Made by a program: the position numbers and the translations under genes. Source: a virus. From it: 64,000 nt of DNA. The stretch covers positions 1 through 64,000 of the IMG/VR virus record IMGVR_UViG_3300037316_000027; one strand, written 5' to 3'. Positions within the stretch are counted from its first letter, which is position 1; each line of letters starts with the position of its first letter. Positions 1 to 64,000 of this stretch are shown here, in pieces. A model generated the notes under the pieces. The model was given only the letters and a program-made list of their open reading frames with translations, made no database searches and had not been told where the DNA came from.

Positions 1-2
1 TC

Positions 3-317
3 CAGACGATCTCCGAGCGCGCGGCCGAAGTCCGCCAAGTCGCGATCGACGTGAACAGTTTGATCGCCGCCGGCAAAGTCAAGCCGGTCGTTGACAAGCG
101 GACCGGAGCCATTGCCTTTCAGGGGCTTGACGACAACGTTCGCGATGGCGCGACCGACGCGTGCATCTACAGGCGGATCATGGTGACAGGCTCGTCGCTG
201 ACCAAGGCCAAGCTCGCTCAGGCCGAGGCTATCGCCGGTCGCACGGTCAACAAGCAAGCCCTCGCCGCAGGCGTGCATTCGCACGACGGCGGCGGTAGTT
301 GGCATGACGGACACTGA
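3..317 (+). CDS. hypothetical phage protein, 5'-truncated by the window edge
   Basis: Frame is open from base 3 (CAG ACG ATC...) through the track's GTG at 51 to TGA at 317. Confidence 0.6.
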   Translation, partial: QTISERAAEVRQVAIDVNSLIAAGKVKPVVDKRTGAIAFQGLDDNVRDGATDACIYRRIMVTGSSLTKAKLAQAEAIAGRTVNKQALAAGVHSHDGGGSWHDGH

Positions 318-422
318 GCTAGGAGCGTCGCCTTTGCCCCAAGGTGATTGCTCCCTGCGCGGGTCGGCGGAGGGTGTGCTGCCCTCCGCCGACTTCCCCT
401 CTTCCAGCACAGAGAGCGAAAC

Positions 423-1109
423 ATGAAACGCGAGAGCAAAGGCCAGCGGGTCAAGACTTTCAAGGCATTTATACCTAACTCCGATCTCACTCGGACCGAG
501 ACGCAAGTAGTCGTCTACTTCAAGGCCGACAACGGCCTCTTTTACATCTTCGACGGCGCACATATGTTTAACTCCGCCCGCGATCGGGCGAAAAAGTATA
601 GCGACGTGGGGCGCGTCAGCATCCATGCCGACATGATCACGGATAACACGCTCGACGGCATTGTGCGCGGCTTCGAAGCTATCTGCACCGCGTATGAGCA
701 TGCGATGCGCGAGGCCCAGAAAAAGAAAGTCATTCGCTTCACGTTCAAGCGCAACACGTCATGGGACGGCGAGCGGCCGGCGGCCAGCGATATCAGTTTT
801 TGCGGAACGCCAGCGGTGCATTTCACTTTTGAAGTGCTCTATCAGGTCGGCGACCAGCTCTATTACAAGCACGCCGACGACGCGAACTTGCAGTACCGTG
901 GCAAGGTCAACGAGGCGCGCTTCCGGGACGGTGACGCGGTCACCATCGATTGGACTGAAGAGCGCGAAGCGTTCTTCATGAACATGCAGGCGTCTCTTGT
1001 GTCGTTGATCCATCGCGTTGACGACTTCCAAAAGGACTTGCTCACCAACATCGATAAGGCTATAGCAGGAACCGCGCCGCTTCTGCTTGCCCACAACAAG
1101 GAAGACTGA
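423..1109 (+). CDS. hypothetical protein
   Basis: ATG at 423 after GAGAG; ORF ends 2 nt before rtcB. Confidence 0.65.
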   Translation: MKRESKGQRVKTFKAFIPNSDLTRTETQVVVYFKADNGLFYIFDGAHMFNSARDRAKKYSDVGRVSIHADMITDNTLDGIVRGFEAICTAYEHAMREAQKKKVIRFTFKRNTSWDGERPAASDISFCGTPAVHFTFEVLYQVGDQLYYKHADDANLQYRGKVNEARFRDGDAVTIDWTEEREAFFMNMQASLVSLIHRVDDFQKDLLTNIDKAIAGTAPLLLAHNKED

Positions 1110-1111
1110 TC

Positions 1112-2479
1112 ATGGCACAACGGACCGACCCGCACCAAGCCCGCGCTCGTGAACTTTGCATCGCTGCCGGGATCGAGCCCGACAGCCGACGCGGAGAAGG
1201 TCGCGGTCACCCTGCATGGACCGAGTACCGCGACGCCGCGCGCAAGGAGATGATCGCAGCCGAACAGGCGGAACTCGCCGCCGATCTAGCCGCCATGTCC
1301 GTGCCGGCGCAAACGGCCGACTACGCTAGCGCGCCGCTGACGATCTTCGGCGAGCACGATGCGCAGACGATCGACCAGATGAAAAACTGCATGAAGGTCG
1401 GCAATGTCGTCGCGGGCGTGATCTGCGCTGACGGGCATCTCGGCTATGCGCAGCCGGTCGGCGGCGTGATCGCCTACGACAAAGGCCACGTCTCGATCTC
1501 GGGGGTCGGGTACGATATCGGTTGCGGCAACAAGGCCGTGCGGCTTGACACGAAGTTCGCTGACATCGCCGAGCACATTCCGACGATCATCCGCGACGTG
1601 CAGAAGACGATCTCGTTCGGCGTCGGTCGCTCGAATGACGACGAACGCGTCGAACATCCGCTGTTCGACAATGCCGAGGCTTGGGCCGACGCGGACATGG
1701 AGGCGTATCGCCCGAAGGCGCAGGCGCAGCTCGGCACGGTCGGATCAGGCAACCACTATGTGGACGTGCTCCGCGACGAGGATGGCTATGTCTGGATCGG
1801 CGTTCACTTCGGCTCGCGCGGTCTGGGCCACACGTCGGCTAGCAAATATATCAAGGCGGTCGGTGGCAGGGACGGCATCAACGTCGCGCCCGCCGTCGTC
1901 GATCTTCACACGGAAGTCGGCGCTCGCTACTACGAGGCGATGAAGCTCGCCGGTAGCTACGCGTCCGCCGGTCGCGACTGGGTGACCGAGCGCGTGCGCC
2001 AGATCATCGGCGGCAACGTCACGATGGAAGTGCACAACCATCACAATTACGCGTGGGAGGAAACGCACGTCATCAACGGTGTCTCCCGCGATCTGCTCGT
2101 GGTCCGCAAGGGCGCGACGCCAGCGTTCCCGGGCCAGCTCGGTTTCGTCGGCGGCTCCATGGGTGACGACGCCGTGATCCTCGAAGGCGTCGATAGCCCG
2201 CAGGCCAAGGCAGCGCTCTATTCCACGGTGCACGGGGCCGGGCGCGTCATGGGCCGCAAGCAGGCCAAGCGCACGTTCACGAAGGCGCAGATGGATCAGT
2301 GGCTACAGGCCCGTGGTGTGACGCTGGTGGGCGCTGATCTCGATGAAAGTCCGATGGCATATCGGAGGCTCCCGGAAGTTCTGGCGCATCACGAGGCGTC
2401 TGTGCGCGTCCTGCACACGCTCCGGCCGTTCGCAGTGGCGATGGCCGGCGAAGGCGAGTTCGATCCATGGAAAGATTGA
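1112..2479 (+). CDS. rtcB: RtcB-family RNA 2',3'-cyclic phosphate/5'-OH ligase
   Basis: RtcB motifs DGHLGYAQPVGG, GVGYDIGCG, LGTVGSGNHY, HFGSRGLG, HNHHNYAW, RKGATPA, GGSMG, STVHGAGR, DESPMAYR. Confidence 0.95.
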   Translation: MAQRTDPHQARARELCIAAGIEPDSRRGEGRGHPAWTEYRDAARKEMIAAEQAELAADLAAMSVPAQTADYASAPLTIFGEHDAQTIDQMKNCMKVGNVVAGVICADGHLGYAQPVGGVIAYDKGHVSISGVGYDIGCGNKAVRLDTKFADIAEHIPTIIRDVQKTISFGVGRSNDDERVEHPLFDNAEAWADADMEAYRPKAQAQLGTVGSGNHYVDVLRDEDGYVWIGVHFGSRGLGHTSASKYIKAVGGRDGINVAPAVVDLHTEVGARYYEAMKLAGSYASAGRDWVTERVRQIIGGNVTMEVHNHHNYAWEETHVINGVSRDLLVVRKGATPAFPGQLGFVGGSMGDDAVILEGVDSPQAKAALYSTVHGAGRVMGRKQAKRTFTKAQMDQWLQARGVTLVGADLDESPMAYRRLPEVLAHHEASVRVLHTLRPFAVAMAGEGEFDPWKD

Positions 2480-2578
2480 TTGACTTCGTTTGGCGCTATA
2501 CGCCTGCGATCTTGATCGTAGGTGCTATCCTCAGCATATCCCTGACAATTTGGGGAGCTTACTGCCGATGCTGAGGAC

Positions 2579-2607
2579 TTGACAAGTCATCCGGCTTCGT
2601 CTATAAG
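2579..2607 (+). promoter_or_regulatory. sigma70-type promoter of the ncRNA/tRNA operon
   Basis: TTGACA (2579-2584) - 17 nt - TATAAG (2602-2607). Confidence 0.8.
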
Positions 2608-2614
2608 CCGCAAC

Positions 2615-2756
2615 TCAATCGCGACGAGAGCCCAGTGGCCCGTCCATACCGCCCCGTAGGCGCACCGCTTCGGCGGTCCCCGAGTTCGCTCGGGTAGCGT
2701 CACGGGGATGCACTGGGAAACGAACGAGGCGTCATCTGCACGCCTACAACGTCGAA
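2615..2756 (+). ncRNA. structured leader RNA / ncRNA, family unassigned
   Basis: Nested stems CGACG/CGTCG, CCCAGTG/CACTGGG, CCCCGT/ACGGGG; two hairpins with TTCG loops (ACCGC-TTCG-GCGGT, CCCGAG-TTCG-CTCGGG); AGGCGT/ACGCCT hairpin. Confidence 0.65.
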
Positions 2757-2769
2757 ACGAAAGAAGACG

Positions 2770-2799
2770 ATGAAGCTCGAAGGCCACACAAGCTATTGA
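2770..2799 (+). CDS. putative leader peptide MKLEGHTSY
   Basis: Purine-rich AAAGAAG upstream; last sense codon is Tyr; TGATG-coupled to a second micro-ORF (2799-2837) that enters tRNA-Tyr. Confidence 0.4.
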   Translation: MKLEGHTSY

Positions 2800-2816
2800 T
2801 GCTCGCTCCACGTTTT

Positions 2817-2900
2817 GGGCGGGCTGGGCATGAGTGAGCCTACCGATCTGTAAAATCGTTCCTTAAGGTGTGAAGGTGCAAATTCCTTCTCCGCCCACCA
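2817..2900 (+). tRNA. tRNA-Tyr(GTA), atypical D and T loops
   Basis: Acceptor GGGCGGG/TCCGCCC-ACCA; anticodon loop CT-GTA-AA; long variable region. Confidence 0.85.
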
Positions 2901-2920
2901 TTGCTGAAAGAACTGATCCG

Positions 2921-3100
2921 ATGATGCGACGCGCGAATAGCAACAGTCCGATGAACCCTGCCCCATTTCTGGGCGTGGGGGAGTTTGGCCGTCCCCGCTA
3001 CTCTCGGACAGTAGAGATCGAAGGTTCAAATCCTTCCGCCCCGACCATTCTCACAACATCGACTATTAGCGCCGCCGCGCAATCGCAAAGCTGGTCCTGA
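2921..3100 (+). CDS. putative sensor peptide reading through tRNA-Pro
   Basis: MMRRANSNSPMNPAPF-[tRNA-Pro]-ILTTSTISAAAQSQSWS*; stops 5 nt before tRNA-Trp; spacer codons almost all specify amino acids of the array's tRNAs. Confidence 0.5.
   Translation: MMRRANSNSPMNPAPFLGVGEFGRPRYSRTVEIEGSNPSAPTILTTSTISAAAQSQSWS
2969..3047 (+). tRNA. tRNA-Pro(CGG)
   Basis: CTACT-CTCGGAC-AGTAG anticodon arm, GGTTCAAATCC T arm, ACCA end. Confidence 0.9.
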
Positions 3101-3105
3101 TCTAT

Positions 3106-3179
3106 ACAGGATTGGTGTAGCGGTAGCACGGCGGTCTCCAAAACCGCTGGCCATGGTTCGAACCCATGATCCTGTGCCA
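3106..3179 (+). tRNA. tRNA-Trp(CCA)
   Basis: ACAGGAT/ATCCTGT-GCCA acceptor; GCGGT-CTCCAAA-ACCGC. Confidence 0.93.
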
Positions 3180-3180
3180 T

Positions 3181-3255
3181 GCGGGTTTGGTGTAACGGTA
3201 GCACAACGGGCTCTGAACCCGTTAGGTCAAGGTTCGAAACCTTGAGCCCGTGCCA
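3181..3255 (+). tRNA. tRNA-Gln(CTG)
   Basis: ACGGG-CTCTGAA-CCCGT; CAAGG-TTCGAAA-CCTTG; GCCA end. Confidence 0.92.
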
Positions 3256-3257
3256 AC

Positions 3258-3333
3258 GTCGATGTAGCTCAGCGGTAGAGCAATCCTTTCGTAAGGGGTA
3301 GGTCGCAGGTTCGATCCCATGCCATCGGCACCA
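3258..3333 (+). tRNA. tRNA-Thr(CGT)
   Basis: GTCGATG/CATCGGC-ACCA; ATCCT-TTCGTAA-GGGGT. Confidence 0.9.
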
Positions 3334-3337
3334 ATTC

Positions 3338-3414
3338 GCCAGTCTAGCTCAGTCAGGTAGAGCGCCGGGCTCATAATCCGGATGTCGTCGGTTCAAATCC
3401 CTCGGCTGGCACCA
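3338..3414 (+). tRNA. tRNA with CAT anticodon (elongator Met or Ile2)
   Basis: CCGGG-CTCATAA-TCCGG; G1-C72 is paired, so not an initiator. Confidence 0.88.
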
Positions 3415-3457
3415 ATCATCGGCAACTCGTGAGAGCTGCCGACATCTGATAACACAA

Positions 3458-3533
3458 GGGGCGATAGCTCAGATGGGAGAGCACCTGTTCTGCAAGCAGG
3501 GGGTCGCCGGTTCGAGGCCGGCTCGCTCCACCA
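3458..3533 (+). tRNA. tRNA-Ala(TGC)
   Basis: GGGGCGA/TCGCTCC with G3:U70; loop TC-TGC-AA. Confidence 0.92.
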
Positions 3534-3539
3534 AAGAAT

Positions 3540-3615
3540 GCCCCGTGTAGCTCAGCGGTAGAGCAAGCGGTCGATAACCGCTAGGTCGCTGGTTCAAATC
3601 CAGTCACGGGCACCA
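3540..3615 (+). tRNA. tRNA-Ile(GAT)
   Basis: AGCGG-TCGATAA-CCGCT; GGTTCAAATCC; ACCA end. Confidence 0.9.
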
Positions 3616-3632
3616 ACAAGGAGACGCGCGTC

Positions 3633-3707
3633 ATGTCATCAAGTAGTAGTCGATCGTTACGGAAGGGTGGCAGAGAGGCAATGCAGCGGCTTGCTAAGCC
3701 GTACTAG
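3633..3707 (+). CDS. Ser-rich leader peptide overlapping tRNA-Ser(GCT)
   Basis: AAGGAG SD (3618-3623), then ATG TCA TCA AGT AGT AGT CGA TCG TTA, continuing into the tRNA to TAG at 3705-3707. Confidence 0.6.
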   Translation: MSSSSSRSLRKGGREAMQRLAKPY

Positions 3708-3748
3708 GTTTGCGCCTAGCGTGTGTTCGATCCACACCCCTTCCGCCA
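3661..3748 (+). tRNA. tRNA-Ser(GCT)
   Basis: GGAAGGG/CCCTTCC-GCCA; GCGGC-TTGCTAA-GCCGT; long variable arm CTAGG/CCTAG. Confidence 0.93.
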
Positions 3749-3752
3749 GACT

Positions 3753-3839
3753 GGAGGGTGGCGTGTACGGTCGCACGAACGGTCCCGAAAACCGCGCCCG
3801 GCGCAAGCCGTGATGGTTCAATTCCTTCACCCTCCGCCA
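3753..3839 (+). tRNA. tRNA-Ser(CGA)
   Basis: GGAGGGT/ACCCTCC-GCCA; loop CC-CGA-AA; variable arm CGGC-GCAA-GCCG. Confidence 0.88.
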
Positions 3840-3843
3840 ATCC

Positions 3844-3918
3844 GCAGAGATAGCTCAGAGGTAGAGCGGCACGTTGAAGGCGTGCGCGTCAGTGGTTCGA
3901 TCCCATTTCTCTGCACCA
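3844..3918 (+). tRNA. tRNA-Phe(GAA)
   Basis: GCAGAGA/TCTCTGC-ACCA; GCACG-TTGAAGG-CGTGC. Confidence 0.9.
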
Positions 3919-3925
3919 CTGTTGT

Positions 3926-4001
3926 TTGGGGATAGCTCAGCCGGTAGAGCGACGCGCTGTTAACGCGTAGGTCGCAGGTTCGAACCCTGCTCCCCGAGCC
4001 A
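3926..4001 (+). tRNA. tRNA-Asn(GTT)
   Basis: TTGGGGA/TCCCCGA-GCCA; ACGCG-CTGTTAA-CGCGT. Confidence 0.93.
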
Positions 4002-4051
4002 TCGGCAACCATTTGCCTCTTCATGCGTTGTCGGTGAAGGAGGATACTCTC

Positions 4052-4207
4052 ATGGTAGTTATTCTATTGCTCGTCGCCCTGATCTGCGAAGTTCTGGCAG
4101 CCCTTGGCGTCCCACTCGGCAATCGTGTTCACCTAGGCTGGCTTGGCCTCGCCTTCATGATCGCCGCGATGCTGGTCGGTCCGATGTCCTTGCTCGTTAG
4201 GGGTTGA
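4052..4207 (+). CDS. small two-TM membrane protein (51 aa)
   Basis: AAGGAGG SD then ATG at 4052; two hydrophobic stretches. Confidence 0.7.
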   Translation: MVVILLLVALICEVLAALGVPLGNRVHLGWLGLAFMIAAMLVGPMSLLVRG

Positions 4208-4310
4208 CAGCCGCCACGAAATATGCGATGTACTCGCGAATGAGTTCCACCCCGCCGGGCGCTGGCAAGCAGTAAGCTCGGATTTGCGCGACGGAAAGAA
4301 ACATGAACGG

Positions 4311-4346
4311 ACGCCGCCCGGCTTGCAGGGCGGCGTTTTTCTTTTG
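4311..4346 (+). terminator. intrinsic terminator
   Basis: ACGCCGCCC-8 nt-GGGCGGCGT followed by TTTTCTTTT. Confidence 0.85.
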
Positions 4347-4418
4347 AGACCCCCTTGCATTCACTCCAGAGTTAGTGTAGGCATCGTTCTGCATTAACCA
4401 TATCTGGAGCTGCCGCTG

Positions 4419-4688
4419 ATGTCTCATTTCACCTTGGTCAACGCCCGCCACACTCAAGGTCTCGCTGCTTATCGCGCCGGTCTCACTCTCAAAGAACTGA
4501 TCACAACGGCCGAAGAGATCGACCTGATGCACGAACAGGTCCAGCCCGGCGAAAACGCGCACGCCGAACATCAAGAGATCGCCAACGCCGGCCCGTCCCT
4601 CATCGCTGGTTTCGCAGATGGCCTGCTCGACGACATTCGGAAGCTGGCCAACTCAACCAATCTCACGCGTCGCGGTCAATCCGCCTAA
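4419..4688 (+). CDS. hypothetical protein
   Basis: GGAG SD, ATG at 4419, phage-like codon usage. Confidence 0.7.
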   Translation: MSHFTLVNARHTQGLAAYRAGLTLKELITTAEEIDLMHEQVQPGENAHAEHQEIANAGPSLIAGFADGLLDDIRKLANSTNLTRRGQSA

Positions 4689-4752
4689 CCCCTTACCTGT
4701 CCCCCGACCCCGCCCGCTTACATAGCGGGCGCACTTATGTAAAGGATCAGCC

Positions 4753-5298
4753 ATGCCCGTCGTAGAGAAGCGATACCTGTCCCTGTTCGATAGCGCCGGT
4801 CGCAAGAAAGTGCCGATGTTCTCCGGTCTGCTCGCATACTTCCCCGACGCCTGCGCCGCTGTTGCCGAGCACTCGTACAAGGGCAACGAGAAGCACAATC
4901 CGGGCGAGCCGCTGCATCACGCGCGCGGCAAGAGCATGGATCACACCGACTGCATCATCCGTCACGTGGTGAACTACAAGGGGATGGACGGCGATTGTGA
5001 GGAAGTCGTCGCGCTGGCGTGGCGCGCTCTGGCGCTCGCGCAGGAATTTCTGGAACGCAAGCACGCGCTGACGTTGCCCGAGGGCGTTGTTGATGCGCGC
5101 GCCTTCCCAGAGACCAACTCACTCGTTGGCCCGAACGGAGAGCAGGCTCCCGCAGAATTCAAGCCGACGCCGCGTGACATTGAACGAGACCGGGTCATCG
5201 ATCGGCTCGTTGCTGACCGTATCGAGCTTCTCGCGCCGGGCTCGCCGATACCCGATACCGAATTCATACCCGATCGATTGCAGTCACGGCGACGCTGA
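4753..5298 (+). CDS. dATP/dGTP diphosphohydrolase-domain (DUF5664-like) protein
   Basis: YFPDACAAVAEHSYKGNEKHNPG...DHTDCIIRH...LAWRALA pattern resembles this phage family. Confidence 0.6.
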   Translation: MPVVEKRYLSLFDSAGRKKVPMFSGLLAYFPDACAAVAEHSYKGNEKHNPGEPLHHARGKSMDHTDCIIRHVVNYKGMDGDCEEVVALAWRALALAQEFLERKHALTLPEGVVDARAFPETNSLVGPNGEQAPAEFKPTPRDIERDRVIDRLVADRIELLAPGSPIPDTEFIPDRLQSRRR

Positions 5299-5735
5299 TG
5301 GCCAAGGAGAAATCTCTTTGGGGCCGATGCCAGACAGGCATCAAGAACCTGAAGGAGTGCGGACACGCGACGCACTTCTGTCGGCTGGAGAACTCCGCAG
5401 GCGAAGGCAACCCGGATGTTGAAGGCGTGATCAATGGGGATCAGTGCTGGATCGAACTGAAATCGAACCTGCGGCCGAAGCGGCCGAACACCATGGTCCG
5501 ATCGAAGACGCGGGAGAGCCAGTCGATCTGGCACAACGCTAGAACGACAGCCGGCAGCAAGATACACTGGGTCCTGATACAGGTCGGCGAAGCGCACAAG
5601 GCTAAGCTCTACCTGATCCCCGGGAGCTTCTACGATGAGATCATCGCGACCGAGGCCGATCTCGCCGCGCTGAGTGTGATAGACCCGAACGAGAACATGG
5701 CCTCTGTGCTCTTGAGAGCATGTGAAGGCTGGTAA
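5298..5735 (+). CDS. PD-(D/E)xK nuclease (VRR-NUC / Holliday junction resolvase-like)
   Basis: RLEN..GEGNPDVEG....WIELK, then Q..W. Confidence 0.8.
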   Translation: MAKEKSLWGRCQTGIKNLKECGHATHFCRLENSAGEGNPDVEGVINGDQCWIELKSNLRPKRPNTMVRSKTRESQSIWHNARTTAGSKIHWVLIQVGEAHKAKLYLIPGSFYDEIIATEADLAALSVIDPNENMASVLLRACEGW

Positions 5736-5750
5736 GGTGCCCTTGTGAGC

Positions 5751-6182
5751 ATGAAGACGGATAAAACGGTCAAGGAGGCGGCGGAGGCTTTGCTCTTGCA
5801 AGTGAGCTACGTGGACATCTATGGCCGCAAAGTCGGGCTCACCTACAAGGCTATTCTGAAGAAGCTGCATGAGAGCTTCCCGAATGGGTCGCCAAACTGG
5901 CCGAAGTACCGCACGTCGCTGCGCTCGTTGCAGATGGTGGCTTACGCGCTGAATGGCTCTGACAAGAAGATGCCAGTGCGGCGTCGCTCGTCGAAAGTTC
6001 TGGCTCGGGACTTCGCCCGGGTGCTGCTTCTTAAAACAGACGAACACGGAAAACGCCTCAGCTATGTTTCGATCGCTCGACAAGTCAAACGAAAGTTTCC
6101 TGAGTATGATTATCTTTCAGCCGAGCAACTAGGCGGTCTCGCGCTGTATCTATCCAAGCAATTCAGATTGCCCCCTCGTTAA
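5751..6182 (+). CDS. basic hypothetical protein, possibly DNA-binding
   Basis: K/R-rich; two similar segments (GRKVGLTYKAI..KLHESFP / GKRLSYVSI..VKRKFP). Confidence 0.6.
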   Translation: MKTDKTVKEAAEALLLQVSYVDIYGRKVGLTYKAILKKLHESFPNGSPNWPKYRTSLRSLQMVAYALNGSDKKMPVRRRSSKVLARDFARVLLLKTDEHGKRLSYVSIARQVKRKFPEYDYLSAEQLGGLALYLSKQFRLPPR

Positions 6183-6352
6183 TCCATGGCGCAAGACCCG
6201 GAGAAGATCAAAGCCAAACATCTACGCTACAAGCGAAGCCCCAAAGGCCACGCGCGGACGATGCGATACCAGCATTCTCCGAAGTACCTTGAACGAAAAC
6301 GCGCCTATCAAACATCGCCTAGAGGCAAGGCAACAAACAGGGAATACAAATC

Positions 6353-7486
6353 ATGGGTAAGTCAAAAACAGATGCCGAGCGTCTCGCCGACGCCAACGAT
6401 ATCATCCGCAACAAAGAGACCACCATCCGGGCGCTCAACAAGGAGTTGCGGAGCCGCTCCCAAAGCAACGACACGGCCGAAAGCCTCCGCGAAGAAATCT
6501 TCGGGCTCGAAGCGTACACGCGTGAGCCGCCGACGTGGCTGACGCCGGCCAAGACCGCTTCTCACAAGACGACTGGTGTTCCGCTGATCCTCGCATCGGA
6601 CTGGCATTGGGGTGAAACGGTCGATCCCGATCAGGTCGGCGGCATGAACGCCTTTAATCGGAGGATCGCTAAGGAGCGCGTCAAGATTTTCGGCAGTGCC
6701 GTAATCGACCTGTGCTTCAATCACATGACCAACCCGAACTACCCGGGCGTCGTGTTCTGTGTCGGCGGTGACATGATCACTGGCGGCATTCATGAGGACC
6801 TTCGCGAAACCAATGACGGCCCGGTGACACTGGCCGTGGTCGAAGTCGAAGAGCAACTGATTGGTTTCATCACGATGCTCGCCGACAAGTTCGGCAAGGT
6901 GTTCGTGCCGTGCGTTCCGGGCAATCACGGGCGCACGACGCTGAAGCCGCGCGCGAAGAACCGGGTATTCGACAGTTGGGAGTGGGTGATCTACCAGCAC
7001 CTTGAGCGCCATTTCGCGAATGACCCGAGGGTGACCATCCATGTCCCGAACGAAGTTGACGCCCACTTTGCGATTTATGGTCATCGTTTTATGCTCACTC
7101 ATGGTGATACGCTTGGGGTCAAGGGTGGCGATGGCATTATCGGTGCTCTTGGTCCGATCGCTCGTGGCGCGATCAAGGTCGGCCGTTCGGAAGCTCAGTG
7201 TGGTCGTGACTTCGATACTCTTCTGATCGGTCACTACCACACGTACATCCCGCGCGGCGACGCGGTGCCGGTGCTCGCCAACGGCTCACTGATCGGCTAC
7301 AACGAGTACGCCCGTCTGTTGCTCCGCGCCGGTCCGACGCGCCCCACTCAGGCGTTGGCCTTCATCCATCCACGCCGGGGGATCACCGCTCAGTGGCCGA
7401 TCTATCTCGACGGGGCCGAACGCCGCAAGCCGGGCTCTCAGGCTTGGGCTTCGTGGGAAGGAAAAACCCCGAAGAAAGTGGATTGA
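6353..7486 (+). CDS. calcineurin-like metallophosphoesterase
   Basis: SDWHWGE, GGDMITG, PGNHG, THGD, GHYH motifs. Confidence 0.88.
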   Translation: MGKSKTDAERLADANDIIRNKETTIRALNKELRSRSQSNDTAESLREEIFGLEAYTREPPTWLTPAKTASHKTTGVPLILASDWHWGETVDPDQVGGMNAFNRRIAKERVKIFGSAVIDLCFNHMTNPNYPGVVFCVGGDMITGGIHEDLRETNDGPVTLAVVEVEEQLIGFITMLADKFGKVFVPCVPGNHGRTTLKPRAKNRVFDSWEWVIYQHLERHFANDPRVTIHVPNEVDAHFAIYGHRFMLTHGDTLGVKGGDGIIGALGPIARGAIKVGRSEAQCGRDFDTLLIGHYHTYIPRGDAVPVLANGSLIGYNEYARLLLRAGPTRPTQALAFIHPRRGITAQWPIYLDGAERRKPGSQAWASWEGKTPKKVD

Positions 7487-7521
7487 CAAGATCAAGGACC
7501 CGGGCTAACAAGCTCGGGTCT

Positions 7522-7634
7522 TTCGGCATAAAGAGGGGCGCGCGGAGAGAGGCCTCGTCCTCAATACTGTGCGGCGTGAAGCTACAACGTGGCAGGGGCT
7601 AGTAGTCAGGAACCCTGCCCCTCTTTATACCGAA
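7522..7634 (+). ncRNA. putative structured RNA closed by a long terminal stem
   Basis: TTCGG-C-ATAAAGAGGGGC (7522-7539) pairs with GCCCCTCTTTAT-A-CCGAA (7617-7634); encloses hairpins including GGCAGGG/CCCTGCC. Confidence 0.55.
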
Positions 7635-7763
7635 CTTTCACGAACGCCGGGGCGAGGGTCCGCGTAATTAACGGATCATAGAACCCAAACGGTCCCGCCG
7701 AGCGAGCGCATCTGGTCTTTCCAGAAACGTTGGCGGGACCGGGCGCACAAAATGGAGCTACCA

Positions 7764-8174
7764 ATGGCAGCCGATACCTACGATCTTCTTGCGTCCATCG
7801 TTGCAGAGACCAAGTGCAAGCCGGGCTGGAAGTTCCTGCTGATCGACGAAGATGGCGCGAAGCGCCTCCGCATCACACTCACCACCACCGACAATTACGA
7901 TCCCGAGGACGGCGCGTATCGTCTCAATCATTTTCATCCTGTGCCGGCTGGCGTGACCTACAACGCGGCCACGTGGCGGCGTTGGATTTACGATCAGTGC
8001 ATCCGCACGATGCAGCATGAACTCGGTGAAGCCCTGCGCTTCGGCGCTGAAGAACTTCGCCCATTCGCCCCCATGCACGGCCCCGGGGAAGACCCTTACA
8101 CAGTGCATGAGTGGCGTCCTGAGAAGGATGCACTGACGACGCAAGACGGCTCGCTACGCGAAGGGCCGGTCTAA
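7764..8174 (+). CDS. hypothetical protein
   Basis: GGAG SD before ATG at 7764; globular composition. Confidence 0.7.
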   Translation: MAADTYDLLASIVAETKCKPGWKFLLIDEDGAKRLRITLTTTDNYDPEDGAYRLNHFHPVPAGVTYNAATWRRWIYDQCIRTMQHELGEALRFGAEELRPFAPMHGPGEDPYTVHEWRPEKDALTTQDGSLREGPV

Positions 8175-8348
8175 ATGTGGGTGGCCGTTAAAGTGGTGCT
8201 AGCTGGGGCCGCACCCATTATTGGCTGCGTAGTCGGGCCGTTCGACAATCGACAAGCAGCCGAGGACTATGGCGAAAAAGCAGTCTACGGCAGTCTTGGG
8301 TACGAGCGATGGATCGTTAGAGAGCTGGAAGCTCCGAAGGAAATCTGA
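8175..8348 (+). CDS. small hypothetical protein (57 aa), not in the ORF track
   Basis: Starts directly after the upstream stop; MWVAVKVV...VVGPFDNRQAAEDYG. Confidence 0.55.
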   Translation: MWVAVKVVLAGAAPIIGCVVGPFDNRQAAEDYGEKAVYGSLGYERWIVRELEAPKEI

Positions 8349-8557
8349 TGTTGCTGACCGCTCTTTGAAGGGATGTAAAATGCTGGATTGTTTTCGAGAC
8401 TTCGATCTGTCGCGCCCCGTGTGTCATCGGTGCGTCTACTTTGCCGTGCTTATGTCCATCCTCACCGCTGGCGTGGCGCTGGGGCTCGGTAGATAGCACC
8501 CGGGCTTGACTTGAAAAGAGATCGTTCAAATGTATCGGTTCTATGTGGGAGGCTAAT

Positions 8558-9136
8558 TTGCGCATATATATGGCTGGGCCGCTGTTCTCAACGGCCGAAT
8601 GCGACTTCAATACCTTGCTTGCTGAGCAGCTCCGTTTGCGCGGGCACGAAATCTTTCTGCCGCAAGAGCACGAACAGCGCTCCGATCGGCCGGACCTGAT
8701 CTTCAAGAGCGATGTCGCTGGGATCGATTGGTCCGACTGCGTGCTCGCCAATCTCGACGGACCGGACCCGGACAGCGGCACGTGCTGGGAGCTGGGTTAC
8801 GGCTTCAAGAATAAGCTGATCGTCGTCTACCGCACGGACTTCCGCCTGTTCGAAGGTTCTGACAAGGTCAATCTCATGATGACCGAGAGCGCTGACCACG
8901 TCATCTACGCGCCGAAGGCATCCGTGCAAGAGCTTGCCGAGCGCATCGATCGCGCCCTTCGCTCTCTGCGAGATCACACCGTAGCCGATCAGTTCGGCGG
9001 GTTCGACCGCGTCGTAAAGTCCGATCGCGGCAACGATGCCGGGATCACGCGCGAGAGCGCCTATGCGCGCCATGTAGCGGGCGGACGATCCGGCGAAGTC
9101 AGACTGACGCCGGTCTATCAGCACGCGGACAAGTAG
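8558..9136 (+). CDS. nucleoside 2-deoxyribosyltransferase / nucleotide N-glycosidase family
   Basis: IYMAGPLFS..E, D..GID.SD, DSGTCWELGYG, NLMM motifs; GGAGG SD before TTG at 8558. Confidence 0.85.
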   Translation: MRIYMAGPLFSTAECDFNTLLAEQLRLRGHEIFLPQEHEQRSDRPDLIFKSDVAGIDWSDCVLANLDGPDPDSGTCWELGYGFKNKLIVVYRTDFRLFEGSDKVNLMMTESADHVIYAPKASVQELAERIDRALRSLRDHTVADQFGGFDRVVKSDRGNDAGITRESAYARHVAGGRSGEVRLTPVYQHADK

Positions 9137-9137
9137 A

Positions 9138-9617
9138 ATGGTCGTCCGCTCAATGGAGTGCCCGGATATCCGAGCCTGTCTCAATCTCGTAAGAGAGAAC
9201 TGGGACGCGGTCTCTGTCGCGCGTGCCGAAGAGCAGATGTACGAATACTTCAGGGGCGGCAAGTACGCGCCTAAATTTTTCGTGGCCGACAACGCCGCCG
9301 ACAGGGGCGTCGTCGGCTTCGCCGCCTACCAGCGATCAATGCGGATGCACGGTGCCTTCGACCTGATCTGGCTTGCCGTGGATAAGCAACGCCACGGCAC
9401 AGGCATCGGCGAGGCGCTGACGAAGCATCGCATCAACGAGATCAGAACGCTCGGCGGGGCGAACGTCACCCTCGTCACGCAGAAGCCGGGCTATTTCAAC
9501 CGTTTTGGTTTTATCACGGTCGCGGAACTGGGCAACGACTGGGTCGAAATGATCGTACTTCTACGTCCAGCACACATGGAGCACGTACATAATGACCATG
9601 ATCAAGATCGTTCCTGA
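9138..9617 (+). CDS. GNAT acetyltransferase
   Basis: LAVDKQRHGTGIGEAL acetyl-CoA motif; YFNRFGF. Confidence 0.85.
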   Translation: MVVRSMECPDIRACLNLVRENWDAVSVARAEEQMYEYFRGGKYAPKFFVADNAADRGVVGFAAYQRSMRMHGAFDLIWLAVDKQRHGTGIGEALTKHRINEIRTLGGANVTLVTQKPGYFNRFGFITVAELGNDWVEMIVLLRPAHMEHVHNDHDQDRS

Positions 9618-9795
9618 CAGCTCGCCCAATGCTGATGGAGAATGGGTTGACATCCCGGTCACTTTCCCCCGCAGCATGAAGTGGCTGGAGACAGAGCAAT
9701 TGGTCCGATCTCACATCCCCGCAGGTTTCCATCTTGTTGCCGTCTCTCGCGATCCGCGCGAGACGCTCAACAGCATCATGAAGCTGAGGCCATGA
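9592..9795 (+). CDS. hypothetical protein
   Basis: Short ORF overlapping its neighbours in operon fashion. Confidence 0.5.
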   Translation: MTMIKIVPDSSPNADGEWVDIPVTFPRSMKWLETEQLVRSHIPAGFHLVAVSRDPRETLNSIMKLRP

Positions 9796-10061
9796 CCGGA
9801 GAGAGCGCCTTCGTTGTTCATCGCTTGCGATCGAAGCCAGTCGAATATACGGTGACGATCTCGCACTTCGTGCGCGCCGGGCAGTGGGTTATGAGCGTGG
9901 GCGTTGACGATGTTGACGAGGATCGCGAGAACCGGCTCCGCGTCGCCGCCGATCTTCGCGCCGCTGCCGAGTGGATCGAGGAAGACTACGGTTCGCCGCC
10001 TTCGGACGACAACCCAGTCCCGCCGGCTGCATCACGAAATGTTACTCCAGAGCCGCAGTGA
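9792..10061 (+). CDS. hypothetical protein
   Basis: ATGA-coupled start; GAGG SD. Confidence 0.55.
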   Translation: MTGESAFVVHRLRSKPVEYTVTISHFVRAGQWVMSVGVDDVDEDRENRLRVAADLRAAAEWIEEDYGSPPSDDNPVPPAASRNVTPEPQ

Positions 10062-10243
10062 CTTCTCGCGCTGCCCCGTTGAAAATTCATGCAAGTTGTC
10101 CAGCATCGATCGTGTCAAGAAAAACTTTTTGATGCAAGATACCCAATCAAACCGGGCATCTGATCCGCTATTCTATATCGAAACTGGAAAATCCAAAAAG
10201 TCGATTTGCTATAATGCCTCCATCGTAACAAATGGAGAGCACG

Positions 10244-10474
10244 ATGTACGACTACCCAGAGCTACCCGACTTCTGTCGGATACCGCAGGCCGAACGCAAG
10301 GCAGCGTGGAGGGGCCGCAAGCTGACGAGACAAGGATCGATGTTCGTCAAGCCGACGAAGGCGGAAGACGCAGCGACGCGCAAGTTGCGTCGGGAGATCG
10401 AAGCGTCCGAAGCCGCCAAGAAGGCAGCCCGGTTCGCGCGCCTCAAGGAGATGGCCGCCGAAAGGAAACGTTAA
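10244..10474 (+). CDS. small basic protein
   Basis: GGAGAG SD; TGCTATAAT extended -10 at about 10207-10215; YPELPDFC.I motif; C-terminal K/R/A helix. Confidence 0.65.
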   Translation: MYDYPELPDFCRIPQAERKAAWRGRKLTRQGSMFVKPTKAEDAATRKLRREIEASEAAKKAARFARLKEMAAERKR

Positions 10475-10493
10475 CCATCGTGCGAGACCCTCG

Positions 10494-10522
10494 TTGACAT
10501 TCTCAGGGACAAGCTTTAGGTT
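10494..10522 (+). promoter_or_regulatory. sigma70-type promoter of the large ncRNA
   Basis: TTGACA (10494-10499) - 17 nt - TAGGTT (10517-10522). Confidence 0.65.
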
Positions 10523-10528
10523 CGGGTG

Positions 10529-10863
10529 ACTGGAGCGGCCCAAGCGAAAACGGGATCAGCCAGTAGCTCGTGCCGCAAGGAGAACGCACTCCGATGAAGA
10601 ACTGAAACGCCGGCCACTCCGGGCCTGCCCTAGCTGGGACCCGGTAGGCGAGAGACAGATAGGGCGCGCTCCGGGAAATCTGGCCGGGGCGCGTAGCGAG
10701 AGGGACGCAGCTCAATAGACAAGGCCCAGTGCACATCGAACTGTGTTTTCCCGGTACGCGGCGTAGGGTGGTTGCCTACGGGACATAGGAGAGTAACTTC
10801 TCTCCGGGAACTACACATAGGAACCGCCCCGGAGATGATCTCTCCCCGGGGCGGTTCTGTTTT
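10529..10863 (+). ncRNA. large (~335 nt) multi-branched ncRNA, family unassigned
   Basis: Lies between a promoter and a terminator, has no credible ORF, and forms many stems (see findings). Confidence 0.7.
10821..10863 (+). terminator. intrinsic terminator at the convergence of the two transcription arms
   Basis: GAACCGCCCCGG...CCGGGGCGGTTC followed by TGTTTT. Confidence 0.8.
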
Positions 10864-10918
10864 GGGTACGTTCCGCCCCGATTTGGGGGCGGTTTCCCGG
10901 GGCTGGCGAGCCCGCCTG

Positions 10919-11473
10919 TTAGGCGGTCAGGCCGGAGGCTCCGGGAGCCGCGCCGGAAGCGGCAGGGCTCGCAGCGGCGGCGGCAGCCACGGCACCAGCG
11001 GCACCAGTAGCGGCCGAAGCGGCCGGGGCAACTGCACCCGGGGTCCCAGAAGCGTCGCTGGCAGCCGCCGCAGGGGCAGCCGCGCCAGTCGCGCCGGTAG
11101 CGGCCGGAGCCGGGGCAGCCGCGACAGCGGTAGCTACGGCGGCGGTCGCCGGGGTCAGGGCCGCGACAGCGGTCTGGGCAGCCTGAGTTCCAGCGACAAG
11201 GCGCGCAACCTGAGCCTCAATGGCTGGGTCGAGAGCCGTGCTGGAGCTGGCCACGGCAGCCGCGAGGGCAGCCGCGTCGGTCTGAAGGTCTCCGACCACG
11301 GTCGTCAGCTCGGCAACAACGCCGTCAACGGCAGCAGTCAGGTCAAGGATGGCTTGGTCGGTCATTTTCATTTCCTCTCGGATGGTAGCTCGGATGGTGC
11401 CGACGAGCCGTTCGGCAATGTGTTCCAAAATTCGGTCAGCGACGGCGTCGATTTCATGTTGCATCAATGTCAT
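10919..11473 (-). CDS. Ala-rich coiled-coil / low-complexity protein
   Basis: Heptad-like N-terminal half; A/P/T/G-rich tail. Confidence 0.65.
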   Translation of the reverse strand: MTLMQHEIDAVADRILEHIAERLVGTIRATIREEMKMTDQAILDLTAAVDGVVAELTTVVGDLQTDAAALAAAVASSSTALDPAIEAQVARLVAGTQAAQTAVAALTPATAAVATAVAAAPAPAATGATGAAAPAAAASDASGTPGAVAPAASAATGAAGAVAAAAAASPAASGAAPGASGLTA

Positions 11474-11555
11474 GGCTTGACCCTTTTCAGCGTGGATAAC
11501 TCTAGCACGCTGTCATCGTTCCGTCCACTGACTTTTCCGCAACTGGCAATCACCT

Positions 11556-11813
11556 TCAGTGCAGACGATGTCCGCCGAAGTCGAAGCCATTGAGATCGGT
11601 GATGATCTGCGATCGGTGTAGCGTGTGCCCGACGCGGACCGCGACAAGCGGCCCTTCGATCTCAGCCTCCCAGAAGCGCAAGAACTTCATGAGCGCCGGA
11701 AAGTCCGGAAGCGCGTCATAGTTCTGCCAGATGAACTCCTGCAATATCGACAGACGATCCGGCATTCGATAGACGATGTGCGCCGTCACCAGACTAGTCT
11801 TTCCGTGCCACAT
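11556..11813 (-). CDS. usg: Usg-family protein
   Basis: LVTAHIVYRMPD..SILQEFIWQ.YD..PDFP.L.KFL.FW...IEGPL..VRV.H and C-terminal RLH match the alphaproteobacterial Usg pattern. Confidence 0.85.
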   Translation of the reverse strand: MWHGKTSLVTAHIVYRMPDRLSILQEFIWQNYDALPDFPALMKFLRFWEAEIEGPLVAVRVGHTLHRSQIITDLNGFDFGGHRLH

Positions 11814-11828
11814 GCGAGCCCCCTCGTG

Positions 11829-12014
11829 TTAGTGAATGACGGTTTGGATCAGTTTGATCGCAGCATAGGTCGCCAACATTTCTATGAGAACCCACGCGAT
11901 GGAGCCGATCACAGTCGCGACCCGATAGCGCGCGAGCTTCGCGCGGTCCATCGGGCTCTGAAGGGGAGCGGCTTCGTCGATCTCCACCACCACTATTTCC
12001 GGCTTCTTGTCCAT
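11829..12014 (-). CDS. small membrane protein
   Basis: GAGGA SD; C-terminal TM segment. Confidence 0.55.
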   Translation of the reverse strand: MDKKPEIVVVEIDEAAPLQSPMDRAKLARYRVATVIGSIAWVLIEMLATYAAIKLIQTVIH

Positions 12015-12024
12015 GACGGTCCTC

Positions 12025-12543
12025 TTAGCGAATGGTGAGATTGAGACTTCGTCTGACTGATGTATAGGTGCGCCCGCCCGGACAAAGATCGAAAACTTCC
12101 GAGATGTATTTGTACTCGCCGGGCTCAACGCTGGCCGGCACCCAACGCGTGCTGGCCGGAAGGTCTTGCGTCCCGAGCTGGGCGGGCGGCTGCGTGACGG
12201 GCTCAATGATCTTCACGACTTCGAGATTGTCCGTCAGCCGCACGAGTGACCATCGCACTTCATATGGACAGAGCCGATTGAGGGTCACGTTGACATGGGC
12301 GTTGAACGGCTTCCCCGCGAGCAGAATAGTCGGCTCCAGCGTGAGGCTGTTGACAATGCGAGGCGGGATATCCGCGTCGCGCGCGGAGAACACGCTATAG
12401 GAGAACCATGCAGCGGCGATCAGCAGCGCCGCCCCTGAGAGCATGTTCAAGACGAGGGTGGCCCACGTCCCGTTGTTGTAGAACTTCGCGAACTGGGAAT
12501 GGTAGCTATCGAACATAATGCCGCTCCACTTTTCCAATGGCAC
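12025..12543 (-). CDS. membrane-anchored protein with a two-Cys periplasmic domain
   Basis: One TM segment followed by a beta-rich domain; start uncertain. Confidence 0.6.
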   Translation of the reverse strand: MPLEKWSGIMFDSYHSQFAKFYNNGTWATLVLNMLSGAALLIAAAWFSYSVFSARDADIPPRIVNSLTLEPTILLAGKPFNAHVNVTLNRLCPYEVRWSLVRLTDNLEVVKIIEPVTQPPAQLGTQDLPASTRWVPASVEPGEYKYISEVFDLCPGGRTYTSVRRSLNLTIR

Positions 12544-12706
12544 AAGGGAATAATGTGCCCAATCGCGAACCCTAGCGCGGCGGAGATGATGAAGACCGCG
12601 ATGCCCTGAATAAAGAAGTTGAGGACATTGCGGTTCCGAAATGGGAAGTGCTGAATACCGACGAGCAGCAACTCAGCCGGTATGTGGATATCCTTTTCGA
12701 TGTCCA

Positions 12707-12931
12707 TCAGTGTTGTCCCTTGAAGAACAGGTTGGCGACCCAGCCAATCATGCCGCCGAGAAAAATCAGAATGGTCGTCGCGCCCTTCCAGCGGTTCGTC
12801 ATCGCGACGACCGCGTCGAGCTTCTTCTCCATGTCTTCTTGTTTTTTCATGATCGTCACGATGTTGGCACCCATCTCGCCGATGGCCTTCGCCGTGTTGA
12901 TCTCTGTTTCTGTTGCCCCGCCGGTCATCAC
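12707..12931 (-). CDS. small coiled-coil + TM protein (lysis-associated)
   Basis: Coiled coil, then RWKGA and a TM helix; typical of lysis cassettes. Confidence 0.55.
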   Translation of the reverse strand: MMTGGATETEINTAKAIGEMGANIVTIMKKQEDMEKKLDAVVAMTNRWKGATTILIFLGGMIGWVANLFFKGQH

Positions 12932-13184
12932 TTAGCCTTCTTTTTGTCGAGGCACTCCAATACCCGGTGCTGTTGTTCTACAGGAAATTCACTGACCCAA
13001 TCATCTTGGTTGCCCCAACTATCAAACCCTCTCGTGATCTGCTCGCAGCTCTTACCTCGCGTATTGAGGACTTTTGTCTTGACGCCGCTAGCGATCGTCT
13101 CGGTCGAAGACGCGGGCGCGTGCCGATGCTTGGGAGCATAGTGGTGCCCGCAGAATATCAAGAGGAAACAGACTGCTAAAATCT

Positions 13185-13607
13185 TCATCGCTTTCCAAAC
13201 GTTCCTGAAATGATGCGCGTGATCCGGGTTGAGGTTTCCGAGAGAAAATAAAAACCGAGGACTACCATAACAACATTCCAGAGGTTTGGGTCCAGTGTAT
13301 CAGTGCGGGTTTGAAAGAAAAATCCAAAAACCTTGTCGATTACGAAAATCTTGAACAGGTACAGTGCCGGGCCGATGGCGATCATAGACCTGATCCAGAT
13401 ATCGAGTGAGCCGTGCGCGGCGTCCGCGATCAGCACGTCGCGCCGCTGGCGGAGCGCGTCAATGTTCTCGTTGGCTGCAATCTGATCTTCTTGGGTCTGA
13501 GCCGTGATCAGCGCGATCTTCTGGTTAGAGATCGCAGCCGTGATACCGTTGATGGTGCCGAAAGCACCCGCAATCAGGGACGGAAGACCCGTAAGTAGTG
13601 CCCACAT
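13185..13607 (-). CDS. putative holin (3TM type)
   Basis: WIRSMIA...LW.VVMVVLGFYF; downstream of the endolysin. Confidence 0.6.
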   Translation of the reverse strand: MWALLTGLPSLIAGAFGTINGITAAISNQKIALITAQTQEDQIAANENIDALRQRRDVLIADAAHGSLDIWIRSMIAIGPALYLFKIFVIDKVFGFFFQTRTDTLDPNLWNVVMVVLGFYFLSETSTRITRIISGTFGKR

Positions 13608-13623
13608 GGCGGCGTCCCTTCTT

Positions 13624-13971
13624 TTACTTGCTACTGGCTGAAGTTGGTCCCAGAGGCGACGCCGGAGCCGGGGCCGCTGCGTTGTTAACCGTGATATTGA
13701 CTTCCTGATCCTGATCCTGCCGGCGAGGCATCAAATGCCCGTCATCATCTTCATATGTATTGGACCGGCGCGACATCTCAGTGATAAGCCCAGAGCCGAT
13801 CAGCCATAAGGTCAGGTATTTCTGGTCCGTGATGATGGGCGAGAGATCGATAGTGGTCAGGACGCCAAACACCATACCGAGAAAGACTTGAACGCGTGCG
13901 AACCAGATCACGCCCGATTGATGGAACGAGCGGTGAAAAGAGATTGCTCCGGTCTTGACAGTTTCCCACAT
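13624..13971 (-). CDS. two-TM membrane protein, holin-like
   Basis: Two hydrophobic segments; next to the endolysin. Confidence 0.55.
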   Translation of the reverse strand: MWETVKTGAISFHRSFHQSGVIWFARVQVFLGMVFGVLTTIDLSPIITDQKYLTLWLIGSGLITEMSRRSNTYEDDDGHLMPRRQDQDQEVNITVNNAAAPAPASPLGPTSASSK

Positions 13972-13987
13972 AGCGGAAGTCCTTTTA

Positions 13988-14824
13988 TTATGCGGTAGCC
14001 GCCGGGATGGTCGGGAGAACGATGCCCGGCGGAAGCATGACGGATGCGTTCGCGCCTGATGCCTTGTTAGCGGAGAGAGCTTCGAAGACGACGCCCGAGA
14101 TAACGGTCAGGGCTGCAACGCCCGCCGTGTAATACCACTCGTATCCTGCCGTGTGTACGGCAGCGGCAGCCGCGAGAGTGCTGCCCGCCGTGGTCTTGGG
14201 GGCCGTGGTGCCGACGTGGATAGCTTTGGGCTGGACCAGATGCGACAGGTCGGCTGCCGCAGGGGCGGCGACCGGCGTACCACCCTTGGCAAGATGCAGA
14301 CAGTAGGTCTGAAGGTCCACTACGCGAGCGCCCCACCCGTTGCCGAATTCTCGCCACGCTTCGCCGCCACGGATGGCGTGCATGAAGTGCAGGCGCTCAG
14401 CGCACATGGCCTTGACGAAGACGCCGGGATCGGATTTCTTGATAGCGTCAAGCAGGGCCTGATCCATCACACCGCGTCCCGGTATTTTCAGAATGGCGCG
14501 AGCTGAGAGCACGCCGCGCGAAGAGCCAGAGTTGATGCCGTAGTCCAGCATGCAGGCATCGGGGCCGGCCGGGAGATCGTCATACCGAATGGCGGTGGCG
14601 TACTTCGTCTTGTAAATCTGTTCGGCGGGGGCCCGCGTCATCGCTTGAACGATGGGAGCCCACTTCGCCATGGAAGTCATCTTTTGACCCATGTGCTCCG
14701 CGAGATCATAGCACGTGATGCCGTACTTGGTCGGGCCGCCCGGGTCCTTCTTGTTCCAGCCGTAGCCGCCCTCATACTTGTCAATGATGCGGTCGATGGT
14801 TTGAATGTAGGTGATCACTGACAT
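13988..14824 (-). CDS. endolysin, glycoside hydrolase family 108
   Basis: EGGY...DPGGPTKYGIT, LPAGPD...DYGINSG, FGNGW..RV; hydrophobic C-terminus. Confidence 0.92.
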   Translation of the reverse strand: MSVITYIQTIDRIIDKYEGGYGWNKKDPGGPTKYGITCYDLAEHMGQKMTSMAKWAPIVQAMTRAPAEQIYKTKYATAIRYDDLPAGPDACMLDYGINSGSSRGVLSARAILKIPGRGVMDQALLDAIKKSDPGVFVKAMCAERLHFMHAIRGGEAWREFGNGWGARVVDLQTYCLHLAKGGTPVAAPAAADLSHLVQPKAIHVGTTAPKTTAGSTLAAAAAVHTAGYEWYYTAGVAALTVISGVVFEALSANKASGANASVMLPPGIVLPTIPAATA

Positions 14825-14852
14825 GGGAGATACTCCGTGCGTAGATTAGGAT

Positions 14853-14885
14853 ATCCAGTCGCCGTAACGGGTGCGGCGACTGGAT
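14853..14885. terminator. 12-bp inverted repeat
   Basis: ATCCAGTCGCCG-9 nt-CGGCGACTGGAT. Confidence 0.6.
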
Positions 14886-14899
14886 TAACAGGCTAGCTG

Positions 14900-15277
14900 T
14901 TACGCGACCGGCGGAACGAGCGGAGCAGGGGCCGGGGCCGGGGCAGGCGCGGGCGCAGGCGCGGGGGCCGGGGTCAGGGCAGCGGCCGGAGCGGGCGCAA
15001 CCGGAGTACCGGCAACGGCGGCAGCGGAGGCGGCAACGAGCGCGGCGGCCGGAGACGACGGCTTCTTGGCCGCGACCGGGGCTACGACCTTGGCGGCCTT
15101 GATCTTCGCGACGGCGTCAGCTTCTACGCTGGTCAGTGCCGTGCGGACATCGGACGGAACACCCTTGAAGAAGTCGGTGATCTTTGTCGAACAAAGAACG
15201 CCGACGCCAAGGGAAACAACGCCGATGATGATATCGACTTCAAGATCGGTGAGCAGGGAGGGGTCGAATACGGACAT
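14900..15277 (-). CDS. membrane-anchored protein with (PA)n tail
   Basis: N-terminal TM segment; PAPAPAP repeats. Confidence 0.6.
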   Translation of the reverse strand: MSVFDPSLLTDLEVDIIIGVVSLGVGVLCSTKITDFFKGVPSDVRTALTSVEADAVAKIKAAKVVAPVAAKKPSSPAAALVAASAAAVAGTPVAPAPAAALTPAPAPAPAPAPAPAPAPLVPPVA

Positions 15278-15309
15278 GGCGGTGCCTTTCATGGGAATTA
15301 GGGTTCCCA

Positions 15310-15348
15310 CGTGTAGCACAACTGACGCGCTCGCCCAACTGGCAATTA
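15310..15348 (-). promoter_or_regulatory. late promoter of the lysis cassette
   Basis: TAATTGCCAG-TTGGGC-17-TACACG, with TG upstream of the -10. Confidence 0.55.
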
Positions 15349-16284
15349 CGCTCGGGTCCGGTGCGCCTTATACCAGTCGTATGTGAGACTTAGGCCCTTC
15401 GCGATCGAATAATCCGGCGCGAAGCCGAGTGCCCTAAGCTTGCTGAGATCAGCGTAGCAGTCCGGGCGGCCGTTCGGCTTGGTTTTATCGAACTGGATGC
15501 GATCGAGGCCCACGCCGCTGATATCTGAAAGCATGCCGGCGACGCGGCGGATGCTGCTCGCTTCGCCGCTGCCGATGTTGATCGCCCCGGATGTGCCCAA
15601 AGCCAGCATGCCGTGCACGATCCGCGCAAGGTCGGCGCTGTAGAGGAAGTCACGCGTCGGCGAGCCGTCTCCCCAGATAGAGACAACAGCATCCGGGTTG
15701 ACCGAGGCATCGTAGAACTTCTTGATCAGGGACGGCAGCACGTGGCCGGTCTCGGTGTTGAACCGATCACGCGGACCATACAAATTGCCGGAGACGAGAT
15801 AGGTGTAATCGAGCCCATGGCTTTCCTTGTACGCTTCGAGCATTGCCAGCATGTGCCGCTTCGCGTGACCGTAGCCGCTCTCCATGTTATGGGGCCGACC
15901 GTCGAAGATGTCGTCTTCTGTGTAAGGCAGTTTCGGCGGCCATGGATAGATCGCATTCGTCCCCATCGCCACGATTTTCTTGACACTGGCGACGACATGA
16001 GCCGAGTGGATCACGTTGGTATTGATCAGTGTGTTGTCGTAGATCGACTTCGCTTGGTTCTTCATGTTGCCCATGATGCCGTAGACGGTCGCGGCCGGAT
16101 GGTAGACGTACTCCGGTTCGATCCGATCGAACATCTTCATCACGGCGATCGGATCGCGGAGATCGCAGTCGCGGCGTGTGACTGGCACGACGCATGTGAG
16201 CCCGTGCGCGCAGAGATGTTCGACGACGGCGGAGCCGGCGAGCCCGTTGGCCCCGGTGACAAGAATACAGGAATTCTGTTTCAT
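15346..16284 (-). CDS. fcl: GDP-L-fucose synthase-like epimerase/reductase
   Basis: GANGLAG, CDLRD, YGHAKR, NLYGPRD.F....HVLPSLI.KF, WGDGSPTRDFLY. Confidence 0.85.
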   Translation of the reverse strand: MKQNSCILVTGANGLAGSAVVEHLCAHGLTCVVPVTRRDCDLRDPIAVMKMFDRIEPEYVYHPAATVYGIMGNMKNQAKSIYDNTLINTNVIHSAHVVASVKKIVAMGTNAIYPWPPKLPYTEDDIFDGRPHNMESGYGHAKRHMLAMLEAYKESHGLDYTYLVSGNLYGPRDRFNTETGHVLPSLIKKFYDASVNPDAVVSIWGDGSPTRDFLYSADLARIVHGMLALGTSGAINIGSGEASSIRRVAGMLSDISGVGLDRIQFDKTKPNGRPDCYADLSKLRALGFAPDYSIAKGLSLTYDWYKAHRTRA

Positions 16285-17147
16285 GCTTTTAATCCCTTGG
16301 TAGCCCGGGCAGCAGCTTGCCGCTCGGCCAGAAGTCGTAGCATATACTGACGGTGTCCGGGAGAGATCACGGTCCCGCCGCGAAGCTGTATTGGAGTTGA
16401 GGGCTGATACCGCCCCCACGCTTCCGGTCCGATCGCTTTCTCAAGCCATGAGACCGTGCTGTGGCGAAAGATATCTTTCATCTTGCCGCAGAGATAAGGC
16501 GTCTCGGTCATCAGCTTCGCGCGGGCGACAAGCTCGTCACGTTCCAGCATATCAATCCAGCGGAAGGCCCCATGGAAGCCGAAGTTCTCTGGGTTGCGCG
16601 GGCCAAGCTCCCACGAGAAACACGAGGCCAGCTCGTGGCCGGGCCACTTGAAGCCGCCTGCCAACTCCAGCCCCGCGCGCCGGTTGCGGCAGAGGTCCCA
16701 ATCGGTTGTGACCGGGTGCTCTTTCGGGTGGTCGGCGAGGAACCGGCCCAGACGTTTCGACATGAGGGTGAAGCCGCCATTGCCCACGTCGTGCGGATCG
16801 CCCGGTCGCACGAGCCACGGCGCTCCGATGTAGTCGTAATTGAAAAATTCCGGCCGCCACTTCGCGGGATCGTAGATGCCCGCGTCCCATTCGAGCATCA
16901 GGGCGAAGTCCGTTGTGATGCCGGCGCAGGCGTATTGATAGTAGAACTGTCCGGCCTCGCGCTTGTTGGGAAAGTCCTTGCACAGGATCAGGCGCGCGTC
17001 GAGCCCGTTGAACTCAGCGGGCTTGTCGGTATAGATCAGCACGTCTCCGAAGGTCGCCTTCGAGAGGCAGTCCTCGATCACGCGCTTGGTGATCTTATGG
17101 GCACGCGTCTCGACGAAGAGCAGGGTGCAGCGGGACAGATCGAGCAT
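16281..17147 (-). CDS. DUF5672-like putative glycosyltransferase
   Basis: EWDAGI....W...F..YDYIGAPW...VGNGGFTLMSKRL, FGFHG. Confidence 0.75.
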   Translation of the reverse strand: MLDLSRCTLLFVETRAHKITKRVIEDCLSKATFGDVLIYTDKPAEFNGLDARLILCKDFPNKREAGQFYYQYACAGITTDFALMLEWDAGIYDPAKWRPEFFNYDYIGAPWLVRPGDPHDVGNGGFTLMSKRLGRFLADHPKEHPVTTDWDLCRNRRAGLELAGGFKWPGHELASCFSWELGPRNPENFGFHGAFRWIDMLERDELVARAKLMTETPYLCGKMKDIFRHSTVSWLEKAIGPEAWGRYQPSTPIQLRGGTVISPGHRQYMLRLLAERQAAARATKGLKA

Positions 17148-17148
17148 T

Positions 17149-18129
17149 TCACCGCGCTCCCAGTTTCTTCATGGTGCGGACATTGTAGTACCAGTCGTCG
17201 GTGATGCTGTCCGGAAGAAGGTGATTGTCGAACGCGCGGACCAGATCATAGACCCCGTCTTCGATGCCGCGCTTCGGCACGAAGCCGAGCACGCGCATTA
17301 TCTTGTCCGAATTGAGCCGATACGAGCGCGGGTCATCGGAGGGCGTCGTCACTATTTCGAGACGATTGTCCCCAACTATGCGGTTCACGGTGTTGGCGAT
17401 ATCCTTGATCGAGCGGTTCTCAAAACCGATGTTGAATATCTCGCCCTGTACCTTGTTGTGTGGGGCGACCAGCATCACTAAGTAGGCGTCCACCATGTCA
17501 TCGATATGGAGATTAGGGCGCATCTGGTCGCCCCCGAATACGGTGATGCGACCGGTCTTGACTGCCTGATTGGTAAGAAGGTTGACGGACAGATCGAACC
17601 GGGTGCGCGGGCTGTAGCCGCAGATTGTGGCCGGACGCAGGATCGTGCACGTGAAGTCATCGGCCCGATGCTCCAACAGCAGCGGCTCGCACATGCCCTT
17701 GAACTTGTTGTAGAGGGACACCGGCACAAGCGGATGATCCTCGGTCACATCAGGGGAGTTGCTAATGCCGTAGACAGAGCCCGACGAGGCTAGGATGAAG
17801 CGCTGCACGCCTGCCATCTTGGCCGCCAATACCATCGGCTGGAAGCAATCATAGTTGGTCGTCTGGGAGAGCTGTTCGTCAAGTTCTACGCTCGCGTCGT
17901 TCGAGATGCAGGCCAGATGGATGACTGCGTACTGATGCTCGAAGTGACGCGAAAGCTGTTCGGTGTCCCTGATATCGCCCTGCACGACGTTTAGGCGCGG
18001 ATGGTTGGGGAGCCGACAGCCGAAGTAGAGCATGTCGTAGACAGTGACAGTGTAGCCTTCGTCAAGAAGGCGCGGCACAAGGACGTGCCCCACGTATCCG
18101 GCACCGCCAGTCACAAGAACATTTGTCAT
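17149..18129 (-). CDS. NAD-dependent NDP-sugar epimerase/dehydratase (SDR)
   Basis: TGGAGYVG, HLACISND, SSGSVYG, YNKFK. Confidence 0.9.
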   Translation of the reverse strand: MTNVLVTGGAGYVGHVLVPRLLDEGYTVTVYDMLYFGCRLPNHPRLNVVQGDIRDTEQLSRHFEHQYAVIHLACISNDASVELDEQLSQTTNYDCFQPMVLAAKMAGVQRFILASSGSVYGISNSPDVTEDHPLVPVSLYNKFKGMCEPLLLEHRADDFTCTILRPATICGYSPRTRFDLSVNLLTNQAVKTGRITVFGGDQMRPNLHIDDMVDAYLVMLVAPHNKVQGEIFNIGFENRSIKDIANTVNRIVGDNRLEIVTTPSDDPRSYRLNSDKIMRVLGFVPKRGIEDGVYDLVRAFDNHLLPDSITDDWYYNVRTMKKLGAR

Positions 18130-19229
18130 CAGAAGGGTCCTTTGAAAGACGGATCGGGCTTATCGATAGGAACGCCCTCACGGGCAGCGATCACGGCAGC
18201 CCGCGCCTCAGCGAATTGTAATCGCCGGACAGGCCCGGCAGTATCGTCGCAGAGGCGCTCCGTTGCATCAATGATATCTGCGGAGCTTGGATAGTAGGCT
18301 TCGGCAAGAGCGATCGAACTGGGGGTTGGGTGGTCCGGCAGACCGATACGCTCAACGGGCCGGTGAAGCATCTGGGGATCGCGCTCCGCGATCGAGGCGA
18401 TGATCTCCGCTCCCGCTCCGTATTGCCGGGAGCCGATGTCACACGTGATGAGCCGTCCTGTCCGGCGTACTGAGGCCATGATCAGATCGAGACTGAGGGG
18501 GCGCAGAACTCTCGCATCGATAACTTCAACGAAACAGCCGACATCCGCAAGCGCCTTCGCGGCCCGAATTGCCTCTAGGACCATATAGGAAGTCGCGACG
18601 ATCGTGGCGCAGTTTCCCTTCATGACGACCCGAGAGCCGACGAGCGGCACTGTGTAGTGTTCGCGCGGGACGATGCCTGTCACGTGATGCAGCCATCTGT
18701 GCTCAAGCATGATGACGGGGTTCTGGTCTTCGACGGCGGCGAGGATCATTCCCTTGAATTCATACGGGGTCGAAGGCATCACAACTTTGAGGCCCGGGAC
18801 GAGAGCGAACATCGCTTCCAAGCTTTGCGAATGCTGCGGCCCTTGGCCCCAGCCGCGACCGATGATCATCCGCACGAGCAGCGGCACCTTGTGCTTGCCC
18901 GTGCTGACGTAGCTGCTCTTCGCAGCCGCGTTGAACAGTTGCTCAAGACACAGGAGCCCGAAGTCTACGCGACGATGGGACATGATCGGGTGCAGTCCCA
19001 TCAAGGCACTGCCGATCGCCATCCCGGTCATCCCGTTTTCGGAGATGGGCATTTCGATGACGCGCTCCGGACCGAACTCGGCCGGGAGGCCCTTGGTCGT
19101 GCCGAAAACGGCGTCGAGAGCCGTGACGCCCTCGCCAGTCAGATAGACGCCCGGGTTATCGCGCAGGGCGATCGTCAGTGCCTCCCGGATTGCTTCGACC
19201 GAAGTGATGGCGTCACGATCATCCTGCAT
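18129..19229 (-). CDS. TPP-dependent enzyme, E1-beta / transketolase C-terminal subunit
   Basis: PISENGMTG.AIG, GRGWGQGPQHSQ, PGLKVV.P. Confidence 0.88.
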   Translation of the reverse strand: MQDDRDAITSVEAIREALTIALRDNPGVYLTGEGVTALDAVFGTTKGLPAEFGPERVIEMPISENGMTGMAIGSALMGLHPIMSHRRVDFGLLCLEQLFNAAAKSSYVSTGKHKVPLLVRMIIGRGWGQGPQHSQSLEAMFALVPGLKVVMPSTPYEFKGMILAAVEDQNPVIMLEHRWLHHVTGIVPREHYTVPLVGSRVVMKGNCATIVATSYMVLEAIRAAKALADVGCFVEVIDARVLRPLSLDLIMASVRRTGRLITCDIGSRQYGAGAEIIASIAERDPQMLHRPVERIGLPDHPTPSSIALAEAYYPSSADIIDATERLCDDTAGPVRRLQFAEARAAVIAAREGVPIDKPDPSFKGPF

Positions 19230-20736
19230 AGACGTGATCTCCTGCGGTCTCGGGATCAGGGAACGGCGCGGCCTCGGCGAATGCAAATGCCTCAGCGATC
19301 TCTGCCGTGATCTCCTGCCGTAGCGTATTGATGGTGCTGCTCAGCGCGGGTTGGAGCTTCAGCAACGGGTCTGTCGCCTTCCACGCTTCGAACTCTTCCG
19401 GTGTCCGATAGCCGAGCGTATGGTCGAAGTTGGGGCCGCAGTGTTCGCGCAATCGATAGGTAGTAGCTTCGATGAAGCTCGGCCCATTCCCGGCGCGCGC
19501 CTTGGCAACGGCGACGGTCATGGCGTCGCGGACGGCGAGCACGTCGTTGCCGTCCACGCGCTGAGCCTCGATACCATGCGACTGGGCGAGCCCGAGAATG
19601 GGCCGCTCCGGCTGCCGTTCGTGCAGCGGCGAGTAGCCGGCGTAGAGATTGTCTTCGCAGACGAAGATAACGGGCAGCTTGCGCAGGGCCGCGAAATTCA
19701 GGCTTTCGTGAAACGCGCCCTCTTCGACGGCGGCGTCGCCCATGTAGACCACGGAGACATCGTCCGTGCCCTTGTACTTCATCGCGAACGCAGCGCCGAC
19801 CCCGATCGGGATCGAGGCCCCGACGATCGGCACACTGACTAGAACCCCGGCCGAGGGATCGAACAGATGCATCGATCCGCCCCGGCCTCCGCAACATCCG
19901 GCCTCGCGGCCCATCATCTCGCAGATCATGGTTTTGAGATCGCCGCCTTTGGCAAGGTAGTGGGCGTGGCAGCGATGCGTGGAAACGATCTGATCGGACG
20001 GGCGCAGCGCGGCGCTGACACCGACCGCGACGGCCTCTTGCCCGACTGACAGATGGATTGGACAGCGCATTTTCTGGTCCGCGTAGCGGGTCGCGATCTC
20101 TTCCTCGATCATGCGAATGCGAAGCATGTCGCGGTAGAGCTTGTTGGGGCGGTGCTCATTTTGCTCCCACACCGCGATAGCAAGATCGAGGATCGCGTGA
20201 CAAATCGTCAAGTGTCCGATCTCGACGAAGCCATAGCGGTTATCGGGGAGCCAGAAATTGATATCACCTGTCTTGCGGAGCGGGTTGTCCGCCTCGAAGC
20301 CGGAGAGCGTGATGACATGCATTAACTTGGCGCGCGCGGCAGCGACGGCCGCCAGAATGTTCGGTGACTTTCCGGAGCTGGAGATCGCGATCAGCAAATC
20401 TCCTTCGCGTCCGTGTCGTTCGACCGGCAGCGCGAAACTCTGCTCGTAGCCGAGATCGTTGGTGAGGCACGTGAGTTGCGGCCCGTCGTTGAAACAGAGA
20501 GCGGCGAACCCACCGTTTTTGAGCCAGTCCGTGGCCATATGACTGGCGATAGCGGCCGAGCCGCCATTGCCTACGAAGATGACACGGCCGTCGTTCGATT
20601 TGACGGCCAGCGATAAGCCAACTGCCCGCGTGAACGCTTCCTCGCTATCGATCGCTTCCGTAGCCCCGAGGTTATTCGCCTTGATTTGTGTGCCAAGAAA
20701 TCCGAGACGGGCGAAGTATCTGACCAGATCGTTCAT
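19219..20736 (-). CDS. fusion of a GmhA-like SIS phosphosugar isomerase and a TPP-dependent E1-alpha subunit
   Basis: GNGGSAAIASH, TCLTNDLGYE, ISSSGKSPNI; then HLSVGQEA, GRGGSMH, GDAAVEEG...N TPP motif. Confidence 0.88.
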   Translation of the reverse strand: MNDLVRYFARLGFLGTQIKANNLGATEAIDSEEAFTRAVGLSLAVKSNDGRVIFVGNGGSAAIASHMATDWLKNGGFAALCFNDGPQLTCLTNDLGYEQSFALPVERHGREGDLLIAISSSGKSPNILAAVAAARAKLMHVITLSGFEADNPLRKTGDINFWLPDNRYGFVEIGHLTICHAILDLAIAVWEQNEHRPNKLYRDMLRIRMIEEEIATRYADQKMRCPIHLSVGQEAVAVGVSAALRPSDQIVSTHRCHAHYLAKGGDLKTMICEMMGREAGCCGGRGGSMHLFDPSAGVLVSVPIVGASIPIGVGAAFAMKYKGTDDVSVVYMGDAAVEEGAFHESLNFAALRKLPVIFVCEDNLYAGYSPLHERQPERPILGLAQSHGIEAQRVDGNDVLAVRDAMTVAVAKARAGNGPSFIEATTYRLREHCGPNFDHTLGYRTPEEFEAWKATDPLLKLQPALSSTINTLRQEITAEIAEAFAFAEAAPFPDPETAGDHVYAG

Positions 20737-22259
20737 TTGAGAAGCGTCCTTATGTAGGCAAGGGTCTGGGCCTTCTCCACCGGCTTGCGATGGCCGAGAA
20801 TGCCGACTTTGATAGCGCCGACAGCATTGCCGATGAAGCTGACCGCTTCCAGATCGTCCGAGACGGCCGCTAGTGGCGATGTGACGGCGAAGAATGCATC
20901 ACCAGCCCCCATGGTGTCAACCACTCGCTTCGTGAAGGCAGGCACGATAACCGCGTCGTCTTCGCCGAGCCAGCTTGCGCAGCCCTCGCTCCCGTGCGTC
21001 AGGATCAGGCGATCCACGTCGATCTTCTCCCGTAGAGCGGCAGCGACGGCGCTCAGGTCCGTGTCCTTGGTCGAGATTGCGAGACGTGCTTCTGGTGCGT
21101 CAAGACAAAGGTAATCGGCCCTCGGATACTTGGTCGCGAGGTTATAGCCAAAGTTGCCGGCGTTGCTCTGCACATTGAGCGCAAGAAATTTCGAGTTCTC
21201 CAACAGGGCCGCGCGGACCCCCGGCGTGAGCAGTCCGTGACCGAAGTCATTCACGATCACCACATCGAAATCTTTCGCCCGTTGCTCGATCTTTTCGACG
21301 AACCGATCGTTCAAGCTTCCAGTCAGGGGCGAGGCGTCCATGGTGTAAACTTCGAACAGCTTGCGCAGGTACGCGCTGTCGATGAAACGCGTCTTGCGCA
21401 CGGTAGGCATTCCGGGGCGGATGATAGAGCGCACCGTAACGTTCGGTCGGATCGAGCTATGTATGAGGTCTTCGTAGCTCTCTACCTCGCCGAGGCAGGT
21501 AAACACTTCCACGTTGGCGCAGAAGTCGGCCACGTGATTGGCAGTGGCGATAGCGCCACCAGCGAAGACTTCCCTGTTGAGCCGCAGTGTCGCCAGCACA
21601 TTCTCCTTCGGCGGCTTGCCAAGCGGGGCAACGTAGGTGTACTCGTCGATGATCGCTTCCCCGACCACCAGTACGTTCAATCCCGCGATCTGTGAGAGCA
21701 ACTCGGGGATGCGCTTGGCGAGACCCCGCTCTCGGGCGTGATCCAGATATTCGCGCAATTCGAGGTTCGACGTATCGAGATATTGGTTGATCAGGGCGGA
21801 AGAGCTGAAGGTGATGTCGTCGGTGAAGTGGATGCGACCGCCGTGGCTCTCAACGGCGCGCTGCTCCGCAATGATGTTGCCCGTGATGTCCGTGCTCGTG
21901 TCCTTGTAGTCAGGACCCTTGACGTAAACATCGGGCATGATCGCGTCGATCACGCTGACCGCACTTCCGGCGTGAGTGATGACGACGCCGCCGACGCATC
22001 CGATCGCGCCGACCATCTCCGCTCGCAAGTCGTGCGGAAAGTGAGGGCGCTCGGGACCCTTGTTGACAAACTCGTCAGCCGTGACGGTCACCAGCAAAAC
22101 ATCGCCCTGTCGGCGCGCTTCCTCGAAGTAGCGGACGTGGCCCAGATGCAGGAGATCGAAGACGCCGTTGGTCAACACGACGCGCTGACCCGTGTTACGG
22201 CATACTCTCGCATACTCGGTTAGCTCGGCGAGAGTTTTGATCTTCGACTTCGCGCTCAT
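20733..22259 (-). CDS. HldE/RfaE-like bifunctional nucleotidyltransferase + PfkB kinase
   Basis: GVFDLLHLGH, NKGPERP, YVKGPDY; DFGHG, DTMGAGDAF. Confidence 0.88.
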   Translation of the reverse strand: MSAKSKIKTLAELTEYARVCRNTGQRVVLTNGVFDLLHLGHVRYFEEARRQGDVLLVTVTADEFVNKGPERPHFPHDLRAEMVGAIGCVGGVVITHAGSAVSVIDAIMPDVYVKGPDYKDTSTDITGNIIAEQRAVESHGGRIHFTDDITFSSSALINQYLDTSNLELREYLDHARERGLAKRIPELLSQIAGLNVLVVGEAIIDEYTYVAPLGKPPKENVLATLRLNREVFAGGAIATANHVADFCANVEVFTCLGEVESYEDLIHSSIRPNVTVRSIIRPGMPTVRKTRFIDSAYLRKLFEVYTMDASPLTGSLNDRFVEKIEQRAKDFDVVIVNDFGHGLLTPGVRAALLENSKFLALNVQSNAGNFGYNLATKYPRADYLCLDAPEARLAISTKDTDLSAVAAALREKIDVDRLILTHGSEGCASWLGEDDAVIVPAFTKRVVDTMGAGDAFFAVTSPLAAVSDDLEAVSFIGNAVGAIKVGILGHRKPVEKAQTLAYIRTLLK

Positions 22260-23059
22260 TTTCCACGGCTCTCCCAAGCGAGGGAGGGGCGGATCACAGG
22301 GACGCCGCCGCGCACGAAGCTGACATCGCCGTCCGGCTGGTGGGACATCATGTCGAGATGGGTCGGCATCTTGGGGTCCACCGTGTTCTCCCGCATGAGG
22401 CGCACCCGCTCGGCGAGGCGCTCGCCCTCCAGCACTTGAGGGAAGTTGAAACTGTCGTGGAACATGAAGTGCTTCGATGTCAGTGACGGGCGGGTATACT
22501 CGAAAGCGAGCCGGGAGGCAAGCTGTTCGTCGGGCCATTTGAACCCGTAGCGCTCAAGCGCCGGCCGATAGACGATGGAGAGGGTCGTGTCGTCGTTGCC
22601 CTCGAACGGCACCTGATCGTCGGACAGCTTGAACTCGTCCGGGTGATCCTTCAAGAATTGCATCAGCCGCTTCGAGCGCAGCCCGCAACCGTTGCCGACG
22701 TTGTAGTTGCCCGGGGGCGTCCACCACGGGGCTCCGATGTAGTCGTATTCCAGAAATTCGTCGGTCCACATCTCCGGGTTGGTGATCCAGCAGTCCCACT
22801 CCGTGAGCAAGAAATGGCTTGTCTTCAGGAAGGGCGCGAGATCGGACCACATCCAGCGGCCGAAGACTTTGCTGCTAGGCCATTTGGGGACCTGTACGAA
22901 GCGTACATCCGGAAAGCCCTCCAGCGGTTCGTCGCAGAAGATCACCACGTCTCCGTAGTCAGCCGCTTCGAGACTGTCGCGCAGCGACAGGGCCGCCAGA
23001 TCGTGGCATACGATATCAACCATCATGAGGGTCACGTCAGGCAGTTGCAGCTTGCTCAT
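22256..23059 (-). CDS. DUF5672-like putative glycosyltransferase (paralog of 16281..17147)
   Basis: EWDCWI.NP..W..EFL.YDYIGAPW...VGNG..LRSKRL. Confidence 0.75.
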   Translation of the reverse strand: MSKLQLPDVTLMMVDIVCHDLAALSLRDSLEAADYGDVVIFCDEPLEGFPDVRFVQVPKWPSSKVFGRWMWSDLAPFLKTSHFLLTEWDCWITNPEMWTDEFLEYDYIGAPWWTPPGNYNVGNGCGLRSKRLMQFLKDHPDEFKLSDDQVPFEGNDDTTLSIVYRPALERYGFKWPDEQLASRLAFEYTRPSLTSKHFMFHDSFNFPQVLEGERLAERVRLMRENTVDPKMPTHLDMMSHQPDGDVSFVRGGVPVIRPSLAWESRGK

Positions 23060-23748
23060 TGAACTTCTCCCCTAGCGGCTATGAGCGCGGCCCACGCTTC
23101 GCGCGTCTTGGCCCCGTGGATGAAAATGTATCCGTCGTTCTTGACGGCATTGATCCCGACCGTGAGATGCTCTGGGACAGTCGAGAAGTGGCCGCCGACC
23201 GCGCCCTCGAAGCCACGCCACGGCAGCCCAGCCGCGTAGGCCAGTTGCACCATGTAGTGATCGATGTTGAGCAGCCGTGGATCGTAGACGATCTTGTCGG
23301 CGCTCGCGAGCATCGCCTCGATCGTTTTGCGCGACAGAAAATACGGAGGCTGGAATGCGACGTGCGGAAGGGTCTCGTCGAGATACGGGTCCGGGTCCGC
23401 GTCAGTCGCTACCATGGACCATACAAGGTCCGGCTCGGCATAGAGATAGGCGGGCAGTTCTGGCGTGAGGCACGCGCTGTCCGCGTCGTTGATGAAGAAA
23501 TACTTCTCCGGGTAGCTCAAGAGGATTTCAAGGTGCCGACGCTGACGCTCCAGCGATGGAATGCCCGTGTAGGCGCGCGCGCCGCCGAACCTGTTCTCGA
23601 CGCCGGGATGGATGATCTCTACGCGGCTATCGTCTGGCGACAGGATGGTGACCGGCCGACCGTGATGTATGTGAAGGCCAAGGTTACCCTGCACGAGGGG
23701 ATGATCCCCCGCGTAGCAACAGACGGCTACCCGCGTGTCCTCGTTCAT
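23056..23748 (-). CDS. putative glycosyltransferase (DxD), paralog A
   Basis: INDADS motif; close paralog of the adjacent gene. Confidence 0.55.
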   Translation of the reverse strand: MNEDTRVAVCCYAGDHPLVQGNLGLHIHHGRPVTILSPDDSRVEIIHPGVENRFGGARAYTGIPSLERQRRHLEILLSYPEKYFFINDADSACLTPELPAYLYAEPDLVWSMVATDADPDPYLDETLPHVAFQPPYFLSRKTIEAMLASADKIVYDPRLLNIDHYMVQLAYAAGLPWRGFEGAVGGHFSTVPEHLTVGINAVKNDGYIFIHGAKTREAWAALIAARGEVQ

Positions 23749-24449
23749 GCGGTCAACTTCCCGACTGCCCCGAGGAAGGTTCGTCGTGCGACTACAAGGG
23801 CTCGCATGTCTTCAGGCTTCTTGATCCCGTGGAAAATACTGATGCCGTCGCTGAGGGCGAGGCGCAATGCCAGCGAGGGGTGACAACAAACACAACTCTC
23901 GAACCTGCGCCACGGCAGCCCGGCCGCGTAGGTCAATTGAACCATGTAGTAGTCGATGAAGGGCATCATGTCGAGAGATGGCACGACCTTGTCGGCGCTC
24001 GCGAGCATCGCCTCGATCGTTTTGCGGGAGAGAAAGTAAGGCGGCTGGAACGCGACGTGGGGCCAGCCCTTGGGGAAGGTTGCCTGATGCTGAGGGATGT
24101 CGTCGTTGACTTGGTTCGACCAGACGAGATCAGGTTCGGCATAGAGGTAGGGCGGAAATTCCGGATCGAGACAAACGCTGTCGGCATCGTGGATCATGAA
24201 GTGTGTCTCAGGAAACTCCAGAAGGATTTCGAGATGACGGCGCTCACGCTCCAGCGTGTGACCGCCAGTGTGCCCGGCCAATCCGCCATGACGGTTATCG
24301 ACGCCGGGAATGACGACGGGGCTGTCCTCGGGGGAGAGGATTACGACCGGGCATTCGTGATGCAGATAGAGATCAAGATTTTCTCTGACCACTTGCGCAT
24401 CGCCGGCATAGCAACAGACCGCGACGCGGGTGTCAGAGTTCATCGTCAT
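23745..24449 (-). CDS. putative glycosyltransferase (DxD), paralog B
   Basis: IHDADS motif; shares [10 protein letters not shown] and [25 protein letters not shown] with paralog A. Confidence 0.55.
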
Positions 24450-25467
24450 AGACCTTACCGGCTTTCAGATCGCTAACGACCATTTCGTGAACGAGTTCTT
24501 CGAAGCCGACCTTGGGCCGCCATCCCAGAACGCGCCGGGCCTTGGACGCGTCGCCTTTGAGGAAGTCAACTTCGGTCGGACGGAAGTATTTGGGGTCTAT
24601 ACTGACAAGAGCCTTCCCTGTCAAGTCGCTGAAGCCTACTTCGTCCGCTCCCTCCCCTTTCCAGACGATCGGCTGTCCGATCAGGGCGAAAGCGGTCTCC
24701 ACGAACTCGCGGACAGAATGGGCCTCTCCCGTAGCGATTACATAGTCGTCCGGCTTGTCCTGCTGGAGCGCCAACCACATTGCTTCGACGTAGTCCTTGG
24801 CATGGCCCCAATCGCGCACGGCGTTGAGGTTGCCGAGCTGGAGATGCTCCGACCGGCCTTGGTGGATCGCGGCGACAGCCTGCGTGATCTTGCGCGTGAC
24901 GAACGTCGGACCGCGACGCGGGCTCTCGTGATTGAACAGGATGCCATTGCTGGCGTGCATGCCGTAGGCCTCCCGGTAGTTGACCGTGATCCAGTAGGCG
25001 TAGAGCTTCGCAACGCCATAGGGTGAGCGGGGCTTGAAGGGGGTCTTCTCGTCGAGTATCGGCCATGTCTGGAAATTCAGTTGATCGCCGTACATCTCTG
25101 ACGTGCTCGCCTGATAGAGACGTGTCTTCAGGCCGAGCGTGTTGACAGCTTCAAGCAGCCTCAGCGCCCCGATCGCATCCGCGTTAGCAGTATACTCAGG
25201 CGTCTCAAAGCTGACTTGCACATGGGACTGAGCCGCGAGATTGTAAATCTCATCTGGAGCCACATCATGTATAATGCGAGTGAGATTTGATCCATCTGTC
25301 ATGTCCCCGTAGTGCAGCTTCAGGTCCGGCAGATGATCGATACGCGATGTGTTGAACGAAGACGCGCGTCGTTTGAGACCGTGGACTTCATAGCCCTTGC
25401 CGAGCAACAGCTCCGCGAGATAGCTGCCGTCCTGCCCGGTAACTCCGGTGATCAATGCGCGTTTCAT
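24433..25467 (-). CDS. gmd: GDP-mannose 4,6-dehydratase
   Basis: [49 protein letters not shown]. Confidence 0.96.
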
Positions 25468-25808
25468 TCGAAAACTCCCTCTAAGACTATTTCTCCCTTC
25501 ACGATCGAACCATGAAAGAGGCATGTCGGATGTTTGCGGCCGTGACCACCGCTTCTCGTGTTATCGATACTGGGGATCAAAGTCAGACGATCGGGCCAGC
25601 TTGCGCCGTCTGGAAGGATGTTCGCTTGCCAACGATGTGTCTTTTCATCTTGAAGACCGAGCCCTAACTTGATCGAGACCCGGAATGGAGGACCGCACGC
25701 CGGGCACGTGAAAGTGAGATCATACTCATCAATGAGGACGCCGCCTGTCTCCGGTGTAAAACCCCGAACGCATTGTCGCCATTCTGGACTAAGCTCTATG
25801 AGTTTCAT
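25464..25808 (-). CDS. hypothetical protein with CxxC and C..H motifs
   Basis: FTCPACG...LTLIPSI...CLFHGSI. Confidence 0.6.
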
Positions 25809-26128
25809 GGGAGACACCTTTCGGCTTTGTTGATGATCCACTGTGGCACGTGTTTCTCGATAGCCTCAGCCCGAGCTTCGGCCCGTGAGTGCGTTATGAG
25901 ATAGGCCCTGATCTTGTCGCAGAGTGAGTTCATTTCGTTGCACGGGGTCCAGCCTGAAGACATGGCTTCGTACCGTGCGGCTCCGTAACAGGTCCACACG
26001 TCTTCGTCAGCGTGCGCGGGCCGCGCCATCGCGCATGCGCCGATTGCCAATAGCGCAGCGAGCGCAAGGAAGAGCGCCCACGGAAACAAACCCCTGATGC
26101 TAGGAGGAACGTCTTTCAACTTCATCAT
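25805..26128 (-). CDS. secreted or membrane-anchored Cys-containing protein
   Basis: Hydrophobic segment ending in AHA; ATGA coupling. Confidence 0.5.
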   Translation of the reverse strand: MMKLKDVPPSIRGLFPWALFLALAALLAIGACAMARPAHADEDVWTCYGAARYEAMSSGWTPCNEMNSLCDKIRAYLITHSRAEARAEAIEKHVPQWIINKAERCLP

Positions 26129-26763
26129 GCTTTTAGCCCCGCAAGTGGTCTTGGCGTGTGCTGATCGACAATATCCGTCCGAAGCCAAGTCTCGGTCGGT
26201 GTCCCAAACTGTTCTTGCGTCCATCCCCCGTAACATCTCACGTAAGGCTGCAACTCTTTCATGTGGGCGTTCCAGCCCCGGCGGAAACCGTGCGCCGCGT
26301 TCCACGGCTGGTCGCGAACGAAGTGCTTGCCCTCTACCGTCATGTGGACGCCGCACGTGATGACATGAACGAACCCCAACTCGCGGGCGATCTTTACACA
26401 AAAGAGGCCGGTCGAGCCGGACCAGTCTCGGGTCCAGTGCGTGACAGCCCCTTCGTAGTTCCGATGAGCCCAGACTTTCTCCGGTACGTTGAGCCCCGCT
26501 GCCCTGCGACGCGGGAGCCAGATAGAGAGCTTGTCCGGGTGCAACGTGATCGCATGCATGATGTCTTCCGGGAATTTTTCTATCATGTCATTGCCCGCGA
26601 AGATAGTGATAGTTCGCTCAGCCCTCGCGCAGAGTTCCTTCGCCTGTGCGTATTCAGCGAACGGGTCGCCGCCGCCACACATGACAACGGCGACATCTTG
26701 CCGCGTCGGCGACAGGGCGCGCGGAGGCGGCGCGATCGGCGGACGCATGATACGCAGGGTCAT
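26125..26763 (-). CDS. hypothetical protein, possible glycan-modifying enzyme
   Basis: VVMCGG, AGND, GSTGLFCVKIA..LGF..VITCGV pattern is like Rossmann-type transferases. Confidence 0.5.
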   Translation of the reverse strand: MTLRIMRPPIAPPPRALSPTRQDVAVVMCGGGDPFAEYAQAKELCARAERTITIFAGNDMIEKFPEDIMHAITLHPDKLSIWLPRRRAAGLNVPEKVWAHRNYEGAVTHWTRDWSGSTGLFCVKIARELGFVHVITCGVHMTVEGKHFVRDQPWNAAHGFRRGWNAHMKELQPYVRCYGGWTQEQFGTPTETWLRTDIVDQHTPRPLAGLKA

Positions 26764-27710
26764 GCCTTGTCCCTAATCTGTATACAAGTTTCGGAGACAA
26801 ACCCCTCTACCGCGCCCCGAGCGAAGTCCATATTAAGGCTTTTGTCGCAGACTTTCCGACACTGGGAAGTCCAGCACGTGCACGAGACCCTAGGGCCGAT
26901 TGCCATGTAGGGTGCGAACTTCTTTCCGGCATCGTGACAGCGCGGGTCTTCGTAACCGCCGACGATCGAGAGCGTCGGCGTCCCAACCGCCGGCCCGAGG
27001 ACAGCCGCGAAGCCACTTGACGTGAAGACGAGATCGGATTGCTTGAACAAGGCAGCTAGAGCTTCGAATACAAGCTCACCGTGATGGAAACTCAGGTCCG
27101 CTTTAGTTTCCGGTCCGACGATCCATTCCTTCCCGTCACAAAGGTCTGCGACCGATATCGTGAAGAACTTCTCTCGGACGATTTCGAAAAGCTCGGCGTA
27201 AGCAGCTTGATCAGCATTGCGTGCGATGCTACCACGCCATTCCGGGCGCGCGACCAAGGGTCTGTATACGCACCACGGTCGCTCAGAAGCGATTTGCGGA
27301 AGTGGTCCGAGTTGCTTGAACAATAGTCCAGTCCAAGCATCAGGGACAGGGAGAGTAAAGTCCGCCGTGGCGAAATCGGTGCCGGTAACATTGCACATAA
27401 CCTCAAGGATTGTTTTGCTGGGCGTCTGTAGCACTTGTTGGCCGCCGTAGGCAATACGCATCCCGGCGCTCCGGGTGAGTGGGTGACGCGCCGTGAATTT
27501 GTCCGCCTCGCGCTGCTCATTCTTCATCTGGGTCCGCAGAGCGATGCCGCGACGCACGACGATCAGGCCCTCGGCAATCAGGTCGTGATACATCGCAGGC
27601 CATGGGGTCATGAGAGTGACGGTGTGACGTTGCATGAGCTGCCGCAGGACCGCGCGCTGATGCAGACAGTCGCCGAGCCCTCCCATGCCTTGGATGAAGA
27701 GCGGCATCAC
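26760..27710 (-). CDS. GT9-like (heptosyltransferase-type) glycosyltransferase
   Basis: GLGDCL N-terminal motif; LAALFKQSDLV..SSGF..LGPAVGTPTL.I.GG; C-terminal CxC..C. Confidence 0.75.
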   Translation of the reverse strand: MMPLFIQGMGGLGDCLHQRAVLRQLMQRHTVTLMTPWPAMYHDLIAEGLIVVRRGIALRTQMKNEQREADKFTARHPLTRSAGMRIAYGGQQVLQTPSKTILEVMCNVTGTDFATADFTLPVPDAWTGLLFKQLGPLPQIASERPWCVYRPLVARPEWRGSIARNADQAAYAELFEIVREKFFTISVADLCDGKEWIVGPETKADLSFHHGELVFEALAALFKQSDLVFTSSGFAAVLGPAVGTPTLSIVGGYEDPRCHDAGKKFAPYMAIGPRVSCTCWTSQCRKVCDKSLNMDFARGAVEGFVSETCIQIRDKA

Positions 27711-27905
27711 TCAATTACCCCACTGATATGTGTAGGTCGGTTGTTCAGGTTTCGCTACGGCACGTGGTCGGTTCTGCTCTACTGGAGGCAACGAAAAATC
27801 CCGCGCTGCTTTGAGCATCGCGAGATAGTCGCCACCATGAAAGTAGAGCATCGACGCCGTCAGAAACGCCGACAGAGGAATTTGCCAGCGCATCCCGACC
27901 TCCGG

Positions 27906-28280
27906 TCACCCATGAGTAATAGTCGCCGAAGTGATCGTGACCGGCTGGCCGGCAACGATGTTCGTGCTCGACAGCACGATGTCCGACGCCGAAACGCCGA
28001 CCGTCAGTCCGGAGACGATTACAGTGCCGCCGCCATTGACAGCGGTCGAAATCGTTGCCGCGACTGCGGTGCCCGAGGCGTTCGCGCTCGCCTCGGTCAG
28101 CGGAGTGCTGCCGAAGGTCAGGACACCGCCGGTCACGGTGCCCGCCGGGTTCGCCAACGCGATCGACGCCAGAAGCGTCGGGACCGAGTTGAAGATGTTG
28201 AGATAGCCCGTCGTGCCGATCGCGGTGACGACATCCGTCATTCGGGTATTCTTTAGCGTAGCATTGTAGTTGACTGCCAT
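27906..28280 (-). CDS. virion structural protein (tail tip / fibre-associated)
   Basis: T/S/G/A-rich beta protein with GGAGG SD, in the tail block. Confidence 0.65.
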   Translation of the reverse strand: MAVNYNATLKNTRMTDVVTAIGTTGYLNIFNSVPTLLASIALANPAGTVTGGVLTFGSTPLTEASANASGTAVAATISTAVNGGGTVIVSGLTVGVSASDIVLSSTNIVAGQPVTITSATITHG

Positions 28281-28296
28281 GGTGGCCTCCTATCAA

Positions 28297-29295
28297 TCAG
28301 GTTGTAAAGAACGTACGGCGGGGGCGAACCTGAGTAACGCCAGCGCCAAGAGCTGAGAAACGATCCTGCGCATCGGTAGCGGCGAGAGGACCTAGGACCG
28401 GCGTAACGCCGATCACTGCAAAAACATCCGGAGCTTCAGTCACGGTCAGCGTGCCGTTCACGCCTAGCCCGACCCCGAGCGCGAGAAAGATGTCCTGCGC
28501 CTCAGTTGCGGTCAGTGGACCTAGGGTCGGTTTGTAGCCGAAGGCGTTAAACACGTCGGCCGTCTCACGAGCTACCATCGGGCCGAAGGACGGGATGTTA
28601 CCGAGAGCATTAAACGCGTCGGCGGTTTCGACAGCTTCTACCTGTCCGATGATCCCGAACGCACCGGGATATCCGATGAACACCATCGTATCGGTCGGGT
28701 CGGTCGCGGCCAGCGTTCCTGTCTCTCCAGCGATACCATCCCACGGATTGAAGCCGGACGGCGCGGGATACGCGAATGTCGGCGAGGGGTAGTCGCCGCC
28801 GTCGATCGTGGTCGTGCACGGGTTGAACTGGAGCCACACATAAGGGAAGATCGGCGTTACCAAGGTCGAGAGAGAATGACCGCCCGTATTCGTCGATGGA
28901 TTAGCCGTGCCGCTGCCGTTCCAGTTGCCGCCGTCGTACCTAATCCAAAAAGACGAGTTGTCAAGATCGACCGCGAAGTCGATGATATGGCCCGTTGGAT
29001 TTACGCCGCCGAAATCGCTAAAGCTGCTGCTGTCCGGTTGATGAGTAATGCCGCTGGCATCAAGAGCGAACTGCCCATTGCCGCCGAGTGTGTCGCCGGC
29101 CGCCGCAAACCCGAGACGCGCGCCATACGGAAACGAGATGTTTGAATACTCAAGAAACCATTTGCCGGTCGAGTGTGAGACCGTGGCGCGCACGCCCTCA
29201 TTGCCCGACCCCGAACCCGACGTTGCTGTGTGGTCGGTATCGGAGAGGGCGATGTGGGCGGTTATATCGCCTGAGTTCCAGACTGTGTTAGTCAT
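28297..29295 (-). CDS. tail fibre-like protein: SPRY/ConA-like domain plus ~21-aa repeats
   Basis: VRAT....TGKWFLE, FAVDLD; repeats of G.L.ATE..D.F...G. Confidence 0.65.
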   Translation of the reverse strand: MTNTVWNSGDITAHIALSDTDHTATSGSGSGNEGVRATVSHSTGKWFLEYSNISFPYGARLGFAAAGDTLGGNGQFALDASGITHQPDSSSFSDFGGVNPTGHIIDFAVDLDNSSFWIRYDGGNWNGSGTANPSTNTGGHSLSTLVTPIFPYVWLQFNPCTTTIDGGDYPSPTFAYPAPSGFNPWDGIAGETGTLAATDPTDTMVFIGYPGAFGIIGQVEAVETADAFNALGNIPSFGPMVARETADVFNAFGYKPTLGPLTATEAQDIFLALGVGLGVNGTLTVTEAPDVFAVIGVTPVLGPLAATDAQDRFSALGAGVTQVRPRRTFFTT

Positions 29296-29302
29296 GCGAG
29301 GC

Positions 29303-30145
29303 TCAGGTCAGGGGAGCGACGAACGTGAACGATATGTTCGCGTGAGTTGTGTCGGGAACAGCGGGCGCGACAAAGGTGATAAGGTCTCCGTAGACGAAAG
29401 TGATATCGGTAGGGAAAGTCACGTCAATCGCCGAACCGTTGAAGACGAGGGTCCCGATGGGGCTCCCGTTTTTGTTGATCGTGTAAACAGTGTCCGCCGT
29501 CGCCGTGGTCAGATTGTAGAACTTCGAACCCGCCAGCCCGGCAGGCAGCGTCATATTATCGACGACGCCGTACAGCAGGAGCGTTTCACCCGGGAGCGGC
29601 CGGCCTTCGACGAAGAGCGCCAAGCGCAGACGATCATCCACCCATGCTGTTACATAGTCCGTGTCGCTGCTCTTGATGAGTTTCTGTCCGGTAGTGCCAC
29701 CAGCCGGCAGCGCGGCGGCGGGCTGTTGCAGTACGAGGTTGTAGAGATTATGTCCGTTACCATCCGTCGCGAATGCGGAGAACGTCGCTCCGCTCGTGTG
29801 CGGGATGGTGATGAGATAGAGCGAACCGCCGTTCGTGACGAGATCGTAAGCGTTGTAGGCCGTCGCCGCTGTCCACGGACCTTTCGGGTCCCACTGCGCA
29901 GTCGGGATCGTGAAGGGACCTAGCACGGCATGGTTCGTCAAATGAATGAAGAAGAGATTGCCGCCGGAGGGTTGATTGATATAATCAATCCCCGCGCCGC
30001 CTGCATCGGCATGATCTTCGAGCGCCTGCAACGCAGAAAACAGCGTCCAGAAATTCAAATCGACTTGCACAGCCGAAAGGTCTGACCCGAGGCCGCCGCC
30101 CCAACGTGTTCCGTCCGCTGTGCGGTATGTGAGGGTGGCTACCAT
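29303..30145 (-). CDS. tail fibre / receptor-binding protein with a CBM5/12-like module
   Basis: W.AATAY.AYDLVT.GGSLY....HTS; LPAGGTTGQ.L.K.S.TDY...W. Confidence 0.7.
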   Translation of the reverse strand: MVATLTYRTADGTRWGGGLGSDLSAVQVDLNFWTLFSALQALEDHADAGGAGIDYINQPSGGNLFFIHLTNHAVLGPFTIPTAQWDPKGPWTAATAYNAYDLVTNGGSLYLITIPHTSGATFSAFATDGNGHNLYNLVLQQPAAALPAGGTTGQKLIKSSDTDYVTAWVDDRLRLALFVEGRPLPGETLLLYGVVDNMTLPAGLAGSKFYNLTTATADTVYTINKNGSPIGTLVFNGSAIDVTFPTDITFVYGDLITFVAPAVPDTTHANISFTFVAPLT

Positions 30146-30190
30146 GTGGGTGATCCTTTATGTGTTGTTAACCATATTTCCGGGCCAAGG

Positions 30191-31771
30191 TCAAGCACTT
30201 GATGCCTTGAGCTTGGGATTGAAGGCGTCGGACGTGTCCCACTTCGACGGGTCCAGTTGCGCGACGCCGATCACGAGCGCGAACGCGGGGACCTCGCCGT
30301 CGAGCGTCCCCCAGTGTCCAATCCAGTAGCCGGGGCTCATCCCGCCCAAGAAACATCCGGCCCCTTGCACAGGAGAAGTCAATTCATTCGGCAGGGGGAC
30401 CCCGAAATCAGTCGTGGGGTAGCTGTACGTGCGCGGGATATTTCCGTTGCCAAACCTCTGGAGCGGAGGCCAATCGATATACCAATATAGGTTCGTTAGT
30501 GTGCCAGCCGCTCCAGCCATCTCTTCGTTCCATGCGTTGGATGTCCCGTTCCACGCGTTTAGGTACGCGTTCGCGACTTGCGCCTGTAACGCAGTGGACT
30601 GCGACCCCGCTGTCCATTTTCCTGCCGGGTCCGGAGGCGGGATGAGCGCAGGCGGCTCGACCTTCGAGAGTTGCCAGATGTCTGGCGTGCCACTGACGCC
30701 CGGGTCACAGTAGTTCTTGTTGCGGCCGTCTTGTGCGCCCGGATCAATGCGCGTGTCGGTGAAGTCGATCACGCCCCAGTCAACTCCGATCTGGCCGTGC
30801 TCAATTGCATCGTCGAGCGTCGCGAACCCGATAGGGTCGAGCGCCGGTCCCGGGTGATGTAGTCCGATGCTACCTTCCGTCCCGTTGTCATAGCCGACGC
30901 CAACGTTCGGGAGGCGTTGCCACGTTTCGGTAGACGGCGTTCCGGCGAAACTACTGTCGGCGGGATTGCCGACCCAGATGTATTGCCCGTTGTCGGTGAA
31001 CAAGCTCCACTGATACGGTTGCTGGATCGGCGTGAATGTGTACCACGGGCCGCTCTTCAGGCTCGTCGCGCGGGGCCACCAAAGCGGCCCACATGCGATC
31101 TTTGTATTTCCACTCATCGCACCCTTGCTGCTCGGCGGAAAGAAAATGTAGACCGAAGGGTCGGTATTATCCGGCGGGATGGTGACGTTCGGCACATAGT
31201 TCTGCGGCGTGCAGTAGGTCGAGGCCCGCCCTGTCCCTGAGCCGTCGTCACTCGACGGCAGATTGAGGACCATCTCTTCGCCCCTGACTTTCTTGAAGGA
31301 CATCGTATCACATCGGGTGACGGTGAGATAAGGCGACGTTTTGTCGGTAGGGTCACTATATATTTTCTCATCGTGAACACGACGAGTTGCACTTCGGCTA
31401 CCAGTGTCGGTCGTCGAGTTGTAGACATCGCTGTCGTCCGGAAAACTCAAAATCCACTCTTGACCATTCTGATCATTGAACGCGATTGCGTCCAGAACTT
31501 CGATGTCGAAAATCTGAGAACTATCGAACGAACCAGTGAGCCTTTTCATGAGCGAGCGCCGGGTAGCACCGGGCGTGGATTTACTATTGCCGTCTCCGGT
31601 TTGATCGATGATGTACGGCCTAGCCTCAGCCCCCGGAACGTTCATCACAATTTCTTCGCCGCGCTTGGTCTTGAACGAGATCGCGTCAAGCACTTCGATA
31701 TCCATCCAGACATCGCTCGTAGCACCGTGAACACGAACGATGTGAGTTCGACGTTTGAAGCCGCCCGTCAT
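30191..31771 (-). CDS. tail tip protein with N-terminal internal repeats
   Basis: Repeated DIEVLDAI.F and ATRR segments; in the tail block. Confidence 0.6.
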   Translation of the reverse strand: MTGGFKRRTHIVRVHGATSDVWMDIEVLDAISFKTKRGEEIVMNVPGAEARPYIIDQTGDGNSKSTPGATRRSLMKRLTGSFDSSQIFDIEVLDAIAFNDQNGQEWILSFPDDSDVYNSTTDTGSRSATRRVHDEKIYSDPTDKTSPYLTVTRCDTMSFKKVRGEEMVLNLPSSDDGSGTGRASTYCTPQNYVPNVTIPPDNTDPSVYIFFPPSSKGAMSGNTKIACGPLWWPRATSLKSGPWYTFTPIQQPYQWSLFTDNGQYIWVGNPADSSFAGTPSTETWQRLPNVGVGYDNGTEGSIGLHHPGPALDPIGFATLDDAIEHGQIGVDWGVIDFTDTRIDPGAQDGRNKNYCDPGVSGTPDIWQLSKVEPPALIPPPDPAGKWTAGSQSTALQAQVANAYLNAWNGTSNAWNEEMAGAAGTLTNLYWYIDWPPLQRFGNGNIPRTYSYPTTDFGVPLPNELTSPVQGAGCFLGGMSPGYWIGHWGTLDGEVPAFALVIGVAQLDPSKWDTSDAFNPKLKASSA

Positions 31772-32004
31772 TGGGCCATCTTTCCGGTCGTCATATCAAA
31801 CGCAGTAGACGGAGCCTCTGTGTGGACGGCGGCCATGTAGGAAGAGAGGTTCGTGCTGTGGCTGAAAGGGAACGTCTTCGTTCCACCTACAAGGCCGACC
31901 GCCAACCGAACAGGGGGCGCACTCGCGCTGTTGCCCGGATGGAAGGGCATCGGCGCGGTATTCTCCCCGACGAACGGGCGAATGATGCCTTCAAGACCCG
32001 CCAT
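31768..32004 (-). CDS. small tail-associated protein
   Basis: GGAG SD; ATGA coupling. Confidence 0.55.
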   Translation of the reverse strand: MAGLEGIIRPFVGENTAPMPFHPGNSASAPPVRLAVGLVGGTKTFPFSHSTNLSSYMAAVHTEAPSTAFDMTTGKMAQ

Positions 32005-32202
32005 TTAACTTCTCCTGTTGCGGTGGGCGATGCGTGAATACGATAGCCGCTGCTTCCCGGACTTTGGGCGGCGCAGGACTGAGGTCTAAACGCGGACCAG
32101 CATTGATATCGGTATCGCCCTTGAAGCGACCGATGCTGAGGTTGGGAGCTATCAGCCCAGTACGCTTGGGAGCGGCGGGTCGCCGATTGAGTGCAGTAGG
32201 GA

Positions 32203-34788
32203 TCATGGCGACGACGGTGCCTCCAGATTGATGCCTTGCTTCACCACGAGCGGCGAAACGTTGATCGCATACGACCCGCCGAACGGCCCGTTGCCCGCGC
32301 ATGGCTTGAGCAAGCACGACCAAGAGATCGGGTTCGCCGCCATCACGTAGGGCGTGTTCTGACTGAATAGCGCCAGTTGCTCGCGCAGAATTTTCCATGA
32401 CACGTCCGGCGGGACGCCCGTAGTAGTCGTCGTCGGGTTGGCAGTGCCGCCTTGGGTGACGCCGACCGAGCCGCCGCTCTCGTTCAAGAACTGAAGTTGA
32501 ACGGCAGCGGCGAACGAGCCGGTGATCGCAGCCGCTTGCGATGCAAGATCATTGCTCAAGATGCCGCCGTCGCTAATGTCTTCCCAACGCAGCGGGAAGA
32601 TCAGGCCGTCGTCGAACCCCTGAAAAACAGGAAGCGAGAATGTAGTGTCTCCGCTGCCGTGTGCCAGCATCGCGTTGTCGTAAATCTGGTAGCCATTCTG
32701 CACATAGCCAGCCGTGACGTATTCCGGCGTTCCCGTGATCTCCGCAATGCCCTCGCCGAAACCAATGGCGCATTCGATCTGGACTTTGCCAATTACCTTG
32801 CCGTCGCTGCCCGACAAGCTGTAGCTCGTGACTTTGCCATTCGCCGCGCCGCCGGGAATACGTGGGTCGAACAGCGTCGCGTTCATACGGCACGACAGCG
32901 CGACCGCGTCGCGGAAGCGACACTCCCAACCTACCTTGACAGCGCGAGAGCGATAGCGCAGCCGGGCGCGAGCACGACTGATCACGTATTGAACGCTATC
33001 GATGCCCCGCGCGGTAGGGAAGTAATCGCGCGCTGTAACGTTATCGGGCGTGCCGCCGATCGGGATACCAATCAGCGCGGGTGACGTGCCGAGCACAGTC
33101 CACGTGGCCGAGCCGTCCGTGATGATGGTCCCCACGCTGGTCCTGAAAGTAGGCGGCGAAACATAGTCGATATGCCTGATTGCCGGGGTAGGCTCAACGT
33201 TCGAAAAGACCGGCGGAGTGTACGAGAAGATCGTGTAGACGCCATTGGTCTGGCCCGCCCCAGTGCAGAGGTAGTAACTCGTTGCGCCCGGGACATCTTC
33301 GAACGCTCCGGTGTTGATATTGAAAAACTGATCCTGTAGCAGCATGATCTGCCCAAGCGGAACGAACGCGCCGGGCGACCACTTCGACGCCTCTGTAACG
33401 CTCTGCGTGCCGAGGCTAGCCCACGTCACGCCATTGTCTACCGTAACCGCGCCGGGGATGTCGCTGAAAACTGGCTCAGTCGTGCCGGCGGTGCCGGCGA
33501 CGACGCAAACCTGATACGATAGGCCGCCCGGCGTTGTCGGGTTGTTCGGAAAGATGGTTTGCGCGAGGCCGACAGCTTGTCCGGCGAAATCTGTCCACGC
33601 ATCGACTTCGATAAGCGGCTGCCCGATATCAACTGAAGAGAGTGTCAGCAATTCAGTGTGCTGATCGACTAGCGGGGATGCGAGGATACCCTGCACGCTC
33701 GCGAGCATGTCAAACGAGAGCACTTCGGAGAACTGACGGTTCGCATCGTAGCGCATCGTCATATCGAGCGCCACGCTCCACTGTGGGATGATGACGCCGC
33801 TGCACGAACTCTCCATCGGGGTATTCGTCGGTGGATCGCTGTCCGGGAAACAGACGCCAGACTTGTAGTAGCTCGTGAGCACGTTCTGCAACGGGCTAGG
33901 CGCGAGCAGCGCCGGGCCGCTCGACGAGGTAGAGGCCGATGCGTTCGAACACTGGCCCGGGTTCGGGTCCGTGTTCGTCCAGTTGTAATTGTAACTCGTG
34001 GTCGGCGTCTGCGACACGAAGTAGATGTCCGTAACGAAACTGCCCTCGCACTTGTAGCCGCCTCCGATGCCTGCGCCCGGCTTCGGCCAGTCACTCATCA
34101 ATGTCTCGCCCGTGTAGCTGGAGGCGTACACAGTCGGCACGACGAAGTAACCGGAGCTGCGCTGGGTCCAGTTGACCGTCGCTTCGACGCGGATGTTGTC
34201 GAGTGGGGGCTGACCCAGTTGCAGCGACACGCTGTTATAGAACGCCAAGTCTTCCGTATAGGTGATCGTACCGTCTTCACCTTCGAGGATATCGCTAGCC
34301 GTGATATCGAGTGTCAGCCGATCGATGTGCCAGAGAGCCGACCAGCCTTCGAGGATCGTATCAGGGTCGTCGCGCTTCGCCGGCTCGATCCAGATCGGAT
34401 CGTAGTAGGGGAACGACTTCATGGTTTCAGCAAGCGCTTGCTTGTTCCGGATGAACTGCGGCGAACGCGCGATGAATTGGAGGGTGACTTTTTCTTGGAA
34501 CAAGTTGGTAGGCACACCAACGAGCACGCCGAAGAAGAGGGGCACAAGCGCCCCTGCGTAAGTCGGGTCATCGGCCGGGCTCTGCCATGCAAACCATACC
34601 CACACCTTGCGGCCCGGTGCGAGCAGCCCGATACGTGGGTTCTTCACGATCACGTCCAGCGTCGGGTGCTGCCCTTCGTCATGCTGAATGACGAACGAGA
34701 AAAGGTCCTCGTCGAACACATTCATCGTGCTCGCGTTGAACGTCGTCTCGCTCTCATCGGCGTAGTAGAATGTAAACGGGAGGGTCAT
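32203..34788 (-). CDS. tail tip / baseplate hub protein
   Basis: ~860 aa downstream of the tape measure and Dit-like genes; PLFFG.LVG.P, GTTEP.F..DNGVTW. Confidence 0.7.
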   Translation of the reverse strand: MTLPFTFYYADESETTFNASTMNVFDEDLFSFVIQHDEGQHPTLDVIVKNPRIGLLAPGRKVWVWFAWQSPADDPTYAGALVPLFFGVLVGVPTNLFQEKVTLQFIARSPQFIRNKQALAETMKSFPYYDPIWIEPAKRDDPDTILEGWSALWHIDRLTLDITASDILEGEDGTITYTEDLAFYNSVSLQLGQPPLDNIRVEATVNWTQRSSGYFVVPTVYASSYTGETLMSDWPKPGAGIGGGYKCEGSFVTDIYFVSQTPTTSYNYNWTNTDPNPGQCSNASASTSSSGPALLAPSPLQNVLTSYYKSGVCFPDSDPPTNTPMESSCSGVIIPQWSVALDMTMRYDANRQFSEVLSFDMLASVQGILASPLVDQHTELLTLSSVDIGQPLIEVDAWTDFAGQAVGLAQTIFPNNPTTPGGLSYQVCVVAGTAGTTEPVFSDIPGAVTVDNGVTWASLGTQSVTEASKWSPGAFVPLGQIMLLQDQFFNINTGAFEDVPGATSYYLCTGAGQTNGVYTIFSYTPPVFSNVEPTPAIRHIDYVSPPTFRTSVGTIITDGSATWTVLGTSPALIGIPIGGTPDNVTARDYFPTARGIDSVQYVISRARARLRYRSRAVKVGWECRFRDAVALSCRMNATLFDPRIPGGAANGKVTSYSLSGSDGKVIGKVQIECAIGFGEGIAEITGTPEYVTAGYVQNGYQIYDNAMLAHGSGDTTFSLPVFQGFDDGLIFPLRWEDISDGGILSNDLASQAAAITGSFAAAVQLQFLNESGGSVGVTQGGTANPTTTTTGVPPDVSWKILREQLALFSQNTPYVMAANPISWSCLLKPCAGNGPFGGSYAINVSPLVVKQGINLEAPSSP

Positions 34789-35017
34789 GTGACGATGTCG
34801 CTCCAATTGGTGTCAGGGCCGAAAGGCCCAAACCCTAGCGCCTCTGATGCCGCGTAGCGGCTGATCTCGGTAGCAATCGCACCAGTGACGTAGTCGATCG
34901 CCTGTTGTCGCGTCAGTCCGGAGGGCACATTGACTGTGATGCCCGTGCATAGACTGAAGTCGGTGCGTGGATCGACGATCACGCATCGGAAATTTTTCCT
35001 TACCATCACCGGGAGGG

Positions 35018-35401
35018 TCATTTTGTTTTCACTCTAATGCTGCGCGGGTCGAGCGCGATGATCTCGCGCTTATCTGCCCGCATCAGCGCGTCGTGCCCCA
35101 TCGCCCGGTATTTATCGAGCTGTGCCTTTTCGTATCCAATCCATTCCATCGTATCGTCGTCCAAAATCTTTGGGTTGCGCGGCGCGAACTCCGCCTCAAG
35201 AACGCGGGCTGGCTCCCCGGTTACTTCGGACCGCGTCTTGGCGTAGTTGCGGGCGTCCCCGAGGTTGCTCGTAAAGAACGGGCTATGCGGCACTCCGCTT
35301 GCGCCGGCAGTGCCGTGAAAGACGCGGGTTCTGCCGACACTCTCGACGCCTTGCGAATGCAGGCCCTTCCCGTCGCTCCCGTGGCCCAGTGCGTCCTTCA
35401 T
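35018..35401 (-). CDS. small ADP-ribosyltransferase-like protein
   Basis: VFHGT...FFTSN...ARNYA...NPKI...GHDAL...EII pattern of phage ART-like domains. Confidence 0.5.
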   Translation of the reverse strand: MKDALGHGSDGKGLHSQGVESVGRTRVFHGTAGASGVPHSPFFTSNLGDARNYAKTRSEVTGEPARVLEAEFAPRNPKILDDDTMEWIGYEKAQLDKYRAMGHDALMRADKREIIALDPRSIRVKTK

Positions 35402-35871
35402 CAGACTTCCTCCAGATCGAGCGTCCAGCCAACCACGCACTTCCACTCGTCGAAGTGTTGCTCGACTTTCTTGACCATCATAGTCAGCTCCGGGCGATAG
35501 AACGTGTAGGCTCCGAGGACGTAGGATGAGCCGGAGACTTCCGGCCTGTTATGAGGGCCATTGCCGCCGGACGTGAGGTAAGCGAGCGTGACCCCGCACT
35601 GCACGGTCACGATCATTCCGGGCCAGACACCATCAAGCGGCGGTGCGTCAGTGTCGTTGGGTGAGTTGATCGTCGAAGAGTATTTGCGAAATTGCGGGGC
35701 CGAGATATCGACTAGGGTGCCATTGATCGTGCGCTCCTGTTGAGTGGCCTCGCCGATCACTTCGAGTGTCTGGCTGAGACCACGGGCTTGATACAGCATG
35801 TCTCCAAACGACGAGATCGTCAGGAGCGTGTCGCTATTCGCGGGAAGAACGTTTTCAAATCCACCACTCAT
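35401..35871 (-). CDS. distal tail (Dit-like) protein
   Basis: Directly after the tape measure; RTING.LVD.S..QFRKY.S, YRP.L.M.V, W.L.LEEV. Confidence 0.7.
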   Translation of the reverse strand: MSGGFENVLPANSDTLLTISSFGDMLYQARGLSQTLEVIGEATQQERTINGTLVDISAPQFRKYSSTINSPNDTDAPPLDGVWPGMIVTVQCGVTLAYLTSGGNGPHNRPEVSGSSYVLGAYTFYRPELTMMVKKVEQHFDEWKCVVGWTLDLEEV

Positions 35872-38202
35872 TTACTTCATCCATGACGGGTTGTTGCCGG
35901 CGGCCGAGGCCTGTCGCGCAATCGCGAAGCTGGAGAGATCGTCAATCGTACTTTTCGGCCCGCGCAAACCATTGAACGATCGCCCGTCGATCGACAAGTT
36001 CAACGTACTCGTGGCCGGGACGCTACCGCTGCCCATGCGCACGGGCGACGGCACGAGGCCGCCGGACGCGAAGCCGGGCAGTTGCATGTTGTTCAAGGCA
36101 TGGAAGAGGCTAGCACCGTATGCTTGCACGGCCGCAGCCTTGACAACGAATTCCCCGCGCGAAAGCCGCGCCATGATGCTATCGCTTGTAGTCGTACCCG
36201 GGCCGTCAACTTGACCGCCGCCTGCCAGTGCCGTCGTGCCGCCGCTGAGATCGCCCGCAGTGCCGCCCTCTCCGGCGTTGCCGCCCCGCCCTACCGATGG
36301 GCCAGCGGGAGCCGCCGCACCGCCGTTGCCGCCAAGCCATTTAGGCAGCTTGCTGAGCCACCCCAGAAGCTCTTTAACTCGATCGGTGATGCCTTCGATG
36401 ATTTGACCGGCCGGGCTGGCCTTGAATTTCTCCCAGAGATCGACAACGTAGTTTTTGACTTTCGTCGTGATCTCACTGAGCCCGCCCATTGCCGTGATAA
36501 CCAAGACGATGGTAGCGGGGATAGCGACCCACACGCCCAAAAATAGCCCGACAATAACAGTCAGGGCGATCAAGAGCACTTGCATGCCTGTGCCGGGACC
36601 CAAGCTGAACGCCCGATCAATCGTGTTACCCAGTTGCTCGAAGAAGCCGACGACCAGTTTGACGCCGGTCCCGATCGCTTCAAGCCCGGTGACGAACGCA
36701 TGCAAAAGACCGCCGGTATTATCCAGAGACGATTGAAGGGTCTCGAAGAAAGAGACCAGAGCAGGGCTGGCCAGCGCCGCAAGATCACGCCGGGTCAGAT
36801 CGAGATCAATGTTGAGGTTCTCGAATGCTATCTTCAGATGCTCGGCAGCATCAGTCCCGGCTTTCTGGGTCGAGATATGCTTGCTCGCTGCCTCCGTCAG
36901 GTCCTTAAATTGGTCGCCCGTTCGCGACAAAGCCCGGGCCATCTCGGCCGCAGCCGCGCCGCCGGACTGAAAGCCACGGCTGATCAGCTCTTGAACAATC
37001 TCCAACCGCTGAGCTTCAGAGATCGTGTCCTTTGTCGAATTCTGGAAAACCTTCTGGAGTTCGGTGAAGGCTTGAATGCCCGTGGGTACTTTCACATTGT
37101 TGGCCGCCGCCGCCATAGCGATGACGCTCTTGGTGATGTTCCGCGTGGAAACTTCTCCAAGGTCGATCGACTTGGCTACATCAGCGTTCTTATCGATAAC
37201 GCCTTGCAAGGCAGTGGAGATTTTTGTGATGTCAGTGAGATCGCGCTGAGTGGCTTTCTCGCGCGCGCTATCCGCGCGATCGATAGCCTCATTAAGCGCA
37301 TTCTGGCGCTGAAGCCTCGCCGTCTCCATTTGAGCAATGTCCTTGGCCCGCGACAGTTCCGCATCGTCCGCCGCTTGCTTTTTCTGCGCTAGCTTGTCGG
37401 CCGCCTCAGCCTGATCCTTGATCCGCTTATTGATCGCATCAAGGTGCGCGGTCCGCGCGTTGTCCACCGCCTCCTGCGCTTGATTGAGCGCGAGAGACTG
37501 CTTCTCGGCGTCAGTGGGCGGGTTGCCTTGAACCGTATGGAGATGTTGCAGGGCCGCCTCAACGCTCGTAGCCGAACCGGCGACCGCTTCGTTATCATGT
37601 TGCATCAGGCTCGCCGCTTCGGCGGCAGCGAACTCAAGCGCTCGATAAGTCTCCCTTACGCGAAGGTTGGCGGCAGAGATTTTCTGAGCATCGCTCTCCG
37701 CGCCGAACGCAACAGCGTTCTGCGCCTCCTTGACGCGGATCGAGGCCGCAACGATTTGCTCCTGAGCCTCGCTCTGCTGTGTGGCGGCGGTGCGGATCGA
37801 GGCCGTGATCTGAGGCCACTCACGCGAGATCGTGATAGTAAGGCGCTGAGCGAAACGTTCGAAGTTACTGGCACTGATGCCGGCCGAAGCGAAGGCCGCT
37901 TCGATGCCAACGAGTTCTGCGGTGGTCGATCCAAAGGCTTCAGCCAAGAATGCGGTCTTCTGTGTCGCGTCGTCCGAAGCTTCGACGAAAGCGATCATAG
38001 CTCCGGTCACGGCAGCGATAGATGTTACGATAGCACTGGCGACGATGCCGATGCTCTCCATGCCGCTGGCACCGCTCTTCGAAGCCTCTTCCAGTTGCTT
38101 GAAGGCTTCCGCCCCGGTGCGACCGATCTCATTGAGCGCGGAGAGCATCTCTCCGTCGCCCTGAAGCAAAACTTTTTGGACTACGTCCTCAAGACCAGCC
38201 AT
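35872..38202 (-). CDS. tape measure protein
   Basis: 776 aa, Ala-rich helical, TM segment, C-terminal AGGG.V.GPGTTTSDSI.ARLS.GEFVV. Confidence 0.9.
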   Translation of the reverse strand: MAGLEDVVQKVLLQGDGEMLSALNEIGRTGAEAFKQLEEASKSGASGMESIGIVASAIVTSIAAVTGAMIAFVEASDDATQKTAFLAEAFGSTTAELVGIEAAFASAGISASNFERFAQRLTITISREWPQITASIRTAATQQSEAQEQIVAASIRVKEAQNAVAFGAESDAQKISAANLRVRETYRALEFAAAEAASLMQHDNEAVAGSATSVEAALQHLHTVQGNPPTDAEKQSLALNQAQEAVDNARTAHLDAINKRIKDQAEAADKLAQKKQAADDAELSRAKDIAQMETARLQRQNALNEAIDRADSAREKATQRDLTDITKISTALQGVIDKNADVAKSIDLGEVSTRNITKSVIAMAAAANNVKVPTGIQAFTELQKVFQNSTKDTISEAQRLEIVQELISRGFQSGGAAAAEMARALSRTGDQFKDLTEAASKHISTQKAGTDAAEHLKIAFENLNIDLDLTRRDLAALASPALVSFFETLQSSLDNTGGLLHAFVTGLEAIGTGVKLVVGFFEQLGNTIDRAFSLGPGTGMQVLLIALTVIVGLFLGVWVAIPATIVLVITAMGGLSEITTKVKNYVVDLWEKFKASPAGQIIEGITDRVKELLGWLSKLPKWLGGNGGAAAPAGPSVGRGGNAGEGGTAGDLSGGTTALAGGGQVDGPGTTTSDSIMARLSRGEFVVKAAAVQAYGASLFHALNNMQLPGFASGGLVPSPVRMGSGSVPATSTLNLSIDGRSFNGLRGPKSTIDDLSSFAIARQASAAGNNPSWMK

Positions 38203-38726
38203 TAGCTCGCCGCCTTAAACGCTGTGTCAAAGATGTCACGGAAGTTCGCCATGACGTTCAATTGGATTTCTCCAAGGTGGAATTTCTTGGGCACGTTCAC
38301 ACTGGCGATGCCGAAGTATTTGGGGGACTTGTCTCGGACCGAGAAGAGCAGCGGCGGGCCGCCCGCTTTGCGATTGACTGAGAACAGCGTGTCACCGTAG
38401 TTGCTGGCTCGAATTCCTTCGGCATCAGTGCCACTGATCGGAAGCCACAAGAGCGGGTTGCCGACGATGGTGCCGCCGCTCTCGAAGAGCGATGCGCCGG
38501 GCATATCGAGCGTCGTGGTGATGGTCTTGTCTTCGACCGTCACTTCCAGTCCCTCGGAACTGAATTGGCCTGCGCTCTCGATATCCGCCGCGCTCTGTTC
38601 CTTGATCATGCTGGCCGCCATATTCAGGGCGGTCGCGAATGCAGTCTCAAAGCGCTCTCCAAGCCCGGCCCAATTCTGCGCGAACTTGTCAGGAGCTACC
38701 GCGTCCGTGGTGATGCTAAACGTCAT
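38202..38726 (-). CDS. tail completion / neck-type protein
   Basis: FESGGTI.G.PLLWLP motif; ATGA-coupled to the chaperone read-through frame. Confidence 0.55.
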   Translation of the reverse strand: MTFSITTDAVAPDKFAQNWAGLGERFETAFATALNMAASMIKEQSAADIESAGQFSSEGLEVTVEDKTITTTLDMPGASLFESGGTIVGNPLLWLPISGTDAEGIRASNYGDTLFSVNRKAGGPPLLFSVRDKSPKYFGIASVNVPKKFHLGEIQLNVMANFRDIFDTAFKAAS

Positions 38727-39013
38727 CCGCCTTCCTTTTCCCATTCTTCAAGTTGCCGCTTCACCGCCTTCTCATCCCCGCTCTGAGCGAGTAGCAGGAG
38801 CGAGAGGGTGACGTAGTTCTCGCGATGCAGACGCTTGGTCGCGAGAAACATGAAGGCCGACATCTGTCGGGGAGTGTAATCCCAGACTACGCTTGGGGAG
38901 TGTCCGGCAGCGATGAGGGCTTCGATGCTGGCGGCGATGTCATAGCCGTCACCTTTGAAGAGAGGGCGGAGTTGGCTGCGTCTGCCAGAGCCATGATCCG
39001 CTCCGCGAAAGGG
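38723..39013 (-). CDS. tail assembly chaperone GT extension (-1 frame)
   Basis: Open -1 frame from heptamer CCCTTTC (39013-39007) encoding EALIAAGH..VWDYTPRQ; stop at 38723. Confidence 0.75.
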   Translation of the reverse strand, partial: PFRGADHGSGRRSQLRPLFKGDGYDIAASIEALIAAGHSPSVVWDYTPRQMSAFMFLATKRLHRENYVTLSLLLLAQSGDEKAVKRQLEEWEKEGG

Positions 39014-39366
39014 GCGAAGCCTTTTGTGAAGGTCAACCTCCCGACTGCTTCGAGAATATCGAACTGAATTTCGATCGGCAGCTCCGAGGCCGATTGCTCC
39101 GCGCTCTCGTCGCCGAGATCGCCCGTGGCTGCCGCGATGATCGCCGCGACGGCGTCGGGGGCAGCCGCGAGGAAGGTGCCCAAATTAAAAGTGGTCCCGC
39201 TTGTCATTCCACTGATATTGGGGAAACGGCGGAAGATTTCGAGGCCGGTCTTGGCTGAGATGCCGGAGACGCGGAGGAAGCTTTCACCGATCGGCACGTC
39301 TTCGTACATCGGTGCAAGATCGGTCAGATTGAGACCCGGCTTCTTGCCGGCCTTTTTCGAAGTCAT
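38887..39366 (-). CDS. tail assembly chaperone G
   Basis: Between tail tube and tape measure; carries the slippery site. Confidence 0.8.
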   Translation of the reverse strand: MTSKKAGKKPGLNLTDLAPMYEDVPIGESFLRVSGISAKTGLEIFRRFPNISGMTSGTTFNLGTFLAAAPDAVAAIIAAATGDLGDESAEQSASELPIEIQFDILEAVGRLTFTKGFAPFAERIMALADAANSALSSKVTAMTSPPASKPSSLPDTPQA

Positions 39367-39690
39367 AGGATATTCCTTATCAAGAGGGGGACATTCGATA
39401 GGGTAGAAGTTATCGGGGGCCGACGAAGAGAGCGAACATCAGAATGATCTCTACGATCACAACGACGGCGATCAGGGCATTGCCGGTGCGTCCATGATCG
39501 ACGAATTTTATCGGACGCTGGATCATGGGGCGCGACGCTGGAGCTGCTTATCCGTAGCCCGGCCTAGTAAAATGATGACGACGAAGCCTGTAGCGAGGCC
39601 CATCGCCCAACCCGGACCGACGAACGACATCGCGGCCGTAGTCAGGGCCGCATAGCCGGTCCAAAAGTCGGGGATGTTCCGATCGGGCAT

Positions 39691-40065
39691 TTAGGCGTGC
39701 CGGTGCGTGTGCTGGTGCCGGGGATGATCGGCGGGACCGGTTTGGACGCCGTGTTTGGCGTGGCGCGTCGCGCCGGCCGAGACCGGGGCATCTTCCTGTT
39801 CGTGGATCGCGGCAATCGGCTCTTCACTGATAGCCGCCGCATCGGGGGCGTCGGCGGTCGGGGTTTCAGCGGTCGAGGCTGTTTCAGCGGCCGTTGAAAG
39901 GGCCGGGTCCGCTACAATGGGGTCCTGCGGGGCAGCGGAGGGGTCTGGAGCGGCTGCCGGGTCGGCCGCGACTTCGGCGGCAATTTCCGGGGCGGGCGCA
40001 TCCTGAGCGACTACAGCGGGGTCAGCGGGCTGTTCGGCGAGGGTATTGTCAACTTGATCTGTCAT
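39691..40065 (-). CDS. acidic Ala/Pro-rich disordered protein with His-rich tail
   Basis: GGAG SD; low-complexity sequence. Confidence 0.55.
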   Translation of the reverse strand: MTDQVDNTLAEQPADPAVVAQDAPAPEIAAEVAADPAAAPDPSAAPQDPIVADPALSTAAETASTAETPTADAPDAAAISEEPIAAIHEQEDAPVSAGATRHAKHGVQTGPADHPRHQHTHRHA

Positions 40066-40162
40066 GGGGGATACTCCGTGAGTGAAAATGGACACTTTGG
40101 GGGTGTTTCTGCATACGAGACTTCAGCCCGGTACTGGGCGGGAGCTGGGCAGGGACAGCCTG

Positions 40163-40194
40163 TGGCCTGATTTACTGAGCAGTAAATCAGGCCA
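40163..40194. terminator. perfect 14-15 bp inverted repeat after the tail tube gene
   Basis: TGGCCTGATTTACT-GAGC-AGTAAATCAGGCCA. Confidence 0.6.
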
Positions 40195-40199
40195 TGGCC

Positions 40200-40769
40200 T
40201 TACAGAACGTTGGTCGGGCTATTGGGCAGCGAGACGGTCGCGGTGCCAAAGCCACCGGAAAGCTGATCGTACAGCACGTCACCTTCGAGATCGACCGTGC
40301 CCCACGTGTTGGCAATCAGCGAGATCGCCTTGTTGGGGCTCAGCTTCACGAGCGGGAAATTCACGGTCCAGATCGGGCCGATGTCGTTGGTGCCGACGAA
40401 TTTCACGGACCCGTAGATCACAGGCGTTCCGAGAATGTCGATAGTGTCCGGGGTCGGCGACGGGCCGCCGGTTGGAAGACCGAGCAGGGCGAAGCCCATG
40501 TTGCGCGCGGTCAACTCTTCGAGCTGCATCGTGAGCGAGCCGGAAATTTCGATGACGGCCGTGAAGTCCTTCACGCGCACGCCGGTCCGCGAGCTGTAGT
40601 GGTCAAGGTTCGTCACCTTGGCCATGAACTCGAACACGGGGGCGTTGCCGCAATCGACGAAGGCGCTCTCGCCGAGCAGCTTGATCGAGAGGATGCCCTT
40701 ACCGACGTAATAGTTGCCGATGTTGGGGGAGAGCAGCGAGCCCTCGATGAATTCGTTTCCAAGAGGCAT
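40200..40769 (-). CDS. major tail (tube) protein
   Basis: NYYVGKG, GNAP.FEF, LDHYSSR.G.R.KD, L.E....N; standard position. Confidence 0.85.
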   Translation of the reverse strand: MPLGNEFIEGSLLSPNIGNYYVGKGILSIKLLGESAFVDCGNAPVFEFMAKVTNLDHYSSRTGVRVKDFTAVIEISGSLTMQLEELTARNMGFALLGLPTGGPSPTPDTIDILGTPVIYGSVKFVGTNDIGPIWTVNFPLVKLSPNKAISLIANTWGTVDLEGDVLYDQLSGGFGTATVSLPNSPTNVL

Positions 40770-40880
40770 GGTTTCTCTCCGCTAGAAAGGGGTTTTGATC
40801 TTACGGACGGCCCATGCCGGTGCAGGCGGCTGCCACGCTGCCCCACGGGCAGATCGTCACACGCCTCGAAAATCGTTCGT

Positions 40881-40919
40881 ATAATAGGCGGGAGGGATGA
40901 CAAGAACAACTAGGAATTA
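40881..40919 (-). promoter_or_regulatory. late promoter of the tail tube gene
   Basis: TAATTCCTAG-TTGTTC-17-TATTAT. Confidence 0.75.
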
Positions 40920-40936
40920 CGAGAGCCCAAGCGGGC

Positions 40937-41452
40937 TCAGGACGCTGCGATTTCATCCGGGATGAAGGGGTAGACGAACGTCAACATCAGGCCCATCTGG
41001 CCTTTCATAACCCGGTTGCGCGCGAGGTCCGTAACGCATCCATTATACGTGATCGATCCATTGCTGCCCGTAATCTGAAGCAACGTCGGATCATGCAACA
41101 CAAGGTCCAAAATCGCGGCCCGCGCCGTATTCAGGTCCTCACTTACGTTTTCGTTCTTAGGCTGTCGCAAATCAAGAACGATATAAATCTCCGGCGACAG
41201 CTTCATCAGCGACGGGCCGGTCCGCGTCATCCGTCCCGGAGCCATGGGCAGCGGGAGGGCCAGTTCGTCGGCGTCCAGCATGATCATGCCGGGGACCAGC
41301 TCTTTCGGCAACTGATCGCGCTCCTTCACGATGTTGCCGGGTACGATCGTGACCACCCCGTTGGGGCCGCCCAGAAGCGGAATACTCAGTCCCGACAAAA
41401 TGTCGTAGAGCTGCGTGAGGATCATCTGTCGTCGATCAACTTGAGCTGTCAT
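40937..41452 (-). CDS. tail terminator protein
   Basis: Size and position; R..IL..L, F.Y.F C-terminus. Confidence 0.65.
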   Translation of the reverse strand: MTAQVDRRQMILTQLYDILSGLSIPLLGGPNGVVTIVPGNIVKERDQLPKELVPGMIMLDADELALPLPMAPGRMTRTGPSLMKLSPEIYIVLDLRQPKNENVSEDLNTARAAILDLVLHDPTLLQITGSNGSITYNGCVTDLARNRVMKGQMGLMLTFVYPFIPDEIAAS

Positions 41453-41504
41453 TTTGTCTTGACCTATATCCTTGGACTGGAGATCACCTATCTAGCTTCG
41501 TCAC

Positions 41505-41891
41505 TTACCCTCTAACTGTGAACTCCCAGAGTACGGTAATGCCGGCGGGCGCTGTCGGCTTGGGCTTGCACGTCAGCGGTAGAATTTCGTTGATCACTGG
41601 CGGGTTCGCAAGGGGCTGTACGAACGTCACCAATTGATCAAGTTCATTATCTGGCGCAATCGCCAAAGACAGGTTAGTCGAAGGATCGAGCGGCGACAGG
41701 ACGACCTTGCGATCAGTGGGGTTAGCCAAGTCCGCCGGTTTCTCACGCGGGTTGTACTCAATAATGCAGACCGTACATGGGCGATCAGTTGGGCTACTAC
41801 TCACTCGGCGTAGGACGGCTCCCATCCCAAAATACTTGATCAGGTTGTCAGCATCCTCTTGCGTCTGAATGTAGTCAAATCCTTGGATCAT
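41505..41891 (-). CDS. head closure (stopper) protein
   Basis: A..LI..FG...LRR, D.KV, PAG..VLW...VR pattern. Confidence 0.7.
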   Translation of the reverse strand: MIQGFDYIQTQEDADNLIKYFGMGAVLRRVSSSPTDRPCTVCIIEYNPREKPADLANPTDRKVVLSPLDPSTNLSLAIAPDNELDQLVTFVQPLANPPVINEILPLTCKPKPTAPAGITVLWEFTVRG

Positions 41892-42799
41892 CGCATCACT
41901 GTCCGGTTGCCGCTCGCCATGAGTAGTCCAGCACTCCGAAGCATCCGGTCTACGATGGGGAACGAGGCGAAGAACCCGAGCCCAAATTTTGTGTCAAAAG
42001 CCGTGACAGTCTCCAGCGGGCCGACCTTTTTGGTAACCGACGAAACAACACTGCCGGCACCGCCAACAGACGTATCGTAGTCAGGCTGGAGGTTCGTGCC
42101 GTTCAATGCCCGGATAGCCAGCTCCGCGCACGCGCGCTTGACCGCCTCGGGAATGCCGTTGATCGTATCGCCGCTCAGGTCGATGGCACCCTGCCGAGGC
42201 CATTGCGTCGCCTGCGAGGACGTGCTGGGAGTGAGATATGAAACGCCGTTGAGGGCGTAGGGCGTCAGCCATGCTTCGAGGAAGGTCGCGTTCGCGTCGA
42301 TCAGCGCATTGCCGACCGTCTGCAAAAGCTTGATGCCGACGAAGCGGTACTTCGCGTCGATATAGTCGGTCGCCTGCACGATGGCGCTCTGGATCATCGG
42401 AGTGGTCGCGCCGACCGGGAGCGCGTTGCCGCGCGAGTTGTGGTACTTCGTGAAGTAGGCAACCTCGATGTAAGCATTCGCGCCATCGATCTCGAACACG
42501 GTCGAAGTCTCGGTCGCATTCGCGCCCGTCTCCCACGTGATCTGACCGTTCGCAGGCCAATCGGCCATGGTCGCATTGGTCGTCGAAACTGAGAAGTGCT
42601 CATTGTCGAGAACTTGGACCACTGTGAAAGGGAGAGAATTGAAAGCGGGCGCATTCGTAAGATCGGTGCCGTCATCCGGGAAACCAGCATAGATACCCGT
42701 GTCGCCTACAGAAATGATCTGCGACGGCGACGGCGAGGACATCAACGTCACTTGCGTAACAGTGCCCGTCTCGTTTTGAACTGAGAAGACTGTGGTCAT
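41888..42799 (-). CDS. head-tail adaptor (DnaT-like domain) with an N-terminal extension
   Basis: GANAYI......YH..RG, AIVQATDYID, Q...WPR, IP..VK.A.AELA, KVGPLE. Confidence 0.8.
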   Translation of the reverse strand: MTTVFSVQNETGTVTQVTLMSSPSPSQIISVGDTGIYAGFPDDGTDLTNAPAFNSLPFTVVQVLDNEHFSVSTTNATMADWPANGQITWETGANATETSTVFEIDGANAYIEVAYFTKYHNSRGNALPVGATTPMIQSAIVQATDYIDAKYRFVGIKLLQTVGNALIDANATFLEAWLTPYALNGVSYLTPSTSSQATQWPRQGAIDLSGDTINGIPEAVKRACAELAIRALNGTNLQPDYDTSVGGAGSVVSSVTKKVGPLETVTAFDTKFGLGFFASFPIVDRMLRSAGLLMASGNRTVMR

Positions 42800-43530
42800 T
42801 ATGGCCCCCACGCGCTAAAGGTGGCAGGGATTGTCCCGACGAAATCCGAGGCCCCGGTGTTGATCGTGTAGACACCGCCAGAAGTATTTGTGACGACCCC
42901 GATTTGATAGCTGGTTTCAACCGCCAGCGCGAACGGACCCTGTCGCGTACCGCCAGACGTGATATTCTGGAACCAGACTTCATGGTTGTCCACATCGACG
43001 CTGACGCCTATCACATCGCCCGTAGTTGGAGATCGCACTCCGCCATTGGCGTTGCCCAGATGACCACCGCTACCGTACACGTCGCCTGAATTCAGGTACT
43101 CGGTCGCCCCATGCGCACCGAGGCCGGAGCCCTGATTGGCGTAAGTCGCGGTGGCGTCCAAAATCGTGATGCCGGTGTTGCCCGCGCTAGCTTGGTTATC
43201 CGTCAGCGTGATCTCGGCGTAGAACTTGCCGGTGGTCTTGGCCGTAGTCGTACGAACGCCGTCCTGCGTAGTAGTGGCCGAATGCGTGAAAATAAGATCG
43301 GGCGCGTCCAACGTGCCGTTGACGATCGTCACCGGGTCCCACGTAGAAGGCGAGAACTGACGAGCGGTGCCGATCGCCGCGAATATGTCGGCGGCTTCGG
43401 TGGACGCCCAGCCAAGGCTCTCGCCGAGTGAAGACGCGATCCGAATGAGCCGCTGCCGCTTGCGCGCATAATACATCGCCGCCTGCAAAGCAGGCGACGA
43501 TTTGAATTTTGGAAATAGGGGTTTCGACAT
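42799..43530 (-). CDS. SPRY/ConA-like domain virion protein
   Basis: VRTT..KTTGKFYAE, GDVIGV.VD.D, IPA.FSAW. Confidence 0.7.
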   Translation of the reverse strand: MSKPLFPKFKSSPALQAAMYYARKRQRLIRIASSLGESLGWASTEAADIFAAIGTARQFSPSTWDPVTIVNGTLDAPDLIFTHSATTTQDGVRTTTAKTTGKFYAEITLTDNQASAGNTGITILDATATYANQGSGLGAHGATEYLNSGDVYGSGGHLGNANGGVRSPTTGDVIGVSVDVDNHEVWFQNITSGGTRQGPFALAVETSYQIGVVTNTSGGVYTINTGASDFVGTIPATFSAWGP

Positions 43531-43557
43531 TACGGGTCGCCTTTATGAGCGACCGCC

Positions 43558-44169
43558 TTAAGCCGCCACTGACGCGCCGCTGCGCCGGGGAAGAGCAGCG
43601 GTCTTGGCCGCATCATCAGCCGTCCGGCCGGGGATGGGGCGCTTACGCCCCGTCAACGCAGCCTGAAGCGGGGAAATCTCCGCCTCTTTTGCCGCCGCAA
43701 GAGACGCGAGATGGGCCTTGATGTTGGCGGCGGGCGTGATCGGCGGAAACTGCCGCTGATGATCGGTGTGCGCCCGGCCGAGACGTTTCTGGCACGCAAC
43801 CACTTCCGCAGTTGCGTCCGCCGCGTGTTGGGTCGCTTCGAGAAGCGCTTGCTCGGCATCTCGAATGCGCCGAGTGAGAATGGTCCGCATCTGGTCGTCC
43901 GTTAGACGGACATCGCCGGTCAAAACATCCGGCAGCGCGGCAGCGGGTTCGGCGGCGGCCGGCTCGTTGTAGGTCTTCTTCACTTCGTCGGGGGAGACGC
44001 GCGCGAACCCGGGATACGCATCGTTGATCTGGGCTCGGCTGATCGAAGTATCGTTGAGCGCCTTCTGGATCACACTGAGAGACGGCGAACCATCTTCGGT
44101 CCAGTTCGTGTCATCGGCGAGATCGAGAGTGGCGAGAAATTCCTTGATGGCTGCTTTGGGGGTCGTCAT
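43558..44169 (-). CDS. hypothetical head-associated protein
   Basis: LD..DD.NWT.DG.P....SRAQI..A.PGF.R motif; directly downstream of the capsid gene block. Confidence 0.65.
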   Translation of the reverse strand: MTTPKAAIKEFLATLDLADDTNWTEDGSPSLSVIQKALNDTSISRAQINDAYPGFARVSPDEVKKTYNEPAAAEPAAALPDVLTGDVRLTDDQMRTILTRRIRDAEQALLEATQHAADATAEVVACQKRLGRAHTDHQRQFPPITPAANIKAHLASLAAAKEAEISPLQAALTGRKRPIPGRTADDAAKTAALPRRSGASVAA

Positions 44170-44320
44170 TGTATACCTCTGGGGCTCGGGGGTGGTGACC
44201 CGGTCCCGCATGGGAGCCGGGGAAGTCAGCCGGAGGGCAGGTACGAGCCCTGCCTCTCCGGCGATCTGCCAACTACGGACCGAAAGTGTCCCCCTCTTAA
44301 TCCGCCGTCAGCAAACCAAT

Positions 44321-44572
44321 TTACGGAAGCTGACTGATGTTCGTTGCGGCCTTGACGCGATCCGCGCCATACTTCTCAAGCCTCGCTTCGATGATGGCGG
44401 ACGTGCTCGAAAGTCGGGTCGCTTCCATTGCGAGGAAGGCGAGCGCCTGTTGCGAATGCCGATCGCGCGCGGGGTGCCGCTGATGCTTGTTGTATTCTCG
44501 CGGAGTAGCGCCGCCCTGTCCACTCTTGACGGTGGCCGGGTTGAGATCACTACCTTGAAAAGGCTGGGCCAT
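44321..44572 (-). CDS. small basic protein
   Basis: AAGGA SD; follows the capsid terminator. Confidence 0.55.
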   Translation of the reverse strand: MAQPFQGSDLNPATVKSGQGGATPREYNKHQRHPARDRHSQQALAFLAMEATRLSSTSAIIEARLEKYGADRVKAATNISQLP

Positions 44573-44595
44573 GAGATGTTTCCTTCTTTGAAAGA

Positions 44596-44630
44596 AAAAC
44601 AGCCCGCCCGGTTTAGTGGGCGGGCTGTTT
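44596..44630 (-). terminator. intrinsic terminator after the capsid gene
   Basis: AACAGCCCGCCC/GGGCGGGCTGTT stem, followed by TTTCTTT on the - strand. Confidence 0.85.
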
Positions 44631-44676
44631 ATCCAGTGCGGCTTGTTAAAGGCCGGAATTCTTAAACCGAAGAGCC

Positions 44677-45783
44677 TTAGCTCTCGCGGGTGATCAGACG
44701 AGCCAGCTTGATCTGCTTGCGCTCGGGGAACACGCGGACCCACGAACCGTGGTAGGCGAGGTTGTTCGCCGTCGCCGCGTTGGTCGGGCCACCCTCGAAG
44801 GACGGGCTGCCGACGTAGGCATGGCCGACCGGATGGATGCACCATTCGACGCGGTTGTAGAGGATGTCCGACCCGGCACCGTTGCCGCGATCGGGGAAGC
44901 GGAAGACTTCGGTCGGGACGATGGGCGAGCCCACGCCGAGACGGAAGGAGGCAGGGCCAACCAGCCACGTATGGTAGATGCCGGAGGCGGTCTGTGCGCC
45001 GTTGCTGGCATCGCCGGCCGGGTTGGGCATCCCGTCGTCCACGATCACTCGGCGACCAAGGAAGACCGGAATGTTGGTCTTGCCTTCGCTGTCGGGGACG
45101 AAGTCGATCAGGTTGTTCTTCTGAGCGGTCGAGTACACGATCGAGTGCATGAACACTGCGGTCACATCCTCGGAGGCGTCGCCGAGCAGAGTGGCGGTGT
45201 TGATGAACTCGGGAGCCGAGAAGTTGGTGGTGCCCGCCAAGAACACGCCGCTGTTGTAGCCGGAGATGTCATGGGTCAGGTCGTTCTGGGAGCCGTAGGC
45301 GGCATTGATGCCGACCGAGCCGGACCGGCCCAAGGTGGGATCGGCCAGTGCGTTGTTGGCGAAGATGCCGTTGGCAACGGCGACGAACGCGCGCTGCAAC
45401 CGGCGGACCCAGTAGTCGGAAACACGCGATGCGATCGACTGCATCGGGTCCGCGCCGGCCAGAGCCGTCGCCAGACGCATCGTGCTCCAGCTTGAGTTAC
45501 GCGACAGGCGCACCGCGACTTCGGCGCTGGTCTGGGTGATGTTCGGGGTCGAAGTGGTGTTCGGGTCGTCCGAGGAAACGTTCTCCGCCGGATCGCCGAT
45601 GTCCTGCCAAGACGGCACGGTGAAGGTAAGACCGCCACCGGCAAGCAGGTTGTCGAGGAAGTCATCACGGGCGGCAACACCGCTCTGGATGATCGCGGTC
45701 TTCTCCATCGTGAGCTGCTGGGTGTAGGGAGTGAAGACGGCGGGGACGATAACGTCCGCGATTTGGGTGGACACGTTGACCAT
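44677..45783 (-). CDS. major capsid protein
   Basis: TQIADVIVPAVFTPY, GG....P.W.D, G.DPM..IA.RV..YW, MHS.VY, GRRVIVDDGMP, HP.G. The protein reads on the reverse complement (CAT at 45781-45783); the track's + label is wrong. Confidence 0.92.
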   Translation of the reverse strand: MVNVSTQIADVIVPAVFTPYTQQLTMEKTAIIQSGVAARDDFLDNLLAGGGLTFTVPSWQDIGDPAENVSSDDPNTTSTPNITQTSAEVAVRLSRNSSWSTMRLATALAGADPMQSIASRVSDYWVRRLQRAFVAVANGIFANNALADPTLGRSGSVGINAAYGSQNDLTHDISGYNSGVFLAGTTNFSAPEFINTATLLGDASEDVTAVFMHSIVYSTAQKNNLIDFVPDSEGKTNIPVFLGRRVIVDDGMPNPAGDASNGAQTASGIYHTWLVGPASFRLGVGSPIVPTEVFRFPDRGNGAGSDILYNRVEWCIHPVGHAYVGSPSFEGGPTNAATANNLAYHGSWVRVFPERKQIKLARLITRES

Positions 45784-45923
45784 GATACTCTCCGCTAGGT
45801 GCGCGTTGGGGTGAAGGCGTTTCCGCATCTCTCCCCATGGAGAGTTTTGGTAAAACTTGCGCAGTGGAATTTCGCGACATCTCGACCATGCGAGGAAACG
45901 AAGTCACTGCAAATCGTGACGGG

Positions 45924-45962
45924 AGAATATCCGCTCATGTACTAGAAAACAACTGGGAATTA
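45924..45962 (-). promoter_or_regulatory. late promoter of the capsid gene
   Basis: TAATTCCCAG-TTGTTT-17-TATTCT. Confidence 0.75.
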
Positions 45963-46004
45963 TCGCCAACCGTTTTTGCTGAATTTAGAGCGTAAATCGG
46001 CTCG

Positions 46005-47108
46005 CTACCGGAGAAGCTTCGTACGCTCCGGTCGGGGCTCGTACCAGCCCTTGCCGCCGAAAATATCTTTGACGGATTGGAAATAGTCGGTGTAGCGCGG
46101 GGCAACATTTTCGAGCGAAAATTGCTCTGCCCAATCGCGACAATCACTCGGCATGATCTGGTGGATGTTGCGCACGGCCCATTCGAACTGCTCGAAGGTT
46201 CGACAACGGAAGCCAGTCTTTCCCTGTAGATTATATTCGGCGAACGCGCCCCAGTCCGATGAGATGACCGGGGTCCCCGAAAGCATACTCTCGATTTGCA
46301 CGCCGCAGAACGGTTCAAGGAAGGTCGAAGCACAGATCGTCGCGCGCGCATCGCGTAGAAGAGCGCGACGCTTGATCGGACCGGCGTTTCCAACGTAGCT
46401 GATCAACTCGGTTGGCGGCTCCTGCACGCCGGGGCCTGCGATGACCAGCGGAGTGTTCGTCTTCTCCGCTAGCTGCTTGGCGATGTGAATGCCTTTACCG
46501 GAGTTGAGCCTGCCGAGGAACAGGAGGTAGTCCTTTTTCTGGTTGGAAAATTCAAAATCCCCGAGATTGAAAGCGTTCGGGATCACGGCATCATACCAGA
46601 ATTCGTTGCTGGCGCTCATCGCCGCCGCGTTGCCTTGATACGCGTGCATGATCGCGTAGCTCTCGTAGATTTTGAATTTCGCAAAGGTGCCATTCGGATA
46701 TCCGATGCCGCTCTCGACTACGATCATGTCTGGGTGTGCGTCGGCGACCGGCTTATGCCAGTCCCCGAAGGCGCAGAGCAGGAAGTCGCCCGGGTGCTTG
46801 CGCTTACCGATCTCCACGATAGCATTCTTGTAAAACTCGACGTAGCAGCGATCGGTCTTCGCGAAGGCAGGGAAACCGCTCTTGCGCCAGTTATGATTTG
46901 GATACGACTTGACAAGGTCGAACGCCGTCGTCACGGCGATGCTTTCATCGCACTCGACTTTCGAGTGAACGTTGCCATAGTGATAGACTTCGTGACCCTC
47001 CGCCTTCATCATCTTGCAGAGCTTGACGACCTTCTGAGTGAAGGCGCAGGATGAATACTCAGGCGTCGAGATTGTGTGCGGAATTCCCAGAATATGCAGG
47101 CGAGCCAT
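46005..47108 (-). CDS. GT4-family glycosyltransferase
   Basis: LFLGRL..GKG, EPFCGVQIESMLSGTPVISSD.GAF.E. Confidence 0.9.
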   Translation of the reverse strand: MARLHILGIPHTISTPEYSSCAFTQKVVKLCKMMKAEGHEVYHYGNVHSKVECDESIAVTTAFDLVKSYPNHNWRKSGFPAFAKTDRCYVEFYKNAIVEIGKRKHPGDFLLCAFGDWHKPVADAHPDMIVVESGIGYPNGTFAKFKIYESYAIMHAYQGNAAAMSASNEFWYDAVIPNAFNLGDFEFSNQKKDYLLFLGRLNSGKGIHIAKQLAEKTNTPLVIAGPGVQEPPTELISYVGNAGPIKRRALLRDARATICASTFLEPFCGVQIESMLSGTPVISSDWGAFAEYNLQGKTGFRCRTFEQFEWAVRNIHQIMPSDCRDWAEQFSLENVAPRYTDYFQSVKDIFGGKGWYEPRPERTKLLR

Positions 47109-47703
47109 GTGTGAGGGCCTTCGGAGTTATGAGGGACAAGGCGTCATCGGTGCTCGACTTCACCGCTTTTGTGATGGCGCGGATGTGCGGCAGAAGCTCC
47201 GTCGCAAAATCCGGGTGACAACGCATATGGTGGAAGTGGTCGTGAGGGATCGTGCCCTGAGTGACCAAGAAGTTCTCAGCGCGTTCTTTCAGTTCGCCGA
47301 GCCACTCGTCACGCTGCGCCGCCTCGTTGGCCTCCAGCGTCGGAAGGTTCTTGTACTTTCGGTGCGGCTCCAGCTCTGCCATGATCTTGTCGATGGTCGC
47401 GAGTTCATTGCGCGCGGCCTTGACGTTGTTATTCCAGATTTCCAGTTCGCCCTTGGCCTCGATGATATTAGCTTCAGCCAACATTCTCTGCCATGGGGGG
47501 ATATCCTGAGAGAGCGCGAACCGCGCCTCTTCGATTTTGGCATCCCGACGAAGGCGCTGCGCTTCGGCGTTCTTGAGATTGGCGTCGATTGCGATCCGCT
47601 GTCCGTACATCAGCATCCACGCACCGTCAGGTGTATGACAGCCGCCAGCCAAGAAGTAGCGAAGCTGAAAGTCGGAATTGGTTCGATGAGGGTGGCTTTC
47701 CAT
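47059..47703 (-). CDS. coiled-coil hypothetical protein (possible fibre chaperone)
   Basis: H..NSDFQL.YF...C.TPDG; adjacent to the fibre genes. Confidence 0.6.
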   Translation of the reverse strand: MESHPHRTNSDFQLRYFLAGGCHTPDGAWMLMYGQRIAIDANLKNAEAQRLRRDAKIEEARFALSQDIPPWQRMLAEANIIEAKGELEIWNNNVKAARNELATIDKIMAELEPHRKYKNLPTLEANEAAQRDEWLGELKERAENFLVTQGTIPHDHFHHMRCHPDFATELLPHIRAITKAVKSSTDDALSLITPKALTHGSPAYSGNSAHNLDA

Positions 47704-47739
47704 GGGGCTCTCCTTAGCCGAGACCGGACGGTCTGTCAA

Positions 47740-48606
47740 TCACATATTGACGCCGGTCGTGCCGTTACTGGCCCCGGCACCCTGCGAACATGCTGTCTGT
47801 AGCGCGGTCCCGGTGGCTGTTGTGGCTCCCGAATATGTATAGGAATTGGTAGTCGTGGAGTTCACTCCGATCATGATAATGCCGACAGTTGGATTACCCG
47901 CAGAGCCGCCTCTCAGAGCCCCCGTTTGTAGAGCGGTGCTATTGGCGGTGGTGGCCCCGGCATACGTATAGGAGTTGGTGGCGGTGTTGGCAGAGGTGCC
48001 GCCTAGGGGAAAGATACCAATAGCTGAATTACCCACGCCACCGTCTGAGGGACCCAGTACTGATTGTAGACTAGTGCCAGCGGCCACTATGTCGCCGGAA
48101 TAGGTATACGCCCTAGTGGTGGAGGTTCCTTCGCCGACAGCAAAAACGCCTATCGTTGACATGCCCGCAGCCGCACCACGATACTCGGCATTAGTTAGGG
48201 TAGTCCCGCTTGCGCACGTATCACCAGAATACGTATACTTGTCGGTCGTGGCGCTGAATTGGCCGCACGCCAAAATCCCGACCGTCGCATTTCCCGCAGC
48301 AGCGCCCGAAGAGGTAACGGCATTTGGTAACGCCGCTCCGGCAACACACGTATCCCCGGCAAAAGTATATTTGTCACTCGTGTTAAATCCGGACCCGTGA
48401 GCAAAAATGCCCTTTGTCGCAGTACCAGCAGCACACCCCTCAAGAAAATTATTTGATGGGAGAGCCGTGGCAACGGTAGTCGATCCGCCCGCAAACAGAT
48501 ACTTGTTCGTAGTGGTCGTGAAATTGCCAACAGCGAAAATGGCGAGCGTCCCGCTCGTCGTCGTCGCGATTTCCGCAATTAGCAATGGTCCTACGAGCCC
48601 GACCAT
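47740..48606 (-). CDS. repeat (beta-propeller-like) fibre tip protein
   Basis: About six ~45-aa repeats GN.T.GIF..G....T..YTY.G.......L. Confidence 0.7.
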   Translation of the reverse strand: MVGLVGPLLIAEIATTTSGTLAIFAVGNFTTTTNKYLFAGGSTTVATALPSNNFLEGCAAGTATKGIFAHGSGFNTSDKYTFAGDTCVAGAALPNAVTSSGAAAGNATVGILACGQFSATTDKYTYSGDTCASGTTLTNAEYRGAAAGMSTIGVFAVGEGTSTTRAYTYSGDIVAAGTSLQSVLGPSDGGVGNSAIGIFPLGGTSANTATNSYTYAGATTANSTALQTGALRGGSAGNPTVGIIMIGVNSTTTNSYTYSGATTATGTALQTACSQGAGASNGTTGVNM

Positions 48607-50131
48607 TATGTTAGCCCCACACCAGAGATGACCCATTCGGTCGAAGTCACTTTTTCGGCGGTAGCAACGCCATAGGCCGTGAGCGTGCGCGATCCCGTCG
48701 TGGACGCCGCGCCCGCGAGATACATCGTGTCGGAAGTGATCGCAATGGTCAGTACGCCAGCTCCGTGCTGGTTGATGAAGTGCAAGAACGTTCCAACCGC
48801 ATAGGCGACGTTCGCGTTGCTATCGATAGTGAACGTGCGCGCGGAGCTATCGGCAGTCGGATGCAGAACGCCGTTATTAGCATCGCCGAGTACAGTCGTA
48901 TAGGCCGCGCTCTTCGAGAGCAGGGTCATCGCGACAGCGGGACCCGTTGCACCGGTAACACCGGTTGCACCGGTTGCTCCGGTGACACCGGTCGCGCCTG
49001 TAACGCCAGTCGCACCGACCCCGCCCGCGATATCGAGCGTACAGATGTCGCCGTTCGTGAATGTCCCGACTTCTGCGACAAACGTCAGAGCAATTTCGAC
49101 CCATGTGTCGGAGCCCTGTTGCGTGACGGCCCCTGTCGTGAAAATCGCATAACCACCGAGCGTCGTGATGTCGCGGAGGATCAACGTCGATCCCACTTTG
49201 ATGGCATTCAACCACGCTATAGCACTCGGGTTGCCGCTGTCATGAGATGTGCCCATAATCGCGATATTAGCAACGCTCGCCCACGTCGCGTTATCAACCC
49301 TAAATGTTCCAGTCCCCGGCGAAGCCATCGTCGTAGTGGATGAATAGGCCCACGTAAGGTTTCCCGTGAGGCCGGTCGCGCCTGTCGCGCCTGCCGCGCC
49401 TGTCGCGCCTGTCGCGCCTGTGACGCCGGTTGCGCCCGTGACGCCGGTTGCCCCGACTGCACCGGGCTGACCCGAGAGATTGATACTCCAGTCAGCGTGA
49501 GTTCCAGTTCCGCTGTTGTTGCTCATCGAAATCGTCAGAGTAGTCGAGCTATAGCTCGTGCAGATGCCCTCCATCCATTCGTTCGTGCTAGTCGAAGTCG
49601 CGCGGACATACGCCCCGGCTTGGTATGCGAGGCCTGCTTGCGTCGTAAAAATTCGTGTACCAAGGCCCACTGTGCTGAGGCTCGTTGTAGAGGTCGCGTA
49701 ATACCCCGGGCCGGTTGCGCCAGTTGCCCCGGTTGCGCCCGTGACGCCAGTTGCGCCGGTCGCCCCAGTTGCGCCTATTGTTCCGAGCAGGCCTGCGTTC
49801 CACGTCTCACCGCTAAACATCAACAGTTGGCCAGCGACGAGGGGGCCGCACCAAAGCACGCGATACGTTCCATTGTCGTCAAGTTTAACAGTGACAGTCT
49901 GAGTGACCACGTCGTTATTATAGATCGTGATCTGCTTGACGCGGCGGATCGTACTCGCGGCCGGCGCAGCGATAATCGTCACTGGCGCGGTGCCGTTCGT
50001 TGTCGTGTCAGTCGAGCCGTCCGTGTACGCCGAAGAAGTGATGTCCGCGTAAGAGACAGTCACATCGCAATCGGACGTGTTCTTTGCGCCCGCGAGGACG
50101 ACGGTGATTGATTTGGTAGTTGCATCTAAAA

Positions 50132-50135
<4 letters not shown>
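48606..50135 (-). CDS. collagen-like (G-X-T) fibre protein
   Basis: Three GAT/GVT tracts separated by globular domains. Confidence 0.88.
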
Positions 50136-52095
<1,960 letters not shown>

Positions 52096-52099
<4 letters not shown>

Positions 52100-52350
52100 G
52101 TCGGATCACCATCTCCGGCTGAGCCCATGCCACCGCTGCTCGTACTCGTCGTGGTGCTACCAACGGTTTTACGAAGTATCCATTGACGTTCGATGATGCG
52201 CTGAGCGGGATCGACGGCAGGCCGCGTTGCGCCAACAGACGAACCCGCTAGACGCGCGGTACGCTGAGCGACGGAAAGGCCATATGCTTTGATGTACGCA
52301 CCCTGAGCCGTGAGGCTCCAAAATTCTCGGGTCCACGGGTTGTCTACCAT
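52096..52350 (-). CDS. small protein similar to the scaffold C-terminus
   Basis: [22 protein letters not shown]...A...GS.VGAT vs scaffold NPWSKEAWNLTNQGKYVKEYG..A...A...GS.LGAT. Confidence 0.7.
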
Positions 52351-52382
52351 CGTTCAATCCGATCATGAAAAAGCGCGCCCCC

Positions 52383-52421
52383 ATTCTACGAGGGCGCGCT
52401 CTCCCGAACAACTGGCAGTTA
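52383..52421 (-). promoter_or_regulatory. late promoter, conserved type (overlaps the scaffold terminator)
   Basis: TAACTGCCAG-TTGTTC-17-TAGAAT. Confidence 0.75.
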
Positions 52422-52423
52422 CA

Positions 52424-53281
52424 TCAGGCCGCTGTAGCCTTCGTCGCACCAAGATGCGAACCGACACTCTCGGCCAAGACCTTGGCTTTCTCTTCGCCGT
52501 ACTCCTTGACGTACTTACCTTGATTGGTGAGGTTCCATGCCTCCTTCGACCAAGGATTGTTCGCGCGACCGGCCGGGCCAGAGCCGCCCTTCGAGCCGCC
52601 GCCGACAGAGGCGGGCCACCAATGCGGGGACTTCTCCTGCATGTCCTTGAACCATTCACGCGGGGTCAGGCCCGGGACCGTCCCGAACACGTCCTTGGTG
52701 ATGATGCGACCATCGTCGGTCGCTTCGAACACGCGGTTGCCCTGCAAAACGGCGTCAGAGACAGCCGTGGGCACGAGCTTGGCTTCGATCGCCGCGTCGC
52801 GAATGGCGCGCTCGACGTTGCCGGTGACGATGGATGTCTTGAGGGTGTTGATCTCCCCATCCTTCTCGGCTGCGGCCTTGGTGATCGTATCGAGCTTGCG
52901 CTCGATATTGGTCTTGTCGCGCTCCAGCGGAGCGACGGCCTGCTTGACCCGGGCCGCGATGATCGGCTCCAGCTTGGTCTCGTCGATCGTGCCATCCTTC
53001 TTGATGGCGTCGAGCTGAGCCTTGGTCTCTTCCAGCTCCGTCGCCTGCAAGTGGATCAGCTCGGCATCGAGGCCTTCGAACGGCTTGAGCAGTTCCTTGA
53101 CGGCCTTGTGATCGGCTTTCTCCTTGCGGAGCGCTTCCGACACGCGGTCAACGTCGGCTTGGGTCTTGACGCCTTGCACGCCAGTCAATTCCCATTTGCC
53201 TCCGCGCTCCGTGTAGAGTTCGGCGTAGCCTTCTGGGATTTCCTCGGCCGTGTCGTAAATAGTCTTCAGAGTAACGGGCAT
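52424..53281 (-). CDS. capsid scaffolding protein
   Basis: IPE.Y.ELY.E..GKW.L, long coiled coil, PHWWP.S.GGG, NPW tail. Confidence 0.85.
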   Translation of the reverse strand: MPVTLKTIYDTAEEIPEGYAELYTERGGKWELTGVQGVKTQADVDRVSEALRKEKADHKAVKELLKPFEGLDAELIHLQATELEETKAQLDAIKKDGTIDETKLEPIIAARVKQAVAPLERDKTNIERKLDTITKAAAEKDGEINTLKTSIVTGNVERAIRDAAIEAKLVPTAVSDAVLQGNRVFEATDDGRIITKDVFGTVPGLTPREWFKDMQEKSPHWWPASVGGGSKGGSGPAGRANNPWSKEAWNLTNQGKYVKEYGEEKAKVLAESVGSHLGATKATAA

Positions 53282-53319
53282 GGTAACTTCTCCTTGGTAG
53301 AACCTAGGTGGACATCCAC

Positions 53320-53814
53320 TCAGGCACCGCTCATGCGGGATTTTCGTTTCTGGGGTTTCGATGGAAACGCCCAATTCACTAATCCGGGCTGAAATGATCG
53401 CTCAAGATAGAGTGCCCGTAATCGCAATAGTTTAGGACTATCCTTGATGCCCGTACCATTGTTGCACCCATGACAGCACCAACCGCGAAAACGGCCGGTA
53501 GCATGGCAATGATCAAAATGTAGAGTTCGAGTTGAGACCTCACCGCAACACTCACAACTTTCCGGTGGCAAACGCCCGGGGATTTCAATAGGCATCATAT
53601 ATTGCGTAGCAATAGTTATCGCTCGCCTTTCAGGCCGCTGGCGATAAGCCCTCTTAGCCGCCTTAGCTTCTGGAGTTCGTTGTCGGGCAAGCGCCGCCGC
53701 TAGATATTCCGGCGTTCGGCTACGCTCGCGCTTTCGATCGCGCAGACGGGCACGAGAGCGTCTCGCATCCAATGATTGATCAACAAAATGCGAGGCACGT
53801 GTATCACCGGCCAT
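53320..53814 (-). CDS. endonuclease VII-like HNH (homing) endonuclease
   Basis: CECCG...LHFDHCHATGRFRGWCCHGCNNG.G. Confidence 0.85.
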   Translation of the reverse strand: MAGDTRASHFVDQSLDARRSRARLRDRKRERSRTPEYLAAALARQRTPEAKAAKRAYRQRPERRAITIATQYMMPIEIPGRLPPESCECCGEVSTRTLHFDHCHATGRFRGWCCHGCNNGTGIKDSPKLLRLRALYLERSFQPGLVNWAFPSKPQKRKSRMSGA

Positions 53815-54115
53815 AGTTTTTCCTCTTGTGCAACAGTCCTCGGCCTAGGCGGAAGATGTGCTGTCTCGTGATCTCTGTCGCGCCATTGGAGCCGTTCAAT
53901 CGACGGCTTCCGATGACGCGGTGAGCGATATCGGTGTTATCCTCGCCGGCTGTCAGGCCGACGCTGAGCGCGGAGTGGATGCGATTGGCATCATCAGCCG
54001 CGATACTTCGAGCCCATGCAACGAGCGTGTGCCCATGAATTTTCAGTGTTCGCGGTGCCCGGCGATGCCGGTCCCACGCGATGCCGTCGTGCTCGTGCTC
54101 TTCGACATCAGTCAT
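53804..54115 (-). CDS. short MuF/gp7-like fragment
   Basis: I.G..L..W.......RI...L..GL..GE....IA.RVIG......G..EITR; no C-terminal Cys/His part. Confidence 0.55.
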   Translation of the reverse strand: MTDVEEHEHDGIAWDRHRRAPRTLKIHGHTLVAWARSIAADDANRIHSALSVGLTAGEDNTDIAHRVIGSRRLNGSNGATEITRQHIFRLGRGLLHKRKNYGR

Positions 54116-54977
54116 CTTTTCGGCCTTCGTCCTCAACCCACTTCGGGAGCAGGCCCATCTTCTGCGGCGCGTAGACAGTATGCTCGCTGTCCGCAGTCCT
54201 GTTCGAAACTCCATGCGGGCCGTAGTTGACCCACGAATTCTGTCCGCGCGTGCCTGCTGTCATCGCCGGACGCGCAAGGTCCGAATACATCGCAGCGTGA
54301 GAGCGCCAAGCATTCTCTTCGCCGCCAGCCCGGAAGCCATTTCCTTCTTTCATGTGTCCGTTCATGTCATGCACGATCCGGAAGACATCGTTGGCGACGA
54401 CTTTACGGCCGCCGATAACTTCGCCCGTTTTCTTGAGGACGGGGCTGTCCTTTTCGTAGGCCCTCGCCTCGGGGCCGGTGCCGAACCCCTGATCGGTGGG
54501 AAAGCCCCACCAGTGATTATTCTCACTCACATCCTGCGCTCCGAGACGCGGCGACGCGGCATACGGGTCCTTTTGGCCGGGCTTGATCCAATCGACTTTC
54601 AGTCCGGTTGCCTTGATGGCTTCCCACTGCGCTTGCGTCTCCTTGATCATCGCATCGTAACTGGCCTTCGTCGCCGGTTCGGTCGGCGTGTGCTTCATCT
54701 CGTCGAACGCGTCCGCGATGCGCTTGGAACGATCGACATCGACCGGCACGTACTTCTTCGGAGGGTCGTATGGCAGACCCGCCGACTTCATGTAGCTCGC
54801 CGCTGCGTCCTTGAGCCGACCGATCGGTCCGGGAACATACCACTTGCCGCCCAAGTTGATCGGCTTCTGCGGCAGGCCTTCGAGCGGCTTGTGACCGCCA
54901 GCGACCTTGTCCGCCTGCGCCTGCGCAGCGGCCCACTCGCCTTTCTCGTCTCGTGCCTCGTCGGGATTATATGTCAC
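54108..54977 (-). CDS. putative capsid-cargo protein, zincin-like HDxxGH domain
   Basis: N-terminal NPDEARDEKGEW; ND.FRIVHDMNGH...F...GEENAW..H, TRGQNSWVN. Confidence 0.55.
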   Translation of the reverse strand: MTYNPDEARDEKGEWAAAQAQADKVAGGHKPLEGLPQKPINLGGKWYVPGPIGRLKDAAASYMKSAGLPYDPPKKYVPVDVDRSKRIADAFDEMKHTPTEPATKASYDAMIKETQAQWEAIKATGLKVDWIKPGQKDPYAASPRLGAQDVSENNHWWGFPTDQGFGTGPEARAYEKDSPVLKKTGEVIGGRKVVANDVFRIVHDMNGHMKEGNGFRAGGEENAWRSHAAMYSDLARPAMTAGTRGQNSWVNYGPHGVSNRTADSEHTVYAPQKMGLLPKWVEDEGRKDD

Positions 54978-55395
54978 TGGGCAAGTTATCCCGTAGATGG
55001 CGGAACGCCGCCTTGATGTGGCGCTCCCGGTGTGCAGCGATCTTCTTCGTCAGCTCGTCGCGCGTGAGCATCGCGTCACTGACCTTGGTTCGATTGATCC
55101 CGGCCACATCCATCAGCTCGTTCTCGATCATGTCGCGGATTTGCGGTTCGCTCTGATCGAGGATGTTGATCGCCTCCATGAACGTCTTGATGATGTGCTT
55201 GACGTGCGGGTCGCTCGTCTTGTCGCTCACGTCCTGCGCAGCCTGCTTCAGCGCACCAAACGGCCCATCATTCGATTTGTCCACCAGCTCCGGAAACATA
55301 GCAGCGGCGTTCTTGGCGAAGTCGGCCGCATTGCCGCTCGGAATGTCTCCCGGACCATCCGGGTCCGTGATCTGCGGTGCGTAGGTATCTTTCAC
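54967..55395 (-). CDS. hypothetical protein
   Basis: GTGA-coupled within the head block. Confidence 0.6.
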   Translation of the reverse strand: MKDTYAPQITDPDGPGDIPSGNAADFAKNAAAMFPELVDKSNDGPFGALKQAAQDVSDKTSDPHVKHIIKTFMEAINILDQSEPQIRDMIENELMDVAGINRTKVSDAMLTRDELTKKIAAHRERHIKAAFRHLRDNLPSDI

Positions 55396-56672
55396 AGCTT
55401 CACACCTTTCTCGGTCGCGATCTTTCGCAGCTCGGTGCTGTAGTCAGTGTTGAGACGTTCCGTGTTCCGGCTTCCCAGTTTCGTGTAGAGCCGCTTTTCC
55501 GGATACCACCACGTTGCCTGCATATCGGCGATCGTCATATGATGTCCCGCATCCGCGAGCTTCTGTTGGGCCTGATCGAACACGTCTCGAATGTGCTGGC
55601 GCTGGCTTCCGTTGCCGGGCTGATCCTTGATGCCCCCGACCGCGAGTTCATACCGCTCGGCCGCGTATGTCAATTCCGATTTGGTCTTCGTTCCGGCGTC
55701 GAAGTCCGCGCGGTTGTCCTTAAAATCCTTGATATGGGCCAGACGAATGTCTGCGGCCAGCTTAACCATTCGGGGCTCAGTCGTCGGGATTTTCTGCCCG
55801 GCGGCCTTGAGCGCAGCAGTGAAGCGCGCCTTCGGCTTTTCTACGTCTACCGTCCCAGTCAGCGTGCCCGTGAGACGGCCCCAGCCGCGCATGAGCCACA
55901 TATCGGCGGTGAGAGGTTTGAAGTTTCCATTGAGGTTCTGATAAAATCCCTGTCCGATTTTCGGTCCCAAGATCGCGGAGCCATACATCTTGGCCCCCAT
56001 GTTTTCGCCGCTCACGGGCATGCCCATCTTGTCGAGATCGCCAACGGTGTATTCCTTGTCCAGAAACGCTTGCGCGCCCGCGACGCCCATGGTCCCAATC
56101 AGCTTGTTGAGCTTGTCGAAATTGCCGTTGATGCTGATCCCAGCCTTTCCGGCCTCCATGTCAGTCGGGAATTTCCCGGTCTTCTCAAAAATTCCATATG
56201 CCTTGTCGGCGAGGGCGGTGTTGATCTGCACGGTTTGGTTCTGGCTCGTGACCGCCAGCGCGGCGGTGAAAGCGAACTTCGCCGCCGGGTTGTCGGCCAT
56301 TTCCGGGTGCAGCTTTTCGGCGACGCCCATGGCATCCTTCATGCTGCTCGTGTACCAGTCCTCTGCGTTGCCGCCGCGCTTCAGCTCGTTCTCAATCTCT
56401 GAAGCGATGGCGCTCGAAACGATGTTATCCGCTTTCGCGTTCGGCCCCTCTTTCCCTTTCGGCTCTTCGATCACGCCGCCCGGGATGCCGAGCGCCTTGA
56501 GAGCGGCCTGCCCGCGCGCATTCAGCTCCTTGGCGATGTCCGGGTTGCTGCGCGAGCCCGGTTTCGCCATGGTAGGATCATTCAGGATCGAGTTGACGGT
56601 GAGCTTGTCGTAAGCTCCGCCCGCCGTCCACTCTCCGTGCGCATCGCGCGGCTCGTCAGGATTGAAGGTCAC
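55392..56672 (-). CDS. putative capsid-cargo protein with an HhH DNA-glycosylase-like domain
   Basis: N-terminal NPDEPRDAHGEW; DWY, LAVTSQ, LGPKIG..FY.NL, TADMW..R, MQA.WW. Confidence 0.55.
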   Translation of the reverse strand: MTFNPDEPRDAHGEWTAGGAYDKLTVNSILNDPTMAKPGSRSNPDIAKELNARGQAALKALGIPGGVIEEPKGKEGPNAKADNIVSSAIASEIENELKRGGNAEDWYTSSMKDAMGVAEKLHPEMADNPAAKFAFTAALAVTSQNQTVQINTALADKAYGIFEKTGKFPTDMEAGKAGISINGNFDKLNKLIGTMGVAGAQAFLDKEYTVGDLDKMGMPVSGENMGAKMYGSAILGPKIGQGFYQNLNGNFKPLTADMWLMRGWGRLTGTLTGTVDVEKPKARFTAALKAAGQKIPTTEPRMVKLAADIRLAHIKDFKDNRADFDAGTKTKSELTYAAERYELAVGGIKDQPGNGSQRQHIRDVFDQAQQKLADAGHHMTIADMQATWWYPEKRLYTKLGSRNTERLNTDYSTELRKIATEKGVKL

Positions 56673-58378
56673 GCGCCGCCCTTCGTCTTGCCCGCTGACG
56701 CGCCCTTCTTGCCGACTTTACGCTTCAGAGGAACAGGTGACCCACGCGTGTAGCCCTTCGCACGTGCGGTCGGCACAATCGGCACGTTCTGATTTGGCGG
56801 TGTAGCGCCTGCGGGGGCGGCCGGTGGGGCGGTCGGGGCTGGTGGTGTAGTGCCGCCGTCGCTCGGTGGCGGACCCGCGACTGCGCTGAGATCAGTATCC
56901 AAGAAAGTATCATCGGTGACAGACTGCCCAAAGGGGCCGACCATGGTCCCGAGCATCGACGCCGCTTCTTCCTCGATCTGATTGTTCTCTTCTTCAAAGT
57001 CCATCTCCGTCATGTCGTTCATCTGCATCATGCGATGCATCGAACGGAGTGACAAGGGCAGTCCGAGCTGCTTGGCCTGCATGAACGCGAGCAGCGCGGC
57101 ACCAGCGACAGTCTGATCGGCGAAGTCCGTGGTCGGCTTGACCGATACTTCATCGGGGTCTTCCCCGACCCACTCCGCGCAATACTTAAGCGCGGTCTCC
57201 AGTCCCTTGCCGGCGCACTGGGCGACGGATGAAATCGTGGTCGTGCGAGCCGCGACGCGAATACGGAGGGCTTCGCCGCTCTCACCGCGCGCGTTGCCGA
57301 CATCCAAGAAGGCCACACCGAGCGAAGCGGCTTCGTCCTGATCGCTCTTGAGCGACTGACGCATCTCGCCAAGACCGGCGGCGGAGACGCCGATGTATTT
57401 CGCATCGCCATCGATACGCAGATCGATGACGCCCTTGTTGCCGACGCGGAGTTTATCCGGCGCGGCTTCATCGACGTTGCCACCGATGATGACGAGCGTG
57501 TTCTGTCCTTGCAGGTAAAGCGTTTGCCGGTAGTCGGCCTCGCCCCGGTAGATAGCCAGAGCGAGGTTCGACAGGCCAAGAAGTGGGGACACTTCCGGTT
57601 CGGGTACGAGATCGTTTGCGCCGATGAAGACGAACGGGATGTCGTCGAGTGCGCGACCGCCGATCGACGGGAAAATAAAATCTTCCATGATGGGCATGGA
57701 GCTGTCATTGACTTTCACGGCGACAGCGTAGGGCGATCCCTCCGGCGGGCGCTCCCAGCCGCTCTCAAGGCTCTCGGGACCGCCGCGCGTGAGCACGCGA
57801 TACTTGCGTTCGGTCTTCCACGTAAAGCCCTCGCGGCGAAAACCGCTCTCGTCCAGCACGACGAGATCGAGCATGTTGCGGCCCTCGTTAAGGCGTCCCG
57901 CGTCCCAGTTGATGATCCGCATCGGCTCGTAGAATGACAGGTACGGGGTCGCCTTGTCGATATCGACGCCCTGCGGTGCGTCCGCAAGCAGCCCGCAGCG
58001 CCCATACAGGAGTTGCGCGACGTTGATCCGGCGAAGCAACATCTGGAGCCCCTCGCCTTGGATTGTCGCCTTATCCATCATGGTCTGAAGACGCGGAGGC
58101 AGCGTGATCACGGCGGGCTTGTTATGCATTATTCCAACCATTGCCTTCACGGCATCCTTGACAACGTCGTGGAAGTAGGCGCGCATCAAGTACGCTTCGT
58201 AGTCGCGCCAGCCGGGAGAGCTTGGGGTCGTCATTCCATCCTGCACCATGCCCTCGGTCGCCGGGAGGTAGTCGAGACGCTTCGACTTGACGGCGCGCTC
58301 GCCTTGATAGGTGTCCGAGAGCTGGAGCCATTCGCCCAGTCTTTCTACGTACTCGGGATGCTTGTCTGGCAATGCCAT
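56669..58378 (-). CDS. portal protein (DUF4055 type)
   Basis: HPEY, G...VK....YLP, Y..YL.RA, GR.GLL.D.P, IINW, IPFVF, ESGEALRIR. Confidence 0.92.
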   Translation of the reverse strand: MALPDKHPEYVERLGEWLQLSDTYQGERAVKSKRLDYLPATEGMVQDGMTTPSSPGWRDYEAYLMRAYFHDVVKDAVKAMVGIMHNKPAVITLPPRLQTMMDKATIQGEGLQMLLRRINVAQLLYGRCGLLADAPQGVDIDKATPYLSFYEPMRIINWDAGRLNEGRNMLDLVVLDESGFRREGFTWKTERKYRVLTRGGPESLESGWERPPEGSPYAVAVKVNDSSMPIMEDFIFPSIGGRALDDIPFVFIGANDLVPEPEVSPLLGLSNLALAIYRGEADYRQTLYLQGQNTLVIIGGNVDEAAPDKLRVGNKGVIDLRIDGDAKYIGVSAAGLGEMRQSLKSDQDEAASLGVAFLDVGNARGESGEALRIRVAARTTTISSVAQCAGKGLETALKYCAEWVGEDPDEVSVKPTTDFADQTVAGAALLAFMQAKQLGLPLSLRSMHRMMQMNDMTEMDFEEENNQIEEEAASMLGTMVGPFGQSVTDDTFLDTDLSAVAGPPPSDGGTTPPAPTAPPAAPAGATPPNQNVPIVPTARAKGYTRGSPVPLKRKVGKKGASAGKTKGGA

Positions 58379-58449
58379 GGTGATATCCTTCCGGGGGCTA
58401 GGTCCTCTAGCCTATTAACCATATCCTGTCAATCATCTTGACAGGATGA

Positions 58450-60072
58450 TTACGCGCCTGCTCGCCCGGACTTCATGCCCGGGGAGCTGTCAAAGCGCAG
58501 CATGTACCGCGTCTCGTCTCCAGCGTGGTCTTCGCTGTCATCGTCTACATCATCGATCTTGACTTCGTCGCGCGGCAGCACCGGCACGCATCGAAGCCAT
58601 TGCTGGCATTCCGTCGTGACGAACAGGCCGGGGATTTCCCGGAAGCCGTCCGGCGGCCGTTTGGCCGCCTTGAGCCGCTTGCGGATTTGCTCCCAGCCCT
58701 GCTCGCGCGAACCGGGGCCTTTGTCGGCCCTCTCCCAGAAAACGCCACGGTATTTCACGCCGTTGATCGTGACCGGCTTCTCGAAGTCGTCCGCGATGGA
58801 AACTGTCGATGAGGACTGATCGCCATCGAAAATCGAACTGTCCGCCGGTCCTCGGCTCACCCGGGTCCACGTACCTTGAGGATCACGTAGGCCCCATTTG
58901 ATTTCGCGTTCAATGATGCCCTTCGCGATATCGGCGACGAGCAGCCGCGAGCCTTCGTTCGGTTGTCCGCGCCAGCCGTACCATTCGTGGATACGGAAGA
59001 GATCGCCGCGCACTGTCGCCCGCATTCTACCGGGGACGATCTGCCCCTGTGAGTTCTTCGTGTCGCGCAATTTCAAATCGGTCCCGTCGCTCCGTGCGTA
59101 CCAGCCGACCGAGAACGGCTTCGACGAGCCATGGTCATAGGCCCGATAAATCTTCCAGCCCGGCGGCACGTCGAACGGCTCGATCACGACCGCGTCCCGG
59201 TACTCGTACCAGATGTCGTCGAACATGCCGCCGGCAACGATGTCCCACGAGCCCTCCATCCACGCCGCGAGTTCGGACTTGTTGCGGGCTGACGCTTTAA
59301 TTTTGTTCTTGTACTCCGGGTCCGAGTGCAACAGCAGCACGTTCTCGTCGAGATAGCCGTGAATGGCGCGGCGCGGCGGCTCCTTGTTACCTGCTTCGTC
59401 TACGGTGCCCGTAATGAGTGGGCCGACTGTCGGCTTGCGCCCGTTGATCGTCTCGCCGTTGATCGGCAATCGCCAGCGGGCCTTGACCCAGTTATGGCCG
59501 ACGCCGTAGGGATTGGTCGTTGCGCGCACCTTGCGCGGCATTCCCCTGATCGTCGAACGCGAGCACGAGAACATGCTCATGTAGCAATCCGGGCTCGGCC
59601 AGTTCGTCAACTCTTCCCAACCAATCCACGGATAGGCGTGACCGTGGTAGTTATCGTAATCGCTGCGCACGTTGAAGTGGGCGAAGTACAGGCGCTCGCC
59701 TGTCGGCCACTCCCACATCGTCTTGACTTCATTGTAGACCGCGTTAGGCCAGATACGCTTGATCCACTTCTTGGACTTCTCAATGATGTCGCGCAACTGC
59801 GGATGCGATTGTCGAAACAAGACGCCTTTCCATTCTGCACCATAGCCTTTGCCGACATCCTGACAAAAGTCCATGATCAGCGCGTCGGTCTTGCCGGGGC
59901 CGCGTGTTCCTTCGTAGAGAACTTCCATTGTCGGATCGGCGAGGAAAAACTCCTGTGACCCCGGTTGCGGGCACCATATCGCAGCTTTTAACACCCCTCT
60001 ATCGTCACGAAAATACGGGACGTAAGCCCCATCCTTGTCCTGCACGAATTTTTCGACACTGGGCCACTGCAT
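58450..60072 (-). CDS. terL: terminase large subunit
   Basis: PQPGSQ, YEGTRGPGKT Walker A, GWEELT Walker B, TTNP.G.GH.WVK, DHG, DHAGDE.RY. Confidence 0.95.
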   Translation of the reverse strand: MQWPSVEKFVQDKDGAYVPYFRDDRGVLKAAIWCPQPGSQEFFLADPTMEVLYEGTRGPGKTDALIMDFCQDVGKGYGAEWKGVLFRQSHPQLRDIIEKSKKWIKRIWPNAVYNEVKTMWEWPTGERLYFAHFNVRSDYDNYHGHAYPWIGWEELTNWPSPDCYMSMFSCSRSTIRGMPRKVRATTNPYGVGHNWVKARWRLPINGETINGRKPTVGPLITGTVDEAGNKEPPRRAIHGYLDENVLLLHSDPEYKNKIKASARNKSELAAWMEGSWDIVAGGMFDDIWYEYRDAVVIEPFDVPPGWKIYRAYDHGSSKPFSVGWYARSDGTDLKLRDTKNSQGQIVPGRMRATVRGDLFRIHEWYGWRGQPNEGSRLLVADIAKGIIEREIKWGLRDPQGTWTRVSRGPADSSIFDGDQSSSTVSIADDFEKPVTINGVKYRGVFWERADKGPGSREQGWEQIRKRLKAAKRPPDGFREIPGLFVTTECQQWLRCVPVLPRDEVKIDDVDDDSEDHAGDETRYMLRFDSSPGMKSGRAGA

Positions 60073-60073
60073 T

Positions 60074-60946
60074 TTAAGCGGCGTCCCCAGTGTCGTCCTC
60101 AGTACCCTCAACGCTGTCATCGAACGTGACGGCTGGCCGACCTTCGCGACGATAGGCACTTTCAAGTTCGTTGAGCGCTTCCGACGTGGCCGCGCGCATC
60201 CCGACGACAAGCACGCCGCCCGTGACGTTCATATCAACGATCGCCCGCTTGCCATATTCTTTCGGCTTGCGGTTTTCGAGATACCACCTGAGCATGTCGG
60301 GGTCTTGTTTGAAAATCGTCTCGGGGACTGGAGCACCGTTCTCGTCGCGAAGCCATAGCCTCGGGTTTCTGTCGTCAATGGGGTCGCCGAGCAGAACGAA
60401 CAGATCATACTTGTCTGGGTCGATTTTATATTGGACGCGCCCCCTGAAAGATTGTACCTCGAAGAAGCCCGTAGCCAGTGCCCACGAAGCCGTCTCCGCT
60501 TTCCCGAGGCCTTCATCCACCGCTGCGTCCCATGCGAGATGAAACCGCTGGGTGTTGTCAGAGTTCTCATTCTCTTCATCGTCGGGAAGAGCTACGTCGA
60601 AACCGTCCCCGGGAGCGCCCTCCTTGGATTTCTGTAGCCAGTATTTGAGTTGGGAGAGGCTGATGCCCGCGCGCTGCGCCGCGTCCGACGCATGGGGAAT
60701 TTCAGCGACGTTCTTGAGCAGACGATTGAGGCGTTCGGGAGTGTTCTTTCGCGGGGCGCGAGGGCCACGGACATCTAGGGGCGAAGGCCCAGACCCGTTT
60801 ACCGGATAGCTGCGGGATCGCTCTAGGACGCCCCGGCTTGCTGCGCCCATGGGACGAGACTTCGGCGGGGCTTTATCGATTAGCACTTCGGGGCCGACCG
60901 GAGCCGGGCCGAGCAAATCGTCGAGACTGGTTTCTTCTCCGCTCAT
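60074..60946 (-). CDS. terminase small subunit (putative)
   Basis: Directly upstream of terL; HTH (AAQRAGIS....YW), F...WD.A, L...KP..YG. Confidence 0.7.
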   Translation of the reverse strand: MSGEETSLDDLLGPAPVGPEVLIDKAPPKSRPMGAASRGVLERSRSYPVNGSGPSPLDVRGPRAPRKNTPERLNRLLKNVAEIPHASDAAQRAGISLSQLKYWLQKSKEGAPGDGFDVALPDDEENENSDNTQRFHLAWDAAVDEGLGKAETASWALATGFFEVQSFRGRVQYKIDPDKYDLFVLLGDPIDDRNPRLWLRDENGAPVPETIFKQDPDMLRWYLENRKPKEYGKRAIVDMNVTGGVLVVGMRAATSEALNELESAYRREGRPAVTFDDSVEGTEDDTGDAA

Positions 60947-61140
60947 GCGGGTATCCCCTTCAGGCATTGCATCGGCCCAGCCGATGGGAGGCGCGCATGC
61001 GCACTCGCGTATATTCGTCTTTGATACGCAAACGCGGATATAGCTCAGCTATACCCGATGTTTTGTATCATTCGCAGCCCTTACAGATGTCCGCCGGTCC
61101 CGGCGGGACTGGCGGAAGCGGGGCTACCTGAGACTGTGGC

Positions 61141-61416
61141 CTAGCACTGATATCCGGGCGTGACCCCACACCCTGTTGTGTGCTGTGCGGACCCAAAAAA
61201 GTAGTGAGGGAGGCCACCCCCGACGCCCATCAGTCCAGCGAGCCAGAGCATGACCGCGATCAGGCACAAGAGCGCTACGATGATCTTCCCGACCTTCACC
61301 ATGTCCGCCGAGGGCGGATATCCGACGAGGGTGAGTAGCCAGAGCATTGTGAAAGCAACGAACACAACGATCGCACAGTAGAGCACGACGTTGGCCAGTC
61401 CGATAAGAATTTCCAT
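61141..61416 (-). CDS. small two-TM membrane protein
   Basis: GAGG SD; two hydrophobic helices. Confidence 0.6.
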   Translation of the reverse strand: MEILIGLANVVLYCAIVVFVAFTMLWLLTLVGYPPSADMVKVGKIIVALLCLIAVMLWLAGLMGVGGGLPHYFFGSAQHTTGCGVTPGYQC

Positions 61417-61423
61417 GGTAGCC

Positions 61424-61573
61424 TCACTTGCCTAGTTCGGCGCGGATGATACTCGCGCGAGCTTGACTAAGCTTGTCATCGGGAAATTGTTCCAGATGCT
61501 TTTGGATACCTTCAAGTTGACGTTCTAGGCGCTTCTGTCTACTCGAAGGCGCGCACGTGTTGACTTTGCCCAT
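61424..61573 (-). CDS. small basic protein (49 aa), not in the ORF track
   Basis: TGATG-coupled; MGKVNT...KHLEQFPDDKLSQAR. Confidence 0.55.
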   Translation of the reverse strand: MGKVNTCAPSSRQKRLERQLEGIQKHLEQFPDDKLSQARASIIRAELGK

Positions 61574-61935
61574 CAGATTTTGCCGTCTTCAACGCCGAAG
61601 ATGACGCCTTTTTCAGATGTTGGGAAAGCGCCGTAGCCGACCATGCATCCGTTTCTGAAGGTGACGAAGACCGACAAGATGCCGCCGTCCTTATCGAAAA
61701 TTTCGGCGAGATCGACATCCGCATTCGGCGAGGGACTTCTCGCCATCATCCCCTTGAGCACGGCACCTTCGACCTTCCGATCGAATTTGAGCGGGGCTGG
61801 GGCGGTCTTGAGAACCACTTCAGGGGTGAGACAGACTTCTGCCGGGGCCTTGTGGGCGATGGATGTGTTCTTAGCGAGGACAGGGGGAGCGAGGGCGAGA
61901 AGAGCAGCGAGGGACAGCGATGCGACCTTCAGCAT
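61573..61935 (-). CDS. secreted protein with signal peptide
   Basis: MLKVASLSLAALLALAPPVLA; AGGAG SD. Confidence 0.65.
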   Translation of the reverse strand: MLKVASLSLAALLALAPPVLAKNTSIAHKAPAEVCLTPEVVLKTAPAPLKFDRKVEGAVLKGMMARSPSPNADVDLAEIFDKDGGILSVFVTFRNGCMVGYGAFPTSEKGVIFGVEDGKI

Positions 61936-61950
61936 TTGTTGAAACTCCTG

Positions 61951-62238
61951 TTACCGCTGAAATGAGCGATTGGTGATGGGACCACGGGCGCGCCGGATGT
62001 TGGCGGCCGGAATTTTCCCGCCCTCGTCATTGCGCGAGCGCATGGTCGGAGTGGTCGGCACTTTCTGCTCGGCGGAGACGGGGCGCGTTTGCGGGTTGAC
62101 GCCGACTGGCACAGTAGCCTGCGGCAGGAAGCCGGAAGTCGTGTGCTTGCCGGGAGTGTCGCTCGACGGACCAGCGAAGCCGTTCTGGCCGTAGCCATTG
62201 TCCGACTTCATCTTGCTTCCAACTACGTCAATCGCCAT
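61951..62238 (-). CDS. disordered basic protein
   Basis: G/P/T-rich ORF in the late transcript. Confidence 0.55.
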   Translation of the reverse strand: MAIDVVGSKMKSDNGYGQNGFAGPSSDTPGKHTTSGFLPQATVPVGVNPQTRPVSAEQKVPTTPTMRSRNDEGGKIPAANIRRARGPITNRSFQR

Positions 62239-62344
62239 GATCGTCTCTTTCGTCAATGTCGCTACCGTGCAGCCCGTCTTCCGCTTCCAGCCTTTCGGCT
62301 TCGGCGTCAGCTTCGAGCCACTCGCTCAGAAAGTCGTCCACAGA

Positions 62345-62719
62345 TTAGCGGCCGAGGCGCGCGGCCTCTGCGAGGACGGCCTTGCCGAGATTGCCGTTGA
62401 CCGACTGGCCGTTGGCGTCCTTCATGCCCCACGAGGACTTGAGTTCGCCCGGCTGCCGACGCAAAACCTTGTCGGTCGGCGACGGATCGAGCGGGTTCGG
62501 GCTGGAGGCGTCGGGCGCGTGATCGAAGCCCGGGCTCGTCGGCGACGCGCCGCGAAGCTTCGAGGCATCGGTCTGATCCTTCATGCCTTCCTTGACAGGG
62601 AATTTGGTCTGGGTGCGCTTCGCAGCGCCAGAGCGCGGATCGACGGGGCTGTTGGAAATGCGATCCTGCATCGCGGGGTCGATGGTCTTCGCTACAACGC
62701 CGCTACCTTTGACTGCCAT
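62345..62719 (-). CDS. disordered hypothetical protein
   Basis: AAGGA SD; first gene after the late-promoter motif at 62754-62792. Confidence 0.6.
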   Translation of the reverse strand: MAVKGSGVVAKTIDPAMQDRISNSPVDPRSGAAKRTQTKFPVKEGMKDQTDASKLRGASPTSPGFDHAPDASSPNPLDPSPTDKVLRRQPGELKSSWGMKDANGQSVNGNLGKAVLAEAARLGR

Positions 62720-62753
62720 GTGCGTGATCCTTACGAGTTGGAATTTCTCCGCA

Positions 62754-62792
62754 AGCATACGCGTAGCGCAGCTTCGGAACAACTGGGAATTA
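62754..62792 (-). promoter_or_regulatory. late promoter, conserved type
   Basis: TAATTCCCAG-TTGTTC-17-TATGCT. Confidence 0.75.
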
Positions 62793-62837
62793 GGACGGGG
62801 GCTTGACAGTCCTCAGTGAGAGCAGTATCAAAACCAT

Positions 62838-63503
62838 ATGCCCCATTTTCTCTATCGCATCGTTGCTCCAGATGGTCGTGCCTACATAGGTGTTACCAAG
62901 AGCCCGAAAAAGCGTTTCAGTGCCCACTGCCATCGCTCTTCGTCGGCGGTCAACGCAGCGATCAGAGAGTTCGGCCGCGCCGCGATGAAATTCGAATTAC
63001 TCACCTGCGGACCTAACGAGTATATCTACGAGCTTGAAGCGGCAGCCATTACTGCTTTTAATACTCGGCAGCCGAACGGTTTCAATCTGGCGATTGGCGG
63101 TCCTGCCGGGCGGTCCAATCGCAACCCGCTTCCGTCTACGCGTACCCGACTGTCAGAGGCGGCTAAGAAAAATATCAAAGCTCAAGTGGCTATGACGCTT
63201 GCTGCGACGGCAGCGCGACTTGGGAAACCCCTCCCAGCCACAACACGCGCAAAAATATCTGCGGCAAACAGCGGCACAAAACCCGCCGCACATACGATTG
63301 CGGCGTCGGTAGCCGCGCGAAAAGGCAAGCCTGCATGGAATAAAGGAATATCACCGTCTGCCGCGACCCGCACGAAACAGTCGATAGCGAGCAAGAATAA
63401 CCCGAGGGTGGTAGCGGCACAAATTTTTGCGACGGCGAAAGCGGCAGAGAAGCGACGAATTATGTCGAGCCGAGCGGGCCGCCCGGACCTGAGCCGCCGG
63501 TAG
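62838..63503 (+). CDS. GIY-YIG homing endonuclease with NUMOD3-like repeats
   Basis: FLY.I.....AYIG.T....RF..H, E...I, GFNL..GG; repeated TR.K.S.A. Confidence 0.85.
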   Translation: MPHFLYRIVAPDGRAYIGVTKSPKKRFSAHCHRSSSAVNAAIREFGRAAMKFELLTCGPNEYIYELEAAAITAFNTRQPNGFNLAIGGPAGRSNRNPLPSTRTRLSEAAKKNIKAQVAMTLAATAARLGKPLPATTRAKISAANSGTKPAAHTIAASVAARKGKPAWNKGISPSAATRTKQSIASKNNPRVVAAQIFATAKAAEKRRIMSSRAGRPDLSRR

Positions 63504-63691
63504 TTGGGGGACCATTTGCTCCGGGCGCAGCTCCGCTCCCCGGCGAGCCCGGAAGAACTTGAGCTGGTTCCGGAAAGCTCGGCGGATCACTCTTGGGATG
63601 GCCATTTGCCAACACATCAGCGGCTTCATCATCGGTCACGCTCCGGTTGGGTTTGTCCCACTGGATATTGCTTTTAGATGCTCGCAGCATG

Positions 63692-64000
63692 TTACTTCCC
63701 CTTGAGTTTCATATAGACGACATCGGGTCCGCCCGCTGTCCAATTCTTTTCGCGATGATCTTCAACGAACCCGTGCTTCGCGTAAATCTGCGGAAGCCCG
63801 ACATCGAACGCGTCGAGGGTTTTCCCGCCGGCCGCTTTCGCCGCTTCGATAGCCGCGCCGCCTGCGCCCTTTTCGCCTGAATTGTTGAACACGCTCTGCA
63901 CGTCACCTTCGGGAGAGACGGCGGAGCCGACCTTGCCGTCGTTGCGAAGGATCAGCGTGTGATGGTCGAGTTCGCTCGGGTCGGCGTGAGGCGTGAACAT
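63692..64000 (-). CDS. GNAT-like domain protein (N-terminus lies beyond the window)
   Basis: SVFN....GAG...I..A...GG..LDAFD..LP.IY...GF pattern. Confidence 0.55.
   Translation of the reverse strand: MFTPHADPSELDHHTLILRNDGKVGSAVSPEGDVQSVFNNSGEKGAGGAAIEAAKAAGGKTLDAFDVGLPQIYAKHGFVEDHREKNWTAGGPDVVYMKLKGK

Follow-up and report, generated by a model that had tools for sequence, protein, structure and literature searches.

A virion-adjacent sugar-nucleotide and glycosyltransferase block in an uncultured tailed phage, with a predicted role in virion glycosylation

Judging from its sequence, a large uncultured tailed phage encodes sugar-nucleotide enzymes together with glycosyltransferases in a block of translationally coupled late genes next to its virion genes. 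The block lies in a window of 64,000 nucleotides, which is part of a complete, metagenome-derived genome of 126.8 kb; its ~12 kb make up 9.7% of this genome. From genomic context we predict that the phage glycosylates its own virion proteins with phage-made sugar donors. This is the best explanation at hand, and we consider it somewhat better than an even bet. The original prediction was confirmed, with some corrections, in gene content and position, and its interpretation, i.e., a phage that decorates its particle with self-made sugars, is partly supported.

Results

Layout of the block

About 14 tightly coupled genes had been noted between tail fibres and lysis genes. We found 14 (Table 1), and from g01 to g14 adjacent genes overlap by 1–17 nt or are spaced by 1 nt. 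The block follows the virion genes in the same orientation and has the lysis cassette, including a holin-like gene, on its other side. All ORFs are intact and phage-like in GC3. No sigma-70-like promoter was found on the block strand between 12.5 and 32 kb. Two longer frames were rejected: the first ~95 codons of ORF 20733–22538 are overlapping and non-coding by GC3, and g09 was taken to be the shorter frame; ORF 27745–28296 had a GC3 of 0.54 compared with 0.78 for the overlapping frame 27906–28280.

Table 1. Block genes and neighboring features in the window. Families were assigned by Pfam and NCBIfam profile matches, phage families by PHROG and folds by AF2 with Foldseek.
Gene	Product	Position	Strand	Evidence
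g01–g14	Sugar/glycosyltransferase block	15346–27707	minus	14 translationally coupled genes
g01	GT-B glycosyltransferase, GT9 (heptosyltransferase)-like fold	26760–27707	minus	phrog_6804 E 4e-36
g02	Conserved g01 partner	26125–26763	minus	Weakly MptE/DUF115-type transferase-like
g03	106-aa Cys-containing protein	25805–26125	minus	Frame and GC3 profile
g04	114-aa CxxC protein	25464–25808	minus	Start preceded by SD-like AAGG
g05	GDP-mannose 4,6-dehydratase (Gmd)	24433–25467	minus	TIGR01472 547.4 bits (cut-off 415); PF16363 E 7e-147
g06	GT-A glycosyltransferase with DAD (DxD) motif	23745–24449	minus	Fold
g07	GT-A paralogue of g06	23056–23748	minus	58% identity over 229 aa, E 5e-85
g08	DUF5672 protein, putative transferase	22256–23059	minus	PF18922 E 9.8e-13
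g09	Sugar-1-phosphate nucleotidyltransferase and PfkB sugar kinase	20733–22259	minus	CTP_transf_like, PfkB
g10	GmhA-like SIS isomerase domain fused to ThDP-dependent E1-α	19219–20736	minus	SIS_2, E1_dh
g11	E1-β subunit	18129–19229	minus	Transket_pyr, Transketolase_C
g12	Extended SDR	17149–18129	minus	Epimerase E 1.8e-39
g13	DUF5672 protein	16281–17147	minus	PF18922 E 1.3e-9
g14	Fcl/GMER-like SDR	15346–16284	minus	NF047922 228 bits (cut-off 500)
g15	Membrane-anchored Ala/Pro-rich protein	14900–15292	minus	Hydrophobic segment 12–30, (AP)n tail
	GH108 endolysin, downstream lysis cassette	13988–14824	minus	PF05838 E 1.3e-16; phrog_315
	124-aa virion structural protein, directly upstream of block	27906–28280	minus	phrog_3758 E 6.9e-8
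	Tail-fibre-like gene, upstream of block	29303–30145		
	GT4-type glycosyltransferase	46005–47108	minus	phrog_3408 E 5e-127; Glycos_transf_1
	Two collagen-like virion proteins	48606–52099	minus	Collagen-like and tail-fibre PHROGs

Sugar-nucleotide enzymes

The predicted gmd is g05, which scores above its family cut-off and is 70–81% identical to its counterparts in 10 related viral loci. For the fcl-like gene, g14, the SDR family assignment held, but the score stayed below the profile cut-off and the equivalent of GMER Cys109 is missing. Aligned with E. coli GMER (1e6u), g14 retains Tyr, Lys and His179, with Ser107 replaced by Thr and Cys109 by Ala. This position is Ala in 9/9 phage-lineage sequences and Cys in 4/4 bacterial sequences. 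We propose that g14 may be a GDP-4-keto-6-deoxymannose reductase with altered epimerization.

The HldE-like kinase/nucleotidyltransferase was found in g09 with both domains, but in the opposite order to HldE, i.e., an N-terminal nucleotidyltransferase followed by a C-terminal kinase. Against the rfaE profiles, g09 reached 104 bits (domain II) and 102 bits (domain I), both under the cut-off. PDB matches were 5x9q and 3glv for the nucleotidyltransferase and 4e84, a heptose 7-phosphate kinase, for the kinase; heptose enzymes were the best matches of both domains. Homologues with the same domain order occur in bacterial loci, with 100% of the query covered and 62% identity in locus L002.

The GmhA-like isomerase is present as a SIS domain, not as the separate gene that had been predicted: in g10, it occupies residues ~4–197 and is fused to E1-α (~200–504). 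The joint is in-frame with trimmed termini, as mapped on the separate genes of L002, and none of 119 other homologues among the matches listed has this fusion. In NCBIfam, g10 scored 89 bits against gmhA (cut-off 209) and 304 bits against PDH E1-α (cut-off 394), and its ThDP motif GD...ENN is invariant in the family alignment. With g11 (263.8 bits against PDH E1-β, cut-off 321), the expected TPP-dependent α/β pair is complete; of 80 bacterial loci, 77 have E1-β next to E1-α. The search for an E2 or lipoyl partner of E1 was negative. Such E2-less E1 pairs, Plm8/Plm9 and AviB1/B2, attach two-carbon branches to 4-keto sugars, according to a passage of PMC4802897.

The predicted SDR epimerase is g12, with homologues in 57 of the 80 bacterial E1 loci. 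Its top PDB sequence match was 6vo6/6vo8 (E 1e-33), which we take to be Cj1427. A passage of PMC10680097 describes Cj1427 as an NDP-heptose C4-dehydrogenase, and we propose the same activity for g12 on the basis of this likeness.

This heptose/E1 module resembles a cassette that is widespread in bacterial polysaccharide loci (60–70% identity to the bacterial genes) and is also present in unrelated viral contigs. Bacterial and other viral E1 modules are usually accompanied by a second SDR, DegT aminotransferases and a radical SAM enzyme. These companions are absent in the phage, and the two-carbon-branch reading may hence be wrong. Neither GmhB nor GDP-mannose synthesis genes were found in the phage genome, so that the sugar pathways depend on the host.

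Glycosyltransferases

Five to six transferases had been predicted. Three of these (g01, g06, g07) are supported by the folds of g01 and g06 and by the paralogy of g07, which shares the DAD motif of g06; a further two to three are putative. Structure prediction, suggested earlier as a check, gave a GT9-like GT-B fold for g01 and a GT-A fold for g06. The g01 model (pLDDT 90.6) matched WaaF (1psw, 1.2e-9), the GT9 protein 3tov, TibC (4rap, TMq 0.58–0.59) and WaaC, while Pfam, GT9 family included, gave zero matches at E ≤ 10. TibC, a protein O-heptosyltransferase, bears a Cys4 iron finger (in a passage of PMC4358343), and g01 likewise has four conserved Cys (residues 276/278/283/287). The N-terminal barrel of TibC appears to be absent from g01, judged solely from the length of g01 and the start of the model.

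The g06 model (pLDDT 94.5) is GT31/GT6-like, with matches to CHSY3 (5.6e-8), B3GNT2, B3GalT5 and GT6 enzymes at TMq 0.6–0.66. D90 is invariant across its alignment, and g06 had no match in Pfam, PHROG or the phage collection. The DUF5672 proteins g08 and g13 are 35% identical. Related phage loci contain one DUF5672 region each, with g13 as the best match (50–73% identity in 10 loci), and the second copy, g08, was not seen there. The motifs E-W-D and DYIGAPW are invariant in the g13 family alignment. g02 accompanies g01 in 19/41 viral loci; it matched Pfam MptE-like at E 0.34 only and the phrog_4603 alignment in hhalign at E 0.004 with 8% probability, and had no sequence match in the PDB. Of the other two of the three small proteins, g03 starts with a hydrophobic segment (residues 9–27), i.e., a signal peptide or membrane anchor, and has homologues in 6/41 viral loci. 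The best Pfam match of g04 was weak (DUF6527, E 0.011).

Genomic context and candidate acceptors

Ten of 41 related viral loci in IMG/VR share the core order tail genes, g01, g02, gmd, GT-A, DUF5672, fcl-like, endolysin, holin; the heptose/E1 module was found in none of these 10. Twelve diverse viral loci with the g01 family (phrog_6804) were compared: in 10 of them its neighbors are head, connector or tail genes, it often comes immediately after the capsid gene, and in four of the 10 it is fused to phrog_4603. Many siphoviruses have this GT9-like family within a head-neck module. Two D3-like Pseudomonas phages are among them, with a g01 relative between head-closure and tail genes. Genes at this site belong to the late operon, for which silence in lysogens is expected, and expression of these D3-like relatives in lysogens is hence unlikely.

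The structural protein directly upstream of the block contains 27% Ser+Thr, and the g01 homologue of another viral locus has a phrog_3758 protein in front of it as well. Away from the block, the GT4 gene has the collagen-like protein genes on one side and the major capsid gene on the other. In a cyanophage, a glycosyltransferase 52% identical to this GT4 is likewise preceded by a collagen-repeat protein and by two hypothetical genes. G-x-T makes up 24/33 and 110/140 triplets in the two collagen-like proteins. A glycosyltransferase whose gene adjoins bclA3 attaches O-glycans to Thr in GPT collagen repeats, as stated in a passage of PMC7157674. A Ser/Thr-rich C-terminal tail was not obvious on the capsid or tail-tube proteins. 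The sugars would likely go onto the Gly-x-Thr collagen-like fibres, the 27906–28280 protein, or capsid and tail proteins.

Discussion

We infer that the block encodes a glycosylation system that is expressed late and works in the cytoplasm. In its core, Gmd would convert host GDP-mannose to GDP-4-keto-6-deoxymannose, which the Cys-less g14 would reduce to a GDP-6-deoxyhexose, not necessarily L-fucose. g01, with ADP-heptose as the probable donor, would assemble the glycan together with g02, the GT-A enzyme g06 and the DUF5672 protein g13. Genes g07–g12 would be a module added in this phage on top of the lineage core. Here, the g10 SIS domain would convert sedoheptulose-7-P to heptose-7-P, the g09 kinase would form the 1,7-bisphosphate, host GmhB would take off the 7-phosphate, and the g09 nucleotidyltransferase would yield NDP-heptose, probably ADP-heptose. 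After C4 oxidation by g12, the stand-alone E1-α/β pair may place a two-carbon unit from pyruvate onto the keto sugar, and the extra copies g07 and g08 would transfer the new sugar. The heptose/E1 module and the Cys-less g14 lend support to the earlier claim of unusual donors, with predicted products.

We favor glycosylation of the virion because the core cassette recurs between tail and lysis genes, because the g01 family lies among head, connector and tail genes, also in the two D3-like phages, because GT4 adjoins Gly-x-Thr collagen-like virion proteins, because the protein O-heptosyltransferase TibC ranks with the best structural matches of g01, and because searches for a tyrosine integrase (PF00589), a Gtr/Wzx/Wzy-like membrane protein and a hydroxymethylase were negative. 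There are precedents: chlorovirus GMD/GMER supply capsid glycans (a passage of PMC9614988), and mycobacteriophages carry capsid and tail-tube glycans (a citing passage in PMC12619734).

Several points weaken this reading: g01 has no Pfam GT9 match and apparently no TibC-type barrel, g02 and the DUF5672 proteins are putative transferases, a Ser/Thr-rich tail was not obvious on capsid or tail-tube proteins, the pathways need host GmhB and GDP-mannose, and the usual companions of the E1 module are missing. The classical LPS-core role of GT9 and the homology of the donor cassettes to bacterial polysaccharide-locus genes speak against virion glycosylation and for host envelope remodelling in lytic infection. 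Nascent LPS core, O-antigen or capsule would then be altered at the cytoplasmic face, with superinfection block, less progeny sticking to debris, or changed receptor display as possible consequences. The classical acceptor of GT9 enzymes is the LPS inner core, and the g01 fold matches the LPS heptosyltransferases WaaF and WaaC. Cyanophage gmd and heptose genes are usually interpreted as host-surface genes. Moreover, bacterial polysaccharide loci holding module homologues also contain GT2 and GT4 genes and aminotransferases, one viral contig has an integrase and a terminase small subunit near its E1 module, as a conversion module might, and g03 has its signal- or anchor-like segment. Nevertheless, we regard envelope remodelling as unlikely, if still a serious rival. 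We found neither a lipid-carrier glycosyltransferase nor a flippase, polymerase, ligase or Gtr-like protein, the block contains no multi-pass membrane protein, and the search of the genome for a tyrosine integrase was negative. The block follows virion genes in their orientation, and even the temperate D3-like phages have their g01 relatives within head-neck operons.

We find it improbable that other proteins or a small molecule are the target of the transferases, e.g., late or post-injection host proteins in anti-defence or takeover, or a non-structural phage protein such as g03 or g04. GT-B and GT-A enzymes have a wide substrate range, the small conserved g02, g03 and g04 travel with g01, and g01 relatives have methyltransferases alongside. 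However, nothing points to any specific non-virion target, a block of ~12 kb that encodes several distinct transferases is more in line with a complex glycan than with a single regulatory modification, and the recurrent position adjoins capsid and connector genes.

DNA hypermodification, i.e., sugars on modified bases for restriction evasion, is very doubtful. DNA-glycosylating phage glycosyltransferases are well known (passages of PMC12619734 and PMC9614988), and the E1 module of other viral contigs has terminase and portal genes close by. Yet a search of the complete genome gave no ThyA-family dCMP/dUMP hydroxymethylase, 86 further ORFs of at least 115 aa contained no deazaguanine or other base-modification genes (E ≤ 1e-5), and the block is far from the replication genes at 101–121 kb of the genome. 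The folds are GT9-like and GT31/GT6-like, with no DNA glucosyltransferase among the listed matches.

An assembly chimera, or decaying bacterial DNA without phage function, is hardly credible although the genome is a metagenome assembly and the module is close to bacterial genes, as 14/14 coupled ORFs are intact with phage-like GC3, the SIS/E1-α fusion is in-frame with trimmed termini, and ~97%-identical contigs that another study obtained in two runs span seven internal junctions (g05/g06, g06/g07, g07/g08, g08/g09, g10/g11, g11/g12 and the SIS/E1-α joint), with g12/g13 unspanned among the listed pieces of these contigs.

Next to the block, g15 is set off by gaps of 53 nt and 75 nt on its two sides; it probably belongs to the lysis cassette, outside the sugar cluster.

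A fourteen-gene sugar block between virion and lysis genes

Between the virion and lysis genes, where a sugar-nucleotide and glycosyltransferase cluster had been predicted, we confirmed a block of fourteen minus-strand genes (g01–g14, numbered in transcription order from position 27707 down to 15346). Neighbouring genes overlap by 1–17 nt at their starts and stops, with a single 1-nt gap. Gene identities were taken from Pfam, PHROGs and NCBIfam, which initially left g01, g02, g03, g04, g06 and g07 without a family. Three open reading frame (ORF) calls were revised by GC3 and overlap, i.e., the start of g09 was moved from 22538 to 22259, the ORF 25805–26401 taken as g03 was replaced by 25805–26125, and the ORF 27745–28296 upstream of g01 by 27906–28280. 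Contigs of two independent runs, about 97% identical, span six gene junctions and the joint within g10 between its sugar isomerase (SIS) and E1-alpha parts; the g12/g13 junction was not bridged by the listed pieces from independent runs. The whole block had no megablast match in the phage collection. In the protein between the sugar block and the endolysin, an N-terminal membrane segment is followed by a long tail that is rich in Ala and Pro and closes with (AP)n; it may assist lysis, as an accessory or in the manner of a spanin.

Features of the window with positions, strand and assignment
Feature	Position	Strand	Remark
Terminase	58450–60210	minus	
Portal	56669–58378	minus	
Scaffold	52424–53374	minus	
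Ser/Thr-rich repeat protein	47740–48636	minus	298 aa
Unknown gene	47059–47739	minus	
GT4 transferase	46005–47108	minus	between capsid gene and collagen-like genes
Capsid	44677–45828	minus	
Tape measure	35872–38202	minus	
Tail fibre-like	29303–30145	minus	
Small virion structural protein	27906–28280	minus	phrog_3758; bounds block upstream
g05	24433–25467	minus	true Gmd, 547 bits (cut-off 415)
g08	22256–23059	minus	DUF5672
g09	20733–22259	minus	cytidylyltransferase-like domain, then PfkB kinase
g10	19219–20736	minus	SIS domain and E1-alpha, single ORF
g11	18129–19229	minus	E1-beta
g12	17149–18129	minus	SDR
g13	16281–17147	minus	DUF5672
g14	15346–16284	minus	Fcl-like, 228 bits (cut-off 500)
Membrane-anchored Ala/Pro-rich protein	14900–15292	minus	counted among lysis genes
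Endolysin	13988–14824	minus	GH108
Holin-like gene	13185–13607		lysis genes

A true Gmd is paired with an Fcl-like enzyme without the GMER cysteine

The predicted gmd gene stands: residues 21–354 of g05 align to positions 1–340 of the 342 in TIGR01472, with 547.4 bits against a cut-off of 415. Its predicted partner g14 is Fcl-like by its NCBIfam match, but with 228.2 bits it stays below the GDP-L-fucose synthase cut-off of 500 (NF047922). Aligned to E. coli GMER (1e6u), g14 keeps Tyr136, Lys140 and His179, carries Thr in place of Ser107 and Ala in place of Cys109, and thus departs from the Ser/Tyr/Lys and Cys109/His179 set of Fcl/GMER enzymes. Ala occupies the Cys109 position in all nine phage-lineage homologues and Cys in the four bacterial Fcl-like proteins of the fetched loci. 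We take Cys109 and His179 of GMER to be the acid-base pair for 3,5-epimerisation; if this role holds, the product of g14 may, judged from the alignment, be other than L-fucose.

Three of the predicted transferases are supported

Five to six transferases had been predicted, and support was found for three, g01 and g06 by fold and g07 by its identity to g06, while the other two or three stay putative. The GT9-like transferase was borne out by a model of g01 (26 homologues used, pLDDT 90.6), whose GT-B fold is nearest in Foldseek to the GT9 structures WaaF (1psw, E 1.2e-9), Veillonella GT9 (3tov, 3e-9) and WaaC (2h1h, 1.8e-7). By sequence, g01 matched neither a Pfam family, and hence not Glyco_transf_9, nor a PDB entry at E ≤ 10. 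Foldseek also matched it to the protein O-heptosyltransferase TibC at TMq 0.58–0.59 and 10–13% identity. TibC and its relative AAH are described in an extract of PMC4358343 with an N-terminal beta-barrel, a beta-hairpin thumb, a Cys4 iron finger (in TibC in the C-lobe) and a dodecameric assembly, and carry out cytoplasmic O-heptosylation from ADP-heptose. As modelled, g01 shares with them the GT-B, GT9-related fold and a four-Cys cluster (Cys 276, 278, 283 and 287, conserved in the alignment), a candidate counterpart of the iron finger. In contrast to the TibC chains of 371–389 aa, it has 315 aa, i.e., about 60–70 residues fewer; its model opens with a Rossmann-type strand-helix and appears to lack a TibC-type N-terminal barrel.

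The two predicted DxD paralogues are g06 and g07, which are 58% identical and share a DAD motif with an invariant second Asp. The g06 model has a GT-A fold (pLDDT 94.5) and is nearest to GT31 and GT6 enzymes (Foldseek, E 6e-8 to 1e-6), so that fold and motif together place the pair among GT-A enzymes. With g06, tblastn found no match in the phage collection and the PDB sequence search one match at chance level; in the Protein Atlas its neighbours include clusters in which 13% of members carry Glycos_transf_2 and 49% Galactosyl_T, which we treat as a lead only.

As predicted, g08 and g13, 35% identical, belong to DUF5672 (PF18922, 48.5 and 38.4 bits against a gathering threshold of 24.4), a membership that carries no information on function. 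A profile search with the family alignment gave nothing useful, hhalign gave no relation to the GT-A family, and a link to any fold or GT-A profile was looked for and not found. For g08, the PDB sequence search returned nothing, tblastn against the phage collection eight weak records of at most 31% identity, and the Protein Atlas leads below 0.9 such as WavE, again leads only. A literature search on DUF5672 yielded nothing relevant. The protein encoded next to g01, g02, gave weak hints of DUF115/MptE-like kinship and aligned to phrog_4603 with E 0.004 and 8% probability (hhalign), a lead only; the profile search with its family alignment gave nothing useful.

Heptose-type enzymes accompany an E1 pair without E2

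Both domains of g09 are nearest to heptose enzymes, i.e., to rfaE domains II and I in NCBIfam, with PDB matches to 5x9q/3glv and to the heptose-7-phosphate kinase 4e84. The predicted HldE-like protein thus has both of its domains, but in reversed order, the transferase (about residues 17–157) preceding the kinase (about 188–489), and with 158.9 bits against 521. Likewise, the GmhA-like isomerase exists as a SIS_2 domain (E 1.7e-12), but is fused to E1-alpha in g10 and reaches only 89.3 bits of the 209.45 demanded by TIGR00441. The predicted TPP-dependent alpha and beta subunits are E1-alpha (g10), with the GD...ENN ThDP motif intact, and E1-beta (g11), yet they score below the PDH-E1 cut-offs (304.1 against 393.85 and 263.8 against 321). 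The whole phage genome has no 2-oxoacid_dh or Biotin_lipoyl domain of an E2 partner, and by bits and missing E2 the pair falls outside the E1 components of pyruvate/acetoin dehydrogenase complexes. Flanked by g09 for sugar activation and the SDR g12, it has the gene context of a C-branching E1. The SDR epimerase-type gene, g12, was confirmed as an SDR; its best PDB sequence match is 6vo6/6vo8 (E 1e-33), of which we take 6vo6 to be Cj1427. According to an extract of PMC10680097, Cj1427 oxidises GDP-heptose at C4.

The block consists of a lineage core and an added module

An IMG/VR search with the g01 alignment returned 41 loci. Ten of these (L088–L095, L098 and L099) share, at 44–82% identity, a core that runs from the tail genes through g01, g02, (g03) and gmd to one or two GT-A genes, a single g13-type DUF5672 gene and the fcl-like gene, followed by endolysin and holin. 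None of the 41 loci matched g09, g10 or g11, and a single one (L096, 27% identity) matched g12. One contig of an independent run joins position 17147 to 24399, omitting 7251 bases, which hints at a co-occurring relative without the heptose/E1 module.

This added module comprises g08–g12 and the extra GT-A gene g07. For its E1-alpha part, 361 relatives were confirmed in the genome collection; the best 80 span many phyla and are 50–67% identical to the phage protein in the best segment. Within 10 kb of these best 80, tblastn found E1-beta in 77, a g12-like SDR in 57, a same-order NTase-kinase in 49 and SIS in 42, and none of g01, g02, g06, g07, g08 and g13. The 80 loci include polysaccharide loci of Chlamydiae, Verrucomicrobia, Nitrospirae, Alteromonas, Azospirillum, Leptospira and Desulfobacterales. 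Closest among them is a Rhodospirillales MAG (L002), which in phage order encodes NTase-kinase (62%), SIS (61%), E1-alpha (69%) and E1-beta (65%), and on the opposite strand SDR (55%), gmd (58%) and an Fcl-like gene (33%), surrounded by GT2, GT4 and DegT aminotransferase genes; none of its 19 ORFs is an E2 (2-oxoacid_dh/Biotin_lipoyl). SIS and E1-alpha are separate genes in this locus, whereas the in-frame joint of the phage lacks about 7 and 22 of their terminal residues. Among the best 120 homologues listed, only the window's own protein has this fusion.

In IMG/VR, a scan with the fusion protein as single query gave four pattern matches and none confirmed; the alignment-based scan found 18 loci with E1-alpha at 35–55% identity. 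We scanned the neighbours of five of these 18 with Pfam, and three of the five have a terminase, portal or integrase close to the module, i.e., large terminase and portal (L143), a P22-like portal (L131), and small terminase with integrase (L130). The viral copies L129–L131, L133, L143 and L145 carry the module together with a DegT aminotransferase, a second SDR and a radical SAM enzyme. These companions are usual with the module in bacteria and other viral contigs, and therefore its real chemistry may differ from the one proposed below. In the literature searched we found neither a description nor a product of the heptose/E1 cassette, although one may well exist elsewhere. A lead to a Coxiella LPS region with E1 genes was dropped since the literature search gave no support.

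The g01 family and a second module point to structural genes

We scanned the neighbours of phrog_6804, the family of g01, in 12 diverse viral loci (142 ORFs). The gene lies amid head, connector or tail genes in 10 of the 12, often immediately after the capsid gene; in four it forms a fusion with phrog_4603, a family named 'alpha-2,3-sialyltransferase', and in two a separate phrog_4603 lies nearby. In the Pseudomonas phages PP9W2 and PAJU2, phrog_6804 is found between head-closure and tail genes, adjoining a methyltransferase gene. It recurs in head-neck operons (L102, L107, L110, L113, L117, L119, L122, and PP9W2 and PAJU2 as L086 and L087), often followed by a methyltransferase-like gene.

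In the head region of the phage itself, positions 46005–52099 (minus strand) hold a second glycosylation-looking module with two collagen-like proteins, in which Gly-x-Thr makes up 24/33 and 110/140 triplets. To this module also belong the Ser/Thr-rich repeat protein (47740–48636), the unknown gene at 47059–47739 and the GT4 gene, which immediately precedes the capsid gene. A cyanophage ACG-2014f transferase, 52% identical to the GT4 enzyme of this module, is likewise preceded by a collagen-repeat protein plus two hypothetical genes; downstream of it lie genes for a 2OG-Fe(II) oxygenase and a tail fibre. In Clostridioides difficile, Thr of the GPT collagen repeat is O-glycosylated by a transferase encoded beside bclA3 (SgtA–BclA3; extract of PMC7157674). 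Both systems place a transferase gene beside a collagen-like gene, with Thr of Gly-x-Thr as the O-glycosylation site in the bacterium; there, however, the target is a spore surface protein and the transferase a different one. The likeness bears on the GT4/collagen module at 46–52 kb and not on the 12-kb block.

Virion proteins as the favoured acceptor

According to the original prediction, the phage makes its own sugar donors to glycosylate its particle. Donor enzymes and transferases are present; the virion as target is the best reading of them, and we consider glycosylation of the virion with phage-made donors the best explanation, held with modest confidence. It is favoured by where the block lies and how tightly its genes are coupled, by the ten relatives that keep this position, by the company that g01 homologues keep elsewhere, and by the GT4/collagen module. 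Against it count that neither the capsid nor the tail-tube protein has a Ser/Thr-rich C-terminal tail, that GT9 enzymes classically serve the LPS core, and that the donor genes, by their homologues, come from polysaccharide loci.

The last two points would suit a target in the host envelope, as in seroconverting phages. Proteins of the block, however, have at most two hydrophobic segments each, the two-segment ones match no known transporter, and the block has neither a multi-pass membrane protein nor a Gtr-type/O-antigen membrane enzyme. Moreover, a search of the whole genome for the tyrosine integrase domain (PF00589) found none, and no integrase PHROG occurs among the 128 ORFs scanned. An envelope target is therefore the less probable reading. 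DNA glycosylation is less probable still, since the whole genome has no match to a hydroxymethylase of the thymidylate-synthase family (Thymidylat_synt) and the PHROG hits contain no modifiable-base enzyme either.

Proposed pathway

For virion glycosylation, the core would start from host GDP-mannose, which Gmd (g05) would convert to the 4-keto-6-deoxy intermediate and g14 reduce to a GDP-6-deoxyhexose. A glycan would then be built on virion proteins in the cytoplasm by g01, probably with ADP-heptose, g02, g06 and g13. In the added module, the SIS domain would isomerise sedoheptulose-7-phosphate, g09 phosphorylate C1, host GmhB remove the C7 phosphate, and g09 activate the sugar to an NDP-heptose; g12 might oxidise it at C4, and the E2-less E1 pair add a pyruvate-derived two-carbon unit, by analogy with Plm8/Plm9 and AviB1/B2 (extract of PMC4802897). 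The product would be transferred by g07 and g08.

Going further, the cassette might be a new, multi-phylum pathway (361 relatives) to a C2-branched or chain-extended heptose nucleotide, repeatedly captured by unrelated phages and here with two enzymes fused, which would put a nine-carbon sugar, a non-fucose 6-deoxyhexose and heptose on the virion. We regard this as an unlikely, speculative extension. If true, the system would give tailed phages an equivalent of the self-sufficient glycosylation seen in giant viruses, and phrog_6804, present in Pseudomonas phage D3 and relatives, would be a virion-protein heptosyltransferase. If virion glycosylation with phage-made donors holds, a self-contained system for making sugars and decorating the particle, as in giant viruses, could also exist in tailed phages of Gram-negative hosts, with effects on adsorption, stability, immune recognition and phage therapy design. 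The GT9-like family occurs in head-neck operons of the cultured phages D3, PMG1 and PAJU2, and the hypothesis is therefore testable at the bench now despite the uncultured phage. In bacteria, the heptose/ThDP-E1 cassette is a common part of polysaccharide loci across many phyla; its phage version, minimal and partly fused (four proteins), points to the core chemistry and is compact for expression.

Comparison with known systems

Mycobacteriophages with glycosylated virions reportedly encode no more than the transferases and rely on donors of the host. That phage transferases glycosylate mycobacteriophage virions is reported in an extract of PMC12619734, citing Freeman et al. 2023 (Che8-type). 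These too are tailed phages with transferase genes attached to the structural block; their glycans sit on virion proteins, as is predicted here. The present block adds donor synthesis (Gmd, Fcl-like enzyme, heptose/E1 module), and its host is probably Gram-negative. In chloroviruses and Mimivirus, an extract of PMC9614988 describes GMD (A118R) and GMER (A295L) of PBCV-1 feeding capsid N-glycans, and collagen-like proteins with the transferase L230 in Mimivirus. The phage resembles them in a viral Gmd and GMER-type enzyme, which here would act on host GDP-mannose, and in collagen-like virion proteins with a viral transferase; in contrast to these giant viruses of eukaryotes, its Fcl-like enzyme has no Cys109 equivalent, and it adds a heptose/ThDP module that is not reported for them.

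Isomerase, kinase and NTase domains for heptose phosphates, followed by an SDR on NDP-heptose, recall HldE/GmhA and Campylobacter (extract of PMC10680097). The module differs from HldE/GmhA by its reversed domain order, scores under the NCBIfam cut-offs, the fusion of isomerase to E1-alpha and the missing GmhB; neither GmhB nor NTP_transferase had a match anywhere in the genome. Campylobacter makes GDP-heptose via a different kinase and transferase type. For the E1 pair, Plm8/Plm9 (paulomycin) and AviB1/AviB2 (avilamycin) are proposed to branch deoxysugars by C2 (extract of PMC4802897); they are likewise PDH-E1-like alpha/beta pairs in a sugar pathway without E2/E3, with C2 transfer proposed to an NDP-4-keto sugar. 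Theirs are dTDP-deoxyhexoses of actinomycete antibiotics, whereas the gene neighbours here would imply a heptose nucleotide in a phage or Gram-negative polysaccharide locus.

We consider as new that these features come together in a tailed phage whose host is probably Gram-negative; that its late cassette is conserved and includes an Fcl-like enzyme without the Cys; that a heptose/ThDP-E1 module has been captured, the SIS/E1-alpha fusion of which is unique among the best 120 homologues listed; and that there is a link to a GT9-like family pervading head-neck operons of cultured phages.

Genome, source and further observations

The window covers the first half of one 126,820-bp record with 59% G+C and 100% completeness (CheckV). 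The opening bases of this record, 100 at least, are repeated 198 bases before its end (genome 1–198 and 126623–126820), which could be a direct terminal repeat or circular-assembly overlap. Morphogenesis genes are siphovirus-type and on the minus strand. All 746 matching records in the phage collection stay below 60% identity to the capsid protein, the highest value being 55.7%. Polymerase, primase, helicase and a T5-like dNMP phosphatase make up the replication genes at genome 101–121 kb. Because of its LPS-type enzymes and GH108 endolysin, the phage probably has a Gram-negative host. The sequence originates from metagenomes; the best-matching run, possibly the source, is from peat, and two watershed runs of another study contain 56–63% of the sampled words. 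None of the listed sequencing runs carrying phage sequence is an RNA run.

A nucleoside 2-deoxyribosyltransferase-like gene (window 8543–9136) and the gene for the T5-like deoxyribonucleoside 5'-monophosphate phosphatase (genome 118363–119262), in a genome without the thymidylate-synthase family, hint at nucleotide-pool manipulation. The phage also encodes ten tRNAs in an array at window 2969–4001, directly downstream of a gene for an RtcB-type tRNA ligase (window 1112–2479).
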